Virus record (IMG/VR): IMGVR_UViG_3300035698_015907
Source of the DNA: a virus
Strand: one strand, 5' to 3'
DNA length: 64,000 nucleotides
Shown here: positions 1 through 64,000 of the stretch, piece after piece
Layout: each line of letters starts with the position of its first letter
Position numbering within the stretch: the stretch's first letter is position 1
The notes under the pieces: model-generated
What the model was told of the DNA's origin: nothing
The model's input: only the letters and a program-made list of their open reading frames with translations
The model's database searches: none
Made by a program: the position numbers and the translations under genes

Positions 1-531
1 TCTGTTTTTTGTGATATAACCAGGAAAATTAATTGGCTTATCATAAGTATCCGTATCAACTATAGCAGGCATTAGTCTGAAACTAGGGTCTAAGTTTTCA
101 TAGAAAGGTTGATAGAACAAGCAAGAATATCCCTTTGGGGTAGTGATAGTCCATGGACTATTGAATTTGAAGTATGTCTTCTTTTCGCCTTCTATATGAA
201 CAGGGCACTGTTTATGCGAATGCGTTCCTACCATAGTGGTATCGCTAGTCATATAAGAGATACCAGATTCTTTTTCTGTGTTGTTATTTTTGATCTTCAT
301 GTGAATAGTGCTTTTGATCATATATCCAGATGTTAGATAATCTAATACTGGCACACACGCTTTTATGGTCTTATGGACACCGCTGTTTTCGATCATCGTG
401 TCCAAAGAATCTTTACCTTCGTTCATATATGTTTCCAAATTTTTATACCAATCGGGAATTGATTTCTTAGCAGGAATTATTCTAAAATGATCTAAAACTA
501 CTTTATTATCCGTGCTGAATTTTATTTTCAC
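1..531 (-). CDS. conserved phage hypothetical protein (DUF6065-like), 3' end outside window
   Basis: Not in ORF track. Hand translation from GTG at 531 (GGAG RBS about 539-542) is open to position 1: PAKKSIPDWYK..TIKACVPVLDYLTSGY..KFNSPWTITTPKGYSCLF..PAIVDTD..INFP, a motif set seen in T4-like phage proteins. Confidence 0.65.
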   Translation of the reverse strand, partial: MKIKFSTDNKVVLDHFRIIPAKKSIPDWYKNLETYMNEGKDSLDTMIENSGVHKTIKACVPVLDYLTSGYMIKSTIHMKIKNNNTEKESGISYMTSDTTMVGTHSHKQCPVHIEGEKKTYFKFNSPWTITTPKGYSCLFYQPFYENLDPSFRLMPAIVDTDTYDKPINFPGYITKNR

Positions 532-543
532 AAATATTCTCCA

Positions 544-1965
544 TTAAATGTATTCTTTTATAATTACTATACTTGGACCACCTAATTGTTTACCATTGCT
601 ATTGTTATTGCTACTTCCAGAATTCCCACCCCTGCCACCTTGAGAATATCCTGCAGGAAAATTGTTGCCAGCAATGTTTCCAATAAGTACAGGAGGAATG
701 TCGCCGATAGCTTGTATCCCAGTTAGGCTATTATTAGTACCTCGTTGTTTTTCGTCAGACGCGTTGCCGTTGGAAATAGAAGATTGTCCAAGATTCGTTG
801 AGCCGTTGCCTCCGTTAGAATAATTGGTATTATTATTTTCACGACCAGGGTTAGCTGTAATCAAGGAACCTACAGTAGTTGCTGTTCCAGCATTATTATT
901 AGAATTTCCTTGTGATCCTATAGTAACGCTGATTCCAGCATTTCCAACTTCCGCTTTAGTTCCGGTTGCATGCACTATAGCACCAGCAGATCCCCCATCA
1001 CCAGGAGGATCACCATTATTGCTGCCGCCATTACCATCTGCACCGGCAGCAGCTACGATAAATTCTGTGAATATAGTGTTAGCATTTGGTGTAAAAGTGC
1101 CAGATGATGTAAATGAAGTAATTTTAATGCTGGTAGCTCCACCAGAAGAATCAGTCCAGGCAGGAATTCCAGACGACAACGAAAGAATCTGATCATCAGT
1201 TCCTTTAGCTAATCTAGCTAATGTGTTAGTTCCGGATGCGTAGATAATATCTCCAGCCACCAATGACACGCTTGCAAGACTTTTGAAATATGTATTCAGA
1301 GCAGTTTTGACGTTAGCCCACGATCTTTTGATCAGAGACCCGTCTGAATTTTTTCTTGCAGTTAATAGATCTGCATCAGCAAAAGCAGTATCAGAAACAC
1401 TATTAATTGCAGATGCTATACCATTAGCAGAAACTGGCATCACACCATTGTACACATGGCTCCAGCCTATCCATTCAATTTCTAGACCAGAATCCACATT
1501 AAAACCGAATGTTAACGTAGTTCCTGAAACTGTATAATCATCTTGGAGAACGCCGCCAACATAAACAATTAAATGATCAGCATCTATAGGAGTAAAATTG
1601 AGAGTGTAATCATCGCCATCATCGCCAGTGTCAGTTCCTCTACCGAAAGTAACATCAGTATTAAAATCAACAACAGATGGGATTATGGAAACAATAGTGC
1701 CAGAACCAGAAAGGTTTATTGCAGCATCAGAATTTGTGGATTCTTCTATAGTGGTACGAGCAAGAGTGGTGCCAGAAGTAGCATAGGTTCCTTCACCTAT
1801 CTCCCAATTAGTACCATCTTCAATGAGGTATCTAACTGTGTCTCCATCAGCTACGCCACCACTAGCGAATGTTTGATAACTAGTCTCAGCAGAACCTAGT
1901 GTAAGAGTTCCTGTTCCGCTGGTGGCGGTTGCAACTCTTACACGATTTGCTCTAGTGAATGCCAT
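544..1965 (-). CDS. tail fibre-like virion protein with glycine-rich C-terminal domain
   Basis: N-terminal ANRVRVATATSGTGTLTLG..WEIGEGTY module; GDIIYASG..LARLAKG fibre repeat; FTSSGTFTP + Gly-rich tip ending IVIIKEY. Confidence 0.7.
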   Translation of the reverse strand: MAFTRANRVRVATATSGTGTLTLGSAETSYQTFASGGVADGDTVRYLIEDGTNWEIGEGTYATSGTTLARTTIEESTNSDAAINLSGSGTIVSIIPSVVDFNTDVTFGRGTDTGDDGDDYTLNFTPIDADHLIVYVGGVLQDDYTVSGTTLTFGFNVDSGLEIEWIGWSHVYNGVMPVSANGIASAINSVSDTAFADADLLTARKNSDGSLIKRSWANVKTALNTYFKSLASVSLVAGDIIYASGTNTLARLAKGTDDQILSLSSGIPAWTDSSGGATSIKITSFTSSGTFTPNANTIFTEFIVAAAGADGNGGSNNGDPPGDGGSAGAIVHATGTKAEVGNAGISVTIGSQGNSNNNAGTATTVGSLITANPGRENNNTNYSNGGNGSTNLGQSSISNGNASDEKQRGTNNSLTGIQAIGDIPPVLIGNIAGNNFPAGYSQGGRGGNSGSSNNNSNGKQLGGPSIVIIKEYI

Positions 1966-1983
1966 ATGACATTAGCCTATATT

Positions 1984-2382
1984 TTACGCATTGCCCGCGG
2001 TAACAGTAAATGTCGTAACTGTGAAAGTCTGACCTGCAGTGAACGATACCGAATCAACAACCATGTCGGTACTAGATGTTCCAACTGTTCCTTGGATATG
2101 GCAATTACCGCCTGAATCATGAACTCTGAAATGAGCAGCTGTTCCAGTCGCATCGGCTGAAGTATCAGACCAAGTTCCTGATTTTGCTTTTGAACCGCTT
2201 GATGCAGCAGCTAACCAATCTGATGGAAGTGAAACAGTAGATAATACTGTTCCTGCATTTGCTACTGCGCAGTTAGCTGGCACAGAGCCAGAACGAATTG
2301 TTAGAACTGGAGAAGTACTTATTTCAGACTCGACTGCATCGAGCTTTGCATTCCTCACATCAGTTGAGTACTGTATGGTCAT
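1984..2382 (-). CDS. small virion structural protein
   Basis: RNAKLDA..LTIRSG..TGTAAHFR..IQGTVG motif typical of phage tail-associated small beta proteins; AGGAG RBS. Confidence 0.6.
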   Translation of the reverse strand: MTIQYSTDVRNAKLDAVESEISTSPVLTIRSGSVPANCAVANAGTVLSTVSLPSDWLAAASSGSKAKSGTWSDTSADATGTAAHFRVHDSGGNCHIQGTVGTSSTDMVVDSVSFTAGQTFTVTTFTVTAGNA

Positions 2383-2392
2383 TTATTTCTCC

Positions 2393-2716
2393 TTATCTAG
2401 TCACTGCAGGAACAACATCTATGGTTCCTTGGACTACTTTAAAAACTTCGTTTGAAGAGCTCGTCACTTTAACATCATATACGTATTTACCAGATTCAAT
2501 AATAGCAGTTTGTGCGGCTGGCATTGTTATTGTTACAGTACCATTTGCGGTAACTGCAGTGAATGTATAAGCAACATTAGATGTATGGTTTTCTCTCATA
2601 TGAGAGTTTGATGTAAAACTTGTAAGATCTAATGAATTACCATTCGCAGCTTGCACCGTAAATTCTACTGAAAAATCGGAACCTTGGTCCATGTTGATAT
2701 TTATAGAGGTTGCCAC
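2393..2716 (-). CDS. BppU-like / fibre adaptor structural protein
   Basis: NINMDQGSDF..DLTSFT..GKYVYDVKV..KVVQGTIDVVPAVTR pattern; GTG start with AGGAG RBS. Confidence 0.6.
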   Translation of the reverse strand: MATSININMDQGSDFSVEFTVQAANGNSLDLTSFTSNSHMRENHTSNVAYTFTAVTANGTVTITMPAAQTAIIESGKYVYDVKVTSSSNEVFKVVQGTIDVVPAVTR

Positions 2717-2742
2717 TATTATCTCCTAGGTGCATAACATAC

Positions 2743-3018
2743 CTATTTATCGTCATTGGTATTTTTGATTGTGCGATTTTTAAACCAGATTCCACCAAAT
2801 AAAGTAACACCTACAAACATTATGAATGACATTACCGGTCTGCCTGTTTCAGCAACACACATCGCAAGATCGAAATTTGATGAAAAAAAATCTTGGCCTT
2901 CATACCAAGCTATATCGTGAGCATCACAACAGTGTTTCCAAATACCATCGAACCACATAGTGCAACCATCTAATATAGGTTCATCTACTTGTGCTAATAA
3001 TTCTTTTACATTAGGCAT
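2743..3018 (-). CDS. small phospholipase A2-like protein
   Basis: DGCT..W..CCDAHDIAW motif (CCxxHD His-Asp of the PLA2 fold); hydrophobic C-terminal helix. Confidence 0.45.
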   Translation of the reverse strand: MPNVKELLAQVDEPILDGCTMWFDGIWKHCCDAHDIAWYEGQDFFSSNFDLAMCVAETGRPVMSFIMFVGVTLFGGIWFKNRTIKNTNDDK

Positions 3019-3511
3019 CGTAATCTTTTGCGGTCATCCACATTGTTACTGCATCATTTGCAGATATTCCACTTAATGTTAAAAGTGCTCCTGTCATTGG
3101 ATGTTCCCATTCTATTTGATCTGAAAATTCCCACCACACTTGTGCTTCATCTCGCTCAGTAGAATCTGGTATAGCATCTATAATATTCTGAATAAAACTA
3201 AGTGTATATCCATTTCTTATAAGACCAAGTCTAAGCTGTCTTGATGTTAGAGGGAAATTTGCTGGAATTTCTTCTGACAAATCACGATACGTATATGAGT
3301 ATTGAACATTATTAGATATACGAGCAACAGAAGTTGTATTAACAATTCTTCCATCAGCTACACCCGGATCTACGGGGATATACAAATCTAGCGCTGCCAA
3401 ATTTGTATTTGACCACAAGCTTTCAATATTTTTAGGATAACGAATTCCATCAATAGGCTCGCCATTCCATATTGCGAATGTGTTGTTAGATACTTCTTTA
3501 TATAATGTCAT
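3011..3511 (-). CDS. putative tail fibre assembly/chaperone protein
   Basis: Downstream of fibre genes; TSRQLRLGL..AQVWWEF..HPM motif common in tail-associated chaperones. Confidence 0.5.
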   Translation of the reverse strand: MTLYKEVSNNTFAIWNGEPIDGIRYPKNIESLWSNTNLAALDLYIPVDPGVADGRIVNTTSVARISNNVQYSYTYRDLSEEIPANFPLTSRQLRLGLIRNGYTLSFIQNIIDAIPDSTERDEAQVWWEFSDQIEWEHPMTGALLTLSGISANDAVTMWMTAKDYDA

Positions 3512-3512
3512 T

Positions 3513-4196
3513 TTACTGTCCTATCACAGCTGCAGCTGAAGAATATGTGTGATTGTTTTTATTTAATGATACAGAACCTGGATCTTCTGATGTTGATACA
3601 AATTGTTTATAAAATACTGCTAATGAAGCATTACGTGATGAAGTTATTGATATTTTTGTATATCCCGATGGTGTTCCAAAAGAAATATCATCTTCATGAC
3701 AACTTACTGACACTATACTTAATGATCCATAAGAATCACCCCACGTTGGTGAATATGACGCTTGATTGACAGATGATACTTTTTGGTGATTCGTATTATT
3801 ATATAATGTTGGAATTCCGTCGCTAGAACCTGATATTCTAAGAGCAATTATCGACCAGTCAGTATTGATATTACTGTTTATATTTACAGATGAAGCAAAT
3901 CCTTCTTCTAAAACAAGATAAAAACATCTATGTGCATGAAGTTCATCAGAATGTGAATTATCAGTCATATAAAATAATGAATTCCATCCAGCTTCACTAG
4001 ATATTGACACAGCGCCGTTGCCAGTTGCAATACAAACATAGATTATAATAAGATCACCAGCAACCGCGCCAGATGGCATATCTATTGAATCATTATTAGC
4101 ATTACTTCTATTAGAAGTACTATATGATTCGACTGTAGGAGAATCACCAGCTTCTTTTTTAAATAGACCTGATATTCCTGTTAATCCTGGAAGCAT
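3513..4196 (-). CDS. tail fibre-associated (receptor-binding) protein
   Basis: Coupled to upstream fibre gene; MPSGAVAGDLIII, TPSGYT motifs of beta-sandwich fibre-tip domains. Confidence 0.5.
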   Translation of the reverse strand: MLPGLTGISGLFKKEAGDSPTVESYSTSNRSNANNDSIDMPSGAVAGDLIIIYVCIATGNGAVSISSEAGWNSLFYMTDNSHSDELHAHRCFYLVLEEGFASSVNINSNINTDWSIIALRISGSSDGIPTLYNNTNHQKVSSVNQASYSPTWGDSYGSLSIVSVSCHEDDISFGTPSGYTKISITSSRNASLAVFYKQFVSTSEDPGSVSLNKNNHTYSSAAAVIGQ

Positions 4197-4198
4197 AA

Positions 4199-5905
4199 TT
4201 ATCCTATTGCTTTGCTTAGCGCTGCAAATACAGTATTGGCTGCAATTACTTGATAGAAAAGTATATCATTAGTACTTGAAGCGGTTGATAATAATGGTGT
4301 AATTCCATTAACAAATTTCCAATCTGAGTGGTATGCTAAAGTTCTACTTCCTACACCATCTTGAATTATTCTAATGAAACCTGCTTGTCCAACCTTCAAA
4401 CTTGTTGGCTCACCAAGAGTTCTGTTTCCTTCAAGTGTTAGCTTTCCATTTATGAATGAACTGAGATTTGCTGTAACTGTGGCAGCATCTGTTAGTGTTA
4501 CTTCAGTAATATCATTCCATACTGCTGAAGTAGTTACAGTTTTATTAGAATTTGCTGTCCTCAAATCGCCAGTAGCCATTCTAGAAGCAGCAAAACTGAC
4601 TACTCCAACAGCTAATGCGCCATCTGATCCAGTTATAATTTCTGTGTTAGTGCTAAAACGAGACGTACCAACAGCAGTAGTATTAGCTGCTGTAACTTGA
4701 GAACCAGTTATGCTTGTGATACTAGAACCGTTTCCTGATATAACACCAGAAGTAACAGTTAGATTATTTGCAATAGTTGCATTAGCATCTACTGTGAAAT
4801 TTGCATTAACAGTTGTATTACTTTTTGCTAAGAATAAAGCATTCGCAGTGATACCATTTGCAGAAATTATTAGTACGTCAGAAGCAGCATTAGAAGTATT
4901 TGCTGTTGACTTAAGTACTATTGAAGAACCGTGTCCTGTATTAGACCAATTCTGTGTAGCTCTAAATTCAATACTTACATCATCGACATTACTATATGTA
5001 TTTCCATCATAGCCTCGACCTGCAAACTTTGTTATAACATCGCCAGCTTGTAGAGTAGTCTTAGATGAATTAATACCATCTGATCTACGACCGATTATAC
5101 CTGAAGTATTTCCAAATGATGTTATATCAATGTATGTCGCAACACCATCAACTTGCGAAACTTTAAGTATTGTTCCAGCAGGAGATGTTGGTATAGAACC
5201 ACCATTTTTATTGATGATAACATTACCAGTAATTGTATCACCAGTTTTAGATACTTTTTCATCATCTAATTCTTCTAATGTAGTTTGAACATCAGTATTT
5301 GATAAATTACCAGCTGGTGTGAATGGTATAGATGCGGCCGCAAAAGTTCCACCAAATGAAACTATCGATTCCCATGCGCTATTAGCATATACTTCAAGAG
5401 TATTTGTTTCTTCATTGAATCTCATCAAACCATTTGCAACACCACTTGGTCTCTGACCCGTATTGCCTACTGGAAGTTTGAGAGATACACCATTGAAAAC
5501 TATATTAGCAGTAACGGTTGCAGTATTTCCTCCAACCGTTGTTAATATAGATGTTCCATCATTGCTTACTTTTAAACCTGTTACGGTAGAATTACCAACT
5601 GTAACATTTGCAGAATTTATATAAACATTCGATGAAACGTTAATCTGTGCACCGTTAGCTACAACATTTGATAATAGAGTAATATGTGCAGCCGTAGCTA
5701 CGGTTCCGCCTCTAATATTTGTAGCAACAACAGTAGTAGCACCGAAAATGCCATTTACAAAGCCATTTCCGGTTGTAATATCACCAGTTGTATTTGATGC
5801 TACTGTTGTGGTAACGAGGAAAGCATTAGCCATCTCATTAACGATGGTAAACACATCATCAAAATTATCATTAGACGTTTCTACCGCTGAGATGGTTTTA
5901 GCCAC
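4199..5905 (-). CDS. tail fibre protein
   Basis: Asn/Thr/Gly-rich; LPVGNTGQRP..GLMRFNEE..LEVY repeat; KTGDTITG repeat; C-terminal TLEGNRTL..IIQDGVGSRTLAY..WKF..LSTA adaptor domain. Confidence 0.75.
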   Translation of the reverse strand: MAKTISAVETSNDNFDDVFTIVNEMANAFLVTTTVASNTTGDITTGNGFVNGIFGATTVVATNIRGGTVATAAHITLLSNVVANGAQINVSSNVYINSANVTVGNSTVTGLKVSNDGTSILTTVGGNTATVTANIVFNGVSLKLPVGNTGQRPSGVANGLMRFNEETNTLEVYANSAWESIVSFGGTFAAASIPFTPAGNLSNTDVQTTLEELDDEKVSKTGDTITGNVIINKNGGSIPTSPAGTILKVSQVDGVATYIDITSFGNTSGIIGRRSDGINSSKTTLQAGDVITKFAGRGYDGNTYSNVDDVSIEFRATQNWSNTGHGSSIVLKSTANTSNAASDVLIISANGITANALFLAKSNTTVNANFTVDANATIANNLTVTSGVISGNGSSITSITGSQVTAANTTAVGTSRFSTNTEIITGSDGALAVGVVSFAASRMATGDLRTANSNKTVTTSAVWNDITEVTLTDAATVTANLSSFINGKLTLEGNRTLGEPTSLKVGQAGFIRIIQDGVGSRTLAYHSDWKFVNGITPLLSTASSTNDILFYQVIAANTVFAALSKAIG

Positions 5906-6104
5906 TCTGACCCCCTGTTATGAGCTGCTTCAAAAAATTAATTTCATCATGCAGCTTTTCATATTTTTTCTCAGTCTCTTCTGATTTCTTATATGCAGAG
6001 ACTTGAACTCTATAACTTCTCAGTTCAGATTCATTTGTATTTATCACCATGCCAGTTCTAGAATCAACAACATATCCTTGTTGATTCGTTTTCATCAGAC
6101 TCAT
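5898..6104 (-). CDS. small conserved virion-associated protein
   Basis: GYVVDSRTGMVINTN + coiled coil; typical small gene following VrlC-like genes. Confidence 0.55.
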   Translation of the reverse strand: MSLMKTNQQGYVVDSRTGMVINTNESELRSYRVQVSAYKKSEETEKKYEKLHDEINFLKQLITGGQSG

Positions 6105-8872
6105 TAAGCTGTTACTCCAACAGCTCTAATGTTTTCAACTCGTGGAATAGTAAATTCACTATTAGATAGAAATACTAGTTTGACTGCGAAAGTATTATAG
6201 CCATCATATTCAGCCATAGAATCAGCATAATATCTTGCAACATTATCATTCTGCGGATTATTAAATATTTGATGCTTATAACCAAGAAGATCAACAGCCA
6301 TACCAGTTCCTACCATAGAACTGTTTGCAATGTTATTCTTTATAGTAAATTGAGTATTTGATACAATAGAATCTACTACATCAATATGATAATTATTAGG
6401 GAATAGTGGAGAATAAACTTTAACAAGATCACCAACACTTAATTCGCTATTATATAGAGTATTTGAACCATCAACATTTGGTGATGCTAGTTCAGTTGTA
6501 GATGAACCTGTAACTGTTAAGCTCGAATTTGGATATGATGGGAAACCGTATTCATATTCTACAACATCCAACTGATTAGCAGGTAAAGAGAAATGGTTAT
6601 TGCCATTCTTCATTTCTAGCAAAGTCCAATCTTTATCTACAAAAGCTTCTAAGTCTTTATCATTTCGACCCCTAACATAAACTTTAACATCAGTTCCTAT
6701 TGGCCTATATGCATCAATGAATACTCTTATATCTTCAGCAGTTCTATTATCACCGAAGTTTACAATTTTAGAAATATGCTTAGAAAGAGCTTTACCATTT
6801 CCAGTGTGTTCGTCAGTATAGTCATTGTTTATTGAGAACTTCTCATAAAACACATCAATTTCAGATGAAATAATATCAGTTACTACGAAATCATTATTTG
6901 AAGTTGTAACCATTTCAATTACTGATGATACATTAGTGTTAACACTTGTACCTGTTACAGAATTTAATGTTGTATTTGCTTGTGTAACTTCATATGATCT
7001 TGAAAGAATGATAGGTGTATTAGCAACCTGAAGTTGATGTCTATCTAGAAGATTAATTAATTTAGTGTACTTGCTGCTATTAACATCATTTCTTATAACA
7101 CCAACAACAGCACTTAAAGATCCACCAGTACCACCAGAAGTAGTAATACCAACAGCTGTACCATCAGTATATCCACTTCCACTTGTTACCATATTAATAT
7201 CTACTATTTTTCCAGCAGAATCAGTAACTATACGACCCGCAGCTCCAGAACCAGTACCAGTGAATGTTACTGCATCATTATTAGCATAACCAGTTCCACC
7301 TAGAATAATTCCTACGTCCGCTACACCATCATCTGTAGAATAATACATGTAATGCATCTTCATATAGTAGCTTGTACCATATGGATTCTCAAGATCGATA
7401 GCCCCTGCGAACATCGAATTTACAGGAATGTTTATAATTTCTGTATTAGATAGAACTGCATTAGAATGTTCAGTGCGCAATGTAGCTCCTACTGAAGGAG
7501 TTAGATTAGCATTAGCGCCAGCAGAAGATACTGCATTAGCATTCAATATTATGAAATCAGGTATATCGGTATATCCTATTCCCATGTTGCTAAGAGTATA
7601 AGTCAGTATTGTTCCATTAGCATCTGTTATAACGTTAGCGGTAGCATTAATTTCTGGTGCTCCAACTCCGTTATTAGCAAATACTATATAATCAGAATTT
7701 GCATAACCAGTTCCGCCATCATTTATTGTTACAGACTCAATCATGTTATTAACAAAACGAAGACTTGAGTTTGCATTGGAATGTGATATTGCTATAGCAT
7801 CTTCTAACTTACCAAAAGCTGCAATCTTAGCAGACATATCGATTTTACCAACGGCTACTTTAGAGAATGTAGCAGCAGCATTAGTAAATGTTAGAGGTAT
7901 ATCAACAGTTATTGAATTGTTTGAATCTATAGACTCAACTTTTCTTAGATTTTTATTGATGCCAGAATACACAACTATGTATCTATCATTAGATGGATTA
8001 CCTAATATAGTAGTAAAATTAGCATTTGTTGATGTTATTTGTGTTAAGCCTGTAGCAACACTTACTGTTTCAGAACGCAACACATTATTCTGATAAATTA
8101 ATTCTCCACCTTTGAGTGAATTAGAATTATTAGAATTTAAGGCATTAAATACAGCAAATTCATAAGGCTTCTTATACAAGAAATAAGAACGTTTTGCTAC
8201 AACTTGTGTTATAGTATCGCCAGTCAAAGGATCAACTGTTGATGTATTAGCATATACATCAGGAGTATATTTTGCACAATAAATTTTAAATTTCAAATCT
8301 GTAGTATTAAGAGGTTTCCAATTACCTATAACACCATCAGCATTAGTTGAAGTGGAATTGTTATTTCCCTGATTGCTGTTAACATGTGAATATTCAAAAT
8401 ACTTACCAACATATTTTCCAGAAGGACCAGCTGTAGTATTATTAGTACCTACAACAAGATCACCTTCTACAGCTTTCCATAAATCGTATGCTGCTTCACC
8501 ATCATACTTAACAATTATAGCATAGCCTTTTCCTGTTTTTACGTTAGCAGGATACGCTATATTGAAGCTTGTAGCTGTGGTAGCATCATTAGAAGTCGTA
8601 ATGTCATCCCATGTTTTTCTGATATGGGCATTTTTTATCATTCTAGTAATATCAGGAACTTCTTCAAAACCTATTGTTTTGAGTTCACATAAAAACACAT
8701 CAACACCAGGCTTATAAATTCCTGAGCTGTTATTATTTGCTTCTGGCTTGTCTTTGAAGTATAAATCTATTTTTGTAATAGAAACTTCAGGAGCATTTTT
8801 AACTGTACCAGGATCAACATAAAATGTAGAAGCACAGTTGAATGCTGGAATTGGATTGATCGTTGTTGTCAT
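6104..8872 (-). CDS. VrlC/DUF4815-like baseplate-associated protein, C-terminal part
   Basis: ASTF..ITKIDLYFKDKP, DLKFKIYCAKY, GGTGY repeats, KHISKIV..AEDIRVFIDAYRP, FAVKLVF..PRVENIRAV; likely start ATG 8872 (track starts 8917). Confidence 0.75.
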   Translation of the reverse strand: MTTTINPIPAFNCASTFYVDPGTVKNAPEVSITKIDLYFKDKPEANNNSSGIYKPGVDVFLCELKTIGFEEVPDITRMIKNAHIRKTWDDITTSNDATTATSFNIAYPANVKTGKGYAIIVKYDGEAAYDLWKAVEGDLVVGTNNTTAGPSGKYVGKYFEYSHVNSNQGNNNSTSTNADGVIGNWKPLNTTDLKFKIYCAKYTPDVYANTSTVDPLTGDTITQVVAKRSYFLYKKPYEFAVFNALNSNNSNSLKGGELIYQNNVLRSETVSVATGLTQITSTNANFTTILGNPSNDRYIVVYSGINKNLRKVESIDSNNSITVDIPLTFTNAAATFSKVAVGKIDMSAKIAAFGKLEDAIAISHSNANSSLRFVNNMIESVTINDGGTGYANSDYIVFANNGVGAPEINATANVITDANGTILTYTLSNMGIGYTDIPDFIILNANAVSSAGANANLTPSVGATLRTEHSNAVLSNTEIINIPVNSMFAGAIDLENPYGTSYYMKMHYMYYSTDDGVADVGIILGGTGYANNDAVTFTGTGSGAAGRIVTDSAGKIVDINMVTSGSGYTDGTAVGITTSGGTGGSLSAVVGVIRNDVNSSKYTKLINLLDRHQLQVANTPIILSRSYEVTQANTTLNSVTGTSVNTNVSSVIEMVTTSNNDFVVTDIISSEIDVFYEKFSINNDYTDEHTGNGKALSKHISKIVNFGDNRTAEDIRVFIDAYRPIGTDVKVYVRGRNDKDLEAFVDKDWTLLEMKNGNNHFSLPANQLDVVEYEYGFPSYPNSSLTVTGSSTTELASPNVDGSNTLYNSELSVGDLVKVYSPLFPNNYHIDVVDSIVSNTQFTIKNNIANSSMVGTGMAVDLLGYKHQIFNNPQNDNVARYYADSMAEYDGYNTFAVKLVFLSNSEFTIPRVENIRAVGVTA

Positions 8873-8874
8873 CT

Positions 8875-9396
8875 TTAGGTTGCAGTTCCCTTGGATTCTA
8901 TATAATTCTGAGCCCATGAAGTTCCATCAGCAGATGATACTTTAAATAATTGCGGGCCTACTGGTATTATAGCTATATTCTTATTTATGCCAGTTGCAAA
9001 GCGTGTTTCATATGGAGAATTATCAGGTTTAAAATGATAATGAAATACCATAGTGCCTTGAGAATTTGTTATAAGAGGATCGCCATATGTGTGCGTTGCA
9101 TTGTATGTTCCATTTGAAACCAAAGGAGCACAATCTTCATTTACATCAGTAGTAAGCAAAAACGCAGAATGCTGAGTATTAGGTTTTAATCCCCAGCATG
9201 TTACAGTAAATACATAATCAGAAACACCTATTGCTGTTTCAGGTTCTTTTGGATTCTTCTTGCTAGAACTGCTACTTTTAGAAGGTTCATTACTTAAAAC
9301 TCTGTTGTAGATATCGCCGTCATAGCGACCAACATAATTGTAATGCTGCCAATTATCTGGATATGCAGCACTATAAGGAGCGGTTGTTGTAGCCAT
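8875..9396 (-). CDS. VrlC/DUF4815-like protein, middle fragment
   Basis: GLKPNTQH..LITNSQG..FKV motif resembles the internal region of DUF4815 giants; lies between two VrlC-like ORFs. Confidence 0.55.
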   Translation of the reverse strand: MATTTAPYSAAYPDNWQHYNYVGRYDGDIYNRVLSNEPSKSSSSSKKNPKEPETAIGVSDYVFTVTCWGLKPNTQHSAFLLTTDVNEDCAPLVSNGTYNATHTYGDPLITNSQGTMVFHYHFKPDNSPYETRFATGINKNIAIIPVGPQLFKVSSADGTSWAQNYIESKGTAT

Positions 9397-12300
9397 TATT
9401 TAGCTCCTCTTATTTTTCCAGCAACATAGCAAAGTGGTTCTAGAATTAATCTATAAATTCTTCCTTCTAAGTCCATTTTTCCTTTTTTCATTTTCCAAAG
9501 ATCTGATGTTCTTTTTCTAGCAATTCTCTCACCAACAGTTCTTATCATCTTTACATGAATGCTATCTTTAGCATCTGACCTATAAACATAGTCAACTAGT
9601 GGTAAGAATACAGCATGATAACCTGCTTCATGTTCTGGTTTCATATATTTAGCAGAATGTTCTAGCCAAATAGAATTTCTGAAACTACCAAACCCGTATG
9701 ATTCATTCATAGCAGTACATACAATTTTATTACTACCTTTATTATAATTGTTATTATTTTTATTACTTTCTTCTTTTACTTTATAAGTTTGACTCTTGAA
9801 GTGATCAGGAGCAACAATAAGCATTCCAAAATAATCATTAGTTGGTGGCGGTGGCGGTGGTACAACTTCAGCCGGTTCTGTTGCTAAATTCTGTGAAACA
9901 AGTTCAATAGAAGTATATGGTGAAGAAGTAGCATCGCCCTCATGAACAACGTTGAATGATACAATAGCAGGAATTGCAAAACTTTGCAATAGAGAAGCAT
10001 TGTATTCAGGACTTTTAAGTTCTGTATTATCTTTATTATCATAATCATCAACGAAGAAACCATATTTGAATCTGTCAATGCTTGGTGATACAGAGCTTGG
10101 AATTATACGATCTTTTAGAGAAGTTTCTACCGCTGTAAGACCGATATAATATTCAATATCAGAAATTCTTCTTTCTAGCGCGCCAATATCATATTCAGTA
10201 TAAGCTTTTGGCTGTTCTCTATCTAAATCTTCGTTGTTGAACAGAGAACGTATCTTTTTGCCTTCTACTCTTCTTGTGTTGTACTTATTGCTTCCAACAT
10301 TAGTGTAGATTACATCAAAGACAGCATTAGAAACTCTCTCAGGGAGCGCTGGATAAGAAGGTATTAATATATCATTAAGCTTCATAGTTCCAGTTGGAAC
10401 TCTTGGGCTAGTATATTCTCCCGGAGTTCCATTAATAACATTGAATTTCCCATTCTTATCAATAGTAATACTGTCAATTCTTGGTAAGAAATATTCAATA
10501 TCATGTGTGTATATTGAATCAGGAACTGGAAAATATCTATCAGTAGCAGAAAATGCAACAGTGTTAGCTGGATTTATTGTGACTTCTGCAGTATTAGAAG
10601 TTATATTAGCAGTTGCTGCAACATATGGTCTAAAATCAACTGAGCTGATTAAATCATAATACAAGCCTTTGTCATCAAATATTTCTGGTACTTCAAAAGT
10701 ATTAATTGTAGAACTTAAATCTGCAAGAGCTTTAGAATCTTCTGTATATCTAGTAGCTTTATTAGATGATACATACGATGCAACCGTATAGAAACCAGGT
10801 GATGCAGTAAATGCATCATATTCTACTAATAGATAATCATCATCAGTAAGAAGAGTACTTGAGAGATTCTTCTTGTACAAATAACCTAGATTGTAATAAT
10901 TTGACGTCTGATTATGATCAATAAAGAATTCATCAGTAACAGTTGAGCTTGCAGTATCTACAGAAGAATTACCTTTGTAAACTGCACGCAGTCTGAATAT
11001 GTCTGGAATACCTAAACACCAAGGACCTATAGTACTTGAGTTATTGTTAGCTAACCTAATCTTAACCAATTGATTTCTATTAGGAGTTTTTGCCGTTGGC
11101 GTAGGATCTGCAACACTTACATTATAAGACACAATAACGTCAGTATTAGATGCAGTACTTAAACTTTCACCTAAGTTGATATTCAAAACTGCATCTGAAG
11201 AAGCAGTATTAACTACATAATTAGAATTGTATGATAGCTGAATTGGAACATTCCCCGGCCAGGCTAGTTTAGCATCTATACCAGCTTGGGTGAAATTAGA
11301 ATTAGCATCTATAGTTAGAAGACTATTGTTTGTTACTGATACAACTCTTCTAATATCATTATTAGAAGCACCACCATATAGATTGATGTATTGACCAGTC
11401 TTAATTTCAGAAAGGAATGTAGTACCAACACCAGTAACGTTAGCACTTGTTGTTGCAACATTTACTGTTCCGGTTAGATTTGCTTGAGCATATATGTTAG
11501 CAGCTGGCGCAAGAAATATTTCTAACTTCTGAGAATCAGAAAGTGTTCCAGTATAAGGGAATGTCTTATTTGGATCACCAACAAGTGATATTGTAACAAT
11601 ACCAGTATTTGCTATTTCTTGAGTATCATCAGTAGTCTTATATTCATACGTGATATTGTTTGAATTTAAGGGAGACTGGAAACCCGCATAAAATATAAGT
11701 GAATTATTTCTAGCAACTATTGATGATACTACAGCAGATGTAGTTGGATCAATTCCTGTAACAGTATCTGCGATACCATCGAAATTGCTGCCAGTCTGGT
11801 GTATTGCTCTAACATTTCTGAAGTTTGCACCAGAATTCATATTAACATCAAATAGATATAATCTGTAGACTGCTTCTGGTGTTCCAGGAGTACCTTGTTC
11901 TAATGCTAGATTTCTTATTCTAGCTTCACCAATTTTTGTACCAGACGGATTAGTGTTAGCATCTGCAATATTATCATTGTTGCTGAGAAATGCTTTTTGT
12001 GTATCGTATAGGTCTACAGTAGCAGCTTGATCGAATTCAAACATTCCACCAAGTTCATTAATACGAACATAGTTCTCATAATTTAGCGAAACTCTAGCAG
12101 AAGGTTCAATACGAGTTTCGAGAGCTTTGTCGCTAGTCTCTGAATAATTAGTTAAAGTTTGAACTTTACGACCATCAATATAAGCACTTCCCGGATCAAT
12201 TACTATATTGATAGTATTAGCAGATAGTGCAGAATTGCTTGGTGACGTAGTTGTTACCATAAATCGGTCAGTAGAAAAATCACCATGACCATCAGTAATA

Positions 12301-13892
12301 CCTTCAGCAATATGATCGCCTAGTACATTGTAGAAAGTTCTAGAATTCTGTTTATATGGATAACCATTTGACCATTCAACTATATTGAAGAATTCACTAT
12401 TAGCAGAAACAGTAGATATTGAGTTAACTACTAGATTAGCAGTTAACTTTATTCTATCAGCACCAGGAGCTGCAAAATTAGAAGATCCTGTAGCATTATC
12501 AAGCAGTGTAGTATCAATAGAAGAAGTTATGACTTCTTCGTTAGTAACAAAACCAACAGTTACAGAATCTGGAGATCTAGAATATTTGTCAACAATAATT
12601 ATCTGAGGATCAACTTTTATGAAATAACCCTTTTGATAGATAACACCTTCAGTAATACCAAAAGCATAACCTTCTCCTACTGAACCAGAAAGAGAAGAAA
12701 CTGTTATTTGAGAATGAAAATTCTTTGCTACAAGAGAAGCTGAAGTACCAGAAGTAGTTTTTACAGAAGATCTAGGAACCCTGTAATATCCAGTACCTTG
12801 GTTAGTAACCGAAATTCTTGAAATTCTTCCTGCAGAATCTGTTGTTACACTAGCAGCAGCATTCTGTCCAATATTTTCAACGATTTCAAATACACCAGAT
12901 GCAGTATTACTAACTACAGTATTACCAACTGTAAATGACCAATTCAATGAGTTAGCTGAAGTATTTGCAAGGTCAGCAGTAGTTGGTCTATATGTTACAT
13001 AAACATATGAATCCGTAGTATTTGCGTATGTAGCAGCTCCATTGGTGAATGAAATATTAGATGTTAAATTCATGAAGATATTATTTGTAACAGCATTAAT
13101 CTTCATCAAATCGTATGATGTAGAATTAGAATATATTGCTACATAATCGCCATTCGTAAAATCTGTTAGAAACGACGTAGATGTACCTTCAACATTAGAA
13201 GCAGATGAAACAGAAACAGAACCAGGAAGCATATTCCTAGGTAGTCTCGATGTTTGATCTTCTACGGCAGTAACAACTCCGTTAGCTCCAGATATAGAAT
13301 CTGTTAAATTGTCACCTACTGAAACAGATCCAGAATTTACATTCACTAATAGTTGTGGTGTAAGAACAACAACATCTGAATTAGTATATCCTGTACCAGA
13401 AGCAGATATTGTTAAGCTATGAATAGAATTATTTGAATCATACGCTGTTAGAACTTGACCCGCAGAAAACTTAGTTTCAGAATATGAATTTCCAGAACTT
13501 GTGTATTTTAGATATATGGTTTTAAGATCTGGATCGGTTGATTCAAAACCATCTTTGTAATTCATAACATACGCGGTTAAACCAGATTCATTTTTAACAA
13601 ACAAACCTTCATAATCTTCCGGGATAACATTCTGTCCTGCAACAGTAACATCTCGAATTTTAGCATATGGGTATCTGTTATAGAAGATGAAATTAACACC
13701 GTCTATAATAGTACCGCGCTTGAAAATATTATTTCCAAAACGTTCTATCTGTGTTTGGAACATAGTCTGGAGCTGGTTAAGCTCCCTTGTCTGCACAGCA
13801 ATACTAGGCTTAAAGCCTATTTTATAGAATTTTTTAGATTCGTCGTAATCATCATGATATGGTGATACGGAGATGTCTGTTTCTAGTGGCAA
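9396..13892 (-). CDS. VrlC/DUF4815-like large virion structural protein, N-terminal part
   Basis: SPYHDDYDE..FKPSIAVQTRELNQLQ, APGADRIK, RISDIEYY..DRFKYGFFVDDY; directly after gp8; TTG start. Confidence 0.85.
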   Translation of the reverse strand: MPLETDISVSPYHDDYDESKKFYKIGFKPSIAVQTRELNQLQTMFQTQIERFGNNIFKRGTIIDGVNFIFYNRYPYAKIRDVTVAGQNVIPEDYEGLFVKNESGLTAYVMNYKDGFESTDPDLKTIYLKYTSSGNSYSETKFSAGQVLTAYDSNNSIHSLTISASGTGYTNSDVVVLTPQLLVNVNSGSVSVGDNLTDSISGANGVVTAVEDQTSRLPRNMLPGSVSVSSASNVEGTSTSFLTDFTNGDYVAIYSNSTSYDLMKINAVTNNIFMNLTSNISFTNGAATYANTTDSYVYVTYRPTTADLANTSANSLNWSFTVGNTVVSNTASGVFEIVENIGQNAAASVTTDSAGRISRISVTNQGTGYYRVPRSSVKTTSGTSASLVAKNFHSQITVSSLSGSVGEGYAFGITEGVIYQKGYFIKVDPQIIIVDKYSRSPDSVTVGFVTNEEVITSSIDTTLLDNATGSSNFAAPGADRIKLTANLVVNSISTVSANSEFFNIVEWSNGYPYKQNSRTFYNVLGDHIAEGITDGHGDFSTDRFMVTTTSPSNSALSANTINIVIDPGSAYIDGRKVQTLTNYSETSDKALETRIEPSARVSLNYENYVRINELGGMFEFDQAATVDLYDTQKAFLSNNDNIADANTNPSGTKIGEARIRNLALEQGTPGTPEAVYRLYLFDVNMNSGANFRNVRAIHQTGSNFDGIADTVTGIDPTTSAVVSSIVARNNSLIFYAGFQSPLNSNNITYEYKTTDDTQEIANTGIVTISLVGDPNKTFPYTGTLSDSQKLEIFLAPAANIYAQANLTGTVNVATTSANVTGVGTTFLSEIKTGQYINLYGGASNNDIRRVVSVTNNSLLTIDANSNFTQAGIDAKLAWPGNVPIQLSYNSNYVVNTASSDAVLNINLGESLSTASNTDVIVSYNVSVADPTPTAKTPNRNQLVKIRLANNNSSTIGPWCLGIPDIFRLRAVYKGNSSVDTASSTVTDEFFIDHNQTSNYYNLGYLYKKNLSSTLLTDDDYLLVEYDAFTASPGFYTVASYVSSNKATRYTEDSKALADLSSTINTFEVPEIFDDKGLYYDLISSVDFRPYVAATANITSNTAEVTINPANTVAFSATDRYFPVPDSIYTHDIEYFLPRIDSITIDKNGKFNVINGTPGEYTSPRVPTGTMKLNDILIPSYPALPERVSNAVFDVIYTNVGSNKYNTRRVEGKKIRSLFNNEDLDREQPKAYTEYDIGALERRISDIEYYIGLTAVETSLKDRIIPSSVSPSIDRFKYGFFVDDYDNKDNTELKSPEYNASLLQSFAIPAIVSFNVVHEGDATSSPYTSIELVSQNLATEPAEVVPPPPPPTNDYFGMLIVAPDHFKSQTYKVKEESNKNNNNYNKGSNKIVCTAMNESYGFGSFRNSIWLEHSAKYMKPEHEAGYHAVFLPLVDYVYRSDAKDSIHVKMIRTVGERIARKRTSDLWKMKKGKMDLEGRIYRLILEPLCYVAGKIRGAK

Positions 13893-13903
13893 ATCAGTTT
13901 ATC

Positions 13904-15925
13904 CTAGAATTCAAATATGAACTTTATTGTTTCAGTTTGGCTTAGTGATCTTTCTACGGCTTCTATATTTTCAAGGTAGATTATCTCACCACTCATAAAA
14001 ATTAGTTCCGGATTATAATGAGTACTAAAAGATGCAACAGCTGCAGAATTTGCGCCTGTTACAGCTTCTCCTAACTCAAAAATACCAGTCGGTTTGATAA
14101 CATAAAAATCTGTATCATCTACTACCGAATGAAGTACAACATTTGATGAACCTTGTGTTAAAAATTCATCTTCTACAAATGTACCAGATATTATACTTCC
14201 AATGTATTTATGGGTATTTATGAATGTCGAAAACCCTTTAGTTACACCAGATCTAGATATAGAATTCACGGTTGCTACTGCACCAGATGAATTTCCAATC
14301 AATATATCATTAGTTTCTAAAACACCTTCAACATTTGTTAATGTGATTGTTGTAGTATTTGATGTTACTACATTAGATACTGTTGATACATTAGGTATAT
14401 AAAAACTTACACCATCTTGAGAAAATGCAGCATTAGAATCTAGAACCATGTGTGAAGAATTTGTTACTGCATTTACAACACCTATAAAACTGTTGTTTCC
14501 AGCAGCTTCTGACACGTTATAAGAGAAGAATACCTTATCACCAGCAGTAAATTGATTATCTAAATCTGCTGTTGCGGCAGTTACTGTTGTAGATGTTGAT
14601 AGTATATTAGCATCTAAACCAACTCTAACTGGAGCTATTTCATAAACAGTTTCATTCTCAATAAATGTTCCAGATGCATTTGATGTACTTATAATAACAT
14701 TAGAAAACTTTGGATCTTTGATAATACCAACAGTTCTAAAATCATTTTCAACTAAAACTGCATTAGATTCAGTATTAGAAAACGATATTGACATTCCTAA
14801 TGCAGTAGCACCTAATTCTAATTCTGTATTAGCTCCATGACCATTATATGGTGAATTTATCACTCTTAATGTAGCATTAGATACTGAAATTTCAGGAGCA
14901 GAATAAGCATTAGCAACAGCAGTTTTATATCCAAGACCGTTGTTTAGCATTTCTATACTATTAACAGTGTTAGTTGATGTATTAACTGTTGCACGAGCTA
15001 CAGCGTTTGATGTTTGAGATCCATCACCAACTATAATAACTCCTGGATATATGTCATATACAGCAGCTACGCCCAGAGAATTAGCAAAAGCATTTTCGAC
15101 TACTATTGCTTTATTTGTAGAATTAACATAATAATCTGTTATTTTATTATACTGGCCAGTTTCGTTATTATTTCCGCCTTTTATGTAGATATAACATCCA
15201 TTATAAAAATCGTTAGCAGATGAAGCACTAGTATTTCCTGATATATCATAGATTAAATTATTACCATCTAATCTTAATGATCCACCAGCAAACATATTAT
15301 TCCCAGATAGATAATTAGAATAACCAGTTCCTCCAGATTCAACAACAATGTTATCAATTGAACCAACACGAACATATGTTTCTACTGAAGTATTCGCAAT
15401 CGCGGGAAACCAACTAGAAGTTGCAAATTTAGCTACAATAGAATTATTAACAGTGAACATATATTTCCACTTGTATCCATCTGAAGTTTCATAATATGGA
15501 TCAGATTCAGATACAGAGTCGAAATTAGGTTCTATTGTTGAAGCAATACCTTCTGCGTTGTAAATACATTTGTATGTATGATAAAGAGCTCCTGCATTAA
15601 CAGTAGCATAAAATTCTTTTGTATGAATATCGCCATCTGTATCATCAAATTGAACATATGATGTATTACTAGTCCAATCATGGCGCGGTATTAAGAGATT
15701 AACATCACTCGAAGTTATTCTTTTTCCGAACACCATTTCTCTATAAACAGATCTAATATAAGATTCACTGTCTTCTGGAGTTTCAATGATAGTATCATCA
15801 TCGTCATATTCTTGTGGCTTCCCCACAAATGCATAGTAAGCAGTATTAGAAAGTTCATCAACTGACTCTAATCTCTGTGTAGCCCCGTGCAGTCCGTGCG
15901 ATATAGTAAGTTTCTTTTCTGTCAT
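13904..15925 (-). CDS. gp8: baseplate wedge subunit gp8-like
   Basis: YKCIYN..STIEP..DGYKWKYMF, GHGAN, NDFRTVGIIKDP, C-terminal SGEIIYLEN..ETIKFIFEF. Confidence 0.85.
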   Translation of the reverse strand: MTEKKLTISHGLHGATQRLESVDELSNTAYYAFVGKPQEYDDDDTIIETPEDSESYIRSVYREMVFGKRITSSDVNLLIPRHDWTSNTSYVQFDDTDGDIHTKEFYATVNAGALYHTYKCIYNAEGIASTIEPNFDSVSESDPYYETSDGYKWKYMFTVNNSIVAKFATSSWFPAIANTSVETYVRVGSIDNIVVESGGTGYSNYLSGNNMFAGGSLRLDGNNLIYDISGNTSASSANDFYNGCYIYIKGGNNNETGQYNKITDYYVNSTNKAIVVENAFANSLGVAAVYDIYPGVIIVGDGSQTSNAVARATVNTSTNTVNSIEMLNNGLGYKTAVANAYSAPEISVSNATLRVINSPYNGHGANTELELGATALGMSISFSNTESNAVLVENDFRTVGIIKDPKFSNVIISTSNASGTFIENETVYEIAPVRVGLDANILSTSTTVTAATADLDNQFTAGDKVFFSYNVSEAAGNNSFIGVVNAVTNSSHMVLDSNAAFSQDGVSFYIPNVSTVSNVVTSNTTTITLTNVEGVLETNDILIGNSSGAVATVNSISRSGVTKGFSTFINTHKYIGSIISGTFVEDEFLTQGSSNVVLHSVVDDTDFYVIKPTGIFELGEAVTGANSAAVASFSTHYNPELIFMSGEIIYLENIEAVERSLSQTETIKFIFEF

Positions 15926-18523
15926 TTACTCTTCCGTTATGGTTGTGCTCGCAGTCGAGGCAACATTAGATACAGACTCTAATATAAATCTACTAAAGAC
16001 TTTTGTACCAGCCATATGTATAACATTTTTGAGAATATCAACATATTTTTGAAGCTGCACACTTGAATTTACTTCATAAGAAAAATCTTGATAATAAAAG
16101 CCATCATGAAGTCTTTTTTCTCCACTAAGTACGCTGTTATTATATCTATAATATCCTTCAGAAGTTCCATATGAACTTAATACTGTTTTTATAGTTCCAG
16201 GCAGCAAACCATCTTTTACGAAGGTTACATTTTCAAGATCATCATAAGCAAAACCTGAATCAAGCATATCAAATTCTGTTACTGAACCTGCTTGTGCTGA
16301 AGTATTAGCTAAAACAATTCCATTAATTCCTGCAACATTGCTTGTTAAGTCAATAACAACATCAACAAGAGATGCTTCTGATCCGCTGGTATCACCAACA
16401 ATATTAGCAGTCGAAGTTATATCATCAATAGAAATTCTTTGAACATACAAAATACTAGAATTAGAATTAGATTTAACTATTCCCATTTCTATACTATCTT
16501 GTAGTATAACTTCACCAATATTAAAGTTTCCTGTTGATGCATTAATATTTAGGATAAAATCTTTCTTACCAAAATCATATATTAGTGGTTCATAAATTAT
16601 TACATATGGTGCAGTATCATAATCAGCACCATCAGAAGTAACAACTATTCCACTAATCTTTCCTACTGATACATTAACGTGTGTTAACGCATCATCAATT
16701 ATTGTATTGCCATCTTCTTCGCCGGGAGGTGGGAAACCATAATCTGAAACATCAAGATCAACACCGAGATAATCTTGAATTTTGTCTGTGTTGATTTGTA
16801 CGGTTTTTTCATACAAGAAAGTATTAACTAAATCAAAATCAGCACTGGAGCCAGCTCCAATTCTAGAAATATAACCAGTAGCATTTGAACTTAAGCTTAT
16901 AATGAAATTTCCGTTTGAAACTACAAATGAATTCTCAACATTTATAACACCAATATCTGTAGTAACATTTGTTATATTAGCTTCTGCTGTAGAATTACTA
17001 CTTAAAAGTGTGAAAGTCTGATCAAATCTACCTCTATAATTTTCGATGGAAATAGTAGCATTTGAACCGTTGTATGATACAACTCTAATATTTCCATTAC
17101 CAACATTCTGACTATTAGCATCTAGCACATAAACAAATTCGCCATTTGCAAATCTAGATGCTCCAGTCATCATGCCTTCGATGGTAGCATTAGCTGAATA
17201 CTTTATTAGATTACCAGATGCTGTAACATCAGTGAATGATATAACATTTGCATAATAATCAGTCCCATCTATATGTAGAGGTGAACTATCTTCTGTGAAA
17301 ACTAAATTGCCATCTTCATATGACATATCAGGAAGACTGTAGATATAACCATCTTCTGTTAGTGTAATACCATCTGTAACTAGATTAAAACCGGCTTCAT
17401 CAATAAGATTAAAACCGGCTTCATCAATCAAATCATGTTCTGTGTCAGTTTTTCCGTCTGTTATAGCTAATAGAATATAACCAGCTGAAGAATTTGTTGC
17501 ATTGATTGATAATACTGTTCCTTTAGAATAAATTAAATCATCAGAAGGATCTAATTTAACAAGTATATCACCAACCGCAACACTGCCTCCAGTCAAATCT
17601 TGGTATTGAACATTAACCATTGGCTGCGCAATAGTTTCAAACCGACTTAAATTGTTTCCATCATATACTAAGTCAGATATTGTAAGCATATTCTCAGCAA
17701 TAAGAATTTGCGAACTAGAATTATAACCCCAACCCCCATCTTCAAGAGCAAATGAAACTTTTCCAGTTACTGAAGAAATATCAGTAACACGTGCTATAGC
17801 ATCAATACCATTTTTTGGAGATGTAATATTAACTGAATCTCCGATTGCATAACCATATGATCCATCTACAACTATGAGATCGTTAACAGAGCCTCTTATG
17901 ATAGGACCAATAACACCAGATAATTTGTTTCTAACTTTTTCACCGCTTTCAAATTCACCTACTATACTATTAAGATAATAGAGGTGGGTGTAAAAACCAG
18001 AATCAGCTGAGCGTTTTTTAACATACTTTTCAACAAAAGCTGTTGCGCCAGAATTTATTCCTTCTATTTCAACACCAATAAACTCTTTGATGTTATCAGA
18101 TACAAAAAGTTCTAGATATTGTGGTCGAACCCACATACCATCAGAAGTCTTGAAAACATCATCTCCAGGATAGTATATTGTAGCAGGTTCACCAAAAATA
18201 GATCTAAAAAATAGATCAACTGATCTTTCGGTTCCTTTGGATCTATATAAATCTAAGCTGTGTTTTACTAAGCTTCTTGTATCAACAACAGTCTCGAACT
18301 GAATGCTATTAAGATACTTATTTTTAAAGTGAATAAGAAAATCATCTATAGTAGTATCAATATCATTGTATTCAAGTAACCTTCTTGAATGATAAAGGAC
18401 ATTATCTTCCTCCATCCACTCATAGTAGGTTTTTACGAACTCAATAAATCTCGGTCCTTCCTCAGCATAAAAAGCCGGGAATTGTGACTCAATAAGATTT
18501 GATATTGTTTTCTCTATAGTCAT
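15926..18523 (-). CDS. gp7: baseplate wedge initiator gp7-like
   Basis: QFPAFY..FIEFVKTYYEW, LYRSKGTERS..SDGMW, LHDGFYYQDFSYEV..HMAGTKVF. Confidence 0.85.
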   Translation of the reverse strand: MTIEKTISNLIESQFPAFYAEEGPRFIEFVKTYYEWMEEDNVLYHSRRLLEYNDIDTTIDDFLIHFKNKYLNSIQFETVVDTRSLVKHSLDLYRSKGTERSVDLFFRSIFGEPATIYYPGDDVFKTSDGMWVRPQYLELFVSDNIKEFIGVEIEGINSGATAFVEKYVKKRSADSGFYTHLYYLNSIVGEFESGEKVRNKLSGVIGPIIRGSVNDLIVVDGSYGYAIGDSVNITSPKNGIDAIARVTDISSVTGKVSFALEDGGWGYNSSSQILIAENMLTISDLVYDGNNLSRFETIAQPMVNVQYQDLTGGSVAVGDILVKLDPSDDLIYSKGTVLSINATNSSAGYILLAITDGKTDTEHDLIDEAGFNLIDEAGFNLVTDGITLTEDGYIYSLPDMSYEDGNLVFTEDSSPLHIDGTDYYANVISFTDVTASGNLIKYSANATIEGMMTGASRFANGEFVYVLDANSQNVGNGNIRVVSYNGSNATISIENYRGRFDQTFTLLSSNSTAEANITNVTTDIGVINVENSFVVSNGNFIISLSSNATGYISRIGAGSSADFDLVNTFLYEKTVQINTDKIQDYLGVDLDVSDYGFPPPGEEDGNTIIDDALTHVNVSVGKISGIVVTSDGADYDTAPYVIIYEPLIYDFGKKDFILNINASTGNFNIGEVILQDSIEMGIVKSNSNSSILYVQRISIDDITSTANIVGDTSGSEASLVDVVIDLTSNVAGINGIVLANTSAQAGSVTEFDMLDSGFAYDDLENVTFVKDGLLPGTIKTVLSSYGTSEGYYRYNNSVLSGEKRLHDGFYYQDFSYEVNSSVQLQKYVDILKNVIHMAGTKVFSRFILESVSNVASTASTTITEE
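17382..17428. repeat. 24-bp-period tandem duplication inside gp7 (encodes LIDEAGFN x2)
   Basis: agattaaaaccggcttcatcaat at 17382-17404 and 17406-17428. Confidence 0.9.
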
Positions 18524-18525
18524 TA

Positions 18526-20331
18526 TTAAGAAGGATCGCTCCTAGTAGCTACTACTGATATATCAAGAAGTGATGCTTCAATATCAAGTATAATATTTTC
18601 TTTAGTGTCAAAATCTTTGTATTCAGTTATTGCATATAATCTTATATACTGTTCTCCTACTGGCAAACCATCTACTCGCATGTTTACAAGCTGAATATCA
18701 CCAGTATTATAATTTACCGTACCAATATTAGGAAGAACCGTTACAACATCATTATTTAGATCTTTAACAAGTCTAAGAATGCCTTCTCCATTATCATCAA
18801 TATGAACACTTTCACCGTTATATGTGAAGGTAGAAGACGAAACTGCAACCAAATCATCTGAGCTATATGTATTATCAAGTAATGAACCAGAATCAGATAG
18901 TGCAACACCGAACGCTATATCTAAATCGAAATTAACACCTATTATTGGTATGAACTTCTTGTAAATCTTTATATCAGTATCGTTGCTTAATATAGCAGCA
19001 TTAGAAATATCATCAATAGCAGCAATAAACTTAGAATATTTGAATGAGGCTTTAAAATCATTCAAATTAGTCTGATGATATGTAATGATTTTATTAGCTA
19101 CTAATGATTTTACTTGCTCTGGACTTATATCTGTTTCATTCACATTATATTTAACAATAGATTCTACACTATAATACAAAAATTCTGGTTCAACAAACTG
19201 AGTGCTTATTGAAATCGGCGCTCTTGGTTTTATGAAATTAGTATATTCATCAATTTTCGGCTGTGGAAGACCTGCAATATCTGATATATCAACTGATATG
19301 AAAACTTTACCATATTGAGGAGGGTTAATATCTTCACCACCGTATGCAGACAGAAGATTGATTTCTGGAAAACGCTGCTTTAGCAGAATTTCATAGTCTG
19401 TTACATTAATAGCTCTTTCCTGAATTTGGAAATATCTAGGTGCATAGAATTTAATTGATTCAATAGTTTCTGCTGCAGCGCCGCCTGATCCGACAGATAT
19501 AGTTTCAACTGTTGGTGTAGTAGTAAATGTAGTAAATGCTTGATCAAGAAAGAATCTTGATGCACCATTGCCATCAGTTTCATGGCATGTTCTATATTGT
19601 ATTGATACTACCGAATTATCCTTCGGACGACGCCCGAGAATACCATCACCAAATATGATTTCATATTTTCCATCTTCAATGCCCTGAATGAAGAATATTT
19701 TTGATGTATCTGTCAAATCAAGAGTTGTTGATGTTGCGGTGAATGTAGTATTAGAACCAGTATTATCTTCGATAACTGTAACACTAATACTTCTAGTATC
19801 TACTAGGGGATCGTTTATAACAAATCTTTGATTTAGGTTGTTGTAATTAACAATATATCTTTCATTATTATACTTGCCTTCATACACAGAAATATTAGAT
19901 GCTGTAAAAGAACCGTTTGTAGAAAATTGAACACTATCTGATTCTGTGACAAAGGTTAAAAGACTAGAACCCACTGTTGTAGTAAATGATGTACCTTTTG
20001 GAATAGTAACAATATTACTATCTGATCCGAATGTCATAGAAACGACAGCTTTTGCGGACCTTGCAGATCGAGGTAGATAATTAAGCTCTTTAGCATGAGA
20101 TACTGCAGAATTTCTTAGCTGCGATGAATCAAGATATGATTCATTCACAACCATGTTCATATAGAATGCATTGTGGAAAGTATTGTATGCTAGAATATCT
20201 AACAGCACACTAATATTTGATCCTTCAAAATCATAATCCGAAAATGATGGTTGTGCTTTTAGATAGGTCTTGAGATTAGACCTCATAGTATCAAAATCTA
20301 ATGATACTAAGTTAATACTAGAATTTGCCAA
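18526..20331 (-). CDS. gp6: baseplate wedge subunit gp6
   Basis: LDFD..LKTYLK..FSDYDFEGS..LLDILAYNT, FGDGILG, ETIESIKFYAPR, GGEDINPPQYGKVFI. Confidence 0.95.
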   Translation of the reverse strand: MANSSINLVSLDFDTMRSNLKTYLKAQPSFSDYDFEGSNISVLLDILAYNTFHNAFYMNMVVNESYLDSSQLRNSAVSHAKELNYLPRSARSAKAVVSMTFGSDSNIVTIPKGTSFTTTVGSSLLTFVTESDSVQFSTNGSFTASNISVYEGKYNNERYIVNYNNLNQRFVINDPLVDTRSISVTVIEDNTGSNTTFTATSTTLDLTDTSKIFFIQGIEDGKYEIIFGDGILGRRPKDNSVVSIQYRTCHETDGNGASRFFLDQAFTTFTTTPTVETISVGSGGAAAETIESIKFYAPRYFQIQERAINVTDYEILLKQRFPEINLLSAYGGEDINPPQYGKVFISVDISDIAGLPQPKIDEYTNFIKPRAPISISTQFVEPEFLYYSVESIVKYNVNETDISPEQVKSLVANKIITYHQTNLNDFKASFKYSKFIAAIDDISNAAILSNDTDIKIYKKFIPIIGVNFDLDIAFGVALSDSGSLLDNTYSSDDLVAVSSSTFTYNGESVHIDDNGEGILRLVKDLNNDVVTVLPNIGTVNYNTGDIQLVNMRVDGLPVGEQYIRLYAITEYKDFDTKENIILDIEASLLDISVVATRSDPS

Positions 20332-20757
20332 TTATCTTATCCTCTTAAGAACTATCTCAGTACTTAACACATCTGGACTGTGGTGTACCGTAAAATTGAT
20401 AGTTACGGTGTAACTATCAATCAATGGGTCTGCAACAACTTTAATATTTGTTCCAGCTACTCTAGGTTCATTATTGAATATAGTTAATTTTATAGCATCT
20501 TCTAGAGCAAGTGCTGTGAAATTATCTATAGGCTCAAATAGTGTAGCCGTGATGTTTCCACCAGTAGTAGGTTGATATAATCTTTCACCTAAATTGGTCA
20601 TAACTAAAGCTCGTAATGACTGGCGCACCGCAGCTTCATTAGTCTTTCTTATCAAAAGGCCAGACGCTGGATGTGTATTAAGATTAATATCAAAATCAGA
20701 ATAAAAGACATCTCTTTTTCTAGTCTTTACTTCTGTTCTGTCATATTTACTTGCCAC
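20332..20757 (-). CDS. gp25: baseplate wedge subunit gp25
   Basis: YSDFD..HP..AVRQSLRALVMTNLGERLYQP..LFE..EPRV. Confidence 0.9.
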   Translation of the reverse strand: MASKYDRTEVKTRKRDVFYSDFDINLNTHPASGLLIRKTNEAAVRQSLRALVMTNLGERLYQPTTGGNITATLFEPIDNFTALALEDAIKLTIFNNEPRVAGTNIKVVADPLIDSYTVTINFTVHHSPDVLSTEIVLKRIR

Positions 20758-20781
20758 TTAAAGCCTCTTTTGTTATATTTA

Positions 20782-21690
20782 TTAGGAAAATAAGAAAGTA
20801 CCATTAGATGTAAATGTATGAATAGTGTTTCCACTAGAAGAAGTTATTGTTCCTCCTGTGGCTATTACGGAACCAGTATAACTAATGATTACAACACCAG
20901 ATCCACCAGGACTTGCATCAATATCTGCATTAAGGCGGCCACCGCCCCCGCCTCCACCTAAACCATCAGTTCCAGGTGCAGTATTAGCAGCGTCAGTTCC
21001 TCCATAACCACCGCCCCCTAGTCCTCCAACACCAGCGTCTTTGCCTTGAGACGAACCACCACCACCACCTGCATAGTAAACAGATGAGCCACTGATATCG
21101 AAAGCAAGACCGTCTCCACCGTCTCCACCATTAGCATAATCTGAACCAGAACCATTAGCAGATGAACCAGCGCCGCCTACTGCTCCAGCTCCACCACCAC
21201 CAGCAGCAGATGCCCAACCAGAGCCTACTGTGTTTCCACCTGCATGGCCTTGGCCTGCGGTATTAGCTCCGCCGCCAGCGCCATTAGCATCTCGTGATGC
21301 TCCACCGCCTGATCCGCCTGCTTCTCCATACTCAACATCATATGATCCACCGCCTCCTCCACCCACAGCAGTGAGAGAGAAAGCAGTAGTGTTAGCACCA
21401 TCAGACCCATTATATGAACGGCTGATAGCTGCAGCACCGCCGCCGCCAACTACGATAGTGTATGATCCATTAGCAATATCTATATTATCATGAAGAAGTC
21501 CACCGCCTCCGCCTCCGCCTCCGCCGTAGGTTCCACCGCCGCCGCCACCTGCGACTAAGAGATATTCAATATAGAGAGAATGTCCTGGCCAAAGTGCACT
21601 AATTTTATACTCTCTAACATCATTAAGATTCCATATACCTGATGTGGAATTAGCAGAAATTGGTGCATTATTTCCTATGTATCGACCCAT
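20782..21690 (-). CDS. glycine-rich domain virion/fibre tip protein
   Basis: SGIWNL N-terminal anchor; EYLLVAGGGGGG..YYAGGGGG..GGSGVVIISY..ATGG..IHTFTS. Confidence 0.75.
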   Translation of the reverse strand: MGRYIGNNAPISANSTSGIWNLNDVREYKISALWPGHSLYIEYLLVAGGGGGGTYGGGGGGGGGLLHDNIDIANGSYTIVVGGGGAAAISRSYNGSDGANTTAFSLTAVGGGGGGSYDVEYGEAGGSGGGASRDANGAGGGANTAGQGHAGGNTVGSGWASAAGGGGAGAVGGAGSSANGSGSDYANGGDGGDGLAFDISGSSVYYAGGGGGSSQGKDAGVGGLGGGGYGGTDAANTAPGTDGLGGGGGGGRLNADIDASPGGSGVVIISYTGSVIATGGTITSSSGNTIHTFTSNGTFLFS

Positions 21691-22043
21691 TAACTTATGA
21701 TCTCATATGAACATATGAGCTGCAGATCTCCGTTAACGCTAGCAGTGCATCTCAGTGAATCACCTTCTTCAAGATATATCGTTTTTGTTAAAACATCAAT
21801 TGAAGTGTCGGCTGGAACTACTAAAGTAGAAGTTAAATGATAAGCTACAGATGATCTAAAAAGATCTAAACTTAAATCAGCGCTAACGGTTCCATCAATA
21901 TTAGAAACATAAAGAGAATTAATTTTATAAACTTCACCAGATGCAGGAGAATTAGTTACAAAAGCTGTAGCTGAAGTTGTAATATTAGCTACAGCAGTTT
22001 TTCCATAGATATTAGCTACTGCTACAATATTCGGCGCCGCCAT
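21690..22043 (-). CDS. small fibre adaptor structural protein
   Basis: MAAPNIV..KINSLYVSNIDG..IYLEEGDSL..SYEII; GGAGGA RBS favours ATG 22043. Confidence 0.65.
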   Translation of the reverse strand: MAAPNIVAVANIYGKTAVANITTSATAFVTNSPASGEVYKINSLYVSNIDGTVSADLSLDLFRSSVAYHLTSTLVVPADTSIDVLTKTIYLEEGDSLRCTASVNGDLQLICSYEIIS

Positions 22044-22044
22044 A

Positions 22045-22929
22045 TTATCCTCCAAATACTATAGACATTGCTATAGCTTTTCCTGTTGTAGCTTTAGTGT
22101 TTACGGTGCTTGACAATGATGATATATTTCCACTAAGATCTGATATATTGCTATTTATGCTAGTAACATTAGAGCTTAAATCACCGCTTACTGTGGATAC
22201 ATCATTACCAACAGCAATTATTGATGCTGCGTTGCTGCTAAGATTATTAGCAAGGACATCAATAGAACTAGATAATTCAGATGTAGCGTTGTTAACAAAT
22301 GCTGTTGTGGCTAATGTGTTGCTATTATCACCGGCTTCTGGAGTTGGTGCAGTAGGATTGCCAGAAAATTCGGGAGAAGCTGCTCCTACTACTGTAGTTC
22401 CTGCGCCTGCACTTGAACCTGCTGTTGGAGGTCCAGAAAGACCGATGCCTCCAGCATCTTCGTGCTTATGATCAAATCCAACATTCTTTCCGTTATGAAC
22501 GAGAACTTGACCATTAATTCTAACCCATGGTGCATCTATTCTAAGACCGCCCGGAAAATTAAAATACGCAGCGTTTTTAGCTTCAAGTCTTAGTCCTTTA
22601 CTAAAACGTATATCTCCTTCACCATCTGCTAATGTGCTAAGATCGCCGCCGACTCGAGTTCTATTATCACCAACTGAAATATTTTGTAAATGATTATTAG
22701 CTCTGTTTACTACAGAACCATCGTGTTGCATTTCTTGGTATGAACCTTTAGCATGAGCAACACGTATTCTTTCGCCGCCTTCAGTATCATCAAACTCTAC
22801 TGCATGACCGGATCGATATGTAGTAGTATGAACTTTATGATATTTGCCTCCAGAATCATAGTCAGATGGAAACTCCCAAAAATCTGTTTTGGGCCAACGA
22901 GTTCTGTTATCTTCAATATTTTGACTCAT
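22045..22929 (-). CDS. gp5: baseplate central spike, gp5 C-terminal part with fibre-like extension
   Basis: SGHAVEFDDTEGGERIRVAHAKGSYQEM of T4-like gp5; beta-helix repeats; HKH apex motif at 22462-22470. Confidence 0.75.
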   Translation of the reverse strand: MSQNIEDNRTRWPKTDFWEFPSDYDSGGKYHKVHTTTYRSGHAVEFDDTEGGERIRVAHAKGSYQEMQHDGSVVNRANNHLQNISVGDNRTRVGGDLSTLADGEGDIRFSKGLRLEAKNAAYFNFPGGLRIDAPWVRINGQVLVHNGKNVGFDHKHEDAGGIGLSGPPTAGSSAGAGTTVVGAASPEFSGNPTAPTPEAGDNSNTLATTAFVNNATSELSSSIDVLANNLSSNAASIIAVGNDVSTVSGDLSSNVTSINSNISDLSGNISSLSSTVNTKATTGKAIAMSIVFGG

Positions 22930-23462
22930 TATTTTTTCTCACCGATTTTGAATATTTGTAGTATCTTAAAAATCTGAGCACCACTAAACAAATCTTTGAA
23001 AATACTAAGTAGATTATTTGATATATCGGTAATTCCTTGATTACCAAAAGCACCTAAATCCATATCTTTACCATCAGTTCCAGATGGTATCTTAGGACCT
23101 TTATCTTTAAGTCCTTTTGCAAGCGGTGACACATGACTGGGAGAACTAGGTCCTGGGTAATAACTTCCTACGATCAAACCATGCTGACAAGCAGGATAAT
23201 CAAGGATCATTACCATGACTTTCGATCCTTCTTCGAGTGCTGAGCTTTGACCAGCACCAGCTAAAGATGGAGTAGTCACAGGAAACATAGGAGTGTACCA
23301 AGGCAAATCTTCATCTGGTATGCCTCTTTTATCATCAGTAACACCAAATATTCTAACTTGAGCTCTGAACATCCTATACGGATCTTCGATGCTTATAACT
23401 TCTCCAGGTTTAACTATTACGTTATTACCATCATTTTGAACTGGAGATTGTAGTCTTGACAT
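22929..23462 (-). CDS. gp5: baseplate central spike, gp5 N-terminal OB-fold part
   Basis: GEVISIEDP..RAQVRIFG..IPDEDLPW..LEEGSKV OB-fold signature. Confidence 0.8.
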   Translation of the reverse strand: MSRLQSPVQNDGNNVIVKPGEVISIEDPYRMFRAQVRIFGVTDDKRGIPDEDLPWYTPMFPVTTPSLAGAGQSSALEEGSKVMVMILDYPACQHGLIVGSYYPGPSSPSHVSPLAKGLKDKGPKIPSGTDGKDMDLGAFGNQGITDISNNLLSIFKDLFSGAQIFKILQIFKIGEKK

Positions 23463-24706
23463 TAGCTAACTTGTCCATTGTATGTTTGTATGTTAATAAG
23501 ATCTAAGTATGTAACATAACGAGGACGATCACCGATAGGTCCAACATAATTAGTCATACCAACAATCATATTTTTTCCCCAATATGAAACATCTTTATTA
23601 ACGAACATATCAGTGTTTTCACGCATTTCAAAATCTATAATATTTCCAACTTTATAATTAGAATTACCTGGTATTTTAACAGTTAAGAATTTCTGTTTCA
23701 TATCTGTAAACAAAGATTCAGTATATGGAGCAGTTGCGGCTCGAGTAGTATCAGGACGTCTGCTATCTTCTAATATTATATTTCCTGTGCCTGGCATTCC
23801 ATTATATGGATCAGTTACATATCCAGATGTTTGTCCAGGATTCAATGAAGTAGAAGAACCGTATTCTTGACGCTGTTTGCCATATTTAAGATCTGGCACC
23901 GAACCAACAGCAGTATGCATATCAAATTTGCTTGTACCAACACTAAATCCATGTCCTTTATCCATAGCATTTGATGAATTGTTGAAATACATTTCCATAA
24001 CATTATTCATTAAAGGAGAATTAAGATCTGAATTCATTTCATACTGAGATAAATTAGTTAAAGTTCCAACAGAAGAGCCTTTGATTAGATCATATACACT
24101 TTTAAAGAAAAATTCTTCTCCTCCGGATTCCCCAATTCCAGAATATGTTAAAAATCCATCATAGTTTTCATTTGATACAGCCATTCTTCTGAGATCCTCA
24201 ATATGTTTTAGAGGACTTTTCTGTGTCATAATTATTGGCTGATAATCACTTCCTTGCAAACCTTTTGTAATATCGATGTTCATTGGTATTTCCATACCGA
24301 GACCATCACTTAATACTCTATTAACCATATCAGAAACTTGAATATTCTTAAAAGATTTCTGAAAATTTGGTGTGAAATTGCTTGTTATAGCATGCTTAGA
24401 TATTAATTCAGACATGAGGTTTCTAGACCTCTGAGCATCATCTATTCCCATTTCTGATGTGTTATTCACAAGCATATTATCATAGCGGCGCTTGTTGCCA
24501 TTAGGTGTGCCAAATACTATTGATGATTTTTTAGAACCATCAAAATTCCCAGCCATACCTTCATATTGATTCAGTGCTACTCGTCCTAAAACAAAAGGAG
24601 AGAGTAGATGTTCTTTGAATACAATAGAAAAGAAATGTTGACTTACATCAGTGCCTTCAATATCAAGGTCACCAAATTCAACATCTCCAGGATTATGATT
24701 TGCCAC
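23462..24706 (-). CDS. gp27: baseplate hub gp27-like
   Basis: Between gp53 and gp5; EHLLSPFVLG, IPGNSNYKVGNII..GKNMI; likely GTG start at 24706 with GGAGGA RBS. Confidence 0.6.
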   Translation of the reverse strand: MANHNPGDVEFGDLDIEGTDVSQHFFSIVFKEHLLSPFVLGRVALNQYEGMAGNFDGSKKSSIVFGTPNGNKRRYDNMLVNNTSEMGIDDAQRSRNLMSELISKHAITSNFTPNFQKSFKNIQVSDMVNRVLSDGLGMEIPMNIDITKGLQGSDYQPIIMTQKSPLKHIEDLRRMAVSNENYDGFLTYSGIGESGGEEFFFKSVYDLIKGSSVGTLTNLSQYEMNSDLNSPLMNNVMEMYFNNSSNAMDKGHGFSVGTSKFDMHTAVGSVPDLKYGKQRQEYGSSTSLNPGQTSGYVTDPYNGMPGTGNIILEDSRRPDTTRAATAPYTESLFTDMKQKFLTVKIPGNSNYKVGNIIDFEMRENTDMFVNKDVSYWGKNMIVGMTNYVGPIGDRPRYVTYLDLINIQTYNGQVS

Positions 24707-25598
24707 GTAGCTCGTCCTCCAAACGGTCTGCAACTTTTATCGCCATCGGGCCATCAACCGTTTTGATTATTCTATTAGCTTCATTTCTTTCTTTTTCAAT
24801 ATCATAGTATGTTACTGGAGTCCAATAAACATATTCTTCGTCACTAATATTTGTTATAGTCCAAGAATTAGCTTGTGTATTTGAAGAAGATAAATGAAGA
24901 GTGACATTAGCAGCTGGACCTGTTGAATCATATGATTGAATAATAACCCCATTGCTTAATTCACCGAGAACATTCTTAAGATGCAAATATGTATTACCAA
25001 CTGCTTCTACTTCAGCATTAGCAACAGTATCAGCTCCTGATTTTGCTATAACCAAGTCACCAGTAGAAAATGATGTATTAGATACTTGTACTTTCGTTAG
25101 TTTGTTCGTGTTAACAGACATAGAACTTTCTTTTCTATGAAAGTAGATAACTCGTCTGCTATCATCAGTGTATAATGGGTCCCAGTAACTAGAATGTGGT
25201 GTAGTATAATCACCGAACATAGCTTCAAAAGATGCTGGTTCTAGCTGACGATTATCATTATACCAATTAGATCTAAAATGAGAAATTTTTCTATTTGCAT
25301 ATTCTAATGTCCCATACTTCTTTAGTATGAGTTCATAAATTTGATTATCAGATAGATGCCAATCATAATATGGATCAATTACTCTATTAGCATAATATAG
25401 CATCCAAGTTAGATACTGATCATCATAAAGATTGTGTGCTACATTGTCAGCTCGCTCTTCTTCAGCAACTTCATATAATTGAAATGAATAAGGAAGATTT
25501 ATATATTTGTTAGCTAGCTTAGCTGATGTAGTTAGATTTCTAACTTGATAGCCATTATAACTTATCTTAGGAAATTGTTCGAAATATTTTTTTGCCAT
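24693..25598 (-). CDS. gp53: baseplate wedge subunit gp53
   Basis: KYFEQFPKISY, ERADNVAHNLYDD..W..N.VIDPYYDW, YDIEKERNEANRIIK. Confidence 0.9.
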   Translation of the reverse strand: MAKKYFEQFPKISYNGYQVRNLTTSAKLANKYINLPYSFQLYEVAEEERADNVAHNLYDDQYLTWMLYYANRVIDPYYDWHLSDNQIYELILKKYGTLEYANRKISHFRSNWYNDNRQLEPASFEAMFGDYTTPHSSYWDPLYTDDSRRVIYFHRKESSMSVNTNKLTKVQVSNTSFSTGDLVIAKSGADTVANAEVEAVGNTYLHLKNVLGELSNGVIIQSYDSTGPAANVTLHLSSSNTQANSWTITNISDEEYVYWTPVTYYDIEKERNEANRIIKTVDGPMAIKVADRLEDELRGKS

Positions 25599-25600
25599 TA

Positions 25601-26527
25601 TTATCCTTTGAGCTGGTTTATTAGCTCTGAATTTACTTTATCAGTAGCACTTTGAACAGCAGTTCCGAGTGAAAAATTAAATCCGGAACTACTTGTTCCG
25701 GCGCCAGGGCCGCTGTTCTCAAAATTGAATGATCCGGCGACATCGCCAGCAACAGAACCTTTTTGAAAATTGCTTCTAGTATTTAGAATAATTTCTACGA
25801 ATGATATATCAAGTTGCACGATTGTAGGAGCATTTGAACCGGCAAAAAATGATGGAACACCAGATGGAGCCCAATTCACTGTAACATTAGTTATAACTGC
25901 TGGTTGAAAGTAGTATAATTCACCATTAGCTCCTGTTTTAATTTTTATTAGAGCAATAGATGGATAATTAAAAAATGCGCCGCCCTGAGTTATATCAGGC
26001 AGAGCATTATATTTTATAGTATCAATAGCAGACTGTAAAATATTAGATTCAGAAGCATGACTAGGAGCTAATTTCCAAGAAAATTGATGAACCTTAAATT
26101 CTGGATGTTTAAACATCTGTGTTAAAACAGGATTAAGTGCTAAACCAGATTTCTGCAATAGATATGCAGCTAAATCACCTGTTGCTCCTCCACCAATTCC
26201 TGCTAATGAAGAAGATACTGCACTAGTAACACGAGCAAGCTGATTTGCTACTTGTGAACCAATATCTTTGTCCCCATCAAATGCATCAGCGCCAGCGCCG
26301 AGAAGACCCCCAACATTTTCTTGCTGCACCCATTTCAAATTTTGACTATCAATCATTCTAGCGGGAACAGGAAGATTTATACTACCAGAGCCGGGCGCAG
26401 CTCCACCTAATATTCCTGAAGCTGATTTAGTAAGATTTATTGTATTAGTATAAGGATCAGGTCTGCTGTAAGTAACAAAGTTTATACTGAAAAAATAATC
26501 TTCACTTAAATTTAGTGGAAAATGCAT
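25601..26527 (-). CDS. gp48: baseplate tail tube cap gp48
   Basis: INLPVP, LNP..QMFKHPEFKVHQFSWKLAP..ES, VITNVTVNWAP..F..AP..LDISFVE. Confidence 0.85.
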   Translation of the reverse strand: MHFPLNLSEDYFFSINFVTYSRPDPYTNTINLTKSASGILGGAAPGSGSINLPVPARMIDSQNLKWVQQENVGGLLGAGADAFDGDKDIGSQVANQLARVTSAVSSSLAGIGGGATGDLAAYLLQKSGLALNPVLTQMFKHPEFKVHQFSWKLAPSHASESNILQSAIDTIKYNALPDITQGGAFFNYPSIALIKIKTGANGELYYFQPAVITNVTVNWAPSGVPSFFAGSNAPTIVQLDISFVEIILNTRSNFQKGSVAGDVAGSFNFENSGPGAGTSSSGFNFSLGTAVQSATDKVNSELINQLKG

Positions 26528-26550
26528 TTTATTAAGAGCTCTCCGGGAAG

Positions 26551-26573
26551 CATAAATAGATTAGGTATTTATA
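26551..26573. promoter_or_regulatory. divergent pair of T4-type late promoters
   Basis: CATAAATA on + (26551-26558) toward gp4 and TATAAATA on - (26566-26573) toward gp48. Confidence 0.75.
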
Positions 26574-26583
26574 GGCAATTCTA

Positions 26584-27078
26584 ATGGCAGCTTCACACAA
26601 AGGTTCATTTAGACCCAAAAATAAAGATAAGTACAGAGGCAACTCTGAAAATATCACATACAGATCTGGTTGGGAACTATCGTGTATGATGAAATTTGAT
26701 AACAATCCTAATGTACTTGAATGGTCATCAGAGACTGTAGTTGTTCCTTATAGGTCTGAAGTTGATAGACTTATAGAACAAAGAACTGGACGTCGAAAAA
26801 TAGTACATAAATATTTTATTGATTTCTATGTTAAATTGAAACAAAAAGATGGTAAAACAGTTCAAAAGCTTATAGAAGTTAAACCATACGGTGAAACCAT
26901 TGAGCCTGATAGAAAAAGATATAAAGGCAGAAATGCAGCTCAGAGATATGCTACTGATGTTAAAAAGTGGCTAATCAACAAAGCTAAATGGACTGCTGCT
27001 AAAACTTTTGCAGCAAATCGTGGTATGGATTTCGAAATCTACACAGAGAAAAAGATATATGGACAGAAGGATAATTAA
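26584..27078 (+). CDS. gp4: head completion nuclease gp4
   Basis: KGSFRPKNKDKYRG..ITYRSGWE..WSSE..YFIDF..LIEVKP..NKAKW. Confidence 0.95.
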   Translation: MAASHKGSFRPKNKDKYRGNSENITYRSGWELSCMMKFDNNPNVLEWSSETVVVPYRSEVDRLIEQRTGRRKIVHKYFIDFYVKLKQKDGKTVQKLIEVKPYGETIEPDRKRYKGRNAAQRYATDVKKWLINKAKWTAAKTFAANRGMDFEIYTEKKIYGQKDN

Positions 27079-27775
27079 TAGCTTCGAAGAAGCTGTTAAG
27101 AAAACAGGTCAAAAAGCTTCTGAAGCTGGAGATTGGTTTCAGAATAAAATAGAAATGCTTAGGGGTAAAAACATAACTCCTGAGGATTCAGGCCCGTCTG
27201 AAAAAGGAAGATTTCCTAAAGACATGGAAAAAACTTTCATGTCTACTAAGATGAATGCGAGATCAATAGGCAGAATGATGATGTATGCTTATGATCCAAA
27301 AACAAAGCATCGTTTGCCATATTATGATATTCTTCCTCTAATTCTTATTGTTGATGCTGATGCAAGAGGCTTCTACGGTATCAACCTACATTACATTCCT
27401 CCTATGCTCAGGAAATTCTTATTAAATACTCTTAAATCTAATCTTATTGATGGCCCTTCAAATGGCACGAGATTATCTAGAGATGAGGTTAGAAGATTAA
27501 AATTTAATTATAGAGCTCTTAAAAGAATGTCTGAGTTTGCTATAATGAAACCGTGTTTTAAAAGATACTTATTTTCTAATGTAAGATCTAGCTTTATGTA
27601 TATAGCTCCTAGCGAATGGGATAAAACAATAATGCTTCCAACTGAGCGTTTTGTTAAAGCAACAAAACAGAAAGTTTTCCGGGATTCAATGGCGTCTACT
27701 GGACACAAAACTCAGAAAGGTCTTATAAAAGACGTCAAAACAACAAAATTCTTTAGAGGGTCTGACATTGAATAG
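27059..27775 (+). CDS. gp2: DNA end protector gp2
   Basis: GRMMMYAYDPKTKHRLPYYD.LPL..GFYGINLHYIPP..KPCFKRYL..LPTERF; likely ATG 27059. Confidence 0.95.
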   Translation: MDRRIINSFEEAVKKTGQKASEAGDWFQNKIEMLRGKNITPEDSGPSEKGRFPKDMEKTFMSTKMNARSIGRMMMYAYDPKTKHRLPYYDILPLILIVDADARGFYGINLHYIPPMLRKFLLNTLKSNLIDGPSNGTRLSRDEVRRLKFNYRALKRMSEFAIMKPCFKRYLFSNVRSSFMYIAPSEWDKTIMLPTERFVKATKQKVFRDSMASTGHKTQKGLIKDVKTTKFFRGSDIE

Positions 27776-28454
27776 TTTTGATGTAAATGAATTTCGTTCT
27801 GGTATATCTAACAACTATTATAGAAGCTCACACTTCAATATGGTAGTTGGTATACCAAATGGATTATTAAGTAATATAGAAAATGGACCTGCTAACGGTT
27901 TAACAAGTTCTTCTCAAAGAACTGTATTTGAAATTGAAACAACTAATCTTCCAGGTGTTGCATTCGGTACTGATGAAATAAGACTTCAGGGTTATGGACC
28001 ATTCACAAGAAAACCTTATGTTTCAATTTTTGATACTATAAACATAGTTGTAAGATCTGATACTGAAAATATTACATACGATTTTTTCCAGTCATGGATG
28101 AAATTAATATCAAATTATGATACTAGTACTGGTATTGCAGGCAGCTCTACTTCATTAGGAAGTGGTCGCAACTCTGGAATAGGAAGACCATACGAAGTAG
28201 CATATTCTAATGATTATACAGTTAATTCTATAATAAATGTTTACGATCCAACAAGTAATGAACCTTCTTTAGCAATAACATTATTAGATTGTTATCCTAT
28301 ACACGTTGGAACAATACCTTTAAATTGGGCTGATAATTCTATTGTTAAATTCCCTGTAACATTAACATTTACAGATTGGTACCAAAATAAAAACATAAGA
28401 GCTGCTAACAACGTAACTACAGAAAATAGCATCCCTTTCACCCCCATCTCATAA
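27768..28454 (+). CDS. gp54: baseplate tail tube initiator gp54-like
   Basis: Tube-protein pattern (TNLPG..FFQSW..YP..V..LNW..VTLTFTDW); located between gp2 and gp26. Confidence 0.75.
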   Translation: MNSFDVNEFRSGISNNYYRSSHFNMVVGIPNGLLSNIENGPANGLTSSSQRTVFEIETTNLPGVAFGTDEIRLQGYGPFTRKPYVSIFDTINIVVRSDTENITYDFFQSWMKLISNYDTSTGIAGSSTSLGSGRNSGIGRPYEVAYSNDYTVNSIINVYDPTSNEPSLAITLLDCYPIHVGTIPLNWADNSIVKFPVTLTFTDWYQNKNIRAANNVTTENSIPFTPIS

Positions 28455-28471
28455 GGAGATACTGATAAACT

Positions 28472-29182
28472 ATGCTACCTAAAGTGACCTATCCTCTTAC
28501 TGAACTTGAAATTGAATCAGTAGGAAAAATACACATGAGACCTATGTTAGTGAGAGAAGAAAAAATACTTCTTATGGCTAAACAGTCAGAAAATGATAAT
28601 GATATTTTTACCGCAATAAAACAGATTGTACAGAATTGTATTGTTACAGAAAATTTCAATATTAATACTTTACCAATTCATGAGCTTGAATATCTATTTG
28701 TTAAACTTAGAGTTCAATCAATGGGTAGCGAAGTAAAACTTACATACAAAGACTCAGAAGATAATGAAGAGTATAATTTTACTATTAATCTAGATGATAT
28801 TCATATTTTTTATCCTGAAAATATGCCAGACAGGAAAATCGATTTAGTCAATGGCATTGGCATACTAATGCAATATCCGCCAGCTTCATTATATGACAAT
28901 GAAAGATTTCTTTCACCTGATAGTATAACAGATATTTCTGAAGAGCTTATGCTTTCAAGCATAAATCAGATATATGATGAAGATGATGTTTACAAACCCT
29001 CAGAATATAAAAGAGATGAATTAGAAGAATTCTTTGAATCTATAGACAGTGAAGCTTTTAAGAAAATGCAAGTATTTCTAGCTAATGTTCCTCATATGAA
29101 ACATGTATTAAAATATACTAATAAGAATGGGACGGAAAGAAGTATAATGCTCCGCACGATAAATGATTTTTTTACCTTATAA
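28472..29182 (+). CDS. gp26: baseplate hub subunit gp26
   Basis: MLPKV..RPMLVREEKILLMA..LEYLFVKLRVQSMG..INDFF. Confidence 0.9.
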   Translation: MLPKVTYPLTELEIESVGKIHMRPMLVREEKILLMAKQSENDNDIFTAIKQIVQNCIVTENFNINTLPIHELEYLFVKLRVQSMGSEVKLTYKDSEDNEEYNFTINLDDIHIFYPENMPDRKIDLVNGIGILMQYPPASLYDNERFLSPDSITDISEELMLSSINQIYDEDDVYKPSEYKRDELEEFFESIDSEAFKKMQVFLANVPHMKHVLKYTNKNGTERSIMLRTINDFFTL

Positions 29183-29331
29183 TGTCTCATGGTACTCTCG
29201 AGAATTACTATAAAACGATGTATGCTATGACTAAAAGAGGTCATAATGGAACGTGGCTAGAAGACCAATTAGTTTTTGAGAAAGATATATACGTAACAAT
29301 GCAGGTCGAAGAAAGTAAGAAACATGGTTAA
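29182..29331 (+). CDS. gp51: baseplate hub assembly protein gp51-like (49 aa)
   Basis: Not in track; TAATG-coupled to gp26; MSHGTLENYYKTMYAM..LEDQLVFEKDIYV matches the LxxYY..E....ERxIY pattern. Confidence 0.75.
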   Translation: MSHGTLENYYKTMYAMTKRGHNGTWLEDQLVFEKDIYVTMQVEESKKHG

Positions 29332-32077
29332 AATACCTAATCACCGTCCCAGTCTCGGAACTCTTGCAAAAAGAGTTGGAAAAAATCTAAAAGATCAAAC
29401 AGTATCTAACGTTAAGTCGCGTATACGCTATGCTTTGACTGGAGGAATAGGCAATAGTGGTATTGGTGATCTATTCAGACCAACAAGTGATGAACAAAAT
29501 GATTCATCTACTGGTTCATCATTTCTAGATAGTGTTTTAACTTCTGCGGTTAATAACATGTATATGGATGATTTAGTATTTGGTGATCCACAAACTTATG
29601 AACAGCTAGATCCCATGGAGGGAGAAACTGCACAAGTTATAAAGAGCATCGAAAGAAATATAGGTCTTTTGGATAGAAAGACTCGTGCTCTTGATAATGC
29701 TATTGCTAGCAATGCTCGTATATTAAAAGATAATCAAAATTCACTTAAGCAGACTCAGTCTATAGTACAAGATGCTATTCGTGAAATGTCTCATGACCGA
29801 TTTAAAAGAATCGAAAATGAGATGGAAATGAAAGTAGAATTAGAAGAGCAGATAAAGCGAGCGGTTGCTGATGAAGTCGCAAGACAGAATGAACTAAATA
29901 ATTCTTCACTACAAACACCTAGCGTATTAGATAATATGCTAAATGCGATATTCTCTTTAGGTAGTAATGCTGCTGTTGGCGCTGGAATAGGTGTAGCTGG
30001 AGGTGTAGCTGGCGCAGGATTAACTTCTGCAGGTAGAGCAGGAATAGCTGCTCTTGGAGGAGCGGGATCGTCACTTCTTAGATTATTAGGTCCAGTTGGC
30101 GTTGCAGCTGCAGTTCTTGCACCAACAGAAGTGGGCAATGCAGAACTACCTCAAGATACTTCTGGTTTGATAACAGATCCTAATGATCCGCGACTTAAGT
30201 CACCTAATAGCGGTAATGTAAATCCTCAACAGCAAGTAGATGCTGGTCAGATAAACTACGAAAATTTGATCAGTGATTTAGATAATTCTAGATTAACAGA
30301 ATCAGAAAATTTCTTAGGTGAATATCAAAGATTTGAGCTTTATGCTGATAGGTTTTTCGCTCATTCGCAGAATATAGGATTTGATGCTAGATCAGAACTT
30401 GATATGCAAGCAGGTGGGCCTATAAGAATTAGTTCTGGAACTAGTATTACACTATCAGCTCCTCTTATAGAGATAATAGGCAATCTAAAACTATCTAGTC
30501 TTGATGAAGCTGGATCTAGCGCTGGAGGTTCTGCGGGTGCTGGCGGATTTAAACGCGGTGCAGGAGGAGAAAAATTCTACCCAGGAAGCTTTGATCCTAA
30601 AACAGGTAGACCTATTGCTGGAATATCAGGCGGCGGTGGCGATACTGGGACGCTTATTGCAAGAGGTGAATCTGGTGCAGCAGGTTATAATGCTTATAAT
30701 ACTGGATCAGCAGGAAGAACAGGCAAGCCTTTAGATCTTGCCGGTATGACTATCGGTGAAATCATGCAGATGCAATCTTCTGGTAAAGTGTTTGCTGTTG
30801 GAAAATATCAGATAACAACTAATACTATGCGAGAAGCAGTGAAAGCGCTTGGTCTCGATCCTAATCAGAAATTCGATGCATCAATGCAAGAGAGAATTTA
30901 TAGAGATTATTTGATCGATGAAAGGCGACCTGCTATCAGAGATTATATAACAGGAAAAAGTAATGATATAAATGCTGCAACTCTTGCAATGTCACAAGAA
31001 TTTGCGGCTGTTGCAGATCCACACACAGGCAAAAGCCATTATGATGGTATAGCTGGAAACAGTTCATCTATATCTGCAACAGAAATGCAAAGTGCATTAG
31101 ACAGAGAAAAAGCTGCATATGATTCTAATATAAAATCTGGTATGAGTCCAGAAGAAGCTTGGTTAGGTATATCTGGCAAAGTAAATGAAATGAAAGAAGC
31201 TGGTTCTGATTCTGTTGCTGGTGGAACTAAGCGTGTTAGACAGCTTCAAGGAACTCACGCAAGAATAAGAAAGGGTGATTTAGATTCAAATTTTAGTAAT
31301 ACGCTAGAATTAACAGCACAAGAACTTTCTGAATCTACTGGCAGAAATATTGAATTTGAAGTAACATCTGGCGGTCAGAGGATGCATGGAGCACCCGGTG
31401 CAACTGGTACTCATGAGCACGATGATGGTATGGCAGGAGATTTTAATATGGTTGAAATCTTGCCAAATGGTGAGAAACGCGTTCTAGATCCAAGAAAAAA
31501 AGAAGACGCTGTTATTATTAACAAAGGCGTAGAAATTTTCGCCGGTAATGGTGGCAGATCAGCAGGTGCTCAATATATGGGTGATCCTACAAAGCTCCAC
31601 TTTGGTGTTTCTAGAAATAATCCTGCTGCATATGCAGGTTCTAAAGATTTTAAAGAATCATTTAATAGTGGCCGTGGAAACTACATTGAAGAAGCAAGCC
31701 AAAATGGTTGGAATCAAAGAGATGGCTATATAGATTTATATCAAAAAGAACAAAAAGCTAGAGAAGAAGCTGCGAGGGCTAGATCGGCACAAGCAACGGG
31801 TGCTAAAGAGAATACTGTTCCGGAAGGATATTTAGATAAAAACAATATTGTAACGGGAAATTCTGATAATAATATTGTTGAAATTTCAGTCGGTGATCCT
31901 AGCAAAAGCTCAGATGCATCAGAAGTTATAAAGAAAGAAATGGATAGACAAAAATCTGATTCAATGCTTGCTCCAGTAGAACAAGTTTCTGCTATGAAAA
32001 AGCAGAAAAATTCTCATGATGGTGTGAATATGTCATCAATGGATCTTATGATGTACGCAGAAACTGCAATAGTATAA
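29324..32077 (+). CDS. gp29: tape measure / hub protein gp29-like with lysozyme-like and M15-like peptidase domains
   Basis: Position after gp26-gp51; coiled coil and Gly/Ala hydrophobic stretch; GES..YN..MTIGEI..AVGKYQI..FD..Q muramidase; VTSG..HxxGxAxD..LHF peptidase. Confidence 0.7.
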   Translation: MVKIPNHRPSLGTLAKRVGKNLKDQTVSNVKSRIRYALTGGIGNSGIGDLFRPTSDEQNDSSTGSSFLDSVLTSAVNNMYMDDLVFGDPQTYEQLDPMEGETAQVIKSIERNIGLLDRKTRALDNAIASNARILKDNQNSLKQTQSIVQDAIREMSHDRFKRIENEMEMKVELEEQIKRAVADEVARQNELNNSSLQTPSVLDNMLNAIFSLGSNAAVGAGIGVAGGVAGAGLTSAGRAGIAALGGAGSSLLRLLGPVGVAAAVLAPTEVGNAELPQDTSGLITDPNDPRLKSPNSGNVNPQQQVDAGQINYENLISDLDNSRLTESENFLGEYQRFELYADRFFAHSQNIGFDARSELDMQAGGPIRISSGTSITLSAPLIEIIGNLKLSSLDEAGSSAGGSAGAGGFKRGAGGEKFYPGSFDPKTGRPIAGISGGGGDTGTLIARGESGAAGYNAYNTGSAGRTGKPLDLAGMTIGEIMQMQSSGKVFAVGKYQITTNTMREAVKALGLDPNQKFDASMQERIYRDYLIDERRPAIRDYITGKSNDINAATLAMSQEFAAVADPHTGKSHYDGIAGNSSSISATEMQSALDREKAAYDSNIKSGMSPEEAWLGISGKVNEMKEAGSDSVAGGTKRVRQLQGTHARIRKGDLDSNFSNTLELTAQELSESTGRNIEFEVTSGGQRMHGAPGATGTHEHDDGMAGDFNMVEILPNGEKRVLDPRKKEDAVIINKGVEIFAGNGGRSAGAQYMGDPTKLHFGVSRNNPAAYAGSKDFKESFNSGRGNYIEEASQNGWNQRDGYIDLYQKEQKAREEAARARSAQATGAKENTVPEGYLDKNNIVTGNSDNNIVEISVGDPSKSSDASEVIKKEMDRQKSDSMLAPVEQVSAMKKQKNSHDGVNMSSMDLMMYAETAIV

Positions 32078-32105
32078 AAATTAGGGGGCTCGAAAGCCCC
32101 CTAAT
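32076..32105 (-). terminator. Rho-independent terminator between convergent gp29 and gp32
   Basis: 11-bp stem attagggggct/agccccctaat, UUCG loop on - strand, U-tract. Confidence 0.9.
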
Positions 32106-32110
32106 CAATT

Positions 32111-33064
32111 TTAATCTTCCTTCAATAGACCTTTAAAATAATCTAATGTTGAATCTCCATCATCACTAGTACTAGTACTAGTATCAAACGGGGCATCAGC
32201 AGCAACAAGCTTCTTCTCTTCCTTCTTAGGTTCGGGCTTCGGCTTAGCAGGTGCTTCATCTTCATCAGATGACACATCAGTCATCCTCATATCAAGAACA
32301 TTATATAGCTTCTTCTTAAGTTCAGCATATGGCTTGAACAAAGCGTATCCATTAACATCCTTGCCTTCTGGATTGATGAATTGCTTAAGAGACTGGATCT
32401 TTTCATAGACCTTCTCTATTTCATCATCTTCTCCATCTAGTAAAGATGACTGCTCATCGAATGACGAATTATCATAATTAAGATAACCTTCAACCTTTCT
32501 GATCTTGAGCTTAAAGTTTGCTCCTTCCCAGAAGTCATAAGGTACGATAGGCTTCTCTTCAAACTCTACAGGCGGATTCATTGCTTCCTTGATCTTGTTA
32601 TAGATCTTGGTTCCAATCCTATAAAGGAATACCTGGCCTTCATTTTGAGGCTGGGCTGGGTCCTTTACTACATAGATGTTTGTAAGATAATGTAGACGCC
32701 TCTTCTGTCGGCGAACTGTATCCTTATCTTCTTCTCTACCAGAATTCCATAGCTTCTGATTTAGTTCAGAAACAGGGTCTTCCTTTCCAATTGATGTAAG
32801 AGAATTTTCGATATACCACTTTCCAGAAGGACCCTGGAAGCCGTGGTCATATACAGATACAAAAGGTACAACTAGATCATCTTCTTCCTTAGAAGGCAGA
32901 AAACGAATTACAGCATAGCCATTTCCGGCTTTGTCTGTCTGAGGACGCCAAAATCTGGTATCTTCTACTCTTTTTCTAGATGATGGATCAAGCTTTGCAA
33001 CTTCATCAGCAAGCTTTTCAGCGGAGGTATTTTTACGGCGAGATTTATAGTTAGCGAACGACAT
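32111..33064 (-). CDS. gp32: single-stranded DNA-binding protein gp32
   Basis: DTRFW..DKAGNGYAVIRFLP, HGFQGPSGKWYIENSLT, FWEGANFKLKIRKV, acidic tail. Confidence 0.97.
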   Translation of the reverse strand: MSFANYKSRRKNTSAEKLADEVAKLDPSSRKRVEDTRFWRPQTDKAGNGYAVIRFLPSKEEDDLVVPFVSVYDHGFQGPSGKWYIENSLTSIGKEDPVSELNQKLWNSGREEDKDTVRRQKRRLHYLTNIYVVKDPAQPQNEGQVFLYRIGTKIYNKIKEAMNPPVEFEEKPIVPYDFWEGANFKLKIRKVEGYLNYDNSSFDEQSSLLDGEDDEIEKVYEKIQSLKQFINPEGKDVNGYALFKPYAELKKKLYNVLDMRMTDVSSDEDEAPAKPKPEPKKEEKKLVAADAPFDTSTSTSDDGDSTLDYFKGLLKED

Positions 33065-33129
33065 TTATTTCATGCAACTCCTTTGCAACCTATTACAACA
33101 TAACAACTTAAGTCGTTTTCACGACTTAC

Positions 33130-33167
33130 TATTTATATATCTTACACTGTTTTTGTGAATTTGTCAA
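33130..33167 (-). promoter_or_regulatory. tandem early (sigma70) and late promoters for gp32
   Basis: TTGACA(33162-67)-N17-TAAGAT(33139-44) then TATAAATA (33130-37). Confidence 0.75.
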
Positions 33168-33747
33168 CAACTATTTTACGAAAAGACTTAAGTTTCTCAT
33201 CGTCTATATTCAAAAATTTAGAATATGTTTTCAGAATATTATACTTTTCTGGCCATATCACTGGATCATTTATTTTTTTATTCCACCTAGATAATACTTC
33301 AGTAAGTTTATTGATTATAATCACAGTTTCTAATGATACATCTTTTTCTAATAACATTTCTAATAATCTAGGATGTTGACCATCTACGACATTCAAAGCA
33401 TCATTAAATGAAATATCAATTTTTCCTATGTCTTGTTTAAACATATAGGTTAATGAATCTCTACGTTTAACCCACAAAGCATAGCGTTCTTCTCCTTCTT
33501 GATTTATTATATCTGTTATCCAAAAATTCGGATTTTCAATTAGTGATGCAATAATATATCCTTCTGGATCTTTTTTCTTTGATAGCTTATGAAAAAAATA
33601 TCTATCCTTTCTTTCCATAAATTTATCAAATTTAGTATTCATCTTTCCATTGTATTTGAAATAATCATATCCTCTGTTTGCAAAATGCGAACGCAATGCA
33701 AGAAACATCACATAAGCATCATATGCATCATAAGAATGCTTCTCCAT
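33142..33747 (-). CDS. gp59: helicase loader gp59
   Basis: AYVMFLALRSHF..YDYFKYNGK..RKDRYFFHKL..HPRLL..SLET. Confidence 0.92.
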   Translation of the reverse strand: MEKHSYDAYDAYVMFLALRSHFANRGYDYFKYNGKMNTKFDKFMERKDRYFFHKLSKKKDPEGYIIASLIENPNFWITDIINQEGEERYALWVKRRDSLTYMFKQDIGKIDISFNDALNVVDGQHPRLLEMLLEKDVSLETVIIINKLTEVLSRWNKKINDPVIWPEKYNILKTYSKFLNIDDEKLKSFRKIVVDKFTKTV

Positions 33748-33981
33748 TTATATAGGAAGTCTCCTAGTTTTAGGTAAAAGATTCATATCTTCAGCTTCAA
33801 CTTGTAATTTACTTTTTAGAGGTTCGGATTTTTTTATAATAGCAGCGGCAGTTTCTATCTCAATACCATTCCTTTCACAATATTCTACTATAACATCAAA
33901 ATATTCAGCGCCAGTATCTTCTACTTTGCGTTCTATTGCTCTTAACATTTCAATGGAATCTAGCATTCCATTAACTTTCAT
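33748..33981 (-). CDS. gp33: late transcription coactivator gp33
   Basis: IERKV..YFDVIVEYCE.NGIE.E..LKSKLQVEA..NLLPKT. Confidence 0.9.
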   Translation of the reverse strand: MKVNGMLDSIEMLRAIERKVEDTGAEYFDVIVEYCERNGIEIETAAAIIKKSEPLKSKLQVEAEDMNLLPKTRRLPI

Positions 33982-34661
33982 AAATGATTAATCTCCTCAA
34001 ATTCCTTTCTTATTTCTAAAAACTTTCCTATATAATCTCGGGATTTCTTTTTGAAAACCTTAGCTATAGGATCACCATCTCTCATTATTATAACAACTAT
34101 ATCTTCAAGTGTAATACCAAACATTTCATATGCCATAAAAGCATATGCAGCACCTTGCATGAAATATGATTCAATATCAGTTTCATACTTATCTCTAGCA
34201 CTAGTTTTAAAATCGACAATAGATTGGACGCCATCAAACTCTGCTATTAAATCAGCAGTGCCCGCAGATTTTAATCTACGAGAAAACATTTGTATTTCTG
34301 TGTGAAAAATATTATCTACGGAAATATCTAATACATTTTTAATAGGTATAAAATCCACTAAAATGAATGGATTCACATCTACACTATTAAGTCTATTATT
34401 AAGATAATCCTCACATAACTCATGCACCGCTGTGCCTCTCAGAGAGGCTCGCTGTGAGACTAGGTTAGCCTCCTCCTCACCAACACGAGCCCTCCACTCG
34501 CTTATGTGTGTGTCACTGAGCATAGACAGGACAGAGGTGACTGACGGAAAAGCGTCCCCGCCAGGCACTCTGTATAGTCTGTGTAGTTCCGAATCGATGC
34601 GCTCAATTGGAACGTACTTATCTTCTGGAAAAGATAAGTGAGTAAATGATTTGTGTTGCAT
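33978..34661 (-). CDS. PD-(D/E)XK (Cas4-like) exonuclease
   Basis: PSVTSVL..W..RVG..RGT.VH..CE, AGTADLIAEF..IVDFKTS, YFMQ..AYA. Confidence 0.85.
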   Translation of the reverse strand: MQHKSFTHLSFPEDKYVPIERIDSELHRLYRVPGGDAFPSVTSVLSMLSDTHISEWRARVGEEEANLVSQRASLRGTAVHELCEDYLNNRLNSVDVNPFILVDFIPIKNVLDISVDNIFHTEIQMFSRRLKSAGTADLIAEFDGVQSIVDFKTSARDKYETDIESYFMQGAAYAFMAYEMFGITLEDIVVIIMRDGDPIAKVFKKKSRDYIGKFLEIRKEFEEINHL

Positions 34662-34665
34662 AGAA

Positions 34666-35436
34666 CTAGAATGTTATACCTAATCTGTTTTTGTTGATTA
34701 TATAATCTCTAACGAGACCAGACCTAACAATGTCATCTTCCGTAAATTCAACGTGATCAAACGATTTCATACTATCTATAATACTCATAAAACCTTTGAG
34801 ACCATTTTTCTCATGTGATCTTGTAAAATCACTTTGACTATAATCTCCACAAAATATGATTCTTGAATTATCACCTACTCTTGTTATAATAGAGTCTAAT
34901 TCATGTCCTGATAAATTAGAACATTCATCAACAATGATAATAGAATTAGATATAGTAGTTCCTCTTACAAATGATGTAGGAAGAAAATTTACTATCTTTT
35001 TTAATTTAAGAATCTGATAAGCATCAGCTCTGCCAAAAAGCTCATTAAAAATTGCTTGGTAAGGAGCTTCATAAACTTCTAATTTTTCTTTAGTTGAGCC
35101 AGGTAAAAATCCTATATCTCTTGTCGGCACTGCCGATCTAACTAAAGTTATTCTATTATGCTTACTTTTAGAATCTAATATTCTCTGTAAAGCCAAATAT
35201 ATCGAAATAAAGGTTTTACCAGTTCCTGCAGAACCATGTAAAAGAAGATGTTTACCACTTTCAAAAGATTCAAATACTTTAGATTGGTTGATTGTTTTTG
35301 GTTGCACCTCATTTAATATGAGATTTTCATCTACTTTAATTGGTTCTCCGTGCTTTTTTCTGCCTCTTCTTGTTGCTTTGACCCTCTTTTCCGTGGGTAC
35401 TTTTCGGTCCTCTTCTTCAACGAGACCTTCAAACAT
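34666..35436 (-). CDS. phoH: PhoH family ATPase
   Basis: GSAGTGKT Walker A, RSAVPTRDIGFLPG, RGTT, IIVDECSN, IFCGD..QSD, DIVRSGLV. Confidence 0.95.
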   Translation of the reverse strand: MFEGLVEEEDRKVPTEKRVKATRRGRKKHGEPIKVDENLILNEVQPKTINQSKVFESFESGKHLLLHGSAGTGKTFISIYLALQRILDSKSKHNRITLVRSAVPTRDIGFLPGSTKEKLEVYEAPYQAIFNELFGRADAYQILKLKKIVNFLPTSFVRGTTISNSIIIVDECSNLSGHELDSIITRVGDNSRIIFCGDYSQSDFTRSHEKNGLKGFMSIIDSMKSFDHVEFTEDDIVRSGLVRDYIINKNRLGITF

Positions 35437-35447
35437 ATTTGCTATTC

Positions 35448-35690
35448 CTAGAATGTGTTGACGTTTCCTTTCGGGTGCGCCTCCTTGACTCTTGATAATA
35501 CTTCTCTAAATCCATTGTCAGGCTTTGAATTTACGCCTTTAGATGAAACTAGATTCTGTTTAATCAGTCCGGGAGTATCAATTCCTCTCTTTACATTAGG
35601 ATGTTTTTCGAGATAATCATTTATCTCAGAGAACTTCATAATTTCGTTATAAATGTCTCCATTTTCTGCTACAAAATTATAACTGGGCAT
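35448..35690 (-). CDS. FmdB-like small protein
   Basis: MPSYNF..YLEKHP..KPDNGFREVLSRVK..HP, usual gene upstream of phoH in T4-like phages. Confidence 0.65.
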   Translation of the reverse strand: MPSYNFVAENGDIYNEIMKFSEINDYLEKHPNVKRGIDTPGLIKQNLVSSKGVNSKPDNGFREVLSRVKEAHPKGNVNTF

Positions 35691-35878
35691 TATTCATATT
35701 CCTGATCATCTTCATCTTTTTTCTGAAATTCATCTAAAGGATCGAGTTTTCGGCTTCGATGAAATATTTTCTCATCTTTAACTTTCATTTTCTTATTTTT
35801 TTGCCTACGATAATTCGTATTACCATCATGGCTTTCGAAGCTATCGAATTTATCGAAGCTTCTATATGTTTTGCCCAT
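35690..35878 (-). CDS. hypothetical charged protein (62 aa)
   Basis: ATG 35878 (MGKTYR) right after upstream stop; the track's longer start overlaps the previous gene. Confidence 0.55.
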   Translation of the reverse strand: MGKTYRSFDKFDSFESHDGNTNYRRQKNKKMKVKDEKIFHRSRKLDPLDEFQKKDEDDQEYE

Positions 35879-35879
35879 T

Positions 35880-36335
35880 TTACTCGGCAGCCTCCTTACT
35901 CTTTGCTTTCTTTGTTTTGAATGGATCAAAAATACCCGGATACGCAGCTTCAAATACTGCATCTGTAATTTTATAAGGGAATTTTTTATCTTTAACGGAG
36001 CACAGTAATGCTGCGTCAAGAGGATCTAACTGTTCAAGAAACTGAATAAAGAGGGATTCGCGTTTAAGACTGGGCATTTCACCAGCATTAGGATTTGGCA
36101 CAAACAAATACATCCTTCTCCAAGAAGAATATAAATTGCCTTGATTATCTAGCTGTTCATTCTTATTATATGGTGGCACTCCATCTGGGAGAAGCCACTT
36201 CATATTTTTATCTTTGTATAATCTAAGAATATCACGAATTACTGGTGAATCATACTTTTGTAGTATGTTCACTTTTTCATTTTTCGTTTTAGCTTCTTCT
36301 ACCTTTTGAAATATTTCAGATACACCGAAATGCAT
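35880..36335 (-). CDS. conserved T4-like hypothetical (DUF6433-like)
   Basis: WLLPDGVPPY..LYSSWRRMYLF..KRESLFIQFLEQL..A.LL..VKDKK; AGGAG RBS. Confidence 0.7.
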   Translation of the reverse strand: MHFGVSEIFQKVEEAKTKNEKVNILQKYDSPVIRDILRLYKDKNMKWLLPDGVPPYNKNEQLDNQGNLYSSWRRMYLFVPNPNAGEMPSLKRESLFIQFLEQLDPLDAALLCSVKDKKFPYKITDAVFEAAYPGIFDPFKTKKAKSKEAAE

Positions 36336-36345
36336 TTATATTCTC

Positions 36346-37209
36346 CTAAAATTCATTTATATTTTCGAATAGATTGACCAGTCTTTTATCCATAAAGTAC
36401 TTTACAAGTTTACTTCTATCCCCTTCTTTTTGGGAATTAAAGCTTTCTAATATACCAGTTTTGATATTATCTGGCACGCATTCGACATCTACCATTGTTT
36501 TGTTGCGTATAAAATTATCTTTCTCAGATATATCAAGACACGCATCAATAGGATCTTCAACAGACATAAATCGTGCCATGACCTTTTTAGTCACTGGCTT
36601 CTGCCTAATTCCCATAACAAATGAATTATCTGGTGATAGAACATTAGGGACGCCGTCCCCAACATCACCACGAATGATGTGTTCAACTAAGTACTTTTTT
36701 GGATCATTATGTACAATCATACGTTTATTTATTGGATCATATTGTTCAACATTCGGAAATTTTTGTAATTGTATAAAATCTTTGTCACTAGATACAATCA
36801 AAATGCGATTTTGATTATTAAGAAACTCTGTACTTCCTTTAGCTGCTAGTACAGCTATAACGTCATCTGCTTCCGCTCGAGGAAAATCTACTACTTTGTA
36901 GGGGAATACTTCTATTAAATCTGTCTTAACAATATCTAATAGAGAAAATATTTTATTCCAATCTAGTGTTAACTTATCTCTTGATTTCTTTCTACTAGCT
37001 TTATAATGTACATAAACATCTTTTCGCCATGATTTGCCACTATCAGCACATATAACTAATTCACCAAAATCATTCTTAAATCTCTTTCTGACAGATCTAA
37101 GTGAATTTAATATCATATGTCTAAGTAGATTTTCGTCTAATTCATCTGTGTTTTTAATAGATTGAAATAGATTTGAAAACATGATTTGAGATAAATCGAC
37201 TAATATCAT
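36346..37209 (-). CDS. rnh: T4-type RNase H (5'-3' exonuclease)
   Basis: MILVD, LRHMILNS, WRKD..YKASRK, EADDVI, SSDKDFIQL, GDVGDGVPN. Confidence 0.95.
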   Translation of the reverse strand: MILVDLSQIMFSNLFQSIKNTDELDENLLRHMILNSLRSVRKRFKNDFGELVICADSGKSWRKDVYVHYKASRKKSRDKLTLDWNKIFSLLDIVKTDLIEVFPYKVVDFPRAEADDVIAVLAAKGSTEFLNNQNRILIVSSDKDFIQLQKFPNVEQYDPINKRMIVHNDPKKYLVEHIIRGDVGDGVPNVLSPDNSFVMGIRQKPVTKKVMARFMSVEDPIDACLDISEKDNFIRNKTMVDVECVPDNIKTGILESFNSQKEGDRSKLVKYFMDKRLVNLFENINEF

Positions 37210-38183
37210 AGTTGGCCTCTTAGAAACATATCCCACTCAATTTCTCTAACATCCCAAGAATAGAATGTATCAATATACTGAGAAGCATTAAACAGTCTTG
37301 TGTTCATAGCTCCAGATCTAGTGAGATCGATTGTCTGTCTTAACATATGGGTGAATATACCAGCATGGTCTCTTACACTATTTTGATATTGGTACATCAT
37401 AGTCCAATTAGCAGAAGTCTCATATAATGCAGCATAATTTGAATGAACACAAGCTAATCCAGCTGACATTGCTTCTATCAATGATATACAGCTAGTCTCA
37501 GGCCACTTTGATGGATATGCAAAAATATCATACTCAGGCAATTTCTTAACCAGGTCTTCGTGTGGAACAGCACCATGATAATTAATTGCGGGATGATTTT
37601 TCAGAAAAGAAAAAAGCTCTTCATATTCTTTGTCTCTTTCTTCCCAGCCATAAATGGAAAAACTAGAAAAGACATCGAGCGTAATATTCTTATCAACATT
37701 TTCATAGATATGATTAAATGCTGATGCTAATATATCTAAACCTCTGTGGGGTGTAGTATGATAAACCAATTTGATTGGTTCATCGGAAGGTATTATACCT
37801 TCTCGCTGACGCTTTTCTAAAGGTATAATAGCGTTTTTAATAACTTCGCATTTATACCATGGAATTGAAAAATGCTTAATATATGCTTGCATCTGCCAGT
37901 TGCTAACGAAAACTAGCTTATCAAAATGATTGTATCCACCTTCTTTTAAGAAGTTAGCTTCGGGGTCTTCAGGAAGATCGTGAGCAACAAATATCTTTTT
38001 CTTTGAATTATCTAAGTCTCTTACTCTTGAATGAATTATCTGAAAATTGCTTAATAATTCAGGATCAATCCGTTTAATCATTTCTTCAGCAATTAATTCT
38101 GTACCACCTCGAGCTTTGTTAGTAGTATCTTCTCGAATTAATTTGCCACCTAATATTTGAACCATATAGTTCCTATACTCCAT
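37206..38183 (-). CDS. GT-B (GT4-like) glycosyltransferase
   Basis: GGTE, FVSNWQ, YHTTPHRGL, AYPS..PETSCISLIEAMSAG (ExxxxxxxE). Confidence 0.88.
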   Translation of the reverse strand: MEYRNYMVQILGGKLIREDTTNKARGGTELIAEEMIKRIDPELLSNFQIIHSRVRDLDNSKKKIFVAHDLPEDPEANFLKEGGYNHFDKLVFVSNWQMQAYIKHFSIPWYKCEVIKNAIIPLEKRQREGIIPSDEPIKLVYHTTPHRGLDILASAFNHIYENVDKNITLDVFSSFSIYGWEERDKEYEELFSFLKNHPAINYHGAVPHEDLVKKLPEYDIFAYPSKWPETSCISLIEAMSAGLACVHSNYAALYETSANWTMMYQYQNSVRDHAGIFTHMLRQTIDLTRSGAMNTRLFNASQYIDTFYSWDVREIEWDMFLRGQL

Positions 38184-38194
38184 TAAAGCATTTT

Positions 38195-38223
38195 ATTCTA
38201 ACACAGTTATCTGCATATGTCAA
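38195..38223 (-). promoter_or_regulatory. sigma70-type early promoter
   Basis: TTGACA(38218-23)-N17-TAGAAT(38195-200) upstream of the glycosyltransferase. Confidence 0.75.
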
Positions 38224-38259
38224 TAAATATATCACTTGTGAATAAACCTGGAGTTCAAA

Positions 38260-38649
38260 ATGGAAGAAAAGAATAATATAATAAAGTTTCCTATTGATAA
38301 CACAAGGCTAGATCTTAGTGGCATTGCTGTTGACACCGAAGAAATTATGAACAATATTCTTGATATGAAGAAAATATATTTCTCCGAGATTGCAGATGCA
38401 TTAGTTGACGATGTAATGAGAAATGTTGATTCATTATGTTTAGAAGAATCTAGAATGTGGCGCGGCGGTATGGATGTTAAAGATGTTATTTGCATCAAAG
38501 AAGCAATAGTGGCAGGTCTTTGCAGAAGCATGGGTATAAATCATCCACTACATGACATAATGGATAACAACATAACTAGAACAGATGATAGCAAAGAAAC
38601 TAAATATGATAACAACATAAATTATTCATACACATTTAAGCAAGATTAA
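38260..38649 (+). CDS. hypothetical protein (likely late)
   Basis: GGAG RBS; NNIIKFP N-terminus and HPLH motif; AATAAATA at 38222-29. Confidence 0.65.
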   Translation: MEEKNNIIKFPIDNTRLDLSGIAVDTEEIMNNILDMKKIYFSEIADALVDDVMRNVDSLCLEESRMWRGGMDVKDVICIKEAIVAGLCRSMGINHPLHDIMDNNITRTDDSKETKYDNNINYSYTFKQD

Positions 38650-38930
38650 TTCTCTGCGGGAGGATCATCTTCTTTCATCATTTCAATATTATTAACGAAA
38701 TGTATTTCTCTATTGCCGCAGCACATACAAGCAGTTTTCATTATATTCTGAGATGGATCACGCTTATTTACTAAAAAATCGTACCAAACTAAACTATATG
38801 GCCTGCTTCCGCATTTTATGCATTCGCCTTCTAATACATAAAATCTAAAGTCTTTAATATCATCATCAATAGAAATAGCGTCATGTATAGGTCTAGCTTT
38901 TAAATTTGGAAGCTTTTTTGTATTTTTCAT
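38646..38930 (-). CDS. hypothetical zinc-ribbon protein
   Basis: CIKC..CMCC. Confidence 0.5.
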   Translation of the reverse strand: MKNTKKLPNLKARPIHDAISIDDDIKDFRFYVLEGECIKCGSRPYSLVWYDFLVNKRDPSQNIMKTACMCCGNREIHFVNNIEMMKEDDPPAEN

Positions 38931-38932
38931 GA

Positions 38933-39427
38933 TTAACTCCTATTTAATAGGTGTACCGATTTTGTGATGTGCTTTCTATGTATTTTGCCACCTATGAATG
39001 AATTATAAAAATCATCTCTTATTAAAGCGTCCCTTACAATTTGTTCTCTCATTTCAAGATAATTCATATCGCCTTTAGAAGAGCACAAGTAAAGTATTTT
39101 TCTCGAAAAGCATTCTACTCCAAATTTTTCAATATCATTTTTCAGTTCAGCCGAACTTCCATAATATTCTTTCCAATCTGAAGAAATCCTAACTCTCTTA
39201 GTACGCTTTCTAGATTTGTTTTTAGGAAGCTTTTTTATCGCCCATAGGCCTTTTTGACCGATGTACTTTTTGCCATATGCGGCAGGGCTAAGGCATTCAA
39301 TTATATACACAAAACCAGCAAACTTTTGCAGTTCGCTATCTGGTAGGGTCAATTTAACCCCACTCTCAACAAGCCACGGATTGTTGTATTCTTGATCTGT
39401 TATTGATATTTGGTTTATGTCATCCAT
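38933..39427 (-). CDS. GIY-YIG nuclease, endonuclease II (DenA)-like
   Basis: GFVYII..KKYIGQK, SDWKEYYGSS, F.RKIL.LC..KG..NY.E, FYNSFI. Confidence 0.8.
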   Translation of the reverse strand: MDDINQISITDQEYNNPWLVESGVKLTLPDSELQKFAGFVYIIECLSPAAYGKKYIGQKGLWAIKKLPKNKSRKRTKRVRISSDWKEYYGSSAELKNDIEKFGVECFSRKILYLCSSKGDMNYLEMREQIVRDALIRDDFYNSFIGGKIHRKHITKSVHLLNRS

Positions 39428-39445
39428 AAACCTATTTATGAAAGT

Positions 39446-39691
39446 TTATTCGTAGTTTATTCTTTTAGTATGCTGTTTCATTATGAATTCAGACATCGCA
39501 TTAACTAGATTATCATTCAATTCAAATGTAGGCATTTCATGACTGTATGAATTTAACTTTTCTGTTAAATCATAAAAGACATCATGATAATAATCTTCGC
39601 TAATTTCACTTAAAAGAGTTCTTGAAAGTCTGTCAACTACATCTTTGTGTATTAATTCACCTATTGTTTTGTTTTTATTTTTGTTATTCAT
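39446..39691 (-). CDS. hypothetical protein
   Basis: GGGGA RBS before ATG 39691; packed in operon. Confidence 0.5.
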   Translation of the reverse strand: MNNKNKNKTIGELIHKDVVDRLSRTLLSEISEDYYHDVFYDLTEKLNSYSHEMPTFELNDNLVNAMSEFIMKQHTKRINYE

Positions 39692-39699
39692 TGATTCCC

Positions 39700-40083
39700 C
39701 TAAATTGCGCACATCCTAGTATAAAGTTTTAGTGCTTGTGTATTATGATCGTAATTTTGATAAATTCTATAAAAATAAGTATCCGGAAATAATCCTATAA
39801 AAGCAAAAATATTCGCATTTGCTTCTTCTAAAGTAGTTCCCACATAATATGTTTTAACAGAATATTCTTTTTCATATAACATAAAATTTGGTCCGGTCAA
39901 AAAACCGGCACATGTTTTTATTGCTGAAAGATTTATAAGTTCATCTGCGAGAAAAGTTTTGAATATTGTTTGGTCTGGAACAAGCGTATAACTAAGTTTG
40001 GTAATTTGTTCTTTCCAATCGAAGTAACTTATCATACTGCTATTAGAAACAGTAAGATCTATAATTTTGATCATTTCATTCAT
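39700..40083 (-). CDS. hypothetical protein
   Basis: ORF packed in operon; probable ATG 40083. Confidence 0.5.
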   Translation of the reverse strand: MNEMIKIIDLTVSNSSMISYFDWKEQITKLSYTLVPDQTIFKTFLADELINLSAIKTCAGFLTGPNFMLYEKEYSVKTYYVGTTLEEANANIFAFIGLFPDTYFYRIYQNYDHNTQALKLYTRMCAI

Positions 40084-40084
40084 T

Positions 40085-40762
40085 TCAATCTTCCTTTGTT
40101 TCAAACACTTTAATATCATCTCTGTTAGGTCCTAATCTAACAGCAGTTAGCTTTCCATAACCTGGCTCGTCTTTGAAAACGCAGCCTGTATCTATGTTGA
40201 TTTGATTTTTGTTCAACTGAACAAAAGGAACCGGAGTGTGTCCATGAACTACAAAGACATTTTCTGCGAATTCGCCATCATAATCTATCCAATCTCTATT
40301 CCAGACCATAGAAAAATCAGACTGCTCATTTAGCGGATATGGAGTTATTCCTGCATGAACAAAGAAATAATCACCTTCTCTGTGAAAGAGAACAGTATGT
40401 TGTTTTAACCATTCAATGTGGTCTTTCAAAACAAGACTGTTCAATGCTTCGCTGTTTTTGAACTTATAAGAATTATATGTTGCACCACCACCATTAAATA
40501 ACCACATTCCGGTATTGCCATCTAGTGCTTCAATCATCAGTTCTTCGTGATTACCACTAAGAAAAATGTATTCATGTTTTCCGTGAATCTGTAATTGAAT
40601 TAACTTATCAATTACAGATTTAGAATCAGGGCCGCGATCTACATAGTCTCCAAGAAAAACTATTTTTGCTGGCTCATCTTTAGTATCTTCTTCTATTATA
40701 TCAAGTAATTTCAGTAAAGCGTTATAGCAGCCGTGTATATCACCTATTGCATATAAATTCAT
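40085..40762 (-). CDS. serine/threonine protein phosphatase (PPP metallophosphoesterase)
   Basis: GDIHG, GDYVDRG, GNHE, FVHAG, HGHTP, IDTG. Confidence 0.92.
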   Translation of the reverse strand: MNLYAIGDIHGCYNALLKLLDIIEEDTKDEPAKIVFLGDYVDRGPDSKSVIDKLIQLQIHGKHEYIFLSGNHEELMIEALDGNTGMWLFNGGGATYNSYKFKNSEALNSLVLKDHIEWLKQHTVLFHREGDYFFVHAGITPYPLNEQSDFSMVWNRDWIDYDGEFAENVFVVHGHTPVPFVQLNKNQINIDTGCVFKDEPGYGKLTAVRLGPNRDDIKVFETKED

Positions 40763-41001
40763 TTAGCACCTATTCTTTTCAATTCCAATCTGAGATCATC
40801 ATATCCCCCGATTGAAACATCATTAATTAATATTTGTGGCACTGTTTTAGCGCCGGGTATTCTAGAAAGCATTTCTTGTAAATTTTTAGTATTTTCTTCT
40901 ACATCATAATATGTGTAATCTAATTCTAATTCTTCTAAAATATCTTTAGATCTGTCACAGTATACACAAGTCTCCTTTCCGTATATTTCTATAAAATACA
41001 T
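40759..41001 (-). CDS. nrdC: glutaredoxin
   Basis: CVYC, TVPQI, IGGY; adjacent to nrdA. Confidence 0.9.
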   Translation of the reverse strand: MYFIEIYGKETCVYCDRSKDILEELELDYTYYDVEENTKNLQEMLSRIPGAKTVPQILINDVSIGGYDDLRLELKRIGAK

Positions 41002-42773
41002 TATGCCTCACATGCTACACAAGAAAGAAGTTCTCTAGCATATTCTTGTGCTGGGTTTGTTGAACGCTGATAATACAAACTCTTCATTCCAAGCTTCCAA
41101 GATTCCACTAAAAGCATATTAACATCTTTTACTGGAGCATCAGGATGTATCATCAGATTAATAGACTGTGATTGATCAATATATCTCTGTCGCTGAGCAG
41201 CCTGAATTATAATTTCAATCTGTGGTATTTCACCGAACGTTTTAAATACAGCTTTTTCTTCTTCAGAGAGAAAATCAAGATGTTGTACAGATCCGCCGTG
41301 CATTAATATATCTTTCCAAATTTCAGCAGTATCTAAATTTTTGCTCTTAAGCAATTCTTTCAGATATGGATTTTTCTTGGTGAACTTACCTTTTGCAAGG
41401 TCTTTAACATAATAATTAGAATTTTCTGGTTCTGTAGCTGGAGACACTTGGCCCAAAATAAAGCTTGAAGATGTAGTTGGAGCTACGGCCATCGTAGTAG
41501 TGTTTCTCATGTTACAACCAATGAGAACTTCTGGTTCACCAAGCTTTTCAGCTAGCTTTGAAGAAGCTTCATAAGTCTGCTTCTTCATCTGCTTCCAAAT
41601 ATCAATATTTAGTTTCTTTGCTTCAGCAGATTCAAATGCAATCATTTTAGACTGGAGAAGAGAATGCCAGCCTAAAACACCCACACCAATTGCGCGGTGT
41701 CTTTCAGCAAAACGTGCAGCATCTTCCATGAACATATATTTTCTAGGATTTAATTTAATCTTATCAATATATTCTTGTATGACTGCATCTAGCAACCAAG
41801 TCAAAACTTCTATAGCATCAGTATCTTTCCATTCATCCCAATAAAGAAGATTCATAGAAGATAAACAGCAGACAAAAGATTCATCTACAGTGGAAGGGAG
41901 TGCAATTTCTGTGCATAAATTAGATGACCAGATTTTCATTTTTAGTTTTTTATACCAAGTCGGCTTTCCTTTATTCATATTATCGCCAAAAATGATATAT
42001 GGGTAGCCAGTTTCAAATCTCTTTTGGATTACTTTAGTCCATAGCTTTCTTTTAGGAGCGTCACCTTCTATCATAGATTCCATCCATTCATCAGAAACTA
42101 CAATACCAAAAGAAAGTCTCTGAATTGGGTGACCTTCATCTCTCATAGTCAACCATTCTTTTGCATCAGGATGCTCTATATCAAGATAAATCGCTGCATT
42201 GCCCCTTCTAACATTACCCTGAGAAACAACATTCACATTAGTCTGAGTTAATTCGGCAAAATGCGCTGGGCCGTCTGCGACTCCGCCAGTGGATATAATA
42301 GAATTTCTACCACGTAGCGCTCCAAAATAAGCAGACGTACCAGCTCCATGCTTTGACATCATTCCTATTTCAGCATTCTTCCTAAGAATTTCTCCCATGT
42401 CATCAGCAATATAAGAACCATTGCATGATATAGGCAAACCGTTCGGAGAACCAAAATTAGACCAGACTGGTGATGCTAGAGAAAACCATCCTCTGAGCAT
42501 ATAATCTTCAAATTTATCAGCATAACCTTTACCAAGATGCTTTTCAGCAGCAACTGCAATTTCTCTGATTCTTTCTTCTGGAGTTTGGTTGTCTCTTAAA
42601 TAACCACGAGAAAGAAAAGTTCTTGAATCTTTATTAAGCCACCTTTCAGTATTAGGACTTTCCATTTTTATTATACCACTTGAAACTAGTTTATTGACAA
42701 TACGAACTGCTAAAGCTTCATTCGCTCTTTTAAAATTTTCGGAACTAATACCTTTTGAAATATAAGCTCCCAT
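41001..42773 (-). CDS. nrdA: class I ribonucleotide reductase alpha subunit (no ATP cone)
   Basis: PISC, SNLCTEI, APTTSSS, YIDQSQS.NL, KSLYY, C-terminal CVACE. Confidence 0.95.
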   Translation of the reverse strand: MGAYISKGISSENFKRANEALAVRIVNKLVSSGIIKMESPNTERWLNKDSRTFLSRGYLRDNQTPEERIREIAVAAEKHLGKGYADKFEDYMLRGWFSLASPVWSNFGSPNGLPISCNGSYIADDMGEILRKNAEIGMMSKHGAGTSAYFGALRGRNSIISTGGVADGPAHFAELTQTNVNVVSQGNVRRGNAAIYLDIEHPDAKEWLTMRDEGHPIQRLSFGIVVSDEWMESMIEGDAPKRKLWTKVIQKRFETGYPYIIFGDNMNKGKPTWYKKLKMKIWSSNLCTEIALPSTVDESFVCCLSSMNLLYWDEWKDTDAIEVLTWLLDAVIQEYIDKIKLNPRKYMFMEDAARFAERHRAIGVGVLGWHSLLQSKMIAFESAEAKKLNIDIWKQMKKQTYEASSKLAEKLGEPEVLIGCNMRNTTTMAVAPTTSSSFILGQVSPATEPENSNYYVKDLAKGKFTKKNPYLKELLKSKNLDTAEIWKDILMHGGSVQHLDFLSEEEKAVFKTFGEIPQIEIIIQAAQRQRYIDQSQSINLMIHPDAPVKDVNMLLVESWKLGMKSLYYQRSTNPAQEYARELLSCVACEA

Positions 42774-42776
42774 ATA

Positions 42777-43751
42777 TCAGAATAAATCTGCTTCGTCAAA
42801 GACTTTGCTCTTTTTAGAATATTCAATAGGACGACCATGAAAGAAATCAGTCATAGCATTACCAAGAACAGTCTCTTCAAACCACAAAGTTCTTTCAACA
42901 TTTTCGGTTATTGTATAGAATGGAGCTCCATAGCCTATTTGTACCATAGAATCATTAATTCTTTTAGCAACAAAATCTTTTAGAATTTCTGCTGATAGAT
43001 TTTCGTGCTCATAATCACCAACAATCCAATCAATAAGCTTGCACTCAGCTTCAAACGCTGAATATATTTCTCTATTGATGAGAGCTTTTAGCTCATCATC
43101 AAAAAGTTCAGGATATTCTACATGTAAGGTGTTGATCAACTTAATTCCAAGCTGAGCATGTAGTGTTTCTTCATTCTTAGTATACTGAACTTGTTGTGCA
43201 GTATCTTTAAGAATATTTTTATATCTGTTTAAATGTAATATAATATAGAACTGAGAAAACAATGAAACATTTTCAACGAACAAAGTGAATAATATTAGTG
43301 CATAAATCTGCTGCTTTTTATCATCATCAAAAACTTTAGAAAGATACTTTCTTAAATAAGTAACCCTACCAAAAAGTTCTGGTTCTCTAAGATTTTCCTC
43401 AAAAGCTCTACCAAGACCTAATCTATCTATTAGTTTTTCATATGCTTGATTATGAATGACTTCGGAATTAGCCATAACAAAACCAATATCAGACATTGAA
43501 GGATGGGGAAACTTATCACCAAGTTGTGCCCAAAACTTTTTAACTGCTATTTCTACCTGGCCAATAGCAGATAGTGTTTTAACGAGCATTATTTTTTCAT
43601 CTTCTGGCATCTCAGATTTAAACTGAGAAAAATCTGATTTGAAATCAAATTCATTCGGAGTCCAGAACCCAGCCCACATTCTATCGATGAACTCTTGCGT
43701 CCACGGGTACATATTAGGTTTACGTGCGATCTGTTCATCGAATAATCCCAT
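42777..43751 (-). CDS. nrdB: class I ribonucleotide reductase beta subunit (class Id-like)
   Basis: FWTPNEF, QVEIAVK, EVIH..AY, VENVSLFSQF, EETLH, DFF..EY. Confidence 0.93.
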   Translation of the reverse strand: MGLFDEQIARKPNMYPWTQEFIDRMWAGFWTPNEFDFKSDFSQFKSEMPEDEKIMLVKTLSAIGQVEIAVKKFWAQLGDKFPHPSMSDIGFVMANSEVIHNQAYEKLIDRLGLGRAFEENLREPELFGRVTYLRKYLSKVFDDDKKQQIYALILFTLFVENVSLFSQFYIILHLNRYKNILKDTAQQVQYTKNEETLHAQLGIKLINTLHVEYPELFDDELKALINREIYSAFEAECKLIDWIVGDYEHENLSAEILKDFVAKRINDSMVQIGYGAPFYTITENVERTLWFEETVLGNAMTDFFHGRPIEYSKKSKVFDEADLF

Positions 43752-43773
43752 TTCTTGGTTCCTTAAATTGATA

Positions 43774-44787
43774 TTATATTTGTTTATATTCAGAAAGCTT
43801 TACTGATGCCATGACACCATAGAATGTGTTTTTATCAATAATGTCTTTTACTTCAGCTGCAGTCATCCCCGCAACTATCATTTCATTCACATCTTTTCCT
43901 GGCACACTATTTGGCCAAATGCACACATGTCTACCGTCACTTATGAACTTCTTCATAAGTTTTAATATCTCTTTATTCCTAGGCTCGTTATCTAGGATTA
44001 TGATTGAATCATTAAAGTCTGGAACACTTCCTGAAGAACCCGCAAAAGCTATTGAGTTCTTTATAAAGAAGGAATCTATAGGTCCTTCGAATATGTATAC
44101 TCTTTCGTTAGGATCTATCTTATCCATACCATAGAGTTTATTAGCATTCTCATCAAATTTTATTGTGATGTATTTGAGTGCTGATTTGCTTTTAAACGAT
44201 CGTCCTGTTACAGCGAATATTTTACCCGTAGAATCTATAAACGGTATGACCAATCTAGGTTCATCCATTTTAAGTTTAGATTCTTCAAATTTATTAGGTA
44301 CTATAGTGTTTATCCACTCCATATATCGAGTGGTAAAATATAATCTCTCATAAACTGTAGTTGGTATCTTTCTTTTATCAAGATAAGATATAACTGGGTG
44401 TTCATCAGGAAAACTAGTTATTTTAGTTAAATTAGACAATACACCAGGAATTTCTTCCACAACATTTGGTGTATCTATATTTTTATCTGGCTTGTAAGTA
44501 CCGCTACGAAGCTCTTTTAATAGCTCAAGTCTATATTCTCCATATAGACCAACATCTAGTTCTTTTAAAAGTTTAGAAAATGTAGTGCCATAACCACAGT
44601 TGTGACACTTGTAAATTAATCTACCATCTAATGAATAGATGTATCCTCTAGCTCGAAATTTATTTTTTTCGGAGTCGCCGCATATTGGACATCTAAAATT
44701 CCAAGCGCTACCTCTTTTAGAAAATCTTTCTAATCTAGGAGATAATAAGCTTAAATATTTCTCTTCAAGCCAGATATAGCTCAACAA
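43774..44787 (-). CDS. gp61: DNA primase gp61
   Basis: RCPICGDS..YKCHNC zinc finger, EPRLVIPF, EGPIDS, DNEPRN, KDVNEM. Confidence 0.95.
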   Translation of the reverse strand: MLSYIWLEEKYLSLLSPRLERFSKRGSAWNFRCPICGDSEKNKFRARGYIYSLDGRLIYKCHNCGYGTTFSKLLKELDVGLYGEYRLELLKELRSGTYKPDKNIDTPNVVEEIPGVLSNLTKITSFPDEHPVISYLDKRKIPTTVYERLYFTTRYMEWINTIVPNKFEESKLKMDEPRLVIPFIDSTGKIFAVTGRSFKSKSALKYITIKFDENANKLYGMDKIDPNERVYIFEGPIDSFFIKNSIAFAGSSGSVPDFNDSIIILDNEPRNKEILKLMKKFISDGRHVCIWPNSVPGKDVNEMIVAGMTAAEVKDIIDKNTFYGVMASVKLSEYKQI

Positions 44788-44801
44788 ATTGAATAAAGTC
44801 C

Positions 44802-44849
44802 AAAATAATACGGGTGACCTATTATACTAAATAGACCACCCGTTGTCAA
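44802..44849 (-). promoter_or_regulatory. perfect sigma70 promoter embedded in a terminator-like hairpin
   Basis: TTGACA(44844-49)-N17-TATAAT(44821-26); 14-bp stem ACGGGUGGUCUAUU/AAUAGGUCACCCGU (44810-44843) followed by AUUAUUUU. Confidence 0.85.
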
Positions 44850-44853
44850 GGAA

Positions 44854-45096
44854 TTAAGACTGTGTGTTGAGTATTACTTTAATCCAGTTAATTACATTAT
44901 CATATAAAGCGATAATAGCTATTATGCCACCCGCAAAAACGAATAATACATTGCGCGCATACTTAGAAATCCAATTCAAACTTTTTTGTTTTACAAGCAT
45001 ATCTCGAAGAATGAGATATTCTGATCTAGGTAAAGTTACAACTACAACTTCGTCTCCCGTAGATACTGATTCTGTAACATCATTTTTCGGGGCCAC
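44854..45096 (-). CDS. small single-TM membrane protein (holin-like candidate)
   Basis: One C-proximal hydrophobic segment VLFVFAGGIIAIIALY. Confidence 0.45.
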   Translation of the reverse strand: MAPKNDVTESVSTGDEVVVVTLPRSEYLILRDMLVKQKSLNWISKYARNVLFVFAGGIIAIIALYDNVINWIKVILNTQS

Positions 45097-45102
45097 TGTA
45101 AT

Positions 45103-45255
45103 TTACCCCTTCTTAGAAAACTTGTCAAAAACACCTTTGATCCAGCTCCATGCTACTGCTGCAATATCCTTAATAAGCTCATAAGCTACAGGAAATTTCC
45201 AGAAAATAAGCCACCCAGTAACTAAGCCTAGGAAATAGAAGATAAACTCAGACAT
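45103..45255 (-). CDS. 50-aa membrane protein
   Basis: Not in track; MSEFIFYFLGLVTGGLIFWKFPVAYELIKDIAAVAWSWIKGVFDKFSKKG; GGAG upstream. Confidence 0.55.
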   Translation of the reverse strand: MSEFIFYFLGLVTGWLIFWKFPVAYELIKDIAAVAWSWIKGVFDKFSKKG

Positions 45256-45433
45256 TATTATTTCTCCCTTTCTTCTTATTCCTAGTAAGACGTTGTAAAA
45301 GTTTCATCATGGCAGTTTTTCCTGGTGGCTCGCCTCTCGGTCCAACACCTATACCATCTACTGCGCCGCCCCCGGCATTATTAGTAGGAGAATCTTCGAT
45401 AATATTCTTAGATGTCCTGTAAAACTTTTTCAA
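45248..45433 (-). CDS. small head-internal-like protein
   Basis: Probable TTG start 45433: MKKFY..IIEDSPTNNAGGG..GIG, a T4-like capsid-targeting-type N-terminus. Confidence 0.5.
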   Translation of the reverse strand: MKKFYRTSKNIIEDSPTNNAGGGAVDGIGVGPRGEPPGKTAMMKLLQRLTRNKKKGRNNNV

Positions 45434-45806
45434 TATGTTTGTCCGGAATAATTTCGTCACAATATATAGTTAAATTATTAATGCCAATTCCATATACTCT
45501 ATCAGGTAAAGTTCCTAATAAATCAAGAAATGGCGATAAGTATTCTTCAAAACCTTCAAGTTTAAGAAATAGCATTTTAGTCGTTTTTTCAGGACTAAAA
45601 ACATTATTAAGAGATATAATATGATTAAGTATCAATCGTTCTCTTAATTCACCGGTTTCTCTATATTTGTTGAGTAACCTTTTGATGTATTTGAATCTTT
45701 TAATATCTTCTTCAAATTCATCGATGTCATAGCACTGTGGATTATCATAATGTTTGGCCGCATACAGAAGCCAATTAGAATCGTCCAATTGATCATAATC
45801 AAACAT
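45408..45806 (-). CDS. conserved T4-like hypothetical protein
   Basis: LLYAAKHYDNPQC..EFEEDIKRFKYIKRLL..LRERLILNHII..NVF. Confidence 0.8.
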   Translation of the reverse strand: MFDYDQLDDSNWLLYAAKHYDNPQCYDIDEFEEDIKRFKYIKRLLNKYRETGELRERLILNHIISLNNVFSPEKTTKMLFLKLEGFEEYLSPFLDLLGTLPDRVYGIGINNLTIYCDEIIPDKHIEKVLQDI

Positions 45807-45812
45807 ATGGAC

Positions 45813-46139
45813 TTACCAGGATATTGCAACTCTTTTAATAGTACTAGCTCCAGTAATAATATAGATATAATCGCCATCTGACCATATAGATCCAACAGGA
45901 TAACCAGATGGGACATCTGTAGAATTAGCTGGTGTAGTAGTATCTGTAGCAATCAAGTAAGGAGCTTGAACACTTCCTCCGAATTCAACGTTTGCTACAA
46001 CATTTGATTCCAGAAAAACTTTAGCGGTGGATTTTTTTCCAGTAGGAGTTCCTGACGGATCGTCTATTATGTAAATTAGGTCCTCTGCAGCGACCGTTGT
46101 GATCGCTGAGAGGTCTGTTACTTTCTTTGATGTGGCCAA
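45813..46139 (-). CDS. small virion structural protein
   Basis: KKVTDL..DLIYIID N-terminal module and TPA..G.I..D.DYIYI..IKRVAISW fibre module. Confidence 0.6.
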   Translation of the reverse strand: MATSKKVTDLSAITTVAAEDLIYIIDDPSGTPTGKKSTAKVFLESNVVANVEFGGSVQAPYLIATDTTTPANSTDVPSGYPVGSIWSDGDYIYIITGASTIKRVAISW

Positions 46140-46155
46140 TGTAGTTTATCCTCTA

Positions 46156-46773
46156 TTAGCTGAATGTTAATGCAGCAGCTTCAGAATAAACTGTGGTTGT
46201 GTTGGTATTGCTTAGCCTTGCTCTCCACAACGAACCATCAGTCAAACCATTGGTGTTAGATATAGACAGCGTAGCTGTATCTACATTAGAATAAACACCT
46301 GCTTCGGCAACGTTAACAAAAGTTCCATTAGCGTCAACATCAACCTGCCACAAGTAATCAATTGATCCACCTGTTGGATTGGTGATAGCAACAACAGTGA
46401 ATGTTGCTGGATCATCTTCTGTAACTTCACTAGCAGAAGGATCTGTACTAACAAGAATTACATAGTTATCAATACCGTCAGCAGCATCACCAGTAAATGA
46501 AGATGATGTTACTAGAGTTTCATAGATAACTCGACCGGCTCTACCACCAGAGCCAGTAGTTTTAAGATTCCACCCAGCATGAGCAACATCAACAAAAATT
46601 GTTTCAACATCTGAGACACCGAACATTCCATGAGTTGCACCAGTGATGTAAGCGCTACTAGTTGTGTTATTAAATAATGCGTTTGAAGTCGTTGAATTAG
46701 CGACTTTATTCAAGAGGGCTGGTGCCCAGCTAACCGAGTTGGCCTCTTGATCGTTTCTACCCCATTGGGCCAT
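46156..46773 (-). CDS. virion surface protein with Ig-like domain
   Basis: MAQWG..AHAGW..GRAGRVIYETLV module; ATFTVVA..YLWQ..TLSIS..WRARLS..SEAAALT Ig domain; AGGAG RBS. Confidence 0.7.
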   Translation of the reverse strand: MAQWGRNDQEANSVSWAPALLNKVANSTTSNALFNNTTSSAYITGATHGMFGVSDVETIFVDVAHAGWNLKTTGSGGRAGRVIYETLVTSSSFTGDAADGIDNYVILVSTDPSASEVTEDDPATFTVVAITNPTGGSIDYLWQVDVDANGTFVNVAEAGVYSNVDTATLSISNTNGLTDGSLWRARLSNTNTTTVYSEAAALTFS

Positions 46774-46804
46774 TGATTGACTCTCCTGATATTATCTGGT
46801 GTTA

Positions 46805-46812
46805 TATTTATA
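46805..46812 (-). promoter_or_regulatory. T4-type late promoter
   Basis: TATAAATA upstream of 46773. Confidence 0.75.
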
Positions 46813-47029
46813 CGTCACGTATTAAGGTAGGATCGGCAGAAATAGCTAGAACAGCTGTTTCTGTGATGCTTCTATTGTGACTACCAGAGAGTCTAGACCT
46901 AACAAGATTCCATGTAAAAGATTCAGATGTATTAGTTGGAGCTGCACCCGGATGAGGTTTCTTAACCTCTGGGTATAGAATAATTTCTCCGTACTGATTT
47001 TTCTTTTGCTTTTTTGACTTCTTTTGCAT
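46808..47029 (-). CDS. hypothetical protein (likely late)
   Basis: TATAAATA at 47063-47070 upstream, inside the previous gene. Confidence 0.45.
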   Translation of the reverse strand: MQKKSKKQKKNQYGEIILYPEVKKPHPGAAPTNTSESFTWNLVRSRLSGSHNRSITETAVLAISADPTLIRDV

Positions 47030-47594
47030 TATTAGACCTATTAGAAGACTCTCTCTTAGGTCTATTTATACTGTTAATATCTCGATATAAATTAAAAATA
47101 TCTATTGGAGACACATCTTTATAAGCAGAGCGGAATGATTTGTAATCTCCATCATTAACAAATGATCTTATTTTGGTACCAGACAACCAATTTTCATCAT
47201 TTCGTACACATGGTAATACAGTCGTAGTTGAAAAATTGAAATTTTTTGTATTACAATTCTCAAGCATTCTAAAATATTCTTTAGATCTATCTGATCCACA
47301 TACCAATACAACATTTTTGTAGCTAATGTTAATGTATGTTAACCAATCTACTATATGCATTTTATCTGGAGTAGATAATTCATAATTAGCATAACCTAAT
47401 ATCTTAGGAAGATAAGAAAACTTTGTTTCGGGCTTTAATGGGTTGTGAGAATTTCCACTAGTACAAGAAACACCTATTATATGATCAAAATTACACGACT
47501 CTGCTATATCTATAACAGTATCTCTGATAATTTTATGACCGAGTGTGGGAGGATTAAAACGGCCGAACGAAAATACTACGGTGTCTGATGCCAT
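46962..47594 (-). CDS. cytidylyltransferase-like (HxGH) nucleotidyltransferase
   Basis: FSFGRFNPPTLGH, NPL, VCGSDR, SGTKIR. Confidence 0.85.
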   Translation of the reverse strand: MASDTVVFSFGRFNPPTLGHKIIRDTVIDIAESCNFDHIIGVSCTSGNSHNPLKPETKFSYLPKILGYANYELSTPDKMHIVDWLTYINISYKNVVLVCGSDRSKEYFRMLENCNTKNFNFSTTTVLPCVRNDENWLSGTKIRSFVNDGDYKSFRSAYKDVSPIDIFNLYRDINSINRPKRESSNRSNNAKEVKKAKEKSVRRNYSIPRG

Positions 47595-48646
47595 TTTTTA
47601 TGATTCTTTCCTGTGAATCTTTGATTAACGATCTTTAATGCTCTCATCGATCCAGAAACTACATCAAAAAACTTAAGAACAAACCCTTCAATATCTCTTT
47701 CATTTATTACTACGTCAGAACAATTTTTCAGCTGCTTAACCAACTCTATAACATTGTTATAGTGCTGCTCATTTTCTGTTATATCTCTTAGAATGTTATC
47801 ATATTTTTTATTAATATTCTCGATGGCTTTTTCTCTAACCATCTTTGATACTTTTTTCTGTTCTTTCTGAATTAGAAAATTTTTGAATGCATCTATGTCC
47901 ATAGAATTAAAATAGTATGTTCTGAAAGACGAATTCAAGAATTCATTTAGTTCTTTTTTGTAACCAATTTTTTCTATTGATTTCGCAGATTTCACATTCT
48001 TAAGTAGAGATTTTACTGATAAATTACATTCCATTAATCTGAGTGATGTGATATAACTATCACTGATGTATGGCGTGTTTTTAACATAATGGATGGATTT
48101 ACTATTTCTATGTGGGTCGCTTTCGCATGGTACAAATTTGCCATCGACACATTTAGATGTTATAGTGATAGCTAATTTCTTGTTTGGATCGTAGGTAGAA
48201 CCCAAATCATATGTTATAACATTCGGTGTTATGTAACATGATAAACCGCTGTCATCATATTCCATCCATCCAATTTGATATAACACATTTTCACCACCTA
48301 ATATTTCTTCAGCATAATCTAATGCTATACTAAGAATTTTTAGCTGGTTTTTCTTGTCTGAATAAGCTTTTTCAATATCAGATTTATTAGTGAACATAGG
48401 AGATTTAACTCCTTTATATCCTACAGCAGGCAAGCTATTATGGATACCAACTTTTATAGACATAGCATCGTCTATTTTTTCTGAAATTTCACATCTAAAA
48501 GAATTAGACCCCATAGCTTTAAGTGACATTTCATCAAAGCACACTGATGCTAATTCTAATGATTCAATACACTTTTCAGCATTTTCATCAAGTTGCCACA
48601 CGTGATCAATATGTTCTATGACCGGAGGCTTTATATCAATACTCAT
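47576..48646 (-). CDS. RNA-ligase-like nucleotidyltransferase (DUF6267-like)
   Basis: HIDH, motif I-like SEKIDD, TPNVITY, motif IV EGFVLK, motif V LKIVN..F..N. Confidence 0.6.
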   Translation of the reverse strand: MSIDIKPPVIEHIDHVWQLDENAEKCIESLELASVCFDEMSLKAMGSNSFRCEISEKIDDAMSIKVGIHNSLPAVGYKGVKSPMFTNKSDIEKAYSDKKNQLKILSIALDYAEEILGGENVLYQIGWMEYDDSGLSCYITPNVITYDLGSTYDPNKKLAITITSKCVDGKFVPCESDPHRNSKSIHYVKNTPYISDSYITSLRLMECNLSVKSLLKNVKSAKSIEKIGYKKELNEFLNSSFRTYYFNSMDIDAFKNFLIQKEQKKVSKMVREKAIENINKKYDNILRDITENEQHYNNVIELVKQLKNCSDVVINERDIEGFVLKFFDVVSGSMRALKIVNQRFTGKNHKKWHQTP

Positions 48647-50229
48647 TATATAATCCTAATCTTGAGAACATTTCTATTTCCATCATAATCAACATGTCGT
48701 AACACCGTTTTAATTTTTAATTCGGCGTTCAAATCTTTAAGTATTTCAAGATTTTCAACTCTATCATCCCACATCTGTACTTCATCATATGATCCATTTA
48801 CAACTAAATCTTTTATAACACGTTTCTTATTTTCTTCGGTAGTTTCATTATTCAATTTTATATTGCCAGATCTATGAATATGTATTTTGTTTGCATCGAT
48901 ATTATATTCATTCAATTTCTTTAAGAATATATCATGATCAGTGAAATCTGTTCTAGCTGTTACTATAATAACATCTTTTCCGTCATTTGATAATTTTAGC
49001 ATTCTATCAATCATTTTTTGTATAGGTAATGCATTACCAAAGAAGTGTTCAGAGTCTTTAAATGTTTCATAAGAAAATGAATGATCATTCATAAGTTCAT
49101 GATCATGATATTCTTTTGTAGATAATTTATGTACAACAGCACCAGATTTATCTATTACATGAACTGATGGTTCAGTACCTTCTTTATACCAGAATAATGT
49201 ATCATCCATATCAAAAATATAGAGCACACGCTTTTTTCTTTTTCGTTCATTAAGCATTTGTACTTTAAAATCACCACGCCAATTAGTAACAGGTCCAGAA
49301 TTTGTTCGTATTGATAAAGTAGCAACTATTTCTTCTACTTGAAATTTCTTATTGAATGCTAGAAAATTGATATTAATAGAATTACTGTTATTGTGAACTC
49401 TAAAATTTTCATATTTCTCAGAAGCTTCTTTAGTCTTCCGTTCAATGTTATACACATCAAACAAAGCACCAGCTGGATGCACTCTTACATGCGTTCTATA
49501 ATGTGGAAAAACAGTATCATGACACGAAGCTTCAATTATGATATTTTTGATAAAATCAGAGCTGCTATTTTCTAATGAGTTTCTAATAGCTTGAGCTATA
49601 TTGCGTCGATATGCTAAACTAGATTGTTCAGCTTTTTTCGCAATATCAGTGCCTTTCAGACTTTTATATCTGTCATGATTTTCTTTTGCTGTGCCATTAA
49701 AACCGAGCTGTTTTATGTATTTGTCATGTTGTTTTCTAAAAGAATTTAGATAATCAATTTTTAATTTTTCTTCTAAAGTCGAACAACCAGAATTTCTTAA
49801 TGTAGCATGTTTTGATGTACCGTACTTAGCTGAAATACCAATAAAGTTACCGGTAGAAATAGTCTGTATCATTAAATCAGCATCAGAATTTATATCTTTG
49901 ATACCAGTAAGTTTTTCATGCTCACCTATAGATCCTAAGCTGTCATCAAGTGATGTCCATGTAACGCTCTGAACATCAGTAGTGTTACATAGATGGCCAT
50001 CAACATGCAGCGCAGATTTAATATGTTCTGATAAAGAATATGAATGCTCAGATATTAAATCACAAGCTTCAATTCCTAGTGTATTAACACATACATTATA
50101 AATTTCAGATGGAGAAGATTCTTCAGATCTAAAATGATTAGGCCACGTATTTCCAGATAAAGCCCATGCTAACATTATTTCATGAGCTTTACCGCGAGCA
50201 TCATGTTTGCTCCCGTTAATTCTTGTCAC
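48646..50229 (-). CDS. fusion: restriction-like PD-(D/E)XK domain + HAD phosphatase (RNA-repair type)
   Basis: N: GKAHE..DADLMI..GISAK; C: YIFDMDDTLF, IVTAR, K, WDDRVENL. Confidence 0.65.
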   Translation of the reverse strand: MTRINGSKHDARGKAHEIMLAWALSGNTWPNHFRSEESSPSEIYNVCVNTLGIEACDLISEHSYSLSEHIKSALHVDGHLCNTTDVQSVTWTSLDDSLGSIGEHEKLTGIKDINSDADLMIQTISTGNFIGISAKYGTSKHATLRNSGCSTLEEKLKIDYLNSFRKQHDKYIKQLGFNGTAKENHDRYKSLKGTDIAKKAEQSSLAYRRNIAQAIRNSLENSSSDFIKNIIIEASCHDTVFPHYRTHVRVHPAGALFDVYNIERKTKEASEKYENFRVHNNSNSININFLAFNKKFQVEEIVATLSIRTNSGPVTNWRGDFKVQMLNERKRKKRVLYIFDMDDTLFWYKEGTEPSVHVIDKSGAVVHKLSTKEYHDHELMNDHSFSYETFKDSEHFFGNALPIQKMIDRMLKLSNDGKDVIIVTARTDFTDHDIFLKKLNEYNIDANKIHIHRSGNIKLNNETTEENKKRVIKDLVVNGSYDEVQMWDDRVENLEILKDLNAELKIKTVLRHVDYDGNRNVLKIRII

Positions 50230-50452
50230 TCACTCCTTCCTTCTTCTCATCATCAAAAGCAGATCCTGTGCACATATCATTCATAATTGCAAAAACAAAA
50301 TCTTGATTCTTTTCAACCCATTCATCAGGAAAAAACATAGTATCAATTTCTCCATGACAATGCGCATCAAGCTGCGTAGTATGTTCGTCATCTAGTTTTT
50401 TTGATGTAATCTTTTGAACATACTTTTTACATTTCTTGCATATTATTTTCAT
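50216..50452 (-). CDS. hypothetical small metal-binding protein
   Basis: CKKC..HCHG. Confidence 0.5.
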   Translation of the reverse strand: MKIICKKCKKYVQKITSKKLDDEHTTQLDAHCHGEIDTMFFPDEWVEKNQDFVFAIMNDMCTGSAFDDEKKEGVSDKN

Positions 50453-50841
50453 GTATATTTCTTTTTAAGATCCTTTACGTATGCATCAGTAACGTTTTCT
50501 GCTACAGTTATAGCAGTGTCAGCGTCGCTGCCAGCTTCGATGATTCCACTATATGTTATATTCCAGATTTTGGCTACATGATCTATTAGTATAGAATCAA
50601 GCCAATATCTTGCTAACATTTCATAATCAGCATAACAATCAGCTGCTCTATCGAATAGAGTGTCTATATCTGATCTGATATGAGGAAGATTATGAAAATC
50701 TTTTACTAGCATGCGCTCCTTCTTAGAAGGCTTTTCTTTAAACAAAAAATCTACATTACATGCTGTAAAAAATTCCATCCTTTTTAGGACTTGATTCCAG
50801 TATTCTTCTATTTTGTCTTGATCAGTCATAGTAGGAGGCAT
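50449..50841 (-). CDS. hypothetical protein
   Basis: First gene behind a sigma70 promoter. Confidence 0.55.
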   Translation of the reverse strand: MPPTMTDQDKIEEYWNQVLKRMEFFTACNVDFLFKEKPSKKERMLVKDFHNLPHIRSDIDTLFDRAADCYADYEMLARYWLDSILIDHVAKIWNITYSGIIEAGSDADTAITVAENVTDAYVKDLKKKYT

Positions 50842-50865
50842 AATTCATTCTCACACTAAAAAAAT

Positions 50866-50894
50866 ATTGTACAATGAATTATGTTCTTTGTCAA
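50866..50894 (-). promoter_or_regulatory. sigma70-type early promoter
   Basis: TTGACA(50889-94)-N17-TACAAT(50866-71). Confidence 0.8.
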
Positions 50895-50898
50895 TATA

Positions 50899-51543
50899 TT
50901 AAAATTCTTCGTATTTTCTTTTTATATATTCAGCTTCATCCATGTGTTCAACATAACCATCTGAATCTGTGATTATATAATCATCAAACTTTATGATTCT
51001 TTTAGAATTAGTCTTTGTAGAATAATAGTGTATTTCATAAAGTTTTTCATTAATCATTGTATGATTTAAGTTAATATTAGTCGCAACTATAGATGATCTG
51101 CAAGATGAAGTAACAGAATTAAGCCATAGAGAAATTTCTAATGCTGAAGATTGTTTACCATCAAACTTTATAGCATATAATTTCGCTGGATTAATTTTTA
51201 TTATTTCTTTCATTCCTTTTACTGGAGGAACTACAATATAATTTTCATCAAACAAATATTCTGGAAAACTATGTTTATTATTAGTATCACAATCAATAAA
51301 AACTATATCAGTTTCACAAGTATCTAAATTTGTTATCTTAGAAATAAAACACACGTTATTAGGAACATATTCATAATCGCGGCCATCACCAGCATCACCA
51401 TCATTCACATAGTGTGTAGGCTGTAGTTTTTCTTCTTCATATAAAGCAAATCTTTTATTGATATTAGCAGTATAAGAATTCTTTGCCAAATCAACTAGAA
51501 TGTTCTTAAGTTTGCTTGATATTAATTCATCTTCAAATTTCAT
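50899..51543 (-). CDS. hypothetical protein
   Basis: ATGA-coupled; C-terminal AIKFDG..DYIITDSDG small domain. Confidence 0.55.
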   Translation of the reverse strand: MKFEDELISSKLKNILVDLAKNSYTANINKRFALYEEEKLQPTHYVNDGDAGDGRDYEYVPNNVCFISKITNLDTCETDIVFIDCDTNNKHSFPEYLFDENYIVVPPVKGMKEIIKINPAKLYAIKFDGKQSSALEISLWLNSVTSSCRSSIVATNINLNHTMINEKLYEIHYYSTKTNSKRIIKFDDYIITDSDGYVEHMDEAEYIKRKYEEF

Positions 51544-51785
51544 TTTCTTGTACCATCCTCAAATGCACTTTTTGTTGCGTTTTTCATTATTATTAAATCA
51601 TAAAGAGATATATTCCATTTTTTAGAATATTCTTCTATTGCGCCAATCAAATCTGATAATTCTATCAAACTCATAACATGATTGTTTTGTTCTATCGCAT
51701 CAATGAATTCAAGATATTCTTCAGTTATCTTAGAAGCTTCCCCAAATTCACCTTTCGGTATTTCAGTTAGATGATATGCCATCAA
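51540..51785 (-). CDS. MazG/HisE-like all-alpha NTP pyrophosphatase
   Basis: YHL..I.KG..GE.SKITEEYLEFIDA..ELSDLIGAI (EExxE..ExxD). Confidence 0.65.
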   Translation of the reverse strand: MMAYHLTEIPKGEFGEASKITEEYLEFIDAIEQNNHVMSLIELSDLIGAIEEYSKKWNISLYDLIIMKNATKSAFEDGTRK

Positions 51786-52379
51786 TCATTCCTCATATGT
51801 TTCTAAACAATTTATCAACTGGGACAATCTAGGCTCTGCTACACCTGTGCCATAAATCCAAGTTCCTAACAAAGTAGAATTTCTTATACCATATGATCCC
51901 AATTCATATCCAAAATATGTAATATCACATCCTTCATCAGTTTTGTCAAATCTTATACCTTTATCATGAGGTACAATCTTTTTGAAAAATTCTGATGCAT
52001 CATCCATCATCTCATCTAATAATCTAGACAGATAATCTTCCTCAGCATTAGAATCTATTATTATAAGTTCATTTTTGATGAAATATTTAGTGTGCAATTC
52101 ATCAAATTGATTATCTCTGATGCAAGGTGTTACCGTTTGATACTTACCATCTGGTAGATAACCTTTTGCAAGCATATACAAAAACGATTGTTCACCACTT
52201 CCAACGAAAGTTTTCTTTTTACCTCTGTGTTCAACATGATAATTTGAAGCAAAATCGGGTTTAGTTATATTGTTAATATCTTCTGTAACAAGCCATGGCG
52301 CTTCAATTCTAGTATAACCACAACTTTCATAATGCGTTATTGATATATCAATAATGCCATAATCTATAGTTCTATTCAT
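51786..52379 (-). CDS. stand-alone class II aaRS-like catalytic core (197 aa)
   Basis: Motif 1-like GYTRIEAPW, GSGEQSFL, motif 2 TPCIRD..H..YF.K.E, ELGSYGIR, motif 3 YGTGVAEPRL; no anticodon domain. Confidence 0.7.
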   Translation of the reverse strand: MNRTIDYGIIDISITHYESCGYTRIEAPWLVTEDINNITKPDFASNYHVEHRGKKKTFVGSGEQSFLYMLAKGYLPDGKYQTVTPCIRDNQFDELHTKYFIKNELIIIDSNAEEDYLSRLLDEMMDDASEFFKKIVPHDKGIRFDKTDEGCDITYFGYELGSYGIRNSTLLGTWIYGTGVAEPRLSQLINCLETYEE

Positions 52380-53388
52380 GAAATAATTTCACCATTTTAT
52401 CTATTATCATGTAATGATCAAATGCTAAAGCATTTTTCATATTAGTTCGAACATAATCTAAATCTATCCAACCAACCCAAGCAGCATCATCTTTTGCTTT
52501 AATTTCTATGTCATAATTATCATCTAGTATGTGACCATAAGCTATGGATATAATAATAGCTCGTGGGTCACGGTCCTGGTCGCCTGAGACCACCACATGC
52601 TGACCTAAGCTTAAGCCGTGAGTGACCTCATGCAGCTTTATGTGGGTCTCCTCATAAAGCTCTCTTATAGCTCCCTCTAGTGGCGTCTCGCCAAGCTCAA
52701 AAAATCCACCAGGCAGAGCAAACCCTCCAATATAAGGATTCTTCTTTCTTTTTATGAGCAATATTTTGTTGTTTTGAATTATGACATTATCACATGTTAT
52801 GTGTGGTCTAATCCCGTGAGAAGTTATATAATAACTGCTGGAGTTATACATATCAACAACGTTTTTAATTTCGGGATTTTTAAAATTATCTAAAACAATG
52901 TCATGGTGTCTGTTAGACACCCATGCTAGATCAAGAATGCTACTATTTTTACGATCTACATTCAAATTTTTATAATAACATTCTCTTATAACAGTAGAAT
53001 TAACTGAATTAATTTTTTCAGCTAATACTACATTCCAATATGGTTGAAATGAATTAATATAAGAATATTCATCTAAATTTTTAACATGAACATAAAGAGA
53101 ATTATCTCCAGGTCCAATTAATTTCATAATATTTCTAGACCACAGTTCAGTATTACCTACATCATACATATGATGTACTAGAACTCTATTTTTATATTGC
53201 TCCGGTATAGCGCTATCAATGATTTGTAAGCGTTCTCTGAATGTGAACGGGTCTCTAGCAGTTCTCATCTGATTCGGAGAACACACTATTAAATGAAGAT
53301 AATCACAATCTGCTAAAGCTTTTTCAACAACTGACATGTGCCCAGAATGAAAAGGCTGAAATCTACCTATTACTACAGAGTTTTTCAT
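52372..53388 (-). CDS. bifunctional NMN adenylyltransferase / ADP-ribose Nudix hydrolase (NadM-Nudix)
   Basis: IGRFQPFHSGH, RDPFT..ER, NSTVIR; Nudix box GGFFELGETPLEGAIRELYEET; RDPR; AFDH. Confidence 0.9.
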   Translation of the reverse strand: MKNSVVIGRFQPFHSGHMSVVEKALADCDYLHLIVCSPNQMRTARDPFTFRERLQIIDSAIPEQYKNRVLVHHMYDVGNTELWSRNIMKLIGPGDNSLYVHVKNLDEYSYINSFQPYWNVVLAEKINSVNSTVIRECYYKNLNVDRKNSSILDLAWVSNRHHDIVLDNFKNPEIKNVVDMYNSSSYYITSHGIRPHITCDNVIIQNNKILLIKRKKNPYIGGFALPGGFFELGETPLEGAIRELYEETHIKLHEVTHGLSLGQHVVVSGDQDRDPRAIIISIAYGHILDDNYDIEIKAKDDAAWVGWIDLDYVRTNMKNALAFDHYMIIDKMVKLFHE

Positions 53389-54614
53389 TATAGAACTCTC
53401 AGAAGAATTGTATTTTCATTAATTCTACCATTAGGCTTATATCCACTCCCATTGAGAGTGTCCATATATTTCTTAAGTGCTACTTTACCAGATAACATAA
53501 TGCCATCTAATCTTTCTTTAGTTTGACGTCCAATCTTTTTTGATATGGATTTTTCTTCATCATAGTTAAGAATTGTAGTTCCCTTAACACTAAAACCTTG
53601 ATCATTTCTTGCTCTATAGAGAGTTAGTAATGTGTACTTTGAATTGTAAATCCAAAGTTCATTAGCACCAAGAATTTTGATTGGGCTTATGGATTCCATT
53701 TTAGTATCAGGATCTTCTTTCTGATACTTTAGACGAGAAATAAGTTTTTCTGCAGATACTGGTTTTTTTCTTCTAGCTTTTCTGACTTTGGGTTCATCAA
53801 TATCATTAGAAGACTTTTTAGTTTGCTTAGATTTCTTAGTATCGGAAAGAAACGCTCTGCAATCAAAAAGAATTTTTTCAGCTAAAGTTCTGCTCTTTTT
53901 AAGTTGACCAAAACTTTTTCTCTCAATCTCATCTAACTCAGATGTATCAGAGTTTAATAGTCTATCACAATCTTTAATAAATTCTTCTATCTCAACCATC
54001 ATGTCTTTTACATGTTCGGGCTGAACTTCATCATCTTTCAGAATTTTGATAATATCAATAGCATTATTCATCCTCTTTTTTGGAAGAGGATCAAAAGCAT
54101 TGAATGCTTCATTCAATATTTCAAGATAACGATCAAATTTTAATTCTTGCGGGGATCTTTTAAGTGAAGGTAGTCGAAATGGCTTTTTTGTTTTGAAAGA
54201 TTCTTCGACATCACGAAATTCTTGATCTACACTTTTTATCTTTGTGAGTTGACTTTCAAAAAGATTAATGTAATAATCTTCATCTTCGAAAGTCTCTTCT
54301 ATAAGAAGCATTCTAGCAATCCAGCATGCTGAACTGCCAAAGCCAAAAATACGAGACTCATGTATTCTTTTAATATTATCAACATCTTCAAATCTATTAA
54401 TAGATGTTAGATAATCAGTTAAAAAGTTTTTTGCTTTCTTGTAATCCACTACATTAAGTGTATACCAATTGAAAGCTGTTGAAACTTCTGTATGGGACAT
54501 TGGATGATCATATGTGATCTCAGTCCCATAAGCTTTTTTATTCAAAGCAGCGAGGGCAGATTTTCCCATCCGTCCTGCTGATACTTTGGCAGGTTTCTTA
54601 TCTATCCTAGCCAA
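53388..54614 (-). CDS. conserved T4-like hypothetical protein
   Basis: AFNWY N-terminus; SISPIKILGA..WIYN..SVKGTTI..NGRINENTILL C-terminus. Confidence 0.7.
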   Translation of the reverse strand: MARIDKKPAKVSAGRMGKSALAALNKKAYGTEITYDHPMSHTEVSTAFNWYTLNVVDYKKAKNFLTDYLTSINRFEDVDNIKRIHESRIFGFGSSACWIARMLLIEETFEDEDYYINLFESQLTKIKSVDQEFRDVEESFKTKKPFRLPSLKRSPQELKFDRYLEILNEAFNAFDPLPKKRMNNAIDIIKILKDDEVQPEHVKDMMVEIEEFIKDCDRLLNSDTSELDEIERKSFGQLKKSRTLAEKILFDCRAFLSDTKKSKQTKKSSNDIDEPKVRKARRKKPVSAEKLISRLKYQKEDPDTKMESISPIKILGANELWIYNSKYTLLTLYRARNDQGFSVKGTTILNYDEEKSISKKIGRQTKERLDGIMLSGKVALKKYMDTLNGSGYKPNGRINENTILLRVL

Positions 54615-54641
54615 TTTTTATATCCCATATTATTAGAGTAT

Positions 54642-54670
54642 ATACTATCACACTTTAATTTCAATGTCAA
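54642..54670 (-). promoter_or_regulatory. sigma70-type early promoter
   Basis: TTGACA(54665-70)-N17-TAGTAT(54642-47), overlapping the 3' end of the HNH gene. Confidence 0.7.
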
Positions 54671-55244
54671 CAGCGTCGATCTCTTTATTAGATCCTCTTT
54701 GAATGATTTTACCAGTCCAATTCGGTAGAAATTGAACCCAATCAGGATCATCAACAACAATCGGAAACTTAGACCTGATTTGCATCATTTCATAGAAAGA
54801 TGGTGTCCAAGGAGTTTGCCGTGGCTTCCATTTCGGTGACAATGAATCACCTTTTGCATTATTACAATCTTTACAAGAAGCAACAACGTTATCCCACGTG
54901 TGTTTACCGCCTGCTGCTCTTGGCATTAGATGATCATAAGTCATGTTAGATATACTTAATGGATCACCACAATATTGACAAAGACAATGATCTCTGTAAA
55001 ATAGTGATTCCTTTTTAAGTCTAACATCTTTTCTGAAAGAATGACTATTGAAGTTAGCAATAACAGACGGCCATTTCAATCCAAGGTCTTTCACTGTTTT
55101 AATACCATCTTCATACCAAAGTACAACAGTGCAGTTATCAGTAAGATAACGAGTTATCGCATCTTCAGCTGGTATTGTATATAGAGGAAACATTGATAAT
55201 GGCATAAAACTAGAATTTAATACTAGAGTACGTCTGTTTTTCAT
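54648..55244 (-). CDS. HNH endonuclease (McrA-like)
   Basis: TLVLN, PSVI, RD..CQYCG..TYDHLMPR..GG..W.NVVASC..CN..KG. Confidence 0.9.
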   Translation of the reverse strand: MKNRRTLVLNSSFMPLSMFPLYTIPAEDAITRYLTDNCTVVLWYEDGIKTVKDLGLKWPSVIANFNSHSFRKDVRLKKESLFYRDHCLCQYCGDPLSISNMTYDHLMPRAAGGKHTWDNVVASCKDCNNAKGDSLSPKWKPRQTPWTPSFYEMMQIRSKFPIVVDDPDWVQFLPNWTGKIIQRGSNKEIDAVDIEIKV

Positions 55245-55258
55245 TTCATAATCTCATA

Positions 55259-55293
55259 CAAAAATGAGGCTAAGCCCCTCGACTTAACCTCAT
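55259..55293 (-). terminator. Rho-independent terminator after DUF1127 gene
   Basis: 13-bp stem AUGAGGUUAAGUC/GGCUUAGCCUCAU with GAGG loop, then UUUU. Confidence 0.8.
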
Positions 55294-55324
55294 ATTTCAC
55301 CATATACTATGTTTTGTCAAGGCT

Positions 55325-55489
55325 TTACATAATATAATTCTTTTGTTCCATAGCAATAGCTTTAATATCGGCACGTGAAATGCCCAAATCTGAAAGCGAT
55401 CTATTATCTAAAGAAGATAGTTCTCTTACTGTATTCTGATACTGCATCCATCTTTTGAATGAATTCTTAATATTTTTCATGACACCCAT
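55325..55489 (-). CDS. DUF1127 (YjiS-like) small protein, 54 aa
   Basis: Not in track; MGVMKNIKNSFKRWMQYQNTVRELSSLDNRSLSDLGISRADIKAIAMEQKNYIM; AGGAG RBS. Confidence 0.88.
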   Translation of the reverse strand: MGVMKNIKNSFKRWMQYQNTVRELSSLDNRSLSDLGISRADIKAIAMEQKNYIM

Positions 55490-55587
55490 GATGTTCTCCT
55501 ACTTTTCTATAAGTTATTATACCTTATATTTAGCGCAAGAAACATGGATAATTGGGTATACCTACTATTCACTGAGGTTGACCCTCT

Positions 55588-56244
55588 TTACTTGTGCTTA
55601 TCTTTGTGGACGTACACAACATCAGCAACTGACATACAAACTCTATCATATCCAAGTGATTTCATATGTTCTTCACCTTTTCTATCATAGCTTTCTGCAG
55701 CAACTACTGGCTTAAATTTCTTTATTGTTTCATCAGCTCCAAGTATAGCTTTGTGTTCGTGACGTTCTATATCAAGCCATAATAAATCGCATGCATCTAA
55801 TTCAAGTTGATCTACTTTAAATGCTGGAATATTTTTAGTTGAACCAGCATCAATAGTATTCATACCAAGATTTCTACTATTATTAACACTAATTCCAACT
55901 AAACCATTTTCATCAGATAATGCTGCATTAAATTTGAATATGTTATCAAATGGAGTATTCAGAGCTAAACACAAAAAACTTAGAGGATATGGTTCAAAAG
56001 TATAAACTCTCTTAAATCTTCTTCCAAGCATTAAGGGATACAATCCCATGTTTCCGCCTGCTTGAACTACAACATCAAATTTTAAAACTCTACTAAATAT
56101 TTCTTTTCTGTGAGTTTCCCAATCTTTGTGCGGTCCATGCCAAGAACCTGATTCACCTTTAGGCCACCAAAGACCATTTACGCCTTCATCAGCTATAATT
56201 TTTTCATTGTCAAGATGAATTTGATTTTCGAAACTTTCAGACAT
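55588..56244 (-). CDS. FkbM family SAM-dependent methyltransferase
   Basis: VVQAGGNMG, VYTFEP, NAAL, DLLWLDIE.HE..AILGA..TIKKFKPVV..E. Confidence 0.88.
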   Translation of the reverse strand: MSESFENQIHLDNEKIIADEGVNGLWWPKGESGSWHGPHKDWETHRKEIFSRVLKFDVVVQAGGNMGLYPLMLGRRFKRVYTFEPYPLSFLCLALNTPFDNIFKFNAALSDENGLVGISVNNSRNLGMNTIDAGSTKNIPAFKVDQLELDACDLLWLDIERHEHKAILGADETIKKFKPVVAAESYDRKGEEHMKSLGYDRVCMSVADVVYVHKDKHK

Positions 56245-56803
56245 TTCTATTGAACACTGCTAATATGGCTGCTTCACCCTGTGAATCTATATCTCTGGTT
56301 CCAATACCAGTCCACAAACCAGATGGCTCTGTTACATCTTCTAATGAAATTTTATTCCATTTTATTAATTCCCACTGGAACCACTGCTCTCTTCTAGAGT
56401 CATACAAATATATTTCATTTGAATCTGGATAGAGTATTTTAAAAACTTCAATAGCCCAAGCAGTTCCACCTATTACAAGGCCAGTATCTATATCAAGGCC
56501 AGCGACAGCGTAAACAGAATTAGTATTTTTAACTTGCCAATAATTTCTTCTAAGCAAATTATTGACATGATCTGATTTAGTGGGGAATTTTCTTTTTAGA
56601 ACTTTGTTAGCCATACACAATAAAGGATCAGCTAAATTAAGGTCTTGTTGAGATAAAACTTTTGAACCTTCATTATTAGAAGATCGGTGGGTTTCAAAAA
56701 CATAATTAATATATTCATGACCAGCTCTTTTAGCTGCTTCTATCCAAAGAGTATCAGCTCCAATCGCGCCGCCCGATTGACAGTAATTAATATTCGAACT
56801 CAA
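56237..56803 (-). CDS. SLOG-superfamily protein
   Basis: SGGAIGAD..W, LLRRNYWQV, GGTAWA, GIGTR. Confidence 0.7.
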   Translation of the reverse strand: MSSNINYCQSGGAIGADTLWIEAAKRAGHEYINYVFETHRSSNNEGSKVLSQQDLNLADPLLCMANKVLKRKFPTKSDHVNNLLRRNYWQVKNTNSVYAVAGLDIDTGLVIGGTAWAIEVFKILYPDSNEIYLYDSRREQWFQWELIKWNKISLEDVTEPSGLWTGIGTRDIDSQGEAAILAVFNRNV

Positions 56804-56982
56804 GGTAATTCAATTCCTGTGAAAATCTTAATCATGAAAATATTAAGAAGAATAAAAGAAAATACATAAACATAAAGATCATTATGTTCTGCGAATGCTA
56901 ATGCAAACATTGTTATGATGGTAGAAATAATACCAGCAACAACAAATATACCAGAATAAATCAACGCATCCATAAACAACAT
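56800..56982 (-). CDS. small two-TM membrane protein
   Basis: Two hydrophobic segments; overlaps the next start. Confidence 0.5.
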   Translation of the reverse strand: MLFMDALIYSGIFVVAGIISTIITMFALAFAEHNDLYVYVFSFILLNIFMIKIFTGIELP

Positions 56983-57004
56983 TATTTTCCAGCTTTACAT
57001 TTTG

Positions 57005-57451
57005 TTATGTATTAGCAGCAGGCTTCTTTACAACAGGCTTCTTAGCAACCTTCTTTACAACCGGAGTTTTAACTGAAGGCTTTTTAGCGGCTGGCTTCTT
57101 TACTGGTGTTTTCCCAACAGAAGCTTTTTTGACTCTTTTCTTTGGAGCTGGCTTAGGTGTTTCCACAACATTAGAAACAACTTCTGCTTCAGTAGATTTT
57201 TCTTTTACTACCACCACTTCAAGTGTCGCAGAGCCTGAAGAATTCAAAGATTCTTCATTGTCAGTCGCAGCATCTATAATAAAAGTTTGTGACTTGAATT
57301 CTAGTTCATCGCCAGGTACCATTAACGAATGCATTAATGCATTCGCAGTTTCTTTACTTTCGCGGTCTTTGCGTCCAAAATAATAAACAGCCCAGCAGAC
57401 TAATACAAATCCACCAACAAATAACAAGCTCCACATAAGTTCAATGTCCAT
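57005..57451 (-). CDS. membrane-anchored protein with H1-like Lys/Pro/Ala/Val-rich tail
   Basis: N-terminal TM helix; acidic linker; KKPAAKKP/KTPVVKK repeats. Confidence 0.7.
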   Translation of the reverse strand: MDIELMWSLLFVGGFVLVCWAVYYFGRKDRESKETANALMHSLMVPGDELEFKSQTFIIDAATDNEESLNSSGSATLEVVVVKEKSTEAEVVSNVVETPKPAPKKRVKKASVGKTPVKKPAAKKPSVKTPVVKKVAKKPVVKKPAANT

Positions 57452-57674
57452 TTAAATTCTCCTTAATTGCACTATTTGTTTCAATCCATTCTATAAGATT
57501 GTTTCCATACGAAGCATCTGAAATCGTGATAACATTAGGAAAATTTCTTTCAATCATTTCTGTAGCTTCATCAAAATTACGAACTATTACAGTTCCATTT
57601 TTATATGGGACTTCAGCAATACCAGTATCCGTAACGAAGAGTTCATAATCACTCTTTCTTATCATATTTATCAC
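57441..57674 (-). CDS. hypothetical protein
   Basis: Directly behind TATAAATA (57678-57685); start may be ATG 57665. Confidence 0.55.
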   Translation of the reverse strand: MINMIRKSDYELFVTDTGIAEVPYKNGTVIVRNFDEATEMIERNFPNVITISDASYGNNLIEWIETNSAIKENLNGH

Positions 57675-57696
57675 TCATATTTATAAATTCAACGTG

Positions 57697-58095
57697 TTAT
57701 TTTGAATACACAATCCACTCAGGCTTAATTTCACATGAGATAGAAAAGTGTGGAAAATGACCTTCAGTAGTTACTAAATAACCCGAATGAACAGAACCAT
57801 CTGTATCAGGTTTATTTTCAGGATAGATATTATCTTTATTGTTCTTAAACCAGTTCTGCACCATTTCTGCTATAGCTTCTGGACTTTCTCTATCAGACAA
57901 AAATTTATTATATGTAGTTGAATCAGAATTTGTCGCCCAATGGAGAAATAAACTTTTCCCTCCATCAGATACAGTCCAACCACAAAAATCACTGTTTATT
58001 AATCTAAGTAAAACTGCAAGTCGACTTACACTTTCACCAGTAGCTCTTAATGAAAAGAGGCCATTTATACCTCCTGAAATATCTTCAGACATCAT
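57697..58095 (-). CDS. hypothetical phage protein
   Basis: PDTDGS..GY..IKPEW..YSK motif; GAGG RBS. Confidence 0.55.
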   Translation of the reverse strand: MMSEDISGGINGLFSLRATGESVSRLAVLLRLINSDFCGWTVSDGGKSLFLHWATNSDSTTYNKFLSDRESPEAIAEMVQNWFKNNKDNIYPENKPDTDGSVHSGYLVTTEGHFPHFSISCEIKPEWIVYSK

Positions 58096-58104
58096 ATATC
58101 CTCT

Positions 58105-58650
58105 TCATACCGTTTCAACTTCTAACGAAACACCTTGAGCTTCTATCATAGTTTCAATCTCATCAAAAGAAACTGGTGTATATGCAATTCTTTCAACAGA
58201 TATATTCAAATATCTCTTATCAGGTAAAACTCTTTCATGAATATGGCCGTGAACATTAGCTTTAATTCTAATTTCATGCTCACCAAGATAAACAGGACGA
58301 TGTGTTAATAGTATCGGTCCCATCCTCCTAGATTCCATCACTTTTTCAAAATGCTGAAAATAGAATTCAAAGTCTTTACGTTCAGCATAATCATGATTTC
58401 CTAAAATCAGACGTTTGTGACCATTCATTCGATGTAAAAGAGGTGAAAGCTTTTTGATACCAAACCCTACATCACCAAGACAATACCATTTATCATAAGG
58501 ACGAACAACTTTGTTGTGGCACTCAATGATATGCTCATTCATTTCATCTGCATCAGCAAATTGGCCACGAAAAAGATTTCCATCATCATCTTTGAATGTG
58601 AGAATCTTTGCGTGATTTAAATGTAGGTCGCTTGAGAAAAATAATGTCAT
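58105..58650 (-). CDS. calcineurin-like metallophosphoesterase
   Basis: SDLHLNH, LGDV, GNHD, THRP, HGHIH, NISVE. Confidence 0.9.
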   Translation of the reverse strand: MTLFFSSDLHLNHAKILTFKDDDGNLFRGQFADADEMNEHIIECHNKVVRPYDKWYCLGDVGFGIKKLSPLLHRMNGHKRLILGNHDYAERKDFEFYFQHFEKVMESRRMGPILLTHRPVYLGEHEIRIKANVHGHIHERVLPDKRYLNISVERIAYTPVSFDEIETMIEAQGVSLEVETV

Positions 58651-58656
58651 TTAAAT

Positions 58657-58685
58657 ATTGTACTACAAAAATAATGCTTTGTCAA
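58657..58685 (-). promoter_or_regulatory. sigma70-type early promoter, probably leaderless transcript
   Basis: TTGACA(58680-85)-N17-TACAAT(58657-62)-6 nt-ATG. Confidence 0.8.
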
Positions 58686-58689
58686 CAGA

Positions 58690-59250
58690 TTATTCAGTAT
58701 CATCTTCATTTGTATCTAATGCTTCTATGAATTCATCATCTGTAGGTAGTTCATGTAAAGTATATTCTTTCACAAACTTAACTGGTTCATATTCACCACC
58801 ATCATCAAAGATAGAAGAAGGAAATCTTTCACCTTCACCTACTAGAATTTTGTTGCACCCTTCATAAATTTCAAACATTTCTCTATCAAGATCTATAATA
58901 TAAGCCCATTCACAAAATAGACTATCACCTGCAAAATCAATGTCATTTTTAAGAACTATTTCATTAGAATTATTATTTTCATTAATGAACTTAATAATTT
59001 GTGCGCCGTGAATTCGGTGAGTGAAAGGAAATTTTTCAACATAACTTCCTGTAAATTCGCTCTCAGTGCCAAATCTGCATTGATCTAAGCTGTTCTTGAA
59101 ATTTTCAATACCATGATCTTCTTCCATGATATTTCTAAGTATTGTTAAAAGATCAAGACCTTGACCTCTAGGATAACCATACCACTGACCATACTGTGCA
59201 ACAACAGGTTCACCATTGCGATAAACCGCGATAAGATGTCTAGTACCCAT
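58690..59250 (-). CDS. conserved phage hypothetical protein
   Basis: MGTR..AQYGQW.GYP..G, CEWAYIIDLD motif. Confidence 0.65.
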   Translation of the reverse strand: MGTRHLIAVYRNGEPVVAQYGQWYGYPRGQGLDLLTILRNIMEEDHGIENFKNSLDQCRFGTESEFTGSYVEKFPFTHRIHGAQIIKFINENNNSNEIVLKNDIDFAGDSLFCEWAYIIDLDREMFEIYEGCNKILVGEGERFPSSIFDDGGEYEPVKFVKEYTLHELPTDDEFIEALDTNEDDTE

Positions 59251-59251
59251 T

Positions 59252-59704
59252 TTAATTCACTCCTTCATTTCCAACTATAGGTCCACCTGGAAATACAGCT
59301 AGACCACCATTTTTATATCTAACTAATCGACCGCTTCCACAGCAAATCTTACATTCTTTTTCACCGAAGAAATCTAATCCCATTAGACCATAATCAGAAA
59401 CATGACCATATCCTGCACATTCATAGCATTCTACAAAATCATGATTTTCTTTGAATTTGTTTAACATAGATGACATGCCAAATTCTGGATGCATGCCATC
59501 AGACAATGTTGATATAACATCTAAATATCTATTCCATGAGGGGACTTGTTCATAATGATTATGTAATTTTTTAATTGCGATATATATTAAAGCAGGATTA
59601 CAAAATGGATTATCTACACTTTCAAGTATTTTCTTGTAAAGCTTTTCCACATCGCCATGCAATAACATAGCATCAATATAAGAATCTGTTACAGAAACAC
59701 TCAT
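59252..59704 (-). CDS. DnaJ-type zinc-finger protein
   Basis: CYECAGYG..CKICCGSG. Confidence 0.55.
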   Translation of the reverse strand: MSVSVTDSYIDAMLLHGDVEKLYKKILESVDNPFCNPALIYIAIKKLHNHYEQVPSWNRYLDVISTLSDGMHPEFGMSSMLNKFKENHDFVECYECAGYGHVSDYGLMGLDFFGEKECKICCGSGRLVRYKNGGLAVFPGGPIVGNEGVN

Positions 59705-59856
59705 CAGAGCTTGCTTAAAACCTTTTTAACTTCTTTGATAGTTTCCTTAACACCATTTCTAAGTTCGGTGTATTGCTTAATTTTCTTCTCAAACATAACA
59801 TGTTTATCATTAAGAACAACAAGACGATCTTCTAATTCTTTTTTAGTTTCTATCAT
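59704..59856 (-). CDS. 50-aa coiled-coil protein
   Basis: Not in track; MIETKKELEDRL..KVLSKL; TGATG-coupled to the next gene. Confidence 0.5.
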   Translation of the reverse strand: MIETKKELEDRLVVLNDKHVMFEKKIKQYTELRNGVKETIKEVKKVLSKL

Positions 59857-60427
59857 TTATCAATTTCTCTATTTTTTCTTTAACATAAGCAGGGTTAGCT
59901 TTGCCTCGAGCTTCTTTCATAACTTGGCCAACTAGCCAATTATTTACTTTGTCTGAACCATCTAATTTTTCAGAATTAGCTTCAATGATATTAATTATCG
60001 TTGTATCAATATCACTATTTTTCACTGGAACATATTTAGGATCGGATAAAATTTTGGAGAGCTCTTCACCAAACAAATATCGCCTAATTACATCTTTGAA
60101 ATGTCTCTTATCAAGAACTTCAAATTCAAACATCATTCTACATAGAACATTCATTAATTCTATGTTAACTAGATATTCTAAACCGACTTCACCAAATTCA
60201 TTAGATATTGCATTGCCATCATTATTAATAAGCTTTGCTATCTTTGAAGAATAGTCAAAGTTTTTAGTAAATGGTTCACTAAATTTAATTGCTTCTGGTA
60301 TCCAAGCATCTGTCAGTCTAACATAACCTGTAGTGAATTCTATATTTCCAAATTCATCAAGTCTGTTGCATGTACCATATTCTATATCATCTACAATTTT
60401 AACATTTTCATATGAATATTTAGACAC
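59843..60427 (-). CDS. GatB/YqeY-domain protein
   Basis: C-terminal IIEAN..K..NWLVGQVMKEARGKANP..V..I, the GatB tRNA-binding tail. Confidence 0.75.
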   Translation of the reverse strand: MSKYSYENVKIVDDIEYGTCNRLDEFGNIEFTTGYVRLTDAWIPEAIKFSEPFTKNFDYSSKIAKLINNDGNAISNEFGEVGLEYLVNIELMNVLCRMMFEFEVLDKRHFKDVIRRYLFGEELSKILSDPKYVPVKNSDIDTTIINIIEANSEKLDGSDKVNNWLVGQVMKEARGKANPAYVKEKIEKLINDRN

Positions 60428-61646
60428 AAGTCTTCCCTATTCCATCAAGCAGTTCTTCACGATTTAATACAAATCTAGAATTTCCCCACTCGGTGCGAAG
60501 CTCTTTAAGCTTAATACCAACATCAGGACCAGGTGGAATTCCAAGTTCAATTAAATCTTTACCAGAGACTGGAAATTTTGGCTTTGGCATTGCCATATAT
60601 TCATCAAGAAATCTTGCAAGCTTATGATCACCAATATAAACAGAATAATGATATAGCTTTCCAGGATCAAGTTCACCTCGTGCTATTCTAGACATAACAT
60701 ATTCTGGGCCATCAACCCAGTAAATTGCATGTCCTTTAGCTCCATCTTCTACAATATGATTCTTAATTATGAATTTCATAATATCATAAGAATTATTGTC
60801 GAACTTAAGTCTCTTTCTCAAATTTATCAGATTATCTAACGAGTTGAGCATTGCTACTATGTAATACAACGGGCTCTTTGCTCGATCATTTATAGCAAGT
60901 TCTTCTATTTTAGCAATGCAGTCAGGTGATAGATACAAACTAGCATCTATAGAATACAGTATATTATGATATTCCATAATCTTTAGCACTGTTAATGCAG
61001 ATGTGCCAGAACAAATCTTAATAAGTTCAGACCAAATTCTTTCACCAGAGATTTCTGAAAGATTGCTACTTAATTTTGTGATTATTTCTAATGTTATAGG
61101 ATCAATGACTGGATTATTAAGCTTTGACGCGAAACGAAAATAACGAAGTATTCTAAGATAATCTTCTTTGATTCTAGAATCAGCATAACCTACAAATTTA
61201 ATGACTTCGTTATTTAGATCATTCAAGCCATCAAAATAATCGTATAATACACCTTCTTTATCCATATACATAGCATTGAATGTGAAATCTCTGCGTGATG
61301 CATCAACTTCCCAATCAGTAGTAAATTCTATTTCAGCATGACGGCCATCAGTAATAATATCTTTACGAAGAGATGTTATTTCAACGGCTTGCTTATTGAT
61401 AATAGCTGTAATTGTACCGTGCTTCAGACCGGTTGGAATTACATTATATCCTAATGCAGCTAAAGAACTGCATATATCAGTCGGCTTAACATCTGTAGCA
61501 ATATCAATATCATCAGGTTCAATGCCCTGAAGCATATCACGTACACAACCTCCAACAAGTCGTGCACTGCCACTTTTTATACTAGCAGCCTTATCAACCT
61601 TTCGTAGTATTGATAATGTGTTATGATCTATTTCAAAAGAATTCAT
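60420..61646 (-). CDS. cca: class II tRNA nucleotidyltransferase (CCA-adding enzyme)
   Basis: LVGGCVRD, DDIDIAT, RRDFTFNAM, EDYLRILRYFRF, SGERI..E, C-terminal VSGKDLIELGIPPGP. Confidence 0.9.
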   Translation of the reverse strand: MNSFEIDHNTLSILRKVDKAASIKSGSARLVGGCVRDMLQGIEPDDIDIATDVKPTDICSSLAALGYNVIPTGLKHGTITAIINKQAVEITSLRKDIITDGRHAEIEFTTDWEVDASRRDFTFNAMYMDKEGVLYDYFDGLNDLNNEVIKFVGYADSRIKEDYLRILRYFRFASKLNNPVIDPITLEIITKLSSNLSEISGERIWSELIKICSGTSALTVLKIMEYHNILYSIDASLYLSPDCIAKIEELAINDRAKSPLYYIVAMLNSLDNLINLRKRLKFDNNSYDIMKFIIKNHIVEDGAKGHAIYWVDGPEYVMSRIARGELDPGKLYHYSVYIGDHKLARFLDEYMAMPKPKFPVSGKDLIELGIPPGPDVGIKLKELRTEWGNSRFVLNREELLDGIGKTCV

Positions 61647-61708
61647 TTAATGTAACCACATTTTGTTCAGTTTTATATTTGTTATTTAAGCTCTCTGAAA
61701 AATAAACA

Positions 61709-63175
61709 TTATTTCTTTTTCCACGGCATATCTACTACGCCAGCCATAATAGATCCTCTTGGCATAATACGATCTTCAACAGTAGCAAGACCATATTTAT
61801 TTATTTGACTCTGGACTTGTTCAGCATTTTTATATGATGACGGAAGCTCAGATATATCAATATCACCAGTGTAAAACCGAATATCAAGACCTTCGGTTTC
61901 CCTTTTCAATACTGCATCTTTAACTTCTTTTGGAACAGTCCTATTTTTATTCCACTGATCTCTCACGCCAAATTCATCTACAATTCTTCTAGTATGTTCA
62001 GTTCTTGACAAGTTTCTTCCTGCACCATGGGGTGCAAAACCAAGATTCTTATCTGAATTAGCATGGCTAGTAAGAAGAATTGGCTGAGCCATATTCAAAG
62101 GAATGATAGTAATTCCATTATCATCTAATGAATACCCATCATATGATGGCGTAGCTCCTTTAGCATGGAAGAAATTATCTCCACGTTTGAACACGAAGTT
62201 GTGTTCATTCCAAAACCAGTCTTCCATGGAATTACCAAGTCTTTTTGCAATAGTTTCGTGTATAGCAAAATGATTCATTTTAGTCCACAAACGAACAGTC
62301 TGAAGAGCTATCCAATAATCATGACCAATTTTGCTGTCATAATCTAGCCACGCCTGATGCTCTGGAATTCTTGGTGCTACAACAGCAGTATGCTTCTTTG
62401 CAGCTGACATTCCATGCTTATATAACAAACCACCAAGAGACCTAGAACCATGATGAGTAACTAGACACATCTGTCCTGTGGATTCTAATTCACCGACATA
62501 CAAAAAGTGATTTCCATCACCTTGAGTCATAAAGTGGTTCTCGGCAGCATCAACAAACTTCTTATTATCAAGAAAACTATTTCCTTCGAATTTAGAAATA
62601 AGTTCCTTTAGTTTGTGGTTTCTGCGCACTTCTGATTTAGATCTTTTGCCTAAACCAAAGTGAGTAACTTTCATTGCTTCATCAAGAACTCTTTTTACAT
62701 CATCATTGCGCTTGAAAATAGTTACTGCCATCGAGCAGCAAATATCAGCAGAATGCATTCCTGGATGAATGGTACCTTTAGTTTCTATTACGCCCCCAAC
62801 TGGAATAGTTCCAAGCTGATTTCCAGCCGGCATTGAATCTGGCATAACCGCAGCTCTTTCCACGGTCGGTAGTCTCATAATTGCATCCATGTGTTGGATT
62901 ACATTTTTGAGATTCTCTCTTTCATCATCAGATTCTGGATCTAAAAATATCTCGAACGGGCGAGAATTTGTACGAAGAGATAAAAGGCTTTCTTCATACA
63001 CTTTCTGTTTTTCTAGAACATCATCATAGAATTTTAAAGCAGCAAATTTAATTTCATCTAATGAACTGCCTTTATTTTCCATTAGATTTACAACATTTAA
63101 CAAATCACGAAAGTGTTTACCTTCCGGGATTCCCCACTCTTTTAATTTTTCGCCATTCATAGTATCATCCGCCAC
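61709..63175 (-). CDS. rtcB: RtcB family RNA ligase
   Basis: MPD..P..IPVG, SADICCS, GDGNHF, HHGSR, HNFV, KGATP, PHGAGR, E.P.SYK. Confidence 0.92.
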   Translation of the reverse strand: MADDTMNGEKLKEWGIPEGKHFRDLLNVVNLMENKGSSLDEIKFAALKFYDDVLEKQKVYEESLLSLRTNSRPFEIFLDPESDDERENLKNVIQHMDAIMRLPTVERAAVMPDSMPAGNQLGTIPVGGVIETKGTIHPGMHSADICCSMAVTIFKRNDDVKRVLDEAMKVTHFGLGKRSKSEVRRNHKLKELISKFEGNSFLDNKKFVDAAENHFMTQGDGNHFLYVGELESTGQMCLVTHHGSRSLGGLLYKHGMSAAKKHTAVVAPRIPEHQAWLDYDSKIGHDYWIALQTVRLWTKMNHFAIHETIAKRLGNSMEDWFWNEHNFVFKRGDNFFHAKGATPSYDGYSLDDNGITIIPLNMAQPILLTSHANSDKNLGFAPHGAGRNLSRTEHTRRIVDEFGVRDQWNKNRTVPKEVKDAVLKRETEGLDIRFYTGDIDISELPSSYKNAEQVQSQINKYGLATVEDRIMPRGSIMAGVVDMPWKKK

Positions 63176-63446
63176 TTCCTAATGGAAAAGGAGCTTCACT
63201 TAATTTAAGTTCTTTTCCAATTACAACATCATCATTAAAATAGTCATAAGCAAATTTAGTCTTAATTCTTTTTGCGAGCCACAAACCATTTTCAACACTA
63301 AAATTTACTGACCATGAATTATGCAATTTATATTCTAATTCTGCTACTGACCCTGCAATCTTCATCAAGTTTTCTGCCGAAACCACTGCAGGTGCAGCAA
63401 TCAAACCGATTGCTGCCGTAATAAAACTTCTGCGTTGAATATTCAT
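63165..63446 (-). CDS. small protein with twin-arginine-like signal
   Basis: Likely ATG 63446: MNIQRRSFITAAIGLIAAPAVVSAENLMKI. Confidence 0.6.
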   Translation of the reverse strand: MNIQRRSFITAAIGLIAAPAVVSAENLMKIAGSVAELEYKLHNSWSVNFSVENGLWLAKRIKTKFAYDYFNDDVVIGKELKLSEAPFPLGSGG

Positions 63447-63453
63447 TTCTTTC

Positions 63454-63999
63454 CTAGCATGAACAAGAGAAATATTCAGGTACAACACCAGTTATAGGTG
63501 AACCGATGATAGTAGCAATATCTTCCCACAAATAAGAAGGAATATTGCCGCGTGCGTCTGAATCATATATTGTGATATGTGAAGTGTCAATACAATCTAA
63601 ACATACATGAATAAATTCTGTTAGTTCCATAGAAATATCATTATCATTCATAACTCGTTGTATGCGTTCTTCAGCATTTTTAACGTCTGATGTTTCTGGA
63701 ACACCCCATTTATTAATAGTATAAGTGCTAGCAATAGTCACCGTTGAACCGCTTATAGCTTCTTGATCACCATTAAATGATGGATGCTCCCATTCATGGC
63801 GAAGAGCTGTGATAGTTCTTGGATATAGAATTAGCCAAAACTTTAGACCTGGATTAACACCAGTCTAAAGAAATGGATCAACAATACCAATGAATTTTTC
63901 AGTAACACCAATAATTGACGAAACTTTATCATGACTTCCGGCAACCAGACCAACATGTTGATTTGGAAAAAGTCTCTCATCAGAAGTCACTGGAACTAC
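63454..63999 (-). pseudogene. conserved phage hypothetical protein interrupted by an in-frame TAG (5' end outside window)
   Basis: One frame reads VPV..ERL.P..HVGL..GIVDPFL*TGV..KFWLILYPRTITALRHEWEHP..FSCSC with the stop at 63865-63867. Confidence 0.6.
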
Positions 64000-64000
64000 T

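Follow-up and report, generated by a model that had tools for sequence, protein, structure and literature searches.

What could clear a common three-letter word from both strands of two short stretches inside phage genes, while the encoded proteins remain unchanged? The window considered here, the whole 64-kb stretch of DNA that was analysed, is part of an AT-rich (34.5% G+C) T4-like phage genome and contains baseplate genes, gp32, gp59, gp33, an exonuclease, PhoH, RNase H, a GT4 glycosyltransferase, NrdA/B, a primase, and NAD and RNA-repair genes. An initial annotation had singled out 34410-34588, within the exonuclease gene, as a recoded island with a twin of similar signature and length about 18 kb away. 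Both exist, and in each the word has been purged from both strands by synonymous respelling. W denotes A or T in the words GAW/WTC and GWW/WWC, and the features concerned are the following.

34407..34592, strandless: patch 1, with a GAW/WTC-free core at 34407-34547, about 55% G+C and sharp edges.
33978..34661, minus strand: T4-like exonuclease of 227 aa (PHROG 298, PD-(D/E)XK/Cas4-like), of which patch 1 occupies about codons 24-85.
52547..52704, strandless: patch 2, with no GAA, GAT, GTA or GTT on either strand and about 54% G+C.
52372..53388, minus strand: NadM-Nudix-like protein of 338 aa (nucleotidyltransferase plus Nudix), whose Nudix box region is covered by patch 2.

A recount of 34410-34588 returned the figures first reported, namely 25 GAS/STC, a single GAA (34547-49), six GTW/WAC and a G+C content of about 55% (54.7%, against 34.5% window-wide), together with zero GAT/ATC and zero AAT/ATT. 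The strict GAW/WTC-free run at 34407-34547 measures 140 bp and is the second-longest in the 64 kb; the longest is patch 2, at 157 bp, and the third-longest reaches merely 69 bp. GWW is nearly missing from 34417-34547, and GAT/ATC and AAT/ATT are absent out to 34592. With the protein held fixed and window codon usage assumed, codons 26-84 of the exonuclease contain one GAW where 15.9 are expected (log10P -12.1), and no spelling of the protein could hold fewer; patch 2 contains zero GWW against 22.3 expected (P about 1e-15). About 6,000 copies of the avoided motifs remain elsewhere in the window. In contrast to its patches, the window as a whole has GAW and GWW enrichment indices that rank among the highest in a set of about 300 phage loci. 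The patches are a selected feature at the level of the double strand, far beyond chance, and the deficit (for patch 1, P about 1e-12) survived control for GC. The further description of a dispersed selected element is borne out as regards selection; the two patches are, however, the only ones in 64 kb, and they share no sequence by which such an element could be recognised. Elsewhere in the window, a gene of unknown function in the structural region (20782-21690, PHROG 2295) reaches 55-60% G+C, yet does not obey the GAW rule.

The host gene of patch 1 is intact: its product matches the PHROG 298 profile over its full length (E 1.8e-63), and every invariant exonuclease column is kept through the patch. 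The lone TTC/GAA at 34547-49 is forced by the protein, at Phe38 (codon 34548-34550). It had been described as unavoidable at Phe-Pro, which is correct given Phe38; position 38 is, however, Tyr in 16 of 17 non-redundant homologues, and Tyr could be spelled there without GAW. The GGAAA context of this site may be tolerated. Lysine is absent from the patch 1 part of the exonuclease, whereas all 17 non-redundant homologues have it; the selection may thus extend to the residues themselves, although this is no more than a hint. A 233-aa 'variant' exonuclease (P0121 / L027) was considered as a separate allele and rejected, as its DNA is identical and was translated with TGA as Trp. The gene that hosts patch 2 lies in an RNA- and nucleotide-repair cluster (48646-63175) that also encodes an RtcB ligase, a tRNA nucleotidyltransferase, a HAD/PNK-like protein and a stand-alone class II aaRS-like protein.

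Motif, GC, rare-codon and dinucleotide-step models were compared by their likelihood over the synonymous spellings. GC alone gains 36 lnL units and GAS with GC 44.9, whereas GAW with GC gains 63.5, rising to 69.5 when GTW is added and to 74 with AAT; the AAT/ATT deficit itself is marginal (lnL +4). After fitting of GC3, GC and rare-codon terms, the coding-strand deficits remain significant both for GAA/GAT (0 against 8.8 expected) and for TTC/ATC (1, the forced site, against 8.5). Conversely, the GC3 and rare-codon terms all but vanish when motif avoidance enters the fit, with a modest G+C preference staying. The signal is avoidance of a strand-symmetric word, and GAS enrichment is not its driver; a Mom-like target (GAS/SAS enrichment) was rejected by the same fits, as were models of GC only and of rare codons only, after whose control the motif terms stayed significant. 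GAW/WTC is strictly avoided in both patches, and GTW/WAC completely in patch 2 and weakly in patch 1; CWW, GGW and GCW show no depletion in the patches. The simplest consensus, anchored on one G:C pair, is 5'-WWC, which is GWW on the other strand. WTC and WAC contexts account for 27% and 19% of cytosines, and cytosines in contexts other than WWC are kept or enriched within the patches.

These fits bear on the most ordinary accounts, in which the patches would be an assembly artefact or a DGR-type variable region, or would follow from local GC drift, an antisense ORF or RNA structure. The raised G+C is what drift would give, and a 69-aa off-frame ORF does overlap patch 1; the motif terms, however, outlast GC control, and patch 2 has no open antisense frame, so that none is common to both. 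Neither an antisense ORF nor GC drift, named at the outset as what might explain the whole pattern, does so. RNA and single-stranded DNA folding, proposed earlier as a check, is not significantly better than in shuffles for either patch (z -1.2 to -1.8), and Rfam has no match over either. No second copy of a patch that could act as a DGR-type template lies within the window, and the strand symmetry of the rule is unlike the one-strand, adenine-specific change of a DGR variable repeat. Several assemblies from ENA, Logan and JGI contain the window DNA, both patches included, at 99.9-100% identity. Four independent contigs agree in every base of the exonuclease region, and patch 2 is unchanged in three other assemblies; the patches are therefore not assembly errors. 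Taken together, this family of explanations is scarcely credible. One ENA contig, k141_195373, stops at most 10 bp from the left edge of patch 2 (window 52557), its last 141-mer being the patch, and three other assemblies read through; this is possibly chance, or else a coverage step or graph fork.

The two patches have sharp edges and similar lengths, and no consensus common to them emerged above chance. The short words reported as shared with the island at 52.6 kb are not in excess (8 shared 7-mers against 10.9 expected under a trinucleotide-matched null), and a hairpin like the central 7-bp one of the reported near-palindrome arises in 14.5% of such nulls. A length of about 150 bp together with a scarcity of AA/TT and AT steps could point to selection on the mechanics of the DNA, its bendability or groove width, for wrapping by, for example, a small terminase ring or gyrase. 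Such wrapping is a very improbable explanation: the dinucleotide-step model gains 47 lnL units against 63.5-74 for the motif models, AAA/TTT is tolerated, and no helical periodicity of 10-11 bp is present in the patches. Dinucleotide-shape models were rejected for the same reason, fitting much worse than motif models.

Might the patches have been acquired ready-made? The closest exonuclease orthologues (54%, 48% and 45% identity) have the same gene order and ordinary codons, without a patch; GAW counts are 8-28 in 80 orthologous segments and 6-21 in 22 segments picked for GAG-GAG-GAG codons. Synonymous-site conservation, which the initial annotation had put forward as a check, is thus not seen, as orthologues at 48-54% identity do not keep the patch and the feature is therefore lineage-specific. 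The island residues are 49% identical to the closest syntenic relatives, below the median of 61% for other homologues; over the remainder of the exonuclease, the syntenic relatives are the most similar (58% against 43% for others). Approximately unbiased (AU) tests reject nesting the island with the syntenic relatives, although at borderline values (p 0.02-0.047); one tree, in which the protein stands basal to the clade of those relatives, survives with both partitions (p 0.106 and 0.07). Import of the patch 1 tract is, from these residue comparisons, possible, and the earlier argument against transfer is accordingly weakened.

Recombination, or conversion by a homing endonuclease, from a donor that avoids GAW/GWW genome-wide would account for such tracts, and two free-standing nuclease genes lie in the neighbourhood.

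38933-39427: SegE-type GIY-YIG endonuclease, 4.4 kb from a patch.
54648-55244: HNH endonuclease, 2 kb from a patch.

Conversion tracts of homing endonucleases, with their shifts in GC3, resemble the patches in being short, synonymously GC-shifted stretches within conserved phage genes. The patches differ from them in that no nuclease gene abuts either one, in the near-zero GC3 term, and in the lack of a G-then-C switch (four-fold sites give p = 1.0 in both patches, with all-site trends running in opposite directions). The SegE-type gene also occurs in two relatives (L022 and L239), which have no patch. A donor was sought by protein region, where the best match was 68%, by blastn of the patch 1 DNA against 50,697 phage records, which gave no significant match, and by a codon-specific pattern search, which found nothing; none of about 300 phage loci shows genome-wide GAW avoidance, and the roughly 100 orthologous segments counted above all hold 6-28 GAW. 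Import thus seems rather improbable as an explanation of the patches.

Precedents were sought in 6,882 ORFs (6.4 Mb, from 19 phage genomes and about 300 loci) by a codon-aware scan, which looked for places where a degenerate trinucleotide of any kind is locally almost wholly lost. The patches rank first and fourth; ranks 2, 3 and 5 are a low-complexity ORF, a repetitive long gene and a general AT-run deficit, and no other conserved gene in the 6.4 Mb of comparison phage DNA contains a comparable patch. None is present in the ten modified-base phages scanned (CAjan, 9g, Mu, M6, ViI, phiW-14, RB69, T2, T6 and nt-1, several of which modify in a context-dependent manner). Three further loci may be recorded. 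L001:7201-7350 and L004:1996-2146, from another marine phage clade, have 17 GAS against 4 GAW, and the scan did not pick them out. L441:3662-3742, the corresponding place in an orthologous exonuclease, has an 80-bp GAW-free run (6 against 12.3 expected); this locus was chosen by a GAG-containing pattern, and its GAW deficit is therefore biased.

A strand-symmetric word anchored on one G:C pair is the kind of rule followed by context-specific DNA modification in phages. CAjan carries dPreQ0 modification at two motifs (PMC7544227), a T-dioxygenase prefers NTC (PMC13229309), and glycosylation of 5mC/5hmC is directed by GpC in other phage modifiers (10.1101/2023.12.21.572611). Like these systems, the patches point to a short degenerate context in double-stranded DNA; unlike the present phage, the ten modified-base phages scanned keep no motif-free patches, and therefore the patches would be a new feature and not a trait of that group. 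We know of no modifying enzyme specific for WWC.

Our preferred explanation, to which we give a probability of about 0.4, is that the phage places a hypermodification on cytosine in the context 5'-WWC, and that a DNA process with a long footprint uses the patches, which would stay free of it, as landing zones. The phage would carry hydroxymethylcytosine and, after replication, would add a bulky group according to context, strongly at 5'-W-T-C and more weakly at 5'-W-A-C. Two intragenic zones of about 150 bp have been cleared of those contexts on both strands by the respelling observed, and a process hindered by the modification would act only there. The most plausible candidates for such a process would be terminase loading with the cut that initiates packaging, and the start of replication or recombination through a programmed break or the loading of a helicase. 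The sequence is also compatible with the opposite sign, under which the modification would spare WWC and cover the patch fully. As WTC occurs about every 10 bp elsewhere, a gap of about 150 bp would form a unique address that needs no consensus. Such an address by absence predicts patches that are alike in length and sharply bounded, that do not depend on the host gene, and that lack any common sequence, periodicity or fold.

Terminase is an attractive candidate for the reader because T4 has no defined pac consensus, putative pac sites being placed in genes 16 and 19 under a synapsis model (PMC9958956). The T4 pac sites and the patches have in common that two sites without a defined consensus are embedded in coding genes of a T4-like phage; the patches differ in lying within exonuclease and NadM-Nudix genes, in having no homology to each other, whereas short homologies link the T4 pair, and in being defined by the absence of a motif. 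The nearest analogy outside phages is the vertebrate CpG island, which is likewise rich in G+C and would owe its meaning to the state of its modification. CpG islands keep their target motif and stay unmethylated, whereas in the patches the motif has been deleted while the DNA still encodes protein.

A candidate enzyme for the supposed modification is encoded in the window.

37206..38183, minus strand: GT4-type glycosyltransferase, a possible but unproven enzyme of DNA modification.

Four IMG/VR relatives encode proteins 51-63% identical to a T2 gene, which we take to be gp42, and at least two of them share the GT4 gene. The GT4 family is also common to DLP_6, phiM12, Cr30, RHph_I1_18 and OC, none of which has a gp42 match; in Cr30 its neighbours are genes for heptose and UDP-sugars, so that GT4 may have a substrate other than DNA. 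Only a small number of restriction sites are avoided in the window, far fewer than in Ochrobactrum phage OC, and this was counted in favour of modification, as was the presence among them of TTTAAA and TATATA, which contain no C and are avoided about two-fold in the coding DNA. On the other side, GATATC (2 observed against 21.8 expected in window coding DNA) and GGATCC (0 against 7.2) both contain WTC yet are strongly avoided; it is thus not evident that they gain protection from the supposed modification. AAGCTT is enriched in the coding DNA. Also counting against WWC modification are the loss of AAT/ATT, a word without C, the residual G+C preference in the patches, and the lack of a precedent in the ten modified-base phages and in the four gp42-bearing relatives, which have no such patch.

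The loss of AAT/ATT is more easily absorbed if the reader of the word is a primase. Under that proposal the patches would be loci that melt—a replication origin, R-loop or D-loop—and that have been purged of primase start sites, or of the trinucleotide recognised by a single-strand nuclease or toxin. Primases recognise trinucleotides on either strand, T4 gp61 using 5'-GTT or GCT (PMC10359460). All the avoided words can be written with a central T (ATC, TTC, ATT, GTT, GTA), and the phage encodes a primase of its own, a gene that bears only on this proposal.

43774..44787, minus strand: divergent phage DNA primase.

Unwinding elements are AT-rich, and the T4 R-loop origin consists of a promoter followed by an AT-rich unwinding element. 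The patches, by contrast, are G+C-rich at about 55%, promoter-like sites show no excess over chance near patch 1 (27 against 23), and no late promoter is close. No comparable site-free zone is present in T2, T6 or RB69, and a gap of 150 bp is small relative to an Okazaki fragment, which makes selection at each site hard to explain. Purging of melting loci is an unlikely explanation.

Site-by-site purging would also follow if a defence of the host or of a competitor, with a three-base requirement, attacked only these zones and escape mutations removed the motif. A CRISPR PAM of the TTC type is an example of such a requirement, and the counts do fit additive selection per site on both strands. 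Nothing was found, however, that defines a 150-bp zone, about 6,000 of the same motifs persist in the window, and ATC together with GTW would demand a very broad PAM, leaving defence escape quite improbable. The remaining probability belongs to mechanisms not thought of.

A search of the literature on modification-free phage regions gave nothing relevant, and the feature, for which no described counterpart was found, has so far been seen in one phage; the modification mechanism that we infer for it is a proposal. In a wider and tentative form, to which we incline a little less than to the account for this phage, consensus-less functional cis-sites would be marked as synonymous zones of about 150 bp that escape the phage's own context-specific hypermodification, with the avoided word predicting the specificity of the pathway (here 5'-WWC, WTC over WAC). 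Under any of the rival explanations, the patches are still a strong selective signature that points at two exact loci and awaits explanation. If the modification account is true, they represent a new kind of cis-element, whose address is the absence of a modifiable three-base word and which would be invisible to motif searches and conservation screens. It would then be possible to predict the specificity of an uncharacterised enzyme from sequence alone, and there would be a testable route to how T4-like terminases or replication machines choose their sites without a consensus.

Follow-up and report, generated by a model that had tools for sequence, protein, structure and literature searches.

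Genomic setting of the two genes

The window analysed here (the whole 64-kb stretch of DNA, with a G+C content of 34.5%) derives from a T4-like phage, and its genes include those encoding gp32, gp59, primase, ribonucleotide reductase, PhoH, RNase H and baseplate proteins. Its DNA is present in salt-lake metagenomes, and no protein above ~45% identity was found in cultured phages for the genes searched. A YjiS-like small gene suggests an alphaproteobacterial host. Two genes of the window, encoding a NadM-type nucleotidyltransferase-Nudix fusion and a Cas4-like exonuclease, each contain a stretch of ~150 bp with unusual synonymous codon choice, referred to below as island 1 and island 2 (Table 1).

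Table 1. Coordinates of the two genes, the islands and associated features in the window
Feature	Position	Strand	Description	Basis
NadM-type nucleotidyltransferase-Nudix fusion (gene with island 1)	52372..53388	-	338 aa	Pfam NUDIX + CTP_transf_like; phrog_395
Island 1, core	52548..52705	.	without GWW/WWC on both strands; codons 229-280 of NadM-Nudix	motif counts, synonymous nulls
Island 1 with graded edges	52525..52745	.	4 motifs vs ~28 expected; codons 222-288	counts; AAT/ATT and CAA/TTG low too
Nudix box	52639..52707	-	codons 228-250, nearly all within island 1	translation; alignments to syntenic orthologs
Inverted repeat	52634..52661 (arms 52634-52642/52653-52661)	.	9 bp, 10-nt loop	repeat scan
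Cas4-like (PD-(D/E)XK) exonuclease (gene with island 2)	33978..34661	-	227 aa	phrog_298
Island 2, core	34410..34547	.	without GAA/GAT/GTA/AAA/AAT and complements; codons 39-84; 56% G+C	counts, nulls
Island 2 with graded edges	34405..34590	.	6 motifs vs ~28 expected; codons 27-85	counts

The Cas4-like exonuclease gene lies immediately downstream of phoH, and the phoH-exonuclease junction is empty in the window. Island 2 starts ~90-115 bases into this gene and covers the most conserved 46 residues of the protein. Upstream of NadM-Nudix, between it and an HNH gene, lies a gene for a 408-aa conserved protein of phrog_11903 (53388-54614, minus strand), for which there was no usable Atlas match and the single-sequence structure model was poor. 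A stand-alone class II tRNA-synthetase-like core adjoins NadM-Nudix (51786-52379), and genes for tRNA nucleotidyltransferase and RtcB are found at 60420-63175.

Several other nuclease genes are present in the window. A 527-aa fusion (48646-50229, minus strand) combines a restriction-enzyme-fold domain at the N-terminus with a C-terminal HAD phosphatase; the N-terminal domain is HaeIII-like by Atlas features with a very high score, and its best PDB fold match is HinP1I (E 2.8e-4, model pLDDT 88). This ORF is conserved and syntenic across a phage clade of 30-62% G+C and is possibly a host-DNA-degrading nuclease. The ORF at 38933-39427 (minus strand) encodes a SegE-like single-domain GIY-YIG protein, for which the PHROG label 'NAD synthetase' looks wrong; it is a core rather than a mobile gene, because it is found in ~30 T4-like loci.

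GWW/WWC trinucleotides are purged from two conserved coding stretches

The earlier note had reported from a hand count that part of NadM-Nudix lacks GWW/WWC trinucleotides, and our recount agrees with it. No GAA, GAT, GTA, GTT, TTC, ATC, TAC or AAC starts from 52547 to 52704, leaving a 157-bp gap; the 20 GA/TC dinucleotides are all GAS/STC (12 GAG/CTC and 8 GAC/GTC), and the neighbouring line 52441-52500 contains the 11 motifs counted before. The G+C content of island 1 is 50.6%, and the 54% estimated by hand was too high. The protein is intact as claimed, and so is the Nudix box, except for a His at the penultimate Gly position, which is variable in orthologs too. The inverted repeat pointed out within the island does exist but has no special status: it is unremarkable because the window has 17 perfect repeats of >=9 bp with loops <=20, this one included. 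An assembly chimera is ruled out: three public assemblies, of which one may be the source sample, carry the same DNA for this gene; in run X3, an 853-bp contig spans island 1 with zero differences, and contigs from other runs span both islands unchanged.

The mean GWW/WWC density in the window is 0.158 per base, with a mean spacing of ~6. When the genome was subjected to 200 synonymous shuffles, the longest motif-free gap had a mean of 50.7 and a maximum of 68, compared with the 157 observed, so the codon-shuffled null foreseen by the earlier note does not generate such a run. The second and third longest gaps in the window (65 and 47) are adjacent, at 34417-34547, and both belong to island 2. 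With the protein fixed and genome codon usage, the probability that island 1 is motif-free is 10^-15.2, and it is still 10^-9.4 with codon usage tilted to the island's own G+C, the GWW/WWC motif having been chosen after the fact from ~500 patterns. In other phage genes, the same scan gave background maxima of ~10^-7 to 10^-9 when repeats, wrong-frame ORFs and foreign genes were excluded. For codons 39-84 of island 2, the synonymous null gave P = 10^-12.0 for the absence of RAW/WTY and 10^-10.0 for that of GAW/WTC. No other 40-codon windows of the 64 kb are as unusual as the two islands, which are also among the three strongest GC3 patches of 1,837 genes from ~160 loci; the other GC3 patches have 12-21 GWW/WWC per 120 bases, the two islands 0 and 2. 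A near-complete purge is found in two of the 76 genes of the window.

Some other candidates were rejected. An AT-free run of 158 bp at 57011-57169 had a high naive score, which is accounted for by protein composition (log10 P -0.3); it encodes the histone-like tail, rich in Lys, Pro, Val and Ala, of a protein of 148 aa whose N-terminus is hydrophobic. At other loci, runs free of TA, AT or CG were at background level under the synonymous null. Stronger scores elsewhere were repeat artefacts, namely a repeat protein in L046 (-13.5) and wrong-frame repeat ORFs in L084 (-10.2) and G003 (-22.2), or GC artefacts, namely a whole GC-rich gene in L117 (-11) and a GC-rich gene block in L189. The latter (L189:5358-6804) contains genes at 50-60% G+C within a phage locus of 31% G+C and is probably a recent acquisition. 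The gp32 gene has an AAA/TTT-free stretch (32189-32341, 10^-8.3) with AAG-rich codons, which is probably the codon bias of a highly expressed gene, since a relative (L020) also uses AAG there.

According to the codon counts in both islands, the rule concerns words in the DNA. G/C-ending codons are used at 25 of 26 Glu/Asp/Val positions, at one of ten Phe/Tyr/Asn/Ile positions and at 24 of 60 others (Fisher p = 6e-7); for island 1, the codon choice described earlier was recovered, with 14/14 G/C-ending for Glu/Asp/Val and 0/8 for Phe/Tyr/Ile. The motif probability of 10^-9.4 even under GC matching confirms the earlier view that this is not mere GC enrichment. The selection acts on the DNA, on both strands, at synonymous sites. 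With GWW already missing from the coding strand, the lack of WWC contributes an extra 10^-2.6 in island 1 and 10^-4.0 to 10^-4.6 in island 2. In the word ranking over both islands, GAA is absent or nearly so, GAT, GTA and GTT are strongly depleted, and AAT/ATT are low too; GAA/TTC occurs 0 and 1 times in the widened islands, i.e. once against ~19 expected in both together, and the core of island 2 keeps three GTT/AAC. A graded two-stranded motif has been removed by selection, through synonymous change, from two ~150-bp stretches that lie on conserved protein motifs. Island 2 ranks in the top 1% of its protein's windows by conservation, and island 1 in the top 20%. A fully motif-free encoding is possible for only 22 of 649 same-size protein windows in the phage and for 8 of 70 Nudix homologs; the protein of island 1 qualifies, which gives a weak hint of protein-level accommodation.

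No positive motif common to both islands was found, and the best island-island alignment is at chance level (58% of shuffles). Neither island has a promoter excess, a terminator, the late-promoter sequence TATAAATA or an Rfam family, and there is no overlapping ORF across either of them. RNA folding is only mildly better than in shuffles (z -2.2 and -1.7). The T4 primase recognises GTT/GCT. A primase-recognition-site model was rejected by reasoning, since GTT is tolerated whereas GAA is forbidden. The variable region of a diversity-generating retroelement was also rejected, as the rule is two-stranded and synonymous and no variants are listed in the islands among the contigs compared.

The islands in relatives and other phage DNA

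The relatives compared do not share the islands. The segment of the exonuclease corresponding to island 2 has 12-28 motifs in 129 homologs, compared with 3 here, and the two closest homologs (54% and 48% identity) are also unpurged. No purge was found in the NadM-Nudix orthologs of L275, L277 and G003. The absence from these relatives, none of them close, indicates that the feature is lineage-specific. In another syntenic relative, a stand-alone Nudix gene (L276:6609-7082) replaces NadM-Nudix, and its last 40 codons show a partial GWW/WWC dip (7 vs 15, z -4.0) in a locus uneven in G+C.

In total, more than 2 Mb of phage DNA was compared, syntenic relatives included, and the two islands are unique in this sample: no comparable island was found in 1.64 Mb of 143 loci, the T4 genome, 28 further loci and 383 kb of three large contigs. 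Pattern searches for recoded motifs in viral contigs yielded 78 loci, none of them purged. In the open-access literature, to which the search was confined (subscription papers being outside its scope), no account was found of purges of this kind in phage genes, that are local, near-complete and directed at a trinucleotide on both strands.

Milder codon anomalies do occur at conserved motifs elsewhere. The exonuclease gene of L105 (4250-4912) and of L022/L023 has unusual-codon, TA-poor patches (z ~-5) over the codons of island 2, with neither a GWW purge nor a recognised endonuclease next door. The conserved motif of gp46 carries a GC3-rich patch in L167:14101-15813, L123:5640-7361 and T4 gene 46 near 34493 (z 6.5, 4.2 and 4.0-4.2); no GWW purge was found in these patches of three T4-like phages including T4.

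Candidate selecting agents

We tentatively propose, as the best explanation, that the islands are scars of escape from an endonuclease that is anchored to particular sites and cuts at a short degenerate motif, the candidate being a rival phage's homing endonuclease or a NixI-like nickase. All that is proposed about the selecting agent, namely a sequence-directed endonuclease or nickase from a competitor, we infer from the pattern that it would have left. A co-infecting T4-like phage may encode it as a free-standing homing endonuclease, or it may be a NixI-like effector of a satellite or host. Such an enzyme would be anchored to the two conserved regions and would cut any reachable short degenerate GWW/RAW word; as the residues there could hardly be changed, escape from repeated attack would proceed by purging every cuttable word in the zone. 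The rise in G+C would be a by-product, and the islands would have no positive function of their own.

The two-stranded rule fits an agent acting on double-stranded DNA, and the position on conserved coding motifs fits escape, as parasites tend to aim there. Previous studies describe a tendency of homing endonucleases and introns to be directed at conserved sequence, with the cut sites of free-standing enzymes lying hundreds to thousands of bases away from the genes that encode them (PMC2988022); T4 MobE, for instance, makes its nick in the 5' part of nrdB, which lies downstream (PMC2790892). The motif of the nickase NixI is GWAAWC^TT; the enzyme has two dominant sites and its cuts cluster within 100 bp, the motif being required for cutting without sufficing for it (PMC9410903). 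The motif of SegB is RAWTSGAAC (PMC13096335). The motifs of these two phage-cutting nucleases have the same cores as the purged words, a resemblance that could be coincidence because the words are short and AT-rich. Window-wide, GATATC occurs 2 times against 23-25 expected and GGATCC 0 times against ~6, which argues that the phage DNA is cuttable at GAT/ATC. This avoidance suggests EcoRV- and BamHI-like restriction in the host.

A possible source of such an enzyme was found in a distant T4-like contig, G005, where a 229-aa NUMOD3-bearing ORF (G005:33549-34238, equal to L320:13549-14238, minus strand) lies between phoH and the Cas4-like exonuclease; it is a putative homing endonuclease, a name given by us, because Pfam did not call a catalytic domain. 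G005 also carries several further free-standing endonuclease-like genes, and its own exonuclease is unpurged, with 19 motifs. A few other ORFs of this kind lie within 1.4 kb of the exonuclease in related phages, and none was seen beside a NadM-Nudix ortholog. No mobile nuclease gene adjoins either island in the window, where the neighbouring nucleases are conserved core genes; the SegE-like GIY-YIG gene, the HNH gene and the restriction-fold/HAD fusion have conserved counterparts in relatives that show no island in the DNA sampled. An intron or intein landing site was rejected, since 0 of 178 exonuclease homologs are split or longer than 300 aa and the NadM-Nudix orthologs of L275 and L277 are uninterrupted.

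Compared with known systems, the islands resemble the situation of the free-standing T4 Seg and Mob enzymes (SegE-uvsW, MobE-nrdB and SegB) in that conserved genes are targeted, cut sites are distant and motifs are degenerate (PMC2988022, PMC2790892, PMC13096335), and in that a NUMOD3 ORF occupies the phoH-exonuclease junction of another T4-like contig. Unlike in those systems, no endonuclease gene lies beside the islands here, and the T4 target genes have no 150-bp motif purge. T4, with its 15 homing endonucleases, has no motif-free island; it has mild GC3 patches (z ~3.7-4.0) at 5' uvsW, 3' nrdA and nrdB exon 2, which lie near segE, mobE and the nrdB intron. NixI, which is encoded by the Vibrio cholerae satellite PLE and acts on phage ICP1, likewise has a degenerate motif that does not suffice for cutting, two dominant cut regions in a large phage genome and several cuts within 100 bp, but its motif is 8 bp rather than a trinucleotide, no purged escape alleles are described in the passages of its report that were consulted (PMC9410903), and no satellite was recognised here. 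Genome-wide restriction-site avoidance in phages is similar as a synonymous removal of a nuclease word, as for GATATC and GGATCC here, whereas the word of the islands has three bases and is purged almost fully, only inside two ~150-bp zones. The scanning window of I-TevI is ~21 bp (PMC2988022), the sole measured one found in the literature, and the 150-bp zone far exceeds it. Moreover, for the same motif to be purged from two unrelated genes, either a single enzyme must have two hot spots or two enzymes must share a cut preference.

According to another explanation, which we consider rather improbable, GWW/WWC would be modified or coated genome-wide, and the islands would be two windows of plain DNA kept free for replication, recombination or packaging proteins. 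The earlier note had proposed such a cis-element written into synonymous sites. Its core, selection at the DNA level on both strands, held up, but a hypermodification-free window or an entry site for an origin or packaging is not supported by the evidence. A single enzyme would account for a two-stranded, graded rule common to two loci, and motif-specific phage modifications are known, such as dPreQ0 at GA by DpdA (PMC10484667) and carboxymethyl-C at GC by CmoX (PMC12783734). In addition, a glycosyltransferase and an FkbM methyltransferase are encoded in the window, T4 origins are situated within or next to genes, and the scan covered 64 kb of the genome. However, the glycosyltransferase and FkbM genes are syntenic in relatives that have no island, the islands have no common binding motif, and GWW/WWC is neutral rather than enriched window-wide (z = 0.9). 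Nor does this explanation predict the position on conserved catalytic motifs, into which a new cis-element could be written only with the greatest difficulty. The avoidance of GATATC and GGATCC is as expected for DNA unprotected at GAT/ATC. A GA-modified phage was found to be EcoRV-resistant and still BamHI-sensitive (PMC10484667), so the avoidance of GGATCC is uninformative here and only that of GATATC counts, and the latter may be ancestral. Among the window ORFs scanned, no DpdA/Que, hydroxymethylase, C5-methyltransferase/TET, Mom-like or CmoX gene was recognised. The DpdA/dPreQ0 and CmoX systems are thus alike in their short di- or trinucleotide rules on both strands and unlike in that none of their genes is recognised in the window and GATATC is here avoided, not protected; no report of motif-free islands in phages with these systems was found in the literature searched. 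A protective GWW modification is therefore doubtful.

The trinucleotide rule on two strands also has the appearance of a protospacer-adjacent motif. TTC is the PAM of type I-C systems, and GAA/TTC is the most completely absent word. The RNA-guided nuclease of a host CRISPR system (TTC/WWC-type PAM, local primed adaptation) or a TnpB-like enzyme carried by a phage would have hit the conserved stretches repeatedly, and PAM or TAM motifs would then have been removed from them. This seems quite improbable to us, as ~10,000 GWW/WWC sites are left in the rest of the window and the sharp 150-bp limits are unaccounted for.

It is very unlikely that the phage protects two unshieldable sites from a nuclease of its own, such as the HinP1I/HaeIII-fold domain of the ORF at 48646-50229. 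Its restriction-enzyme fold and its distance of 2.3 kb from island 1 speak for it, but at least five relatives in whose sampled DNA no island occurs carry the ORF in conserved form and syntenic position. An enzyme cutting at GWW would call for protection of the whole genome, which the avoidance of restriction sites speaks against.

It is equally hard to credit that the islands were acquired by recombination at conserved motifs from a GC-rich phage of the same clade and have since decayed in part to A/T. This reading needed testing because GC-rich syntenic clade members exist (L275 and L277, at 60-62% G+C); crossover with distant kin is easiest at conserved motifs, and the G+C of the islands is slightly above the motif-rule prediction (p 0.003-0.045 by island and rule). 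However, L275 and L277 use TTC/TAC/AAC at >90%, whereas the Phe, Tyr and Ile codons of island 1 are never G/C-ending and its Glu, Asp and Val codons always are. The best donor-recipient mixture reached a log10 likelihood of -50.9, compared with -38.5 to -40.5 for a motif-free recipient model, so that the fit of a GC-rich donor patch is poorer by ~1e10 than that of a motif purge. Under donor-recipient mixtures, P for island 1 never exceeded 10^-6.8, and none of 175 candidate codon usages exceeded 10^-6.5. DNA identity to the orthologs is just 51-53%, and blastn finds no donor; the earlier statement that the patch is unlike a GC-rich donor agrees with this, as neither codon usage nor nucleotide sequence matches one.

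Finally, a signal at the level of RNA or translation (mRNA structure, codon-specific pausing or escape from an endoribonuclease) is the least credible. The in-frame Glu/Asp/Val codons do give most of the statistical signal, and the folding z-scores point the same way, but in both islands the motif is also missing, independently, from the reverse strand (combined 10^-6.6 or lower), with neither an Rfam match nor an overlapping ORF.

Returning to escape from a competitor's endonuclease, if this were true, sequence alone would reveal which zone an unseen nuclease targets and which words it prefers to cut, and the implied reach of ~150 bp would be several times the I-TevI value. More generally, the islands could reflect an undescribed zone-and-motif system, in which a nuclease, base modifier or coating protein reading GWW/WWC is confined to, or excluded from, sharp ~150-bp zones, the strongest form being functional modification-free entry sites in coding sequence; we regard this as possible but on the unlikely side. 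The reach and specificity of such an enzyme would be readable directly from synonymous codon choice. Modification-free sites would illustrate by what means functional sites are left accessible within the modified DNA of a phage. Thus, the escape scars, if true, would represent a novel form of phage-nuclease conflict, and the cis-sites, if true, a new kind of element.
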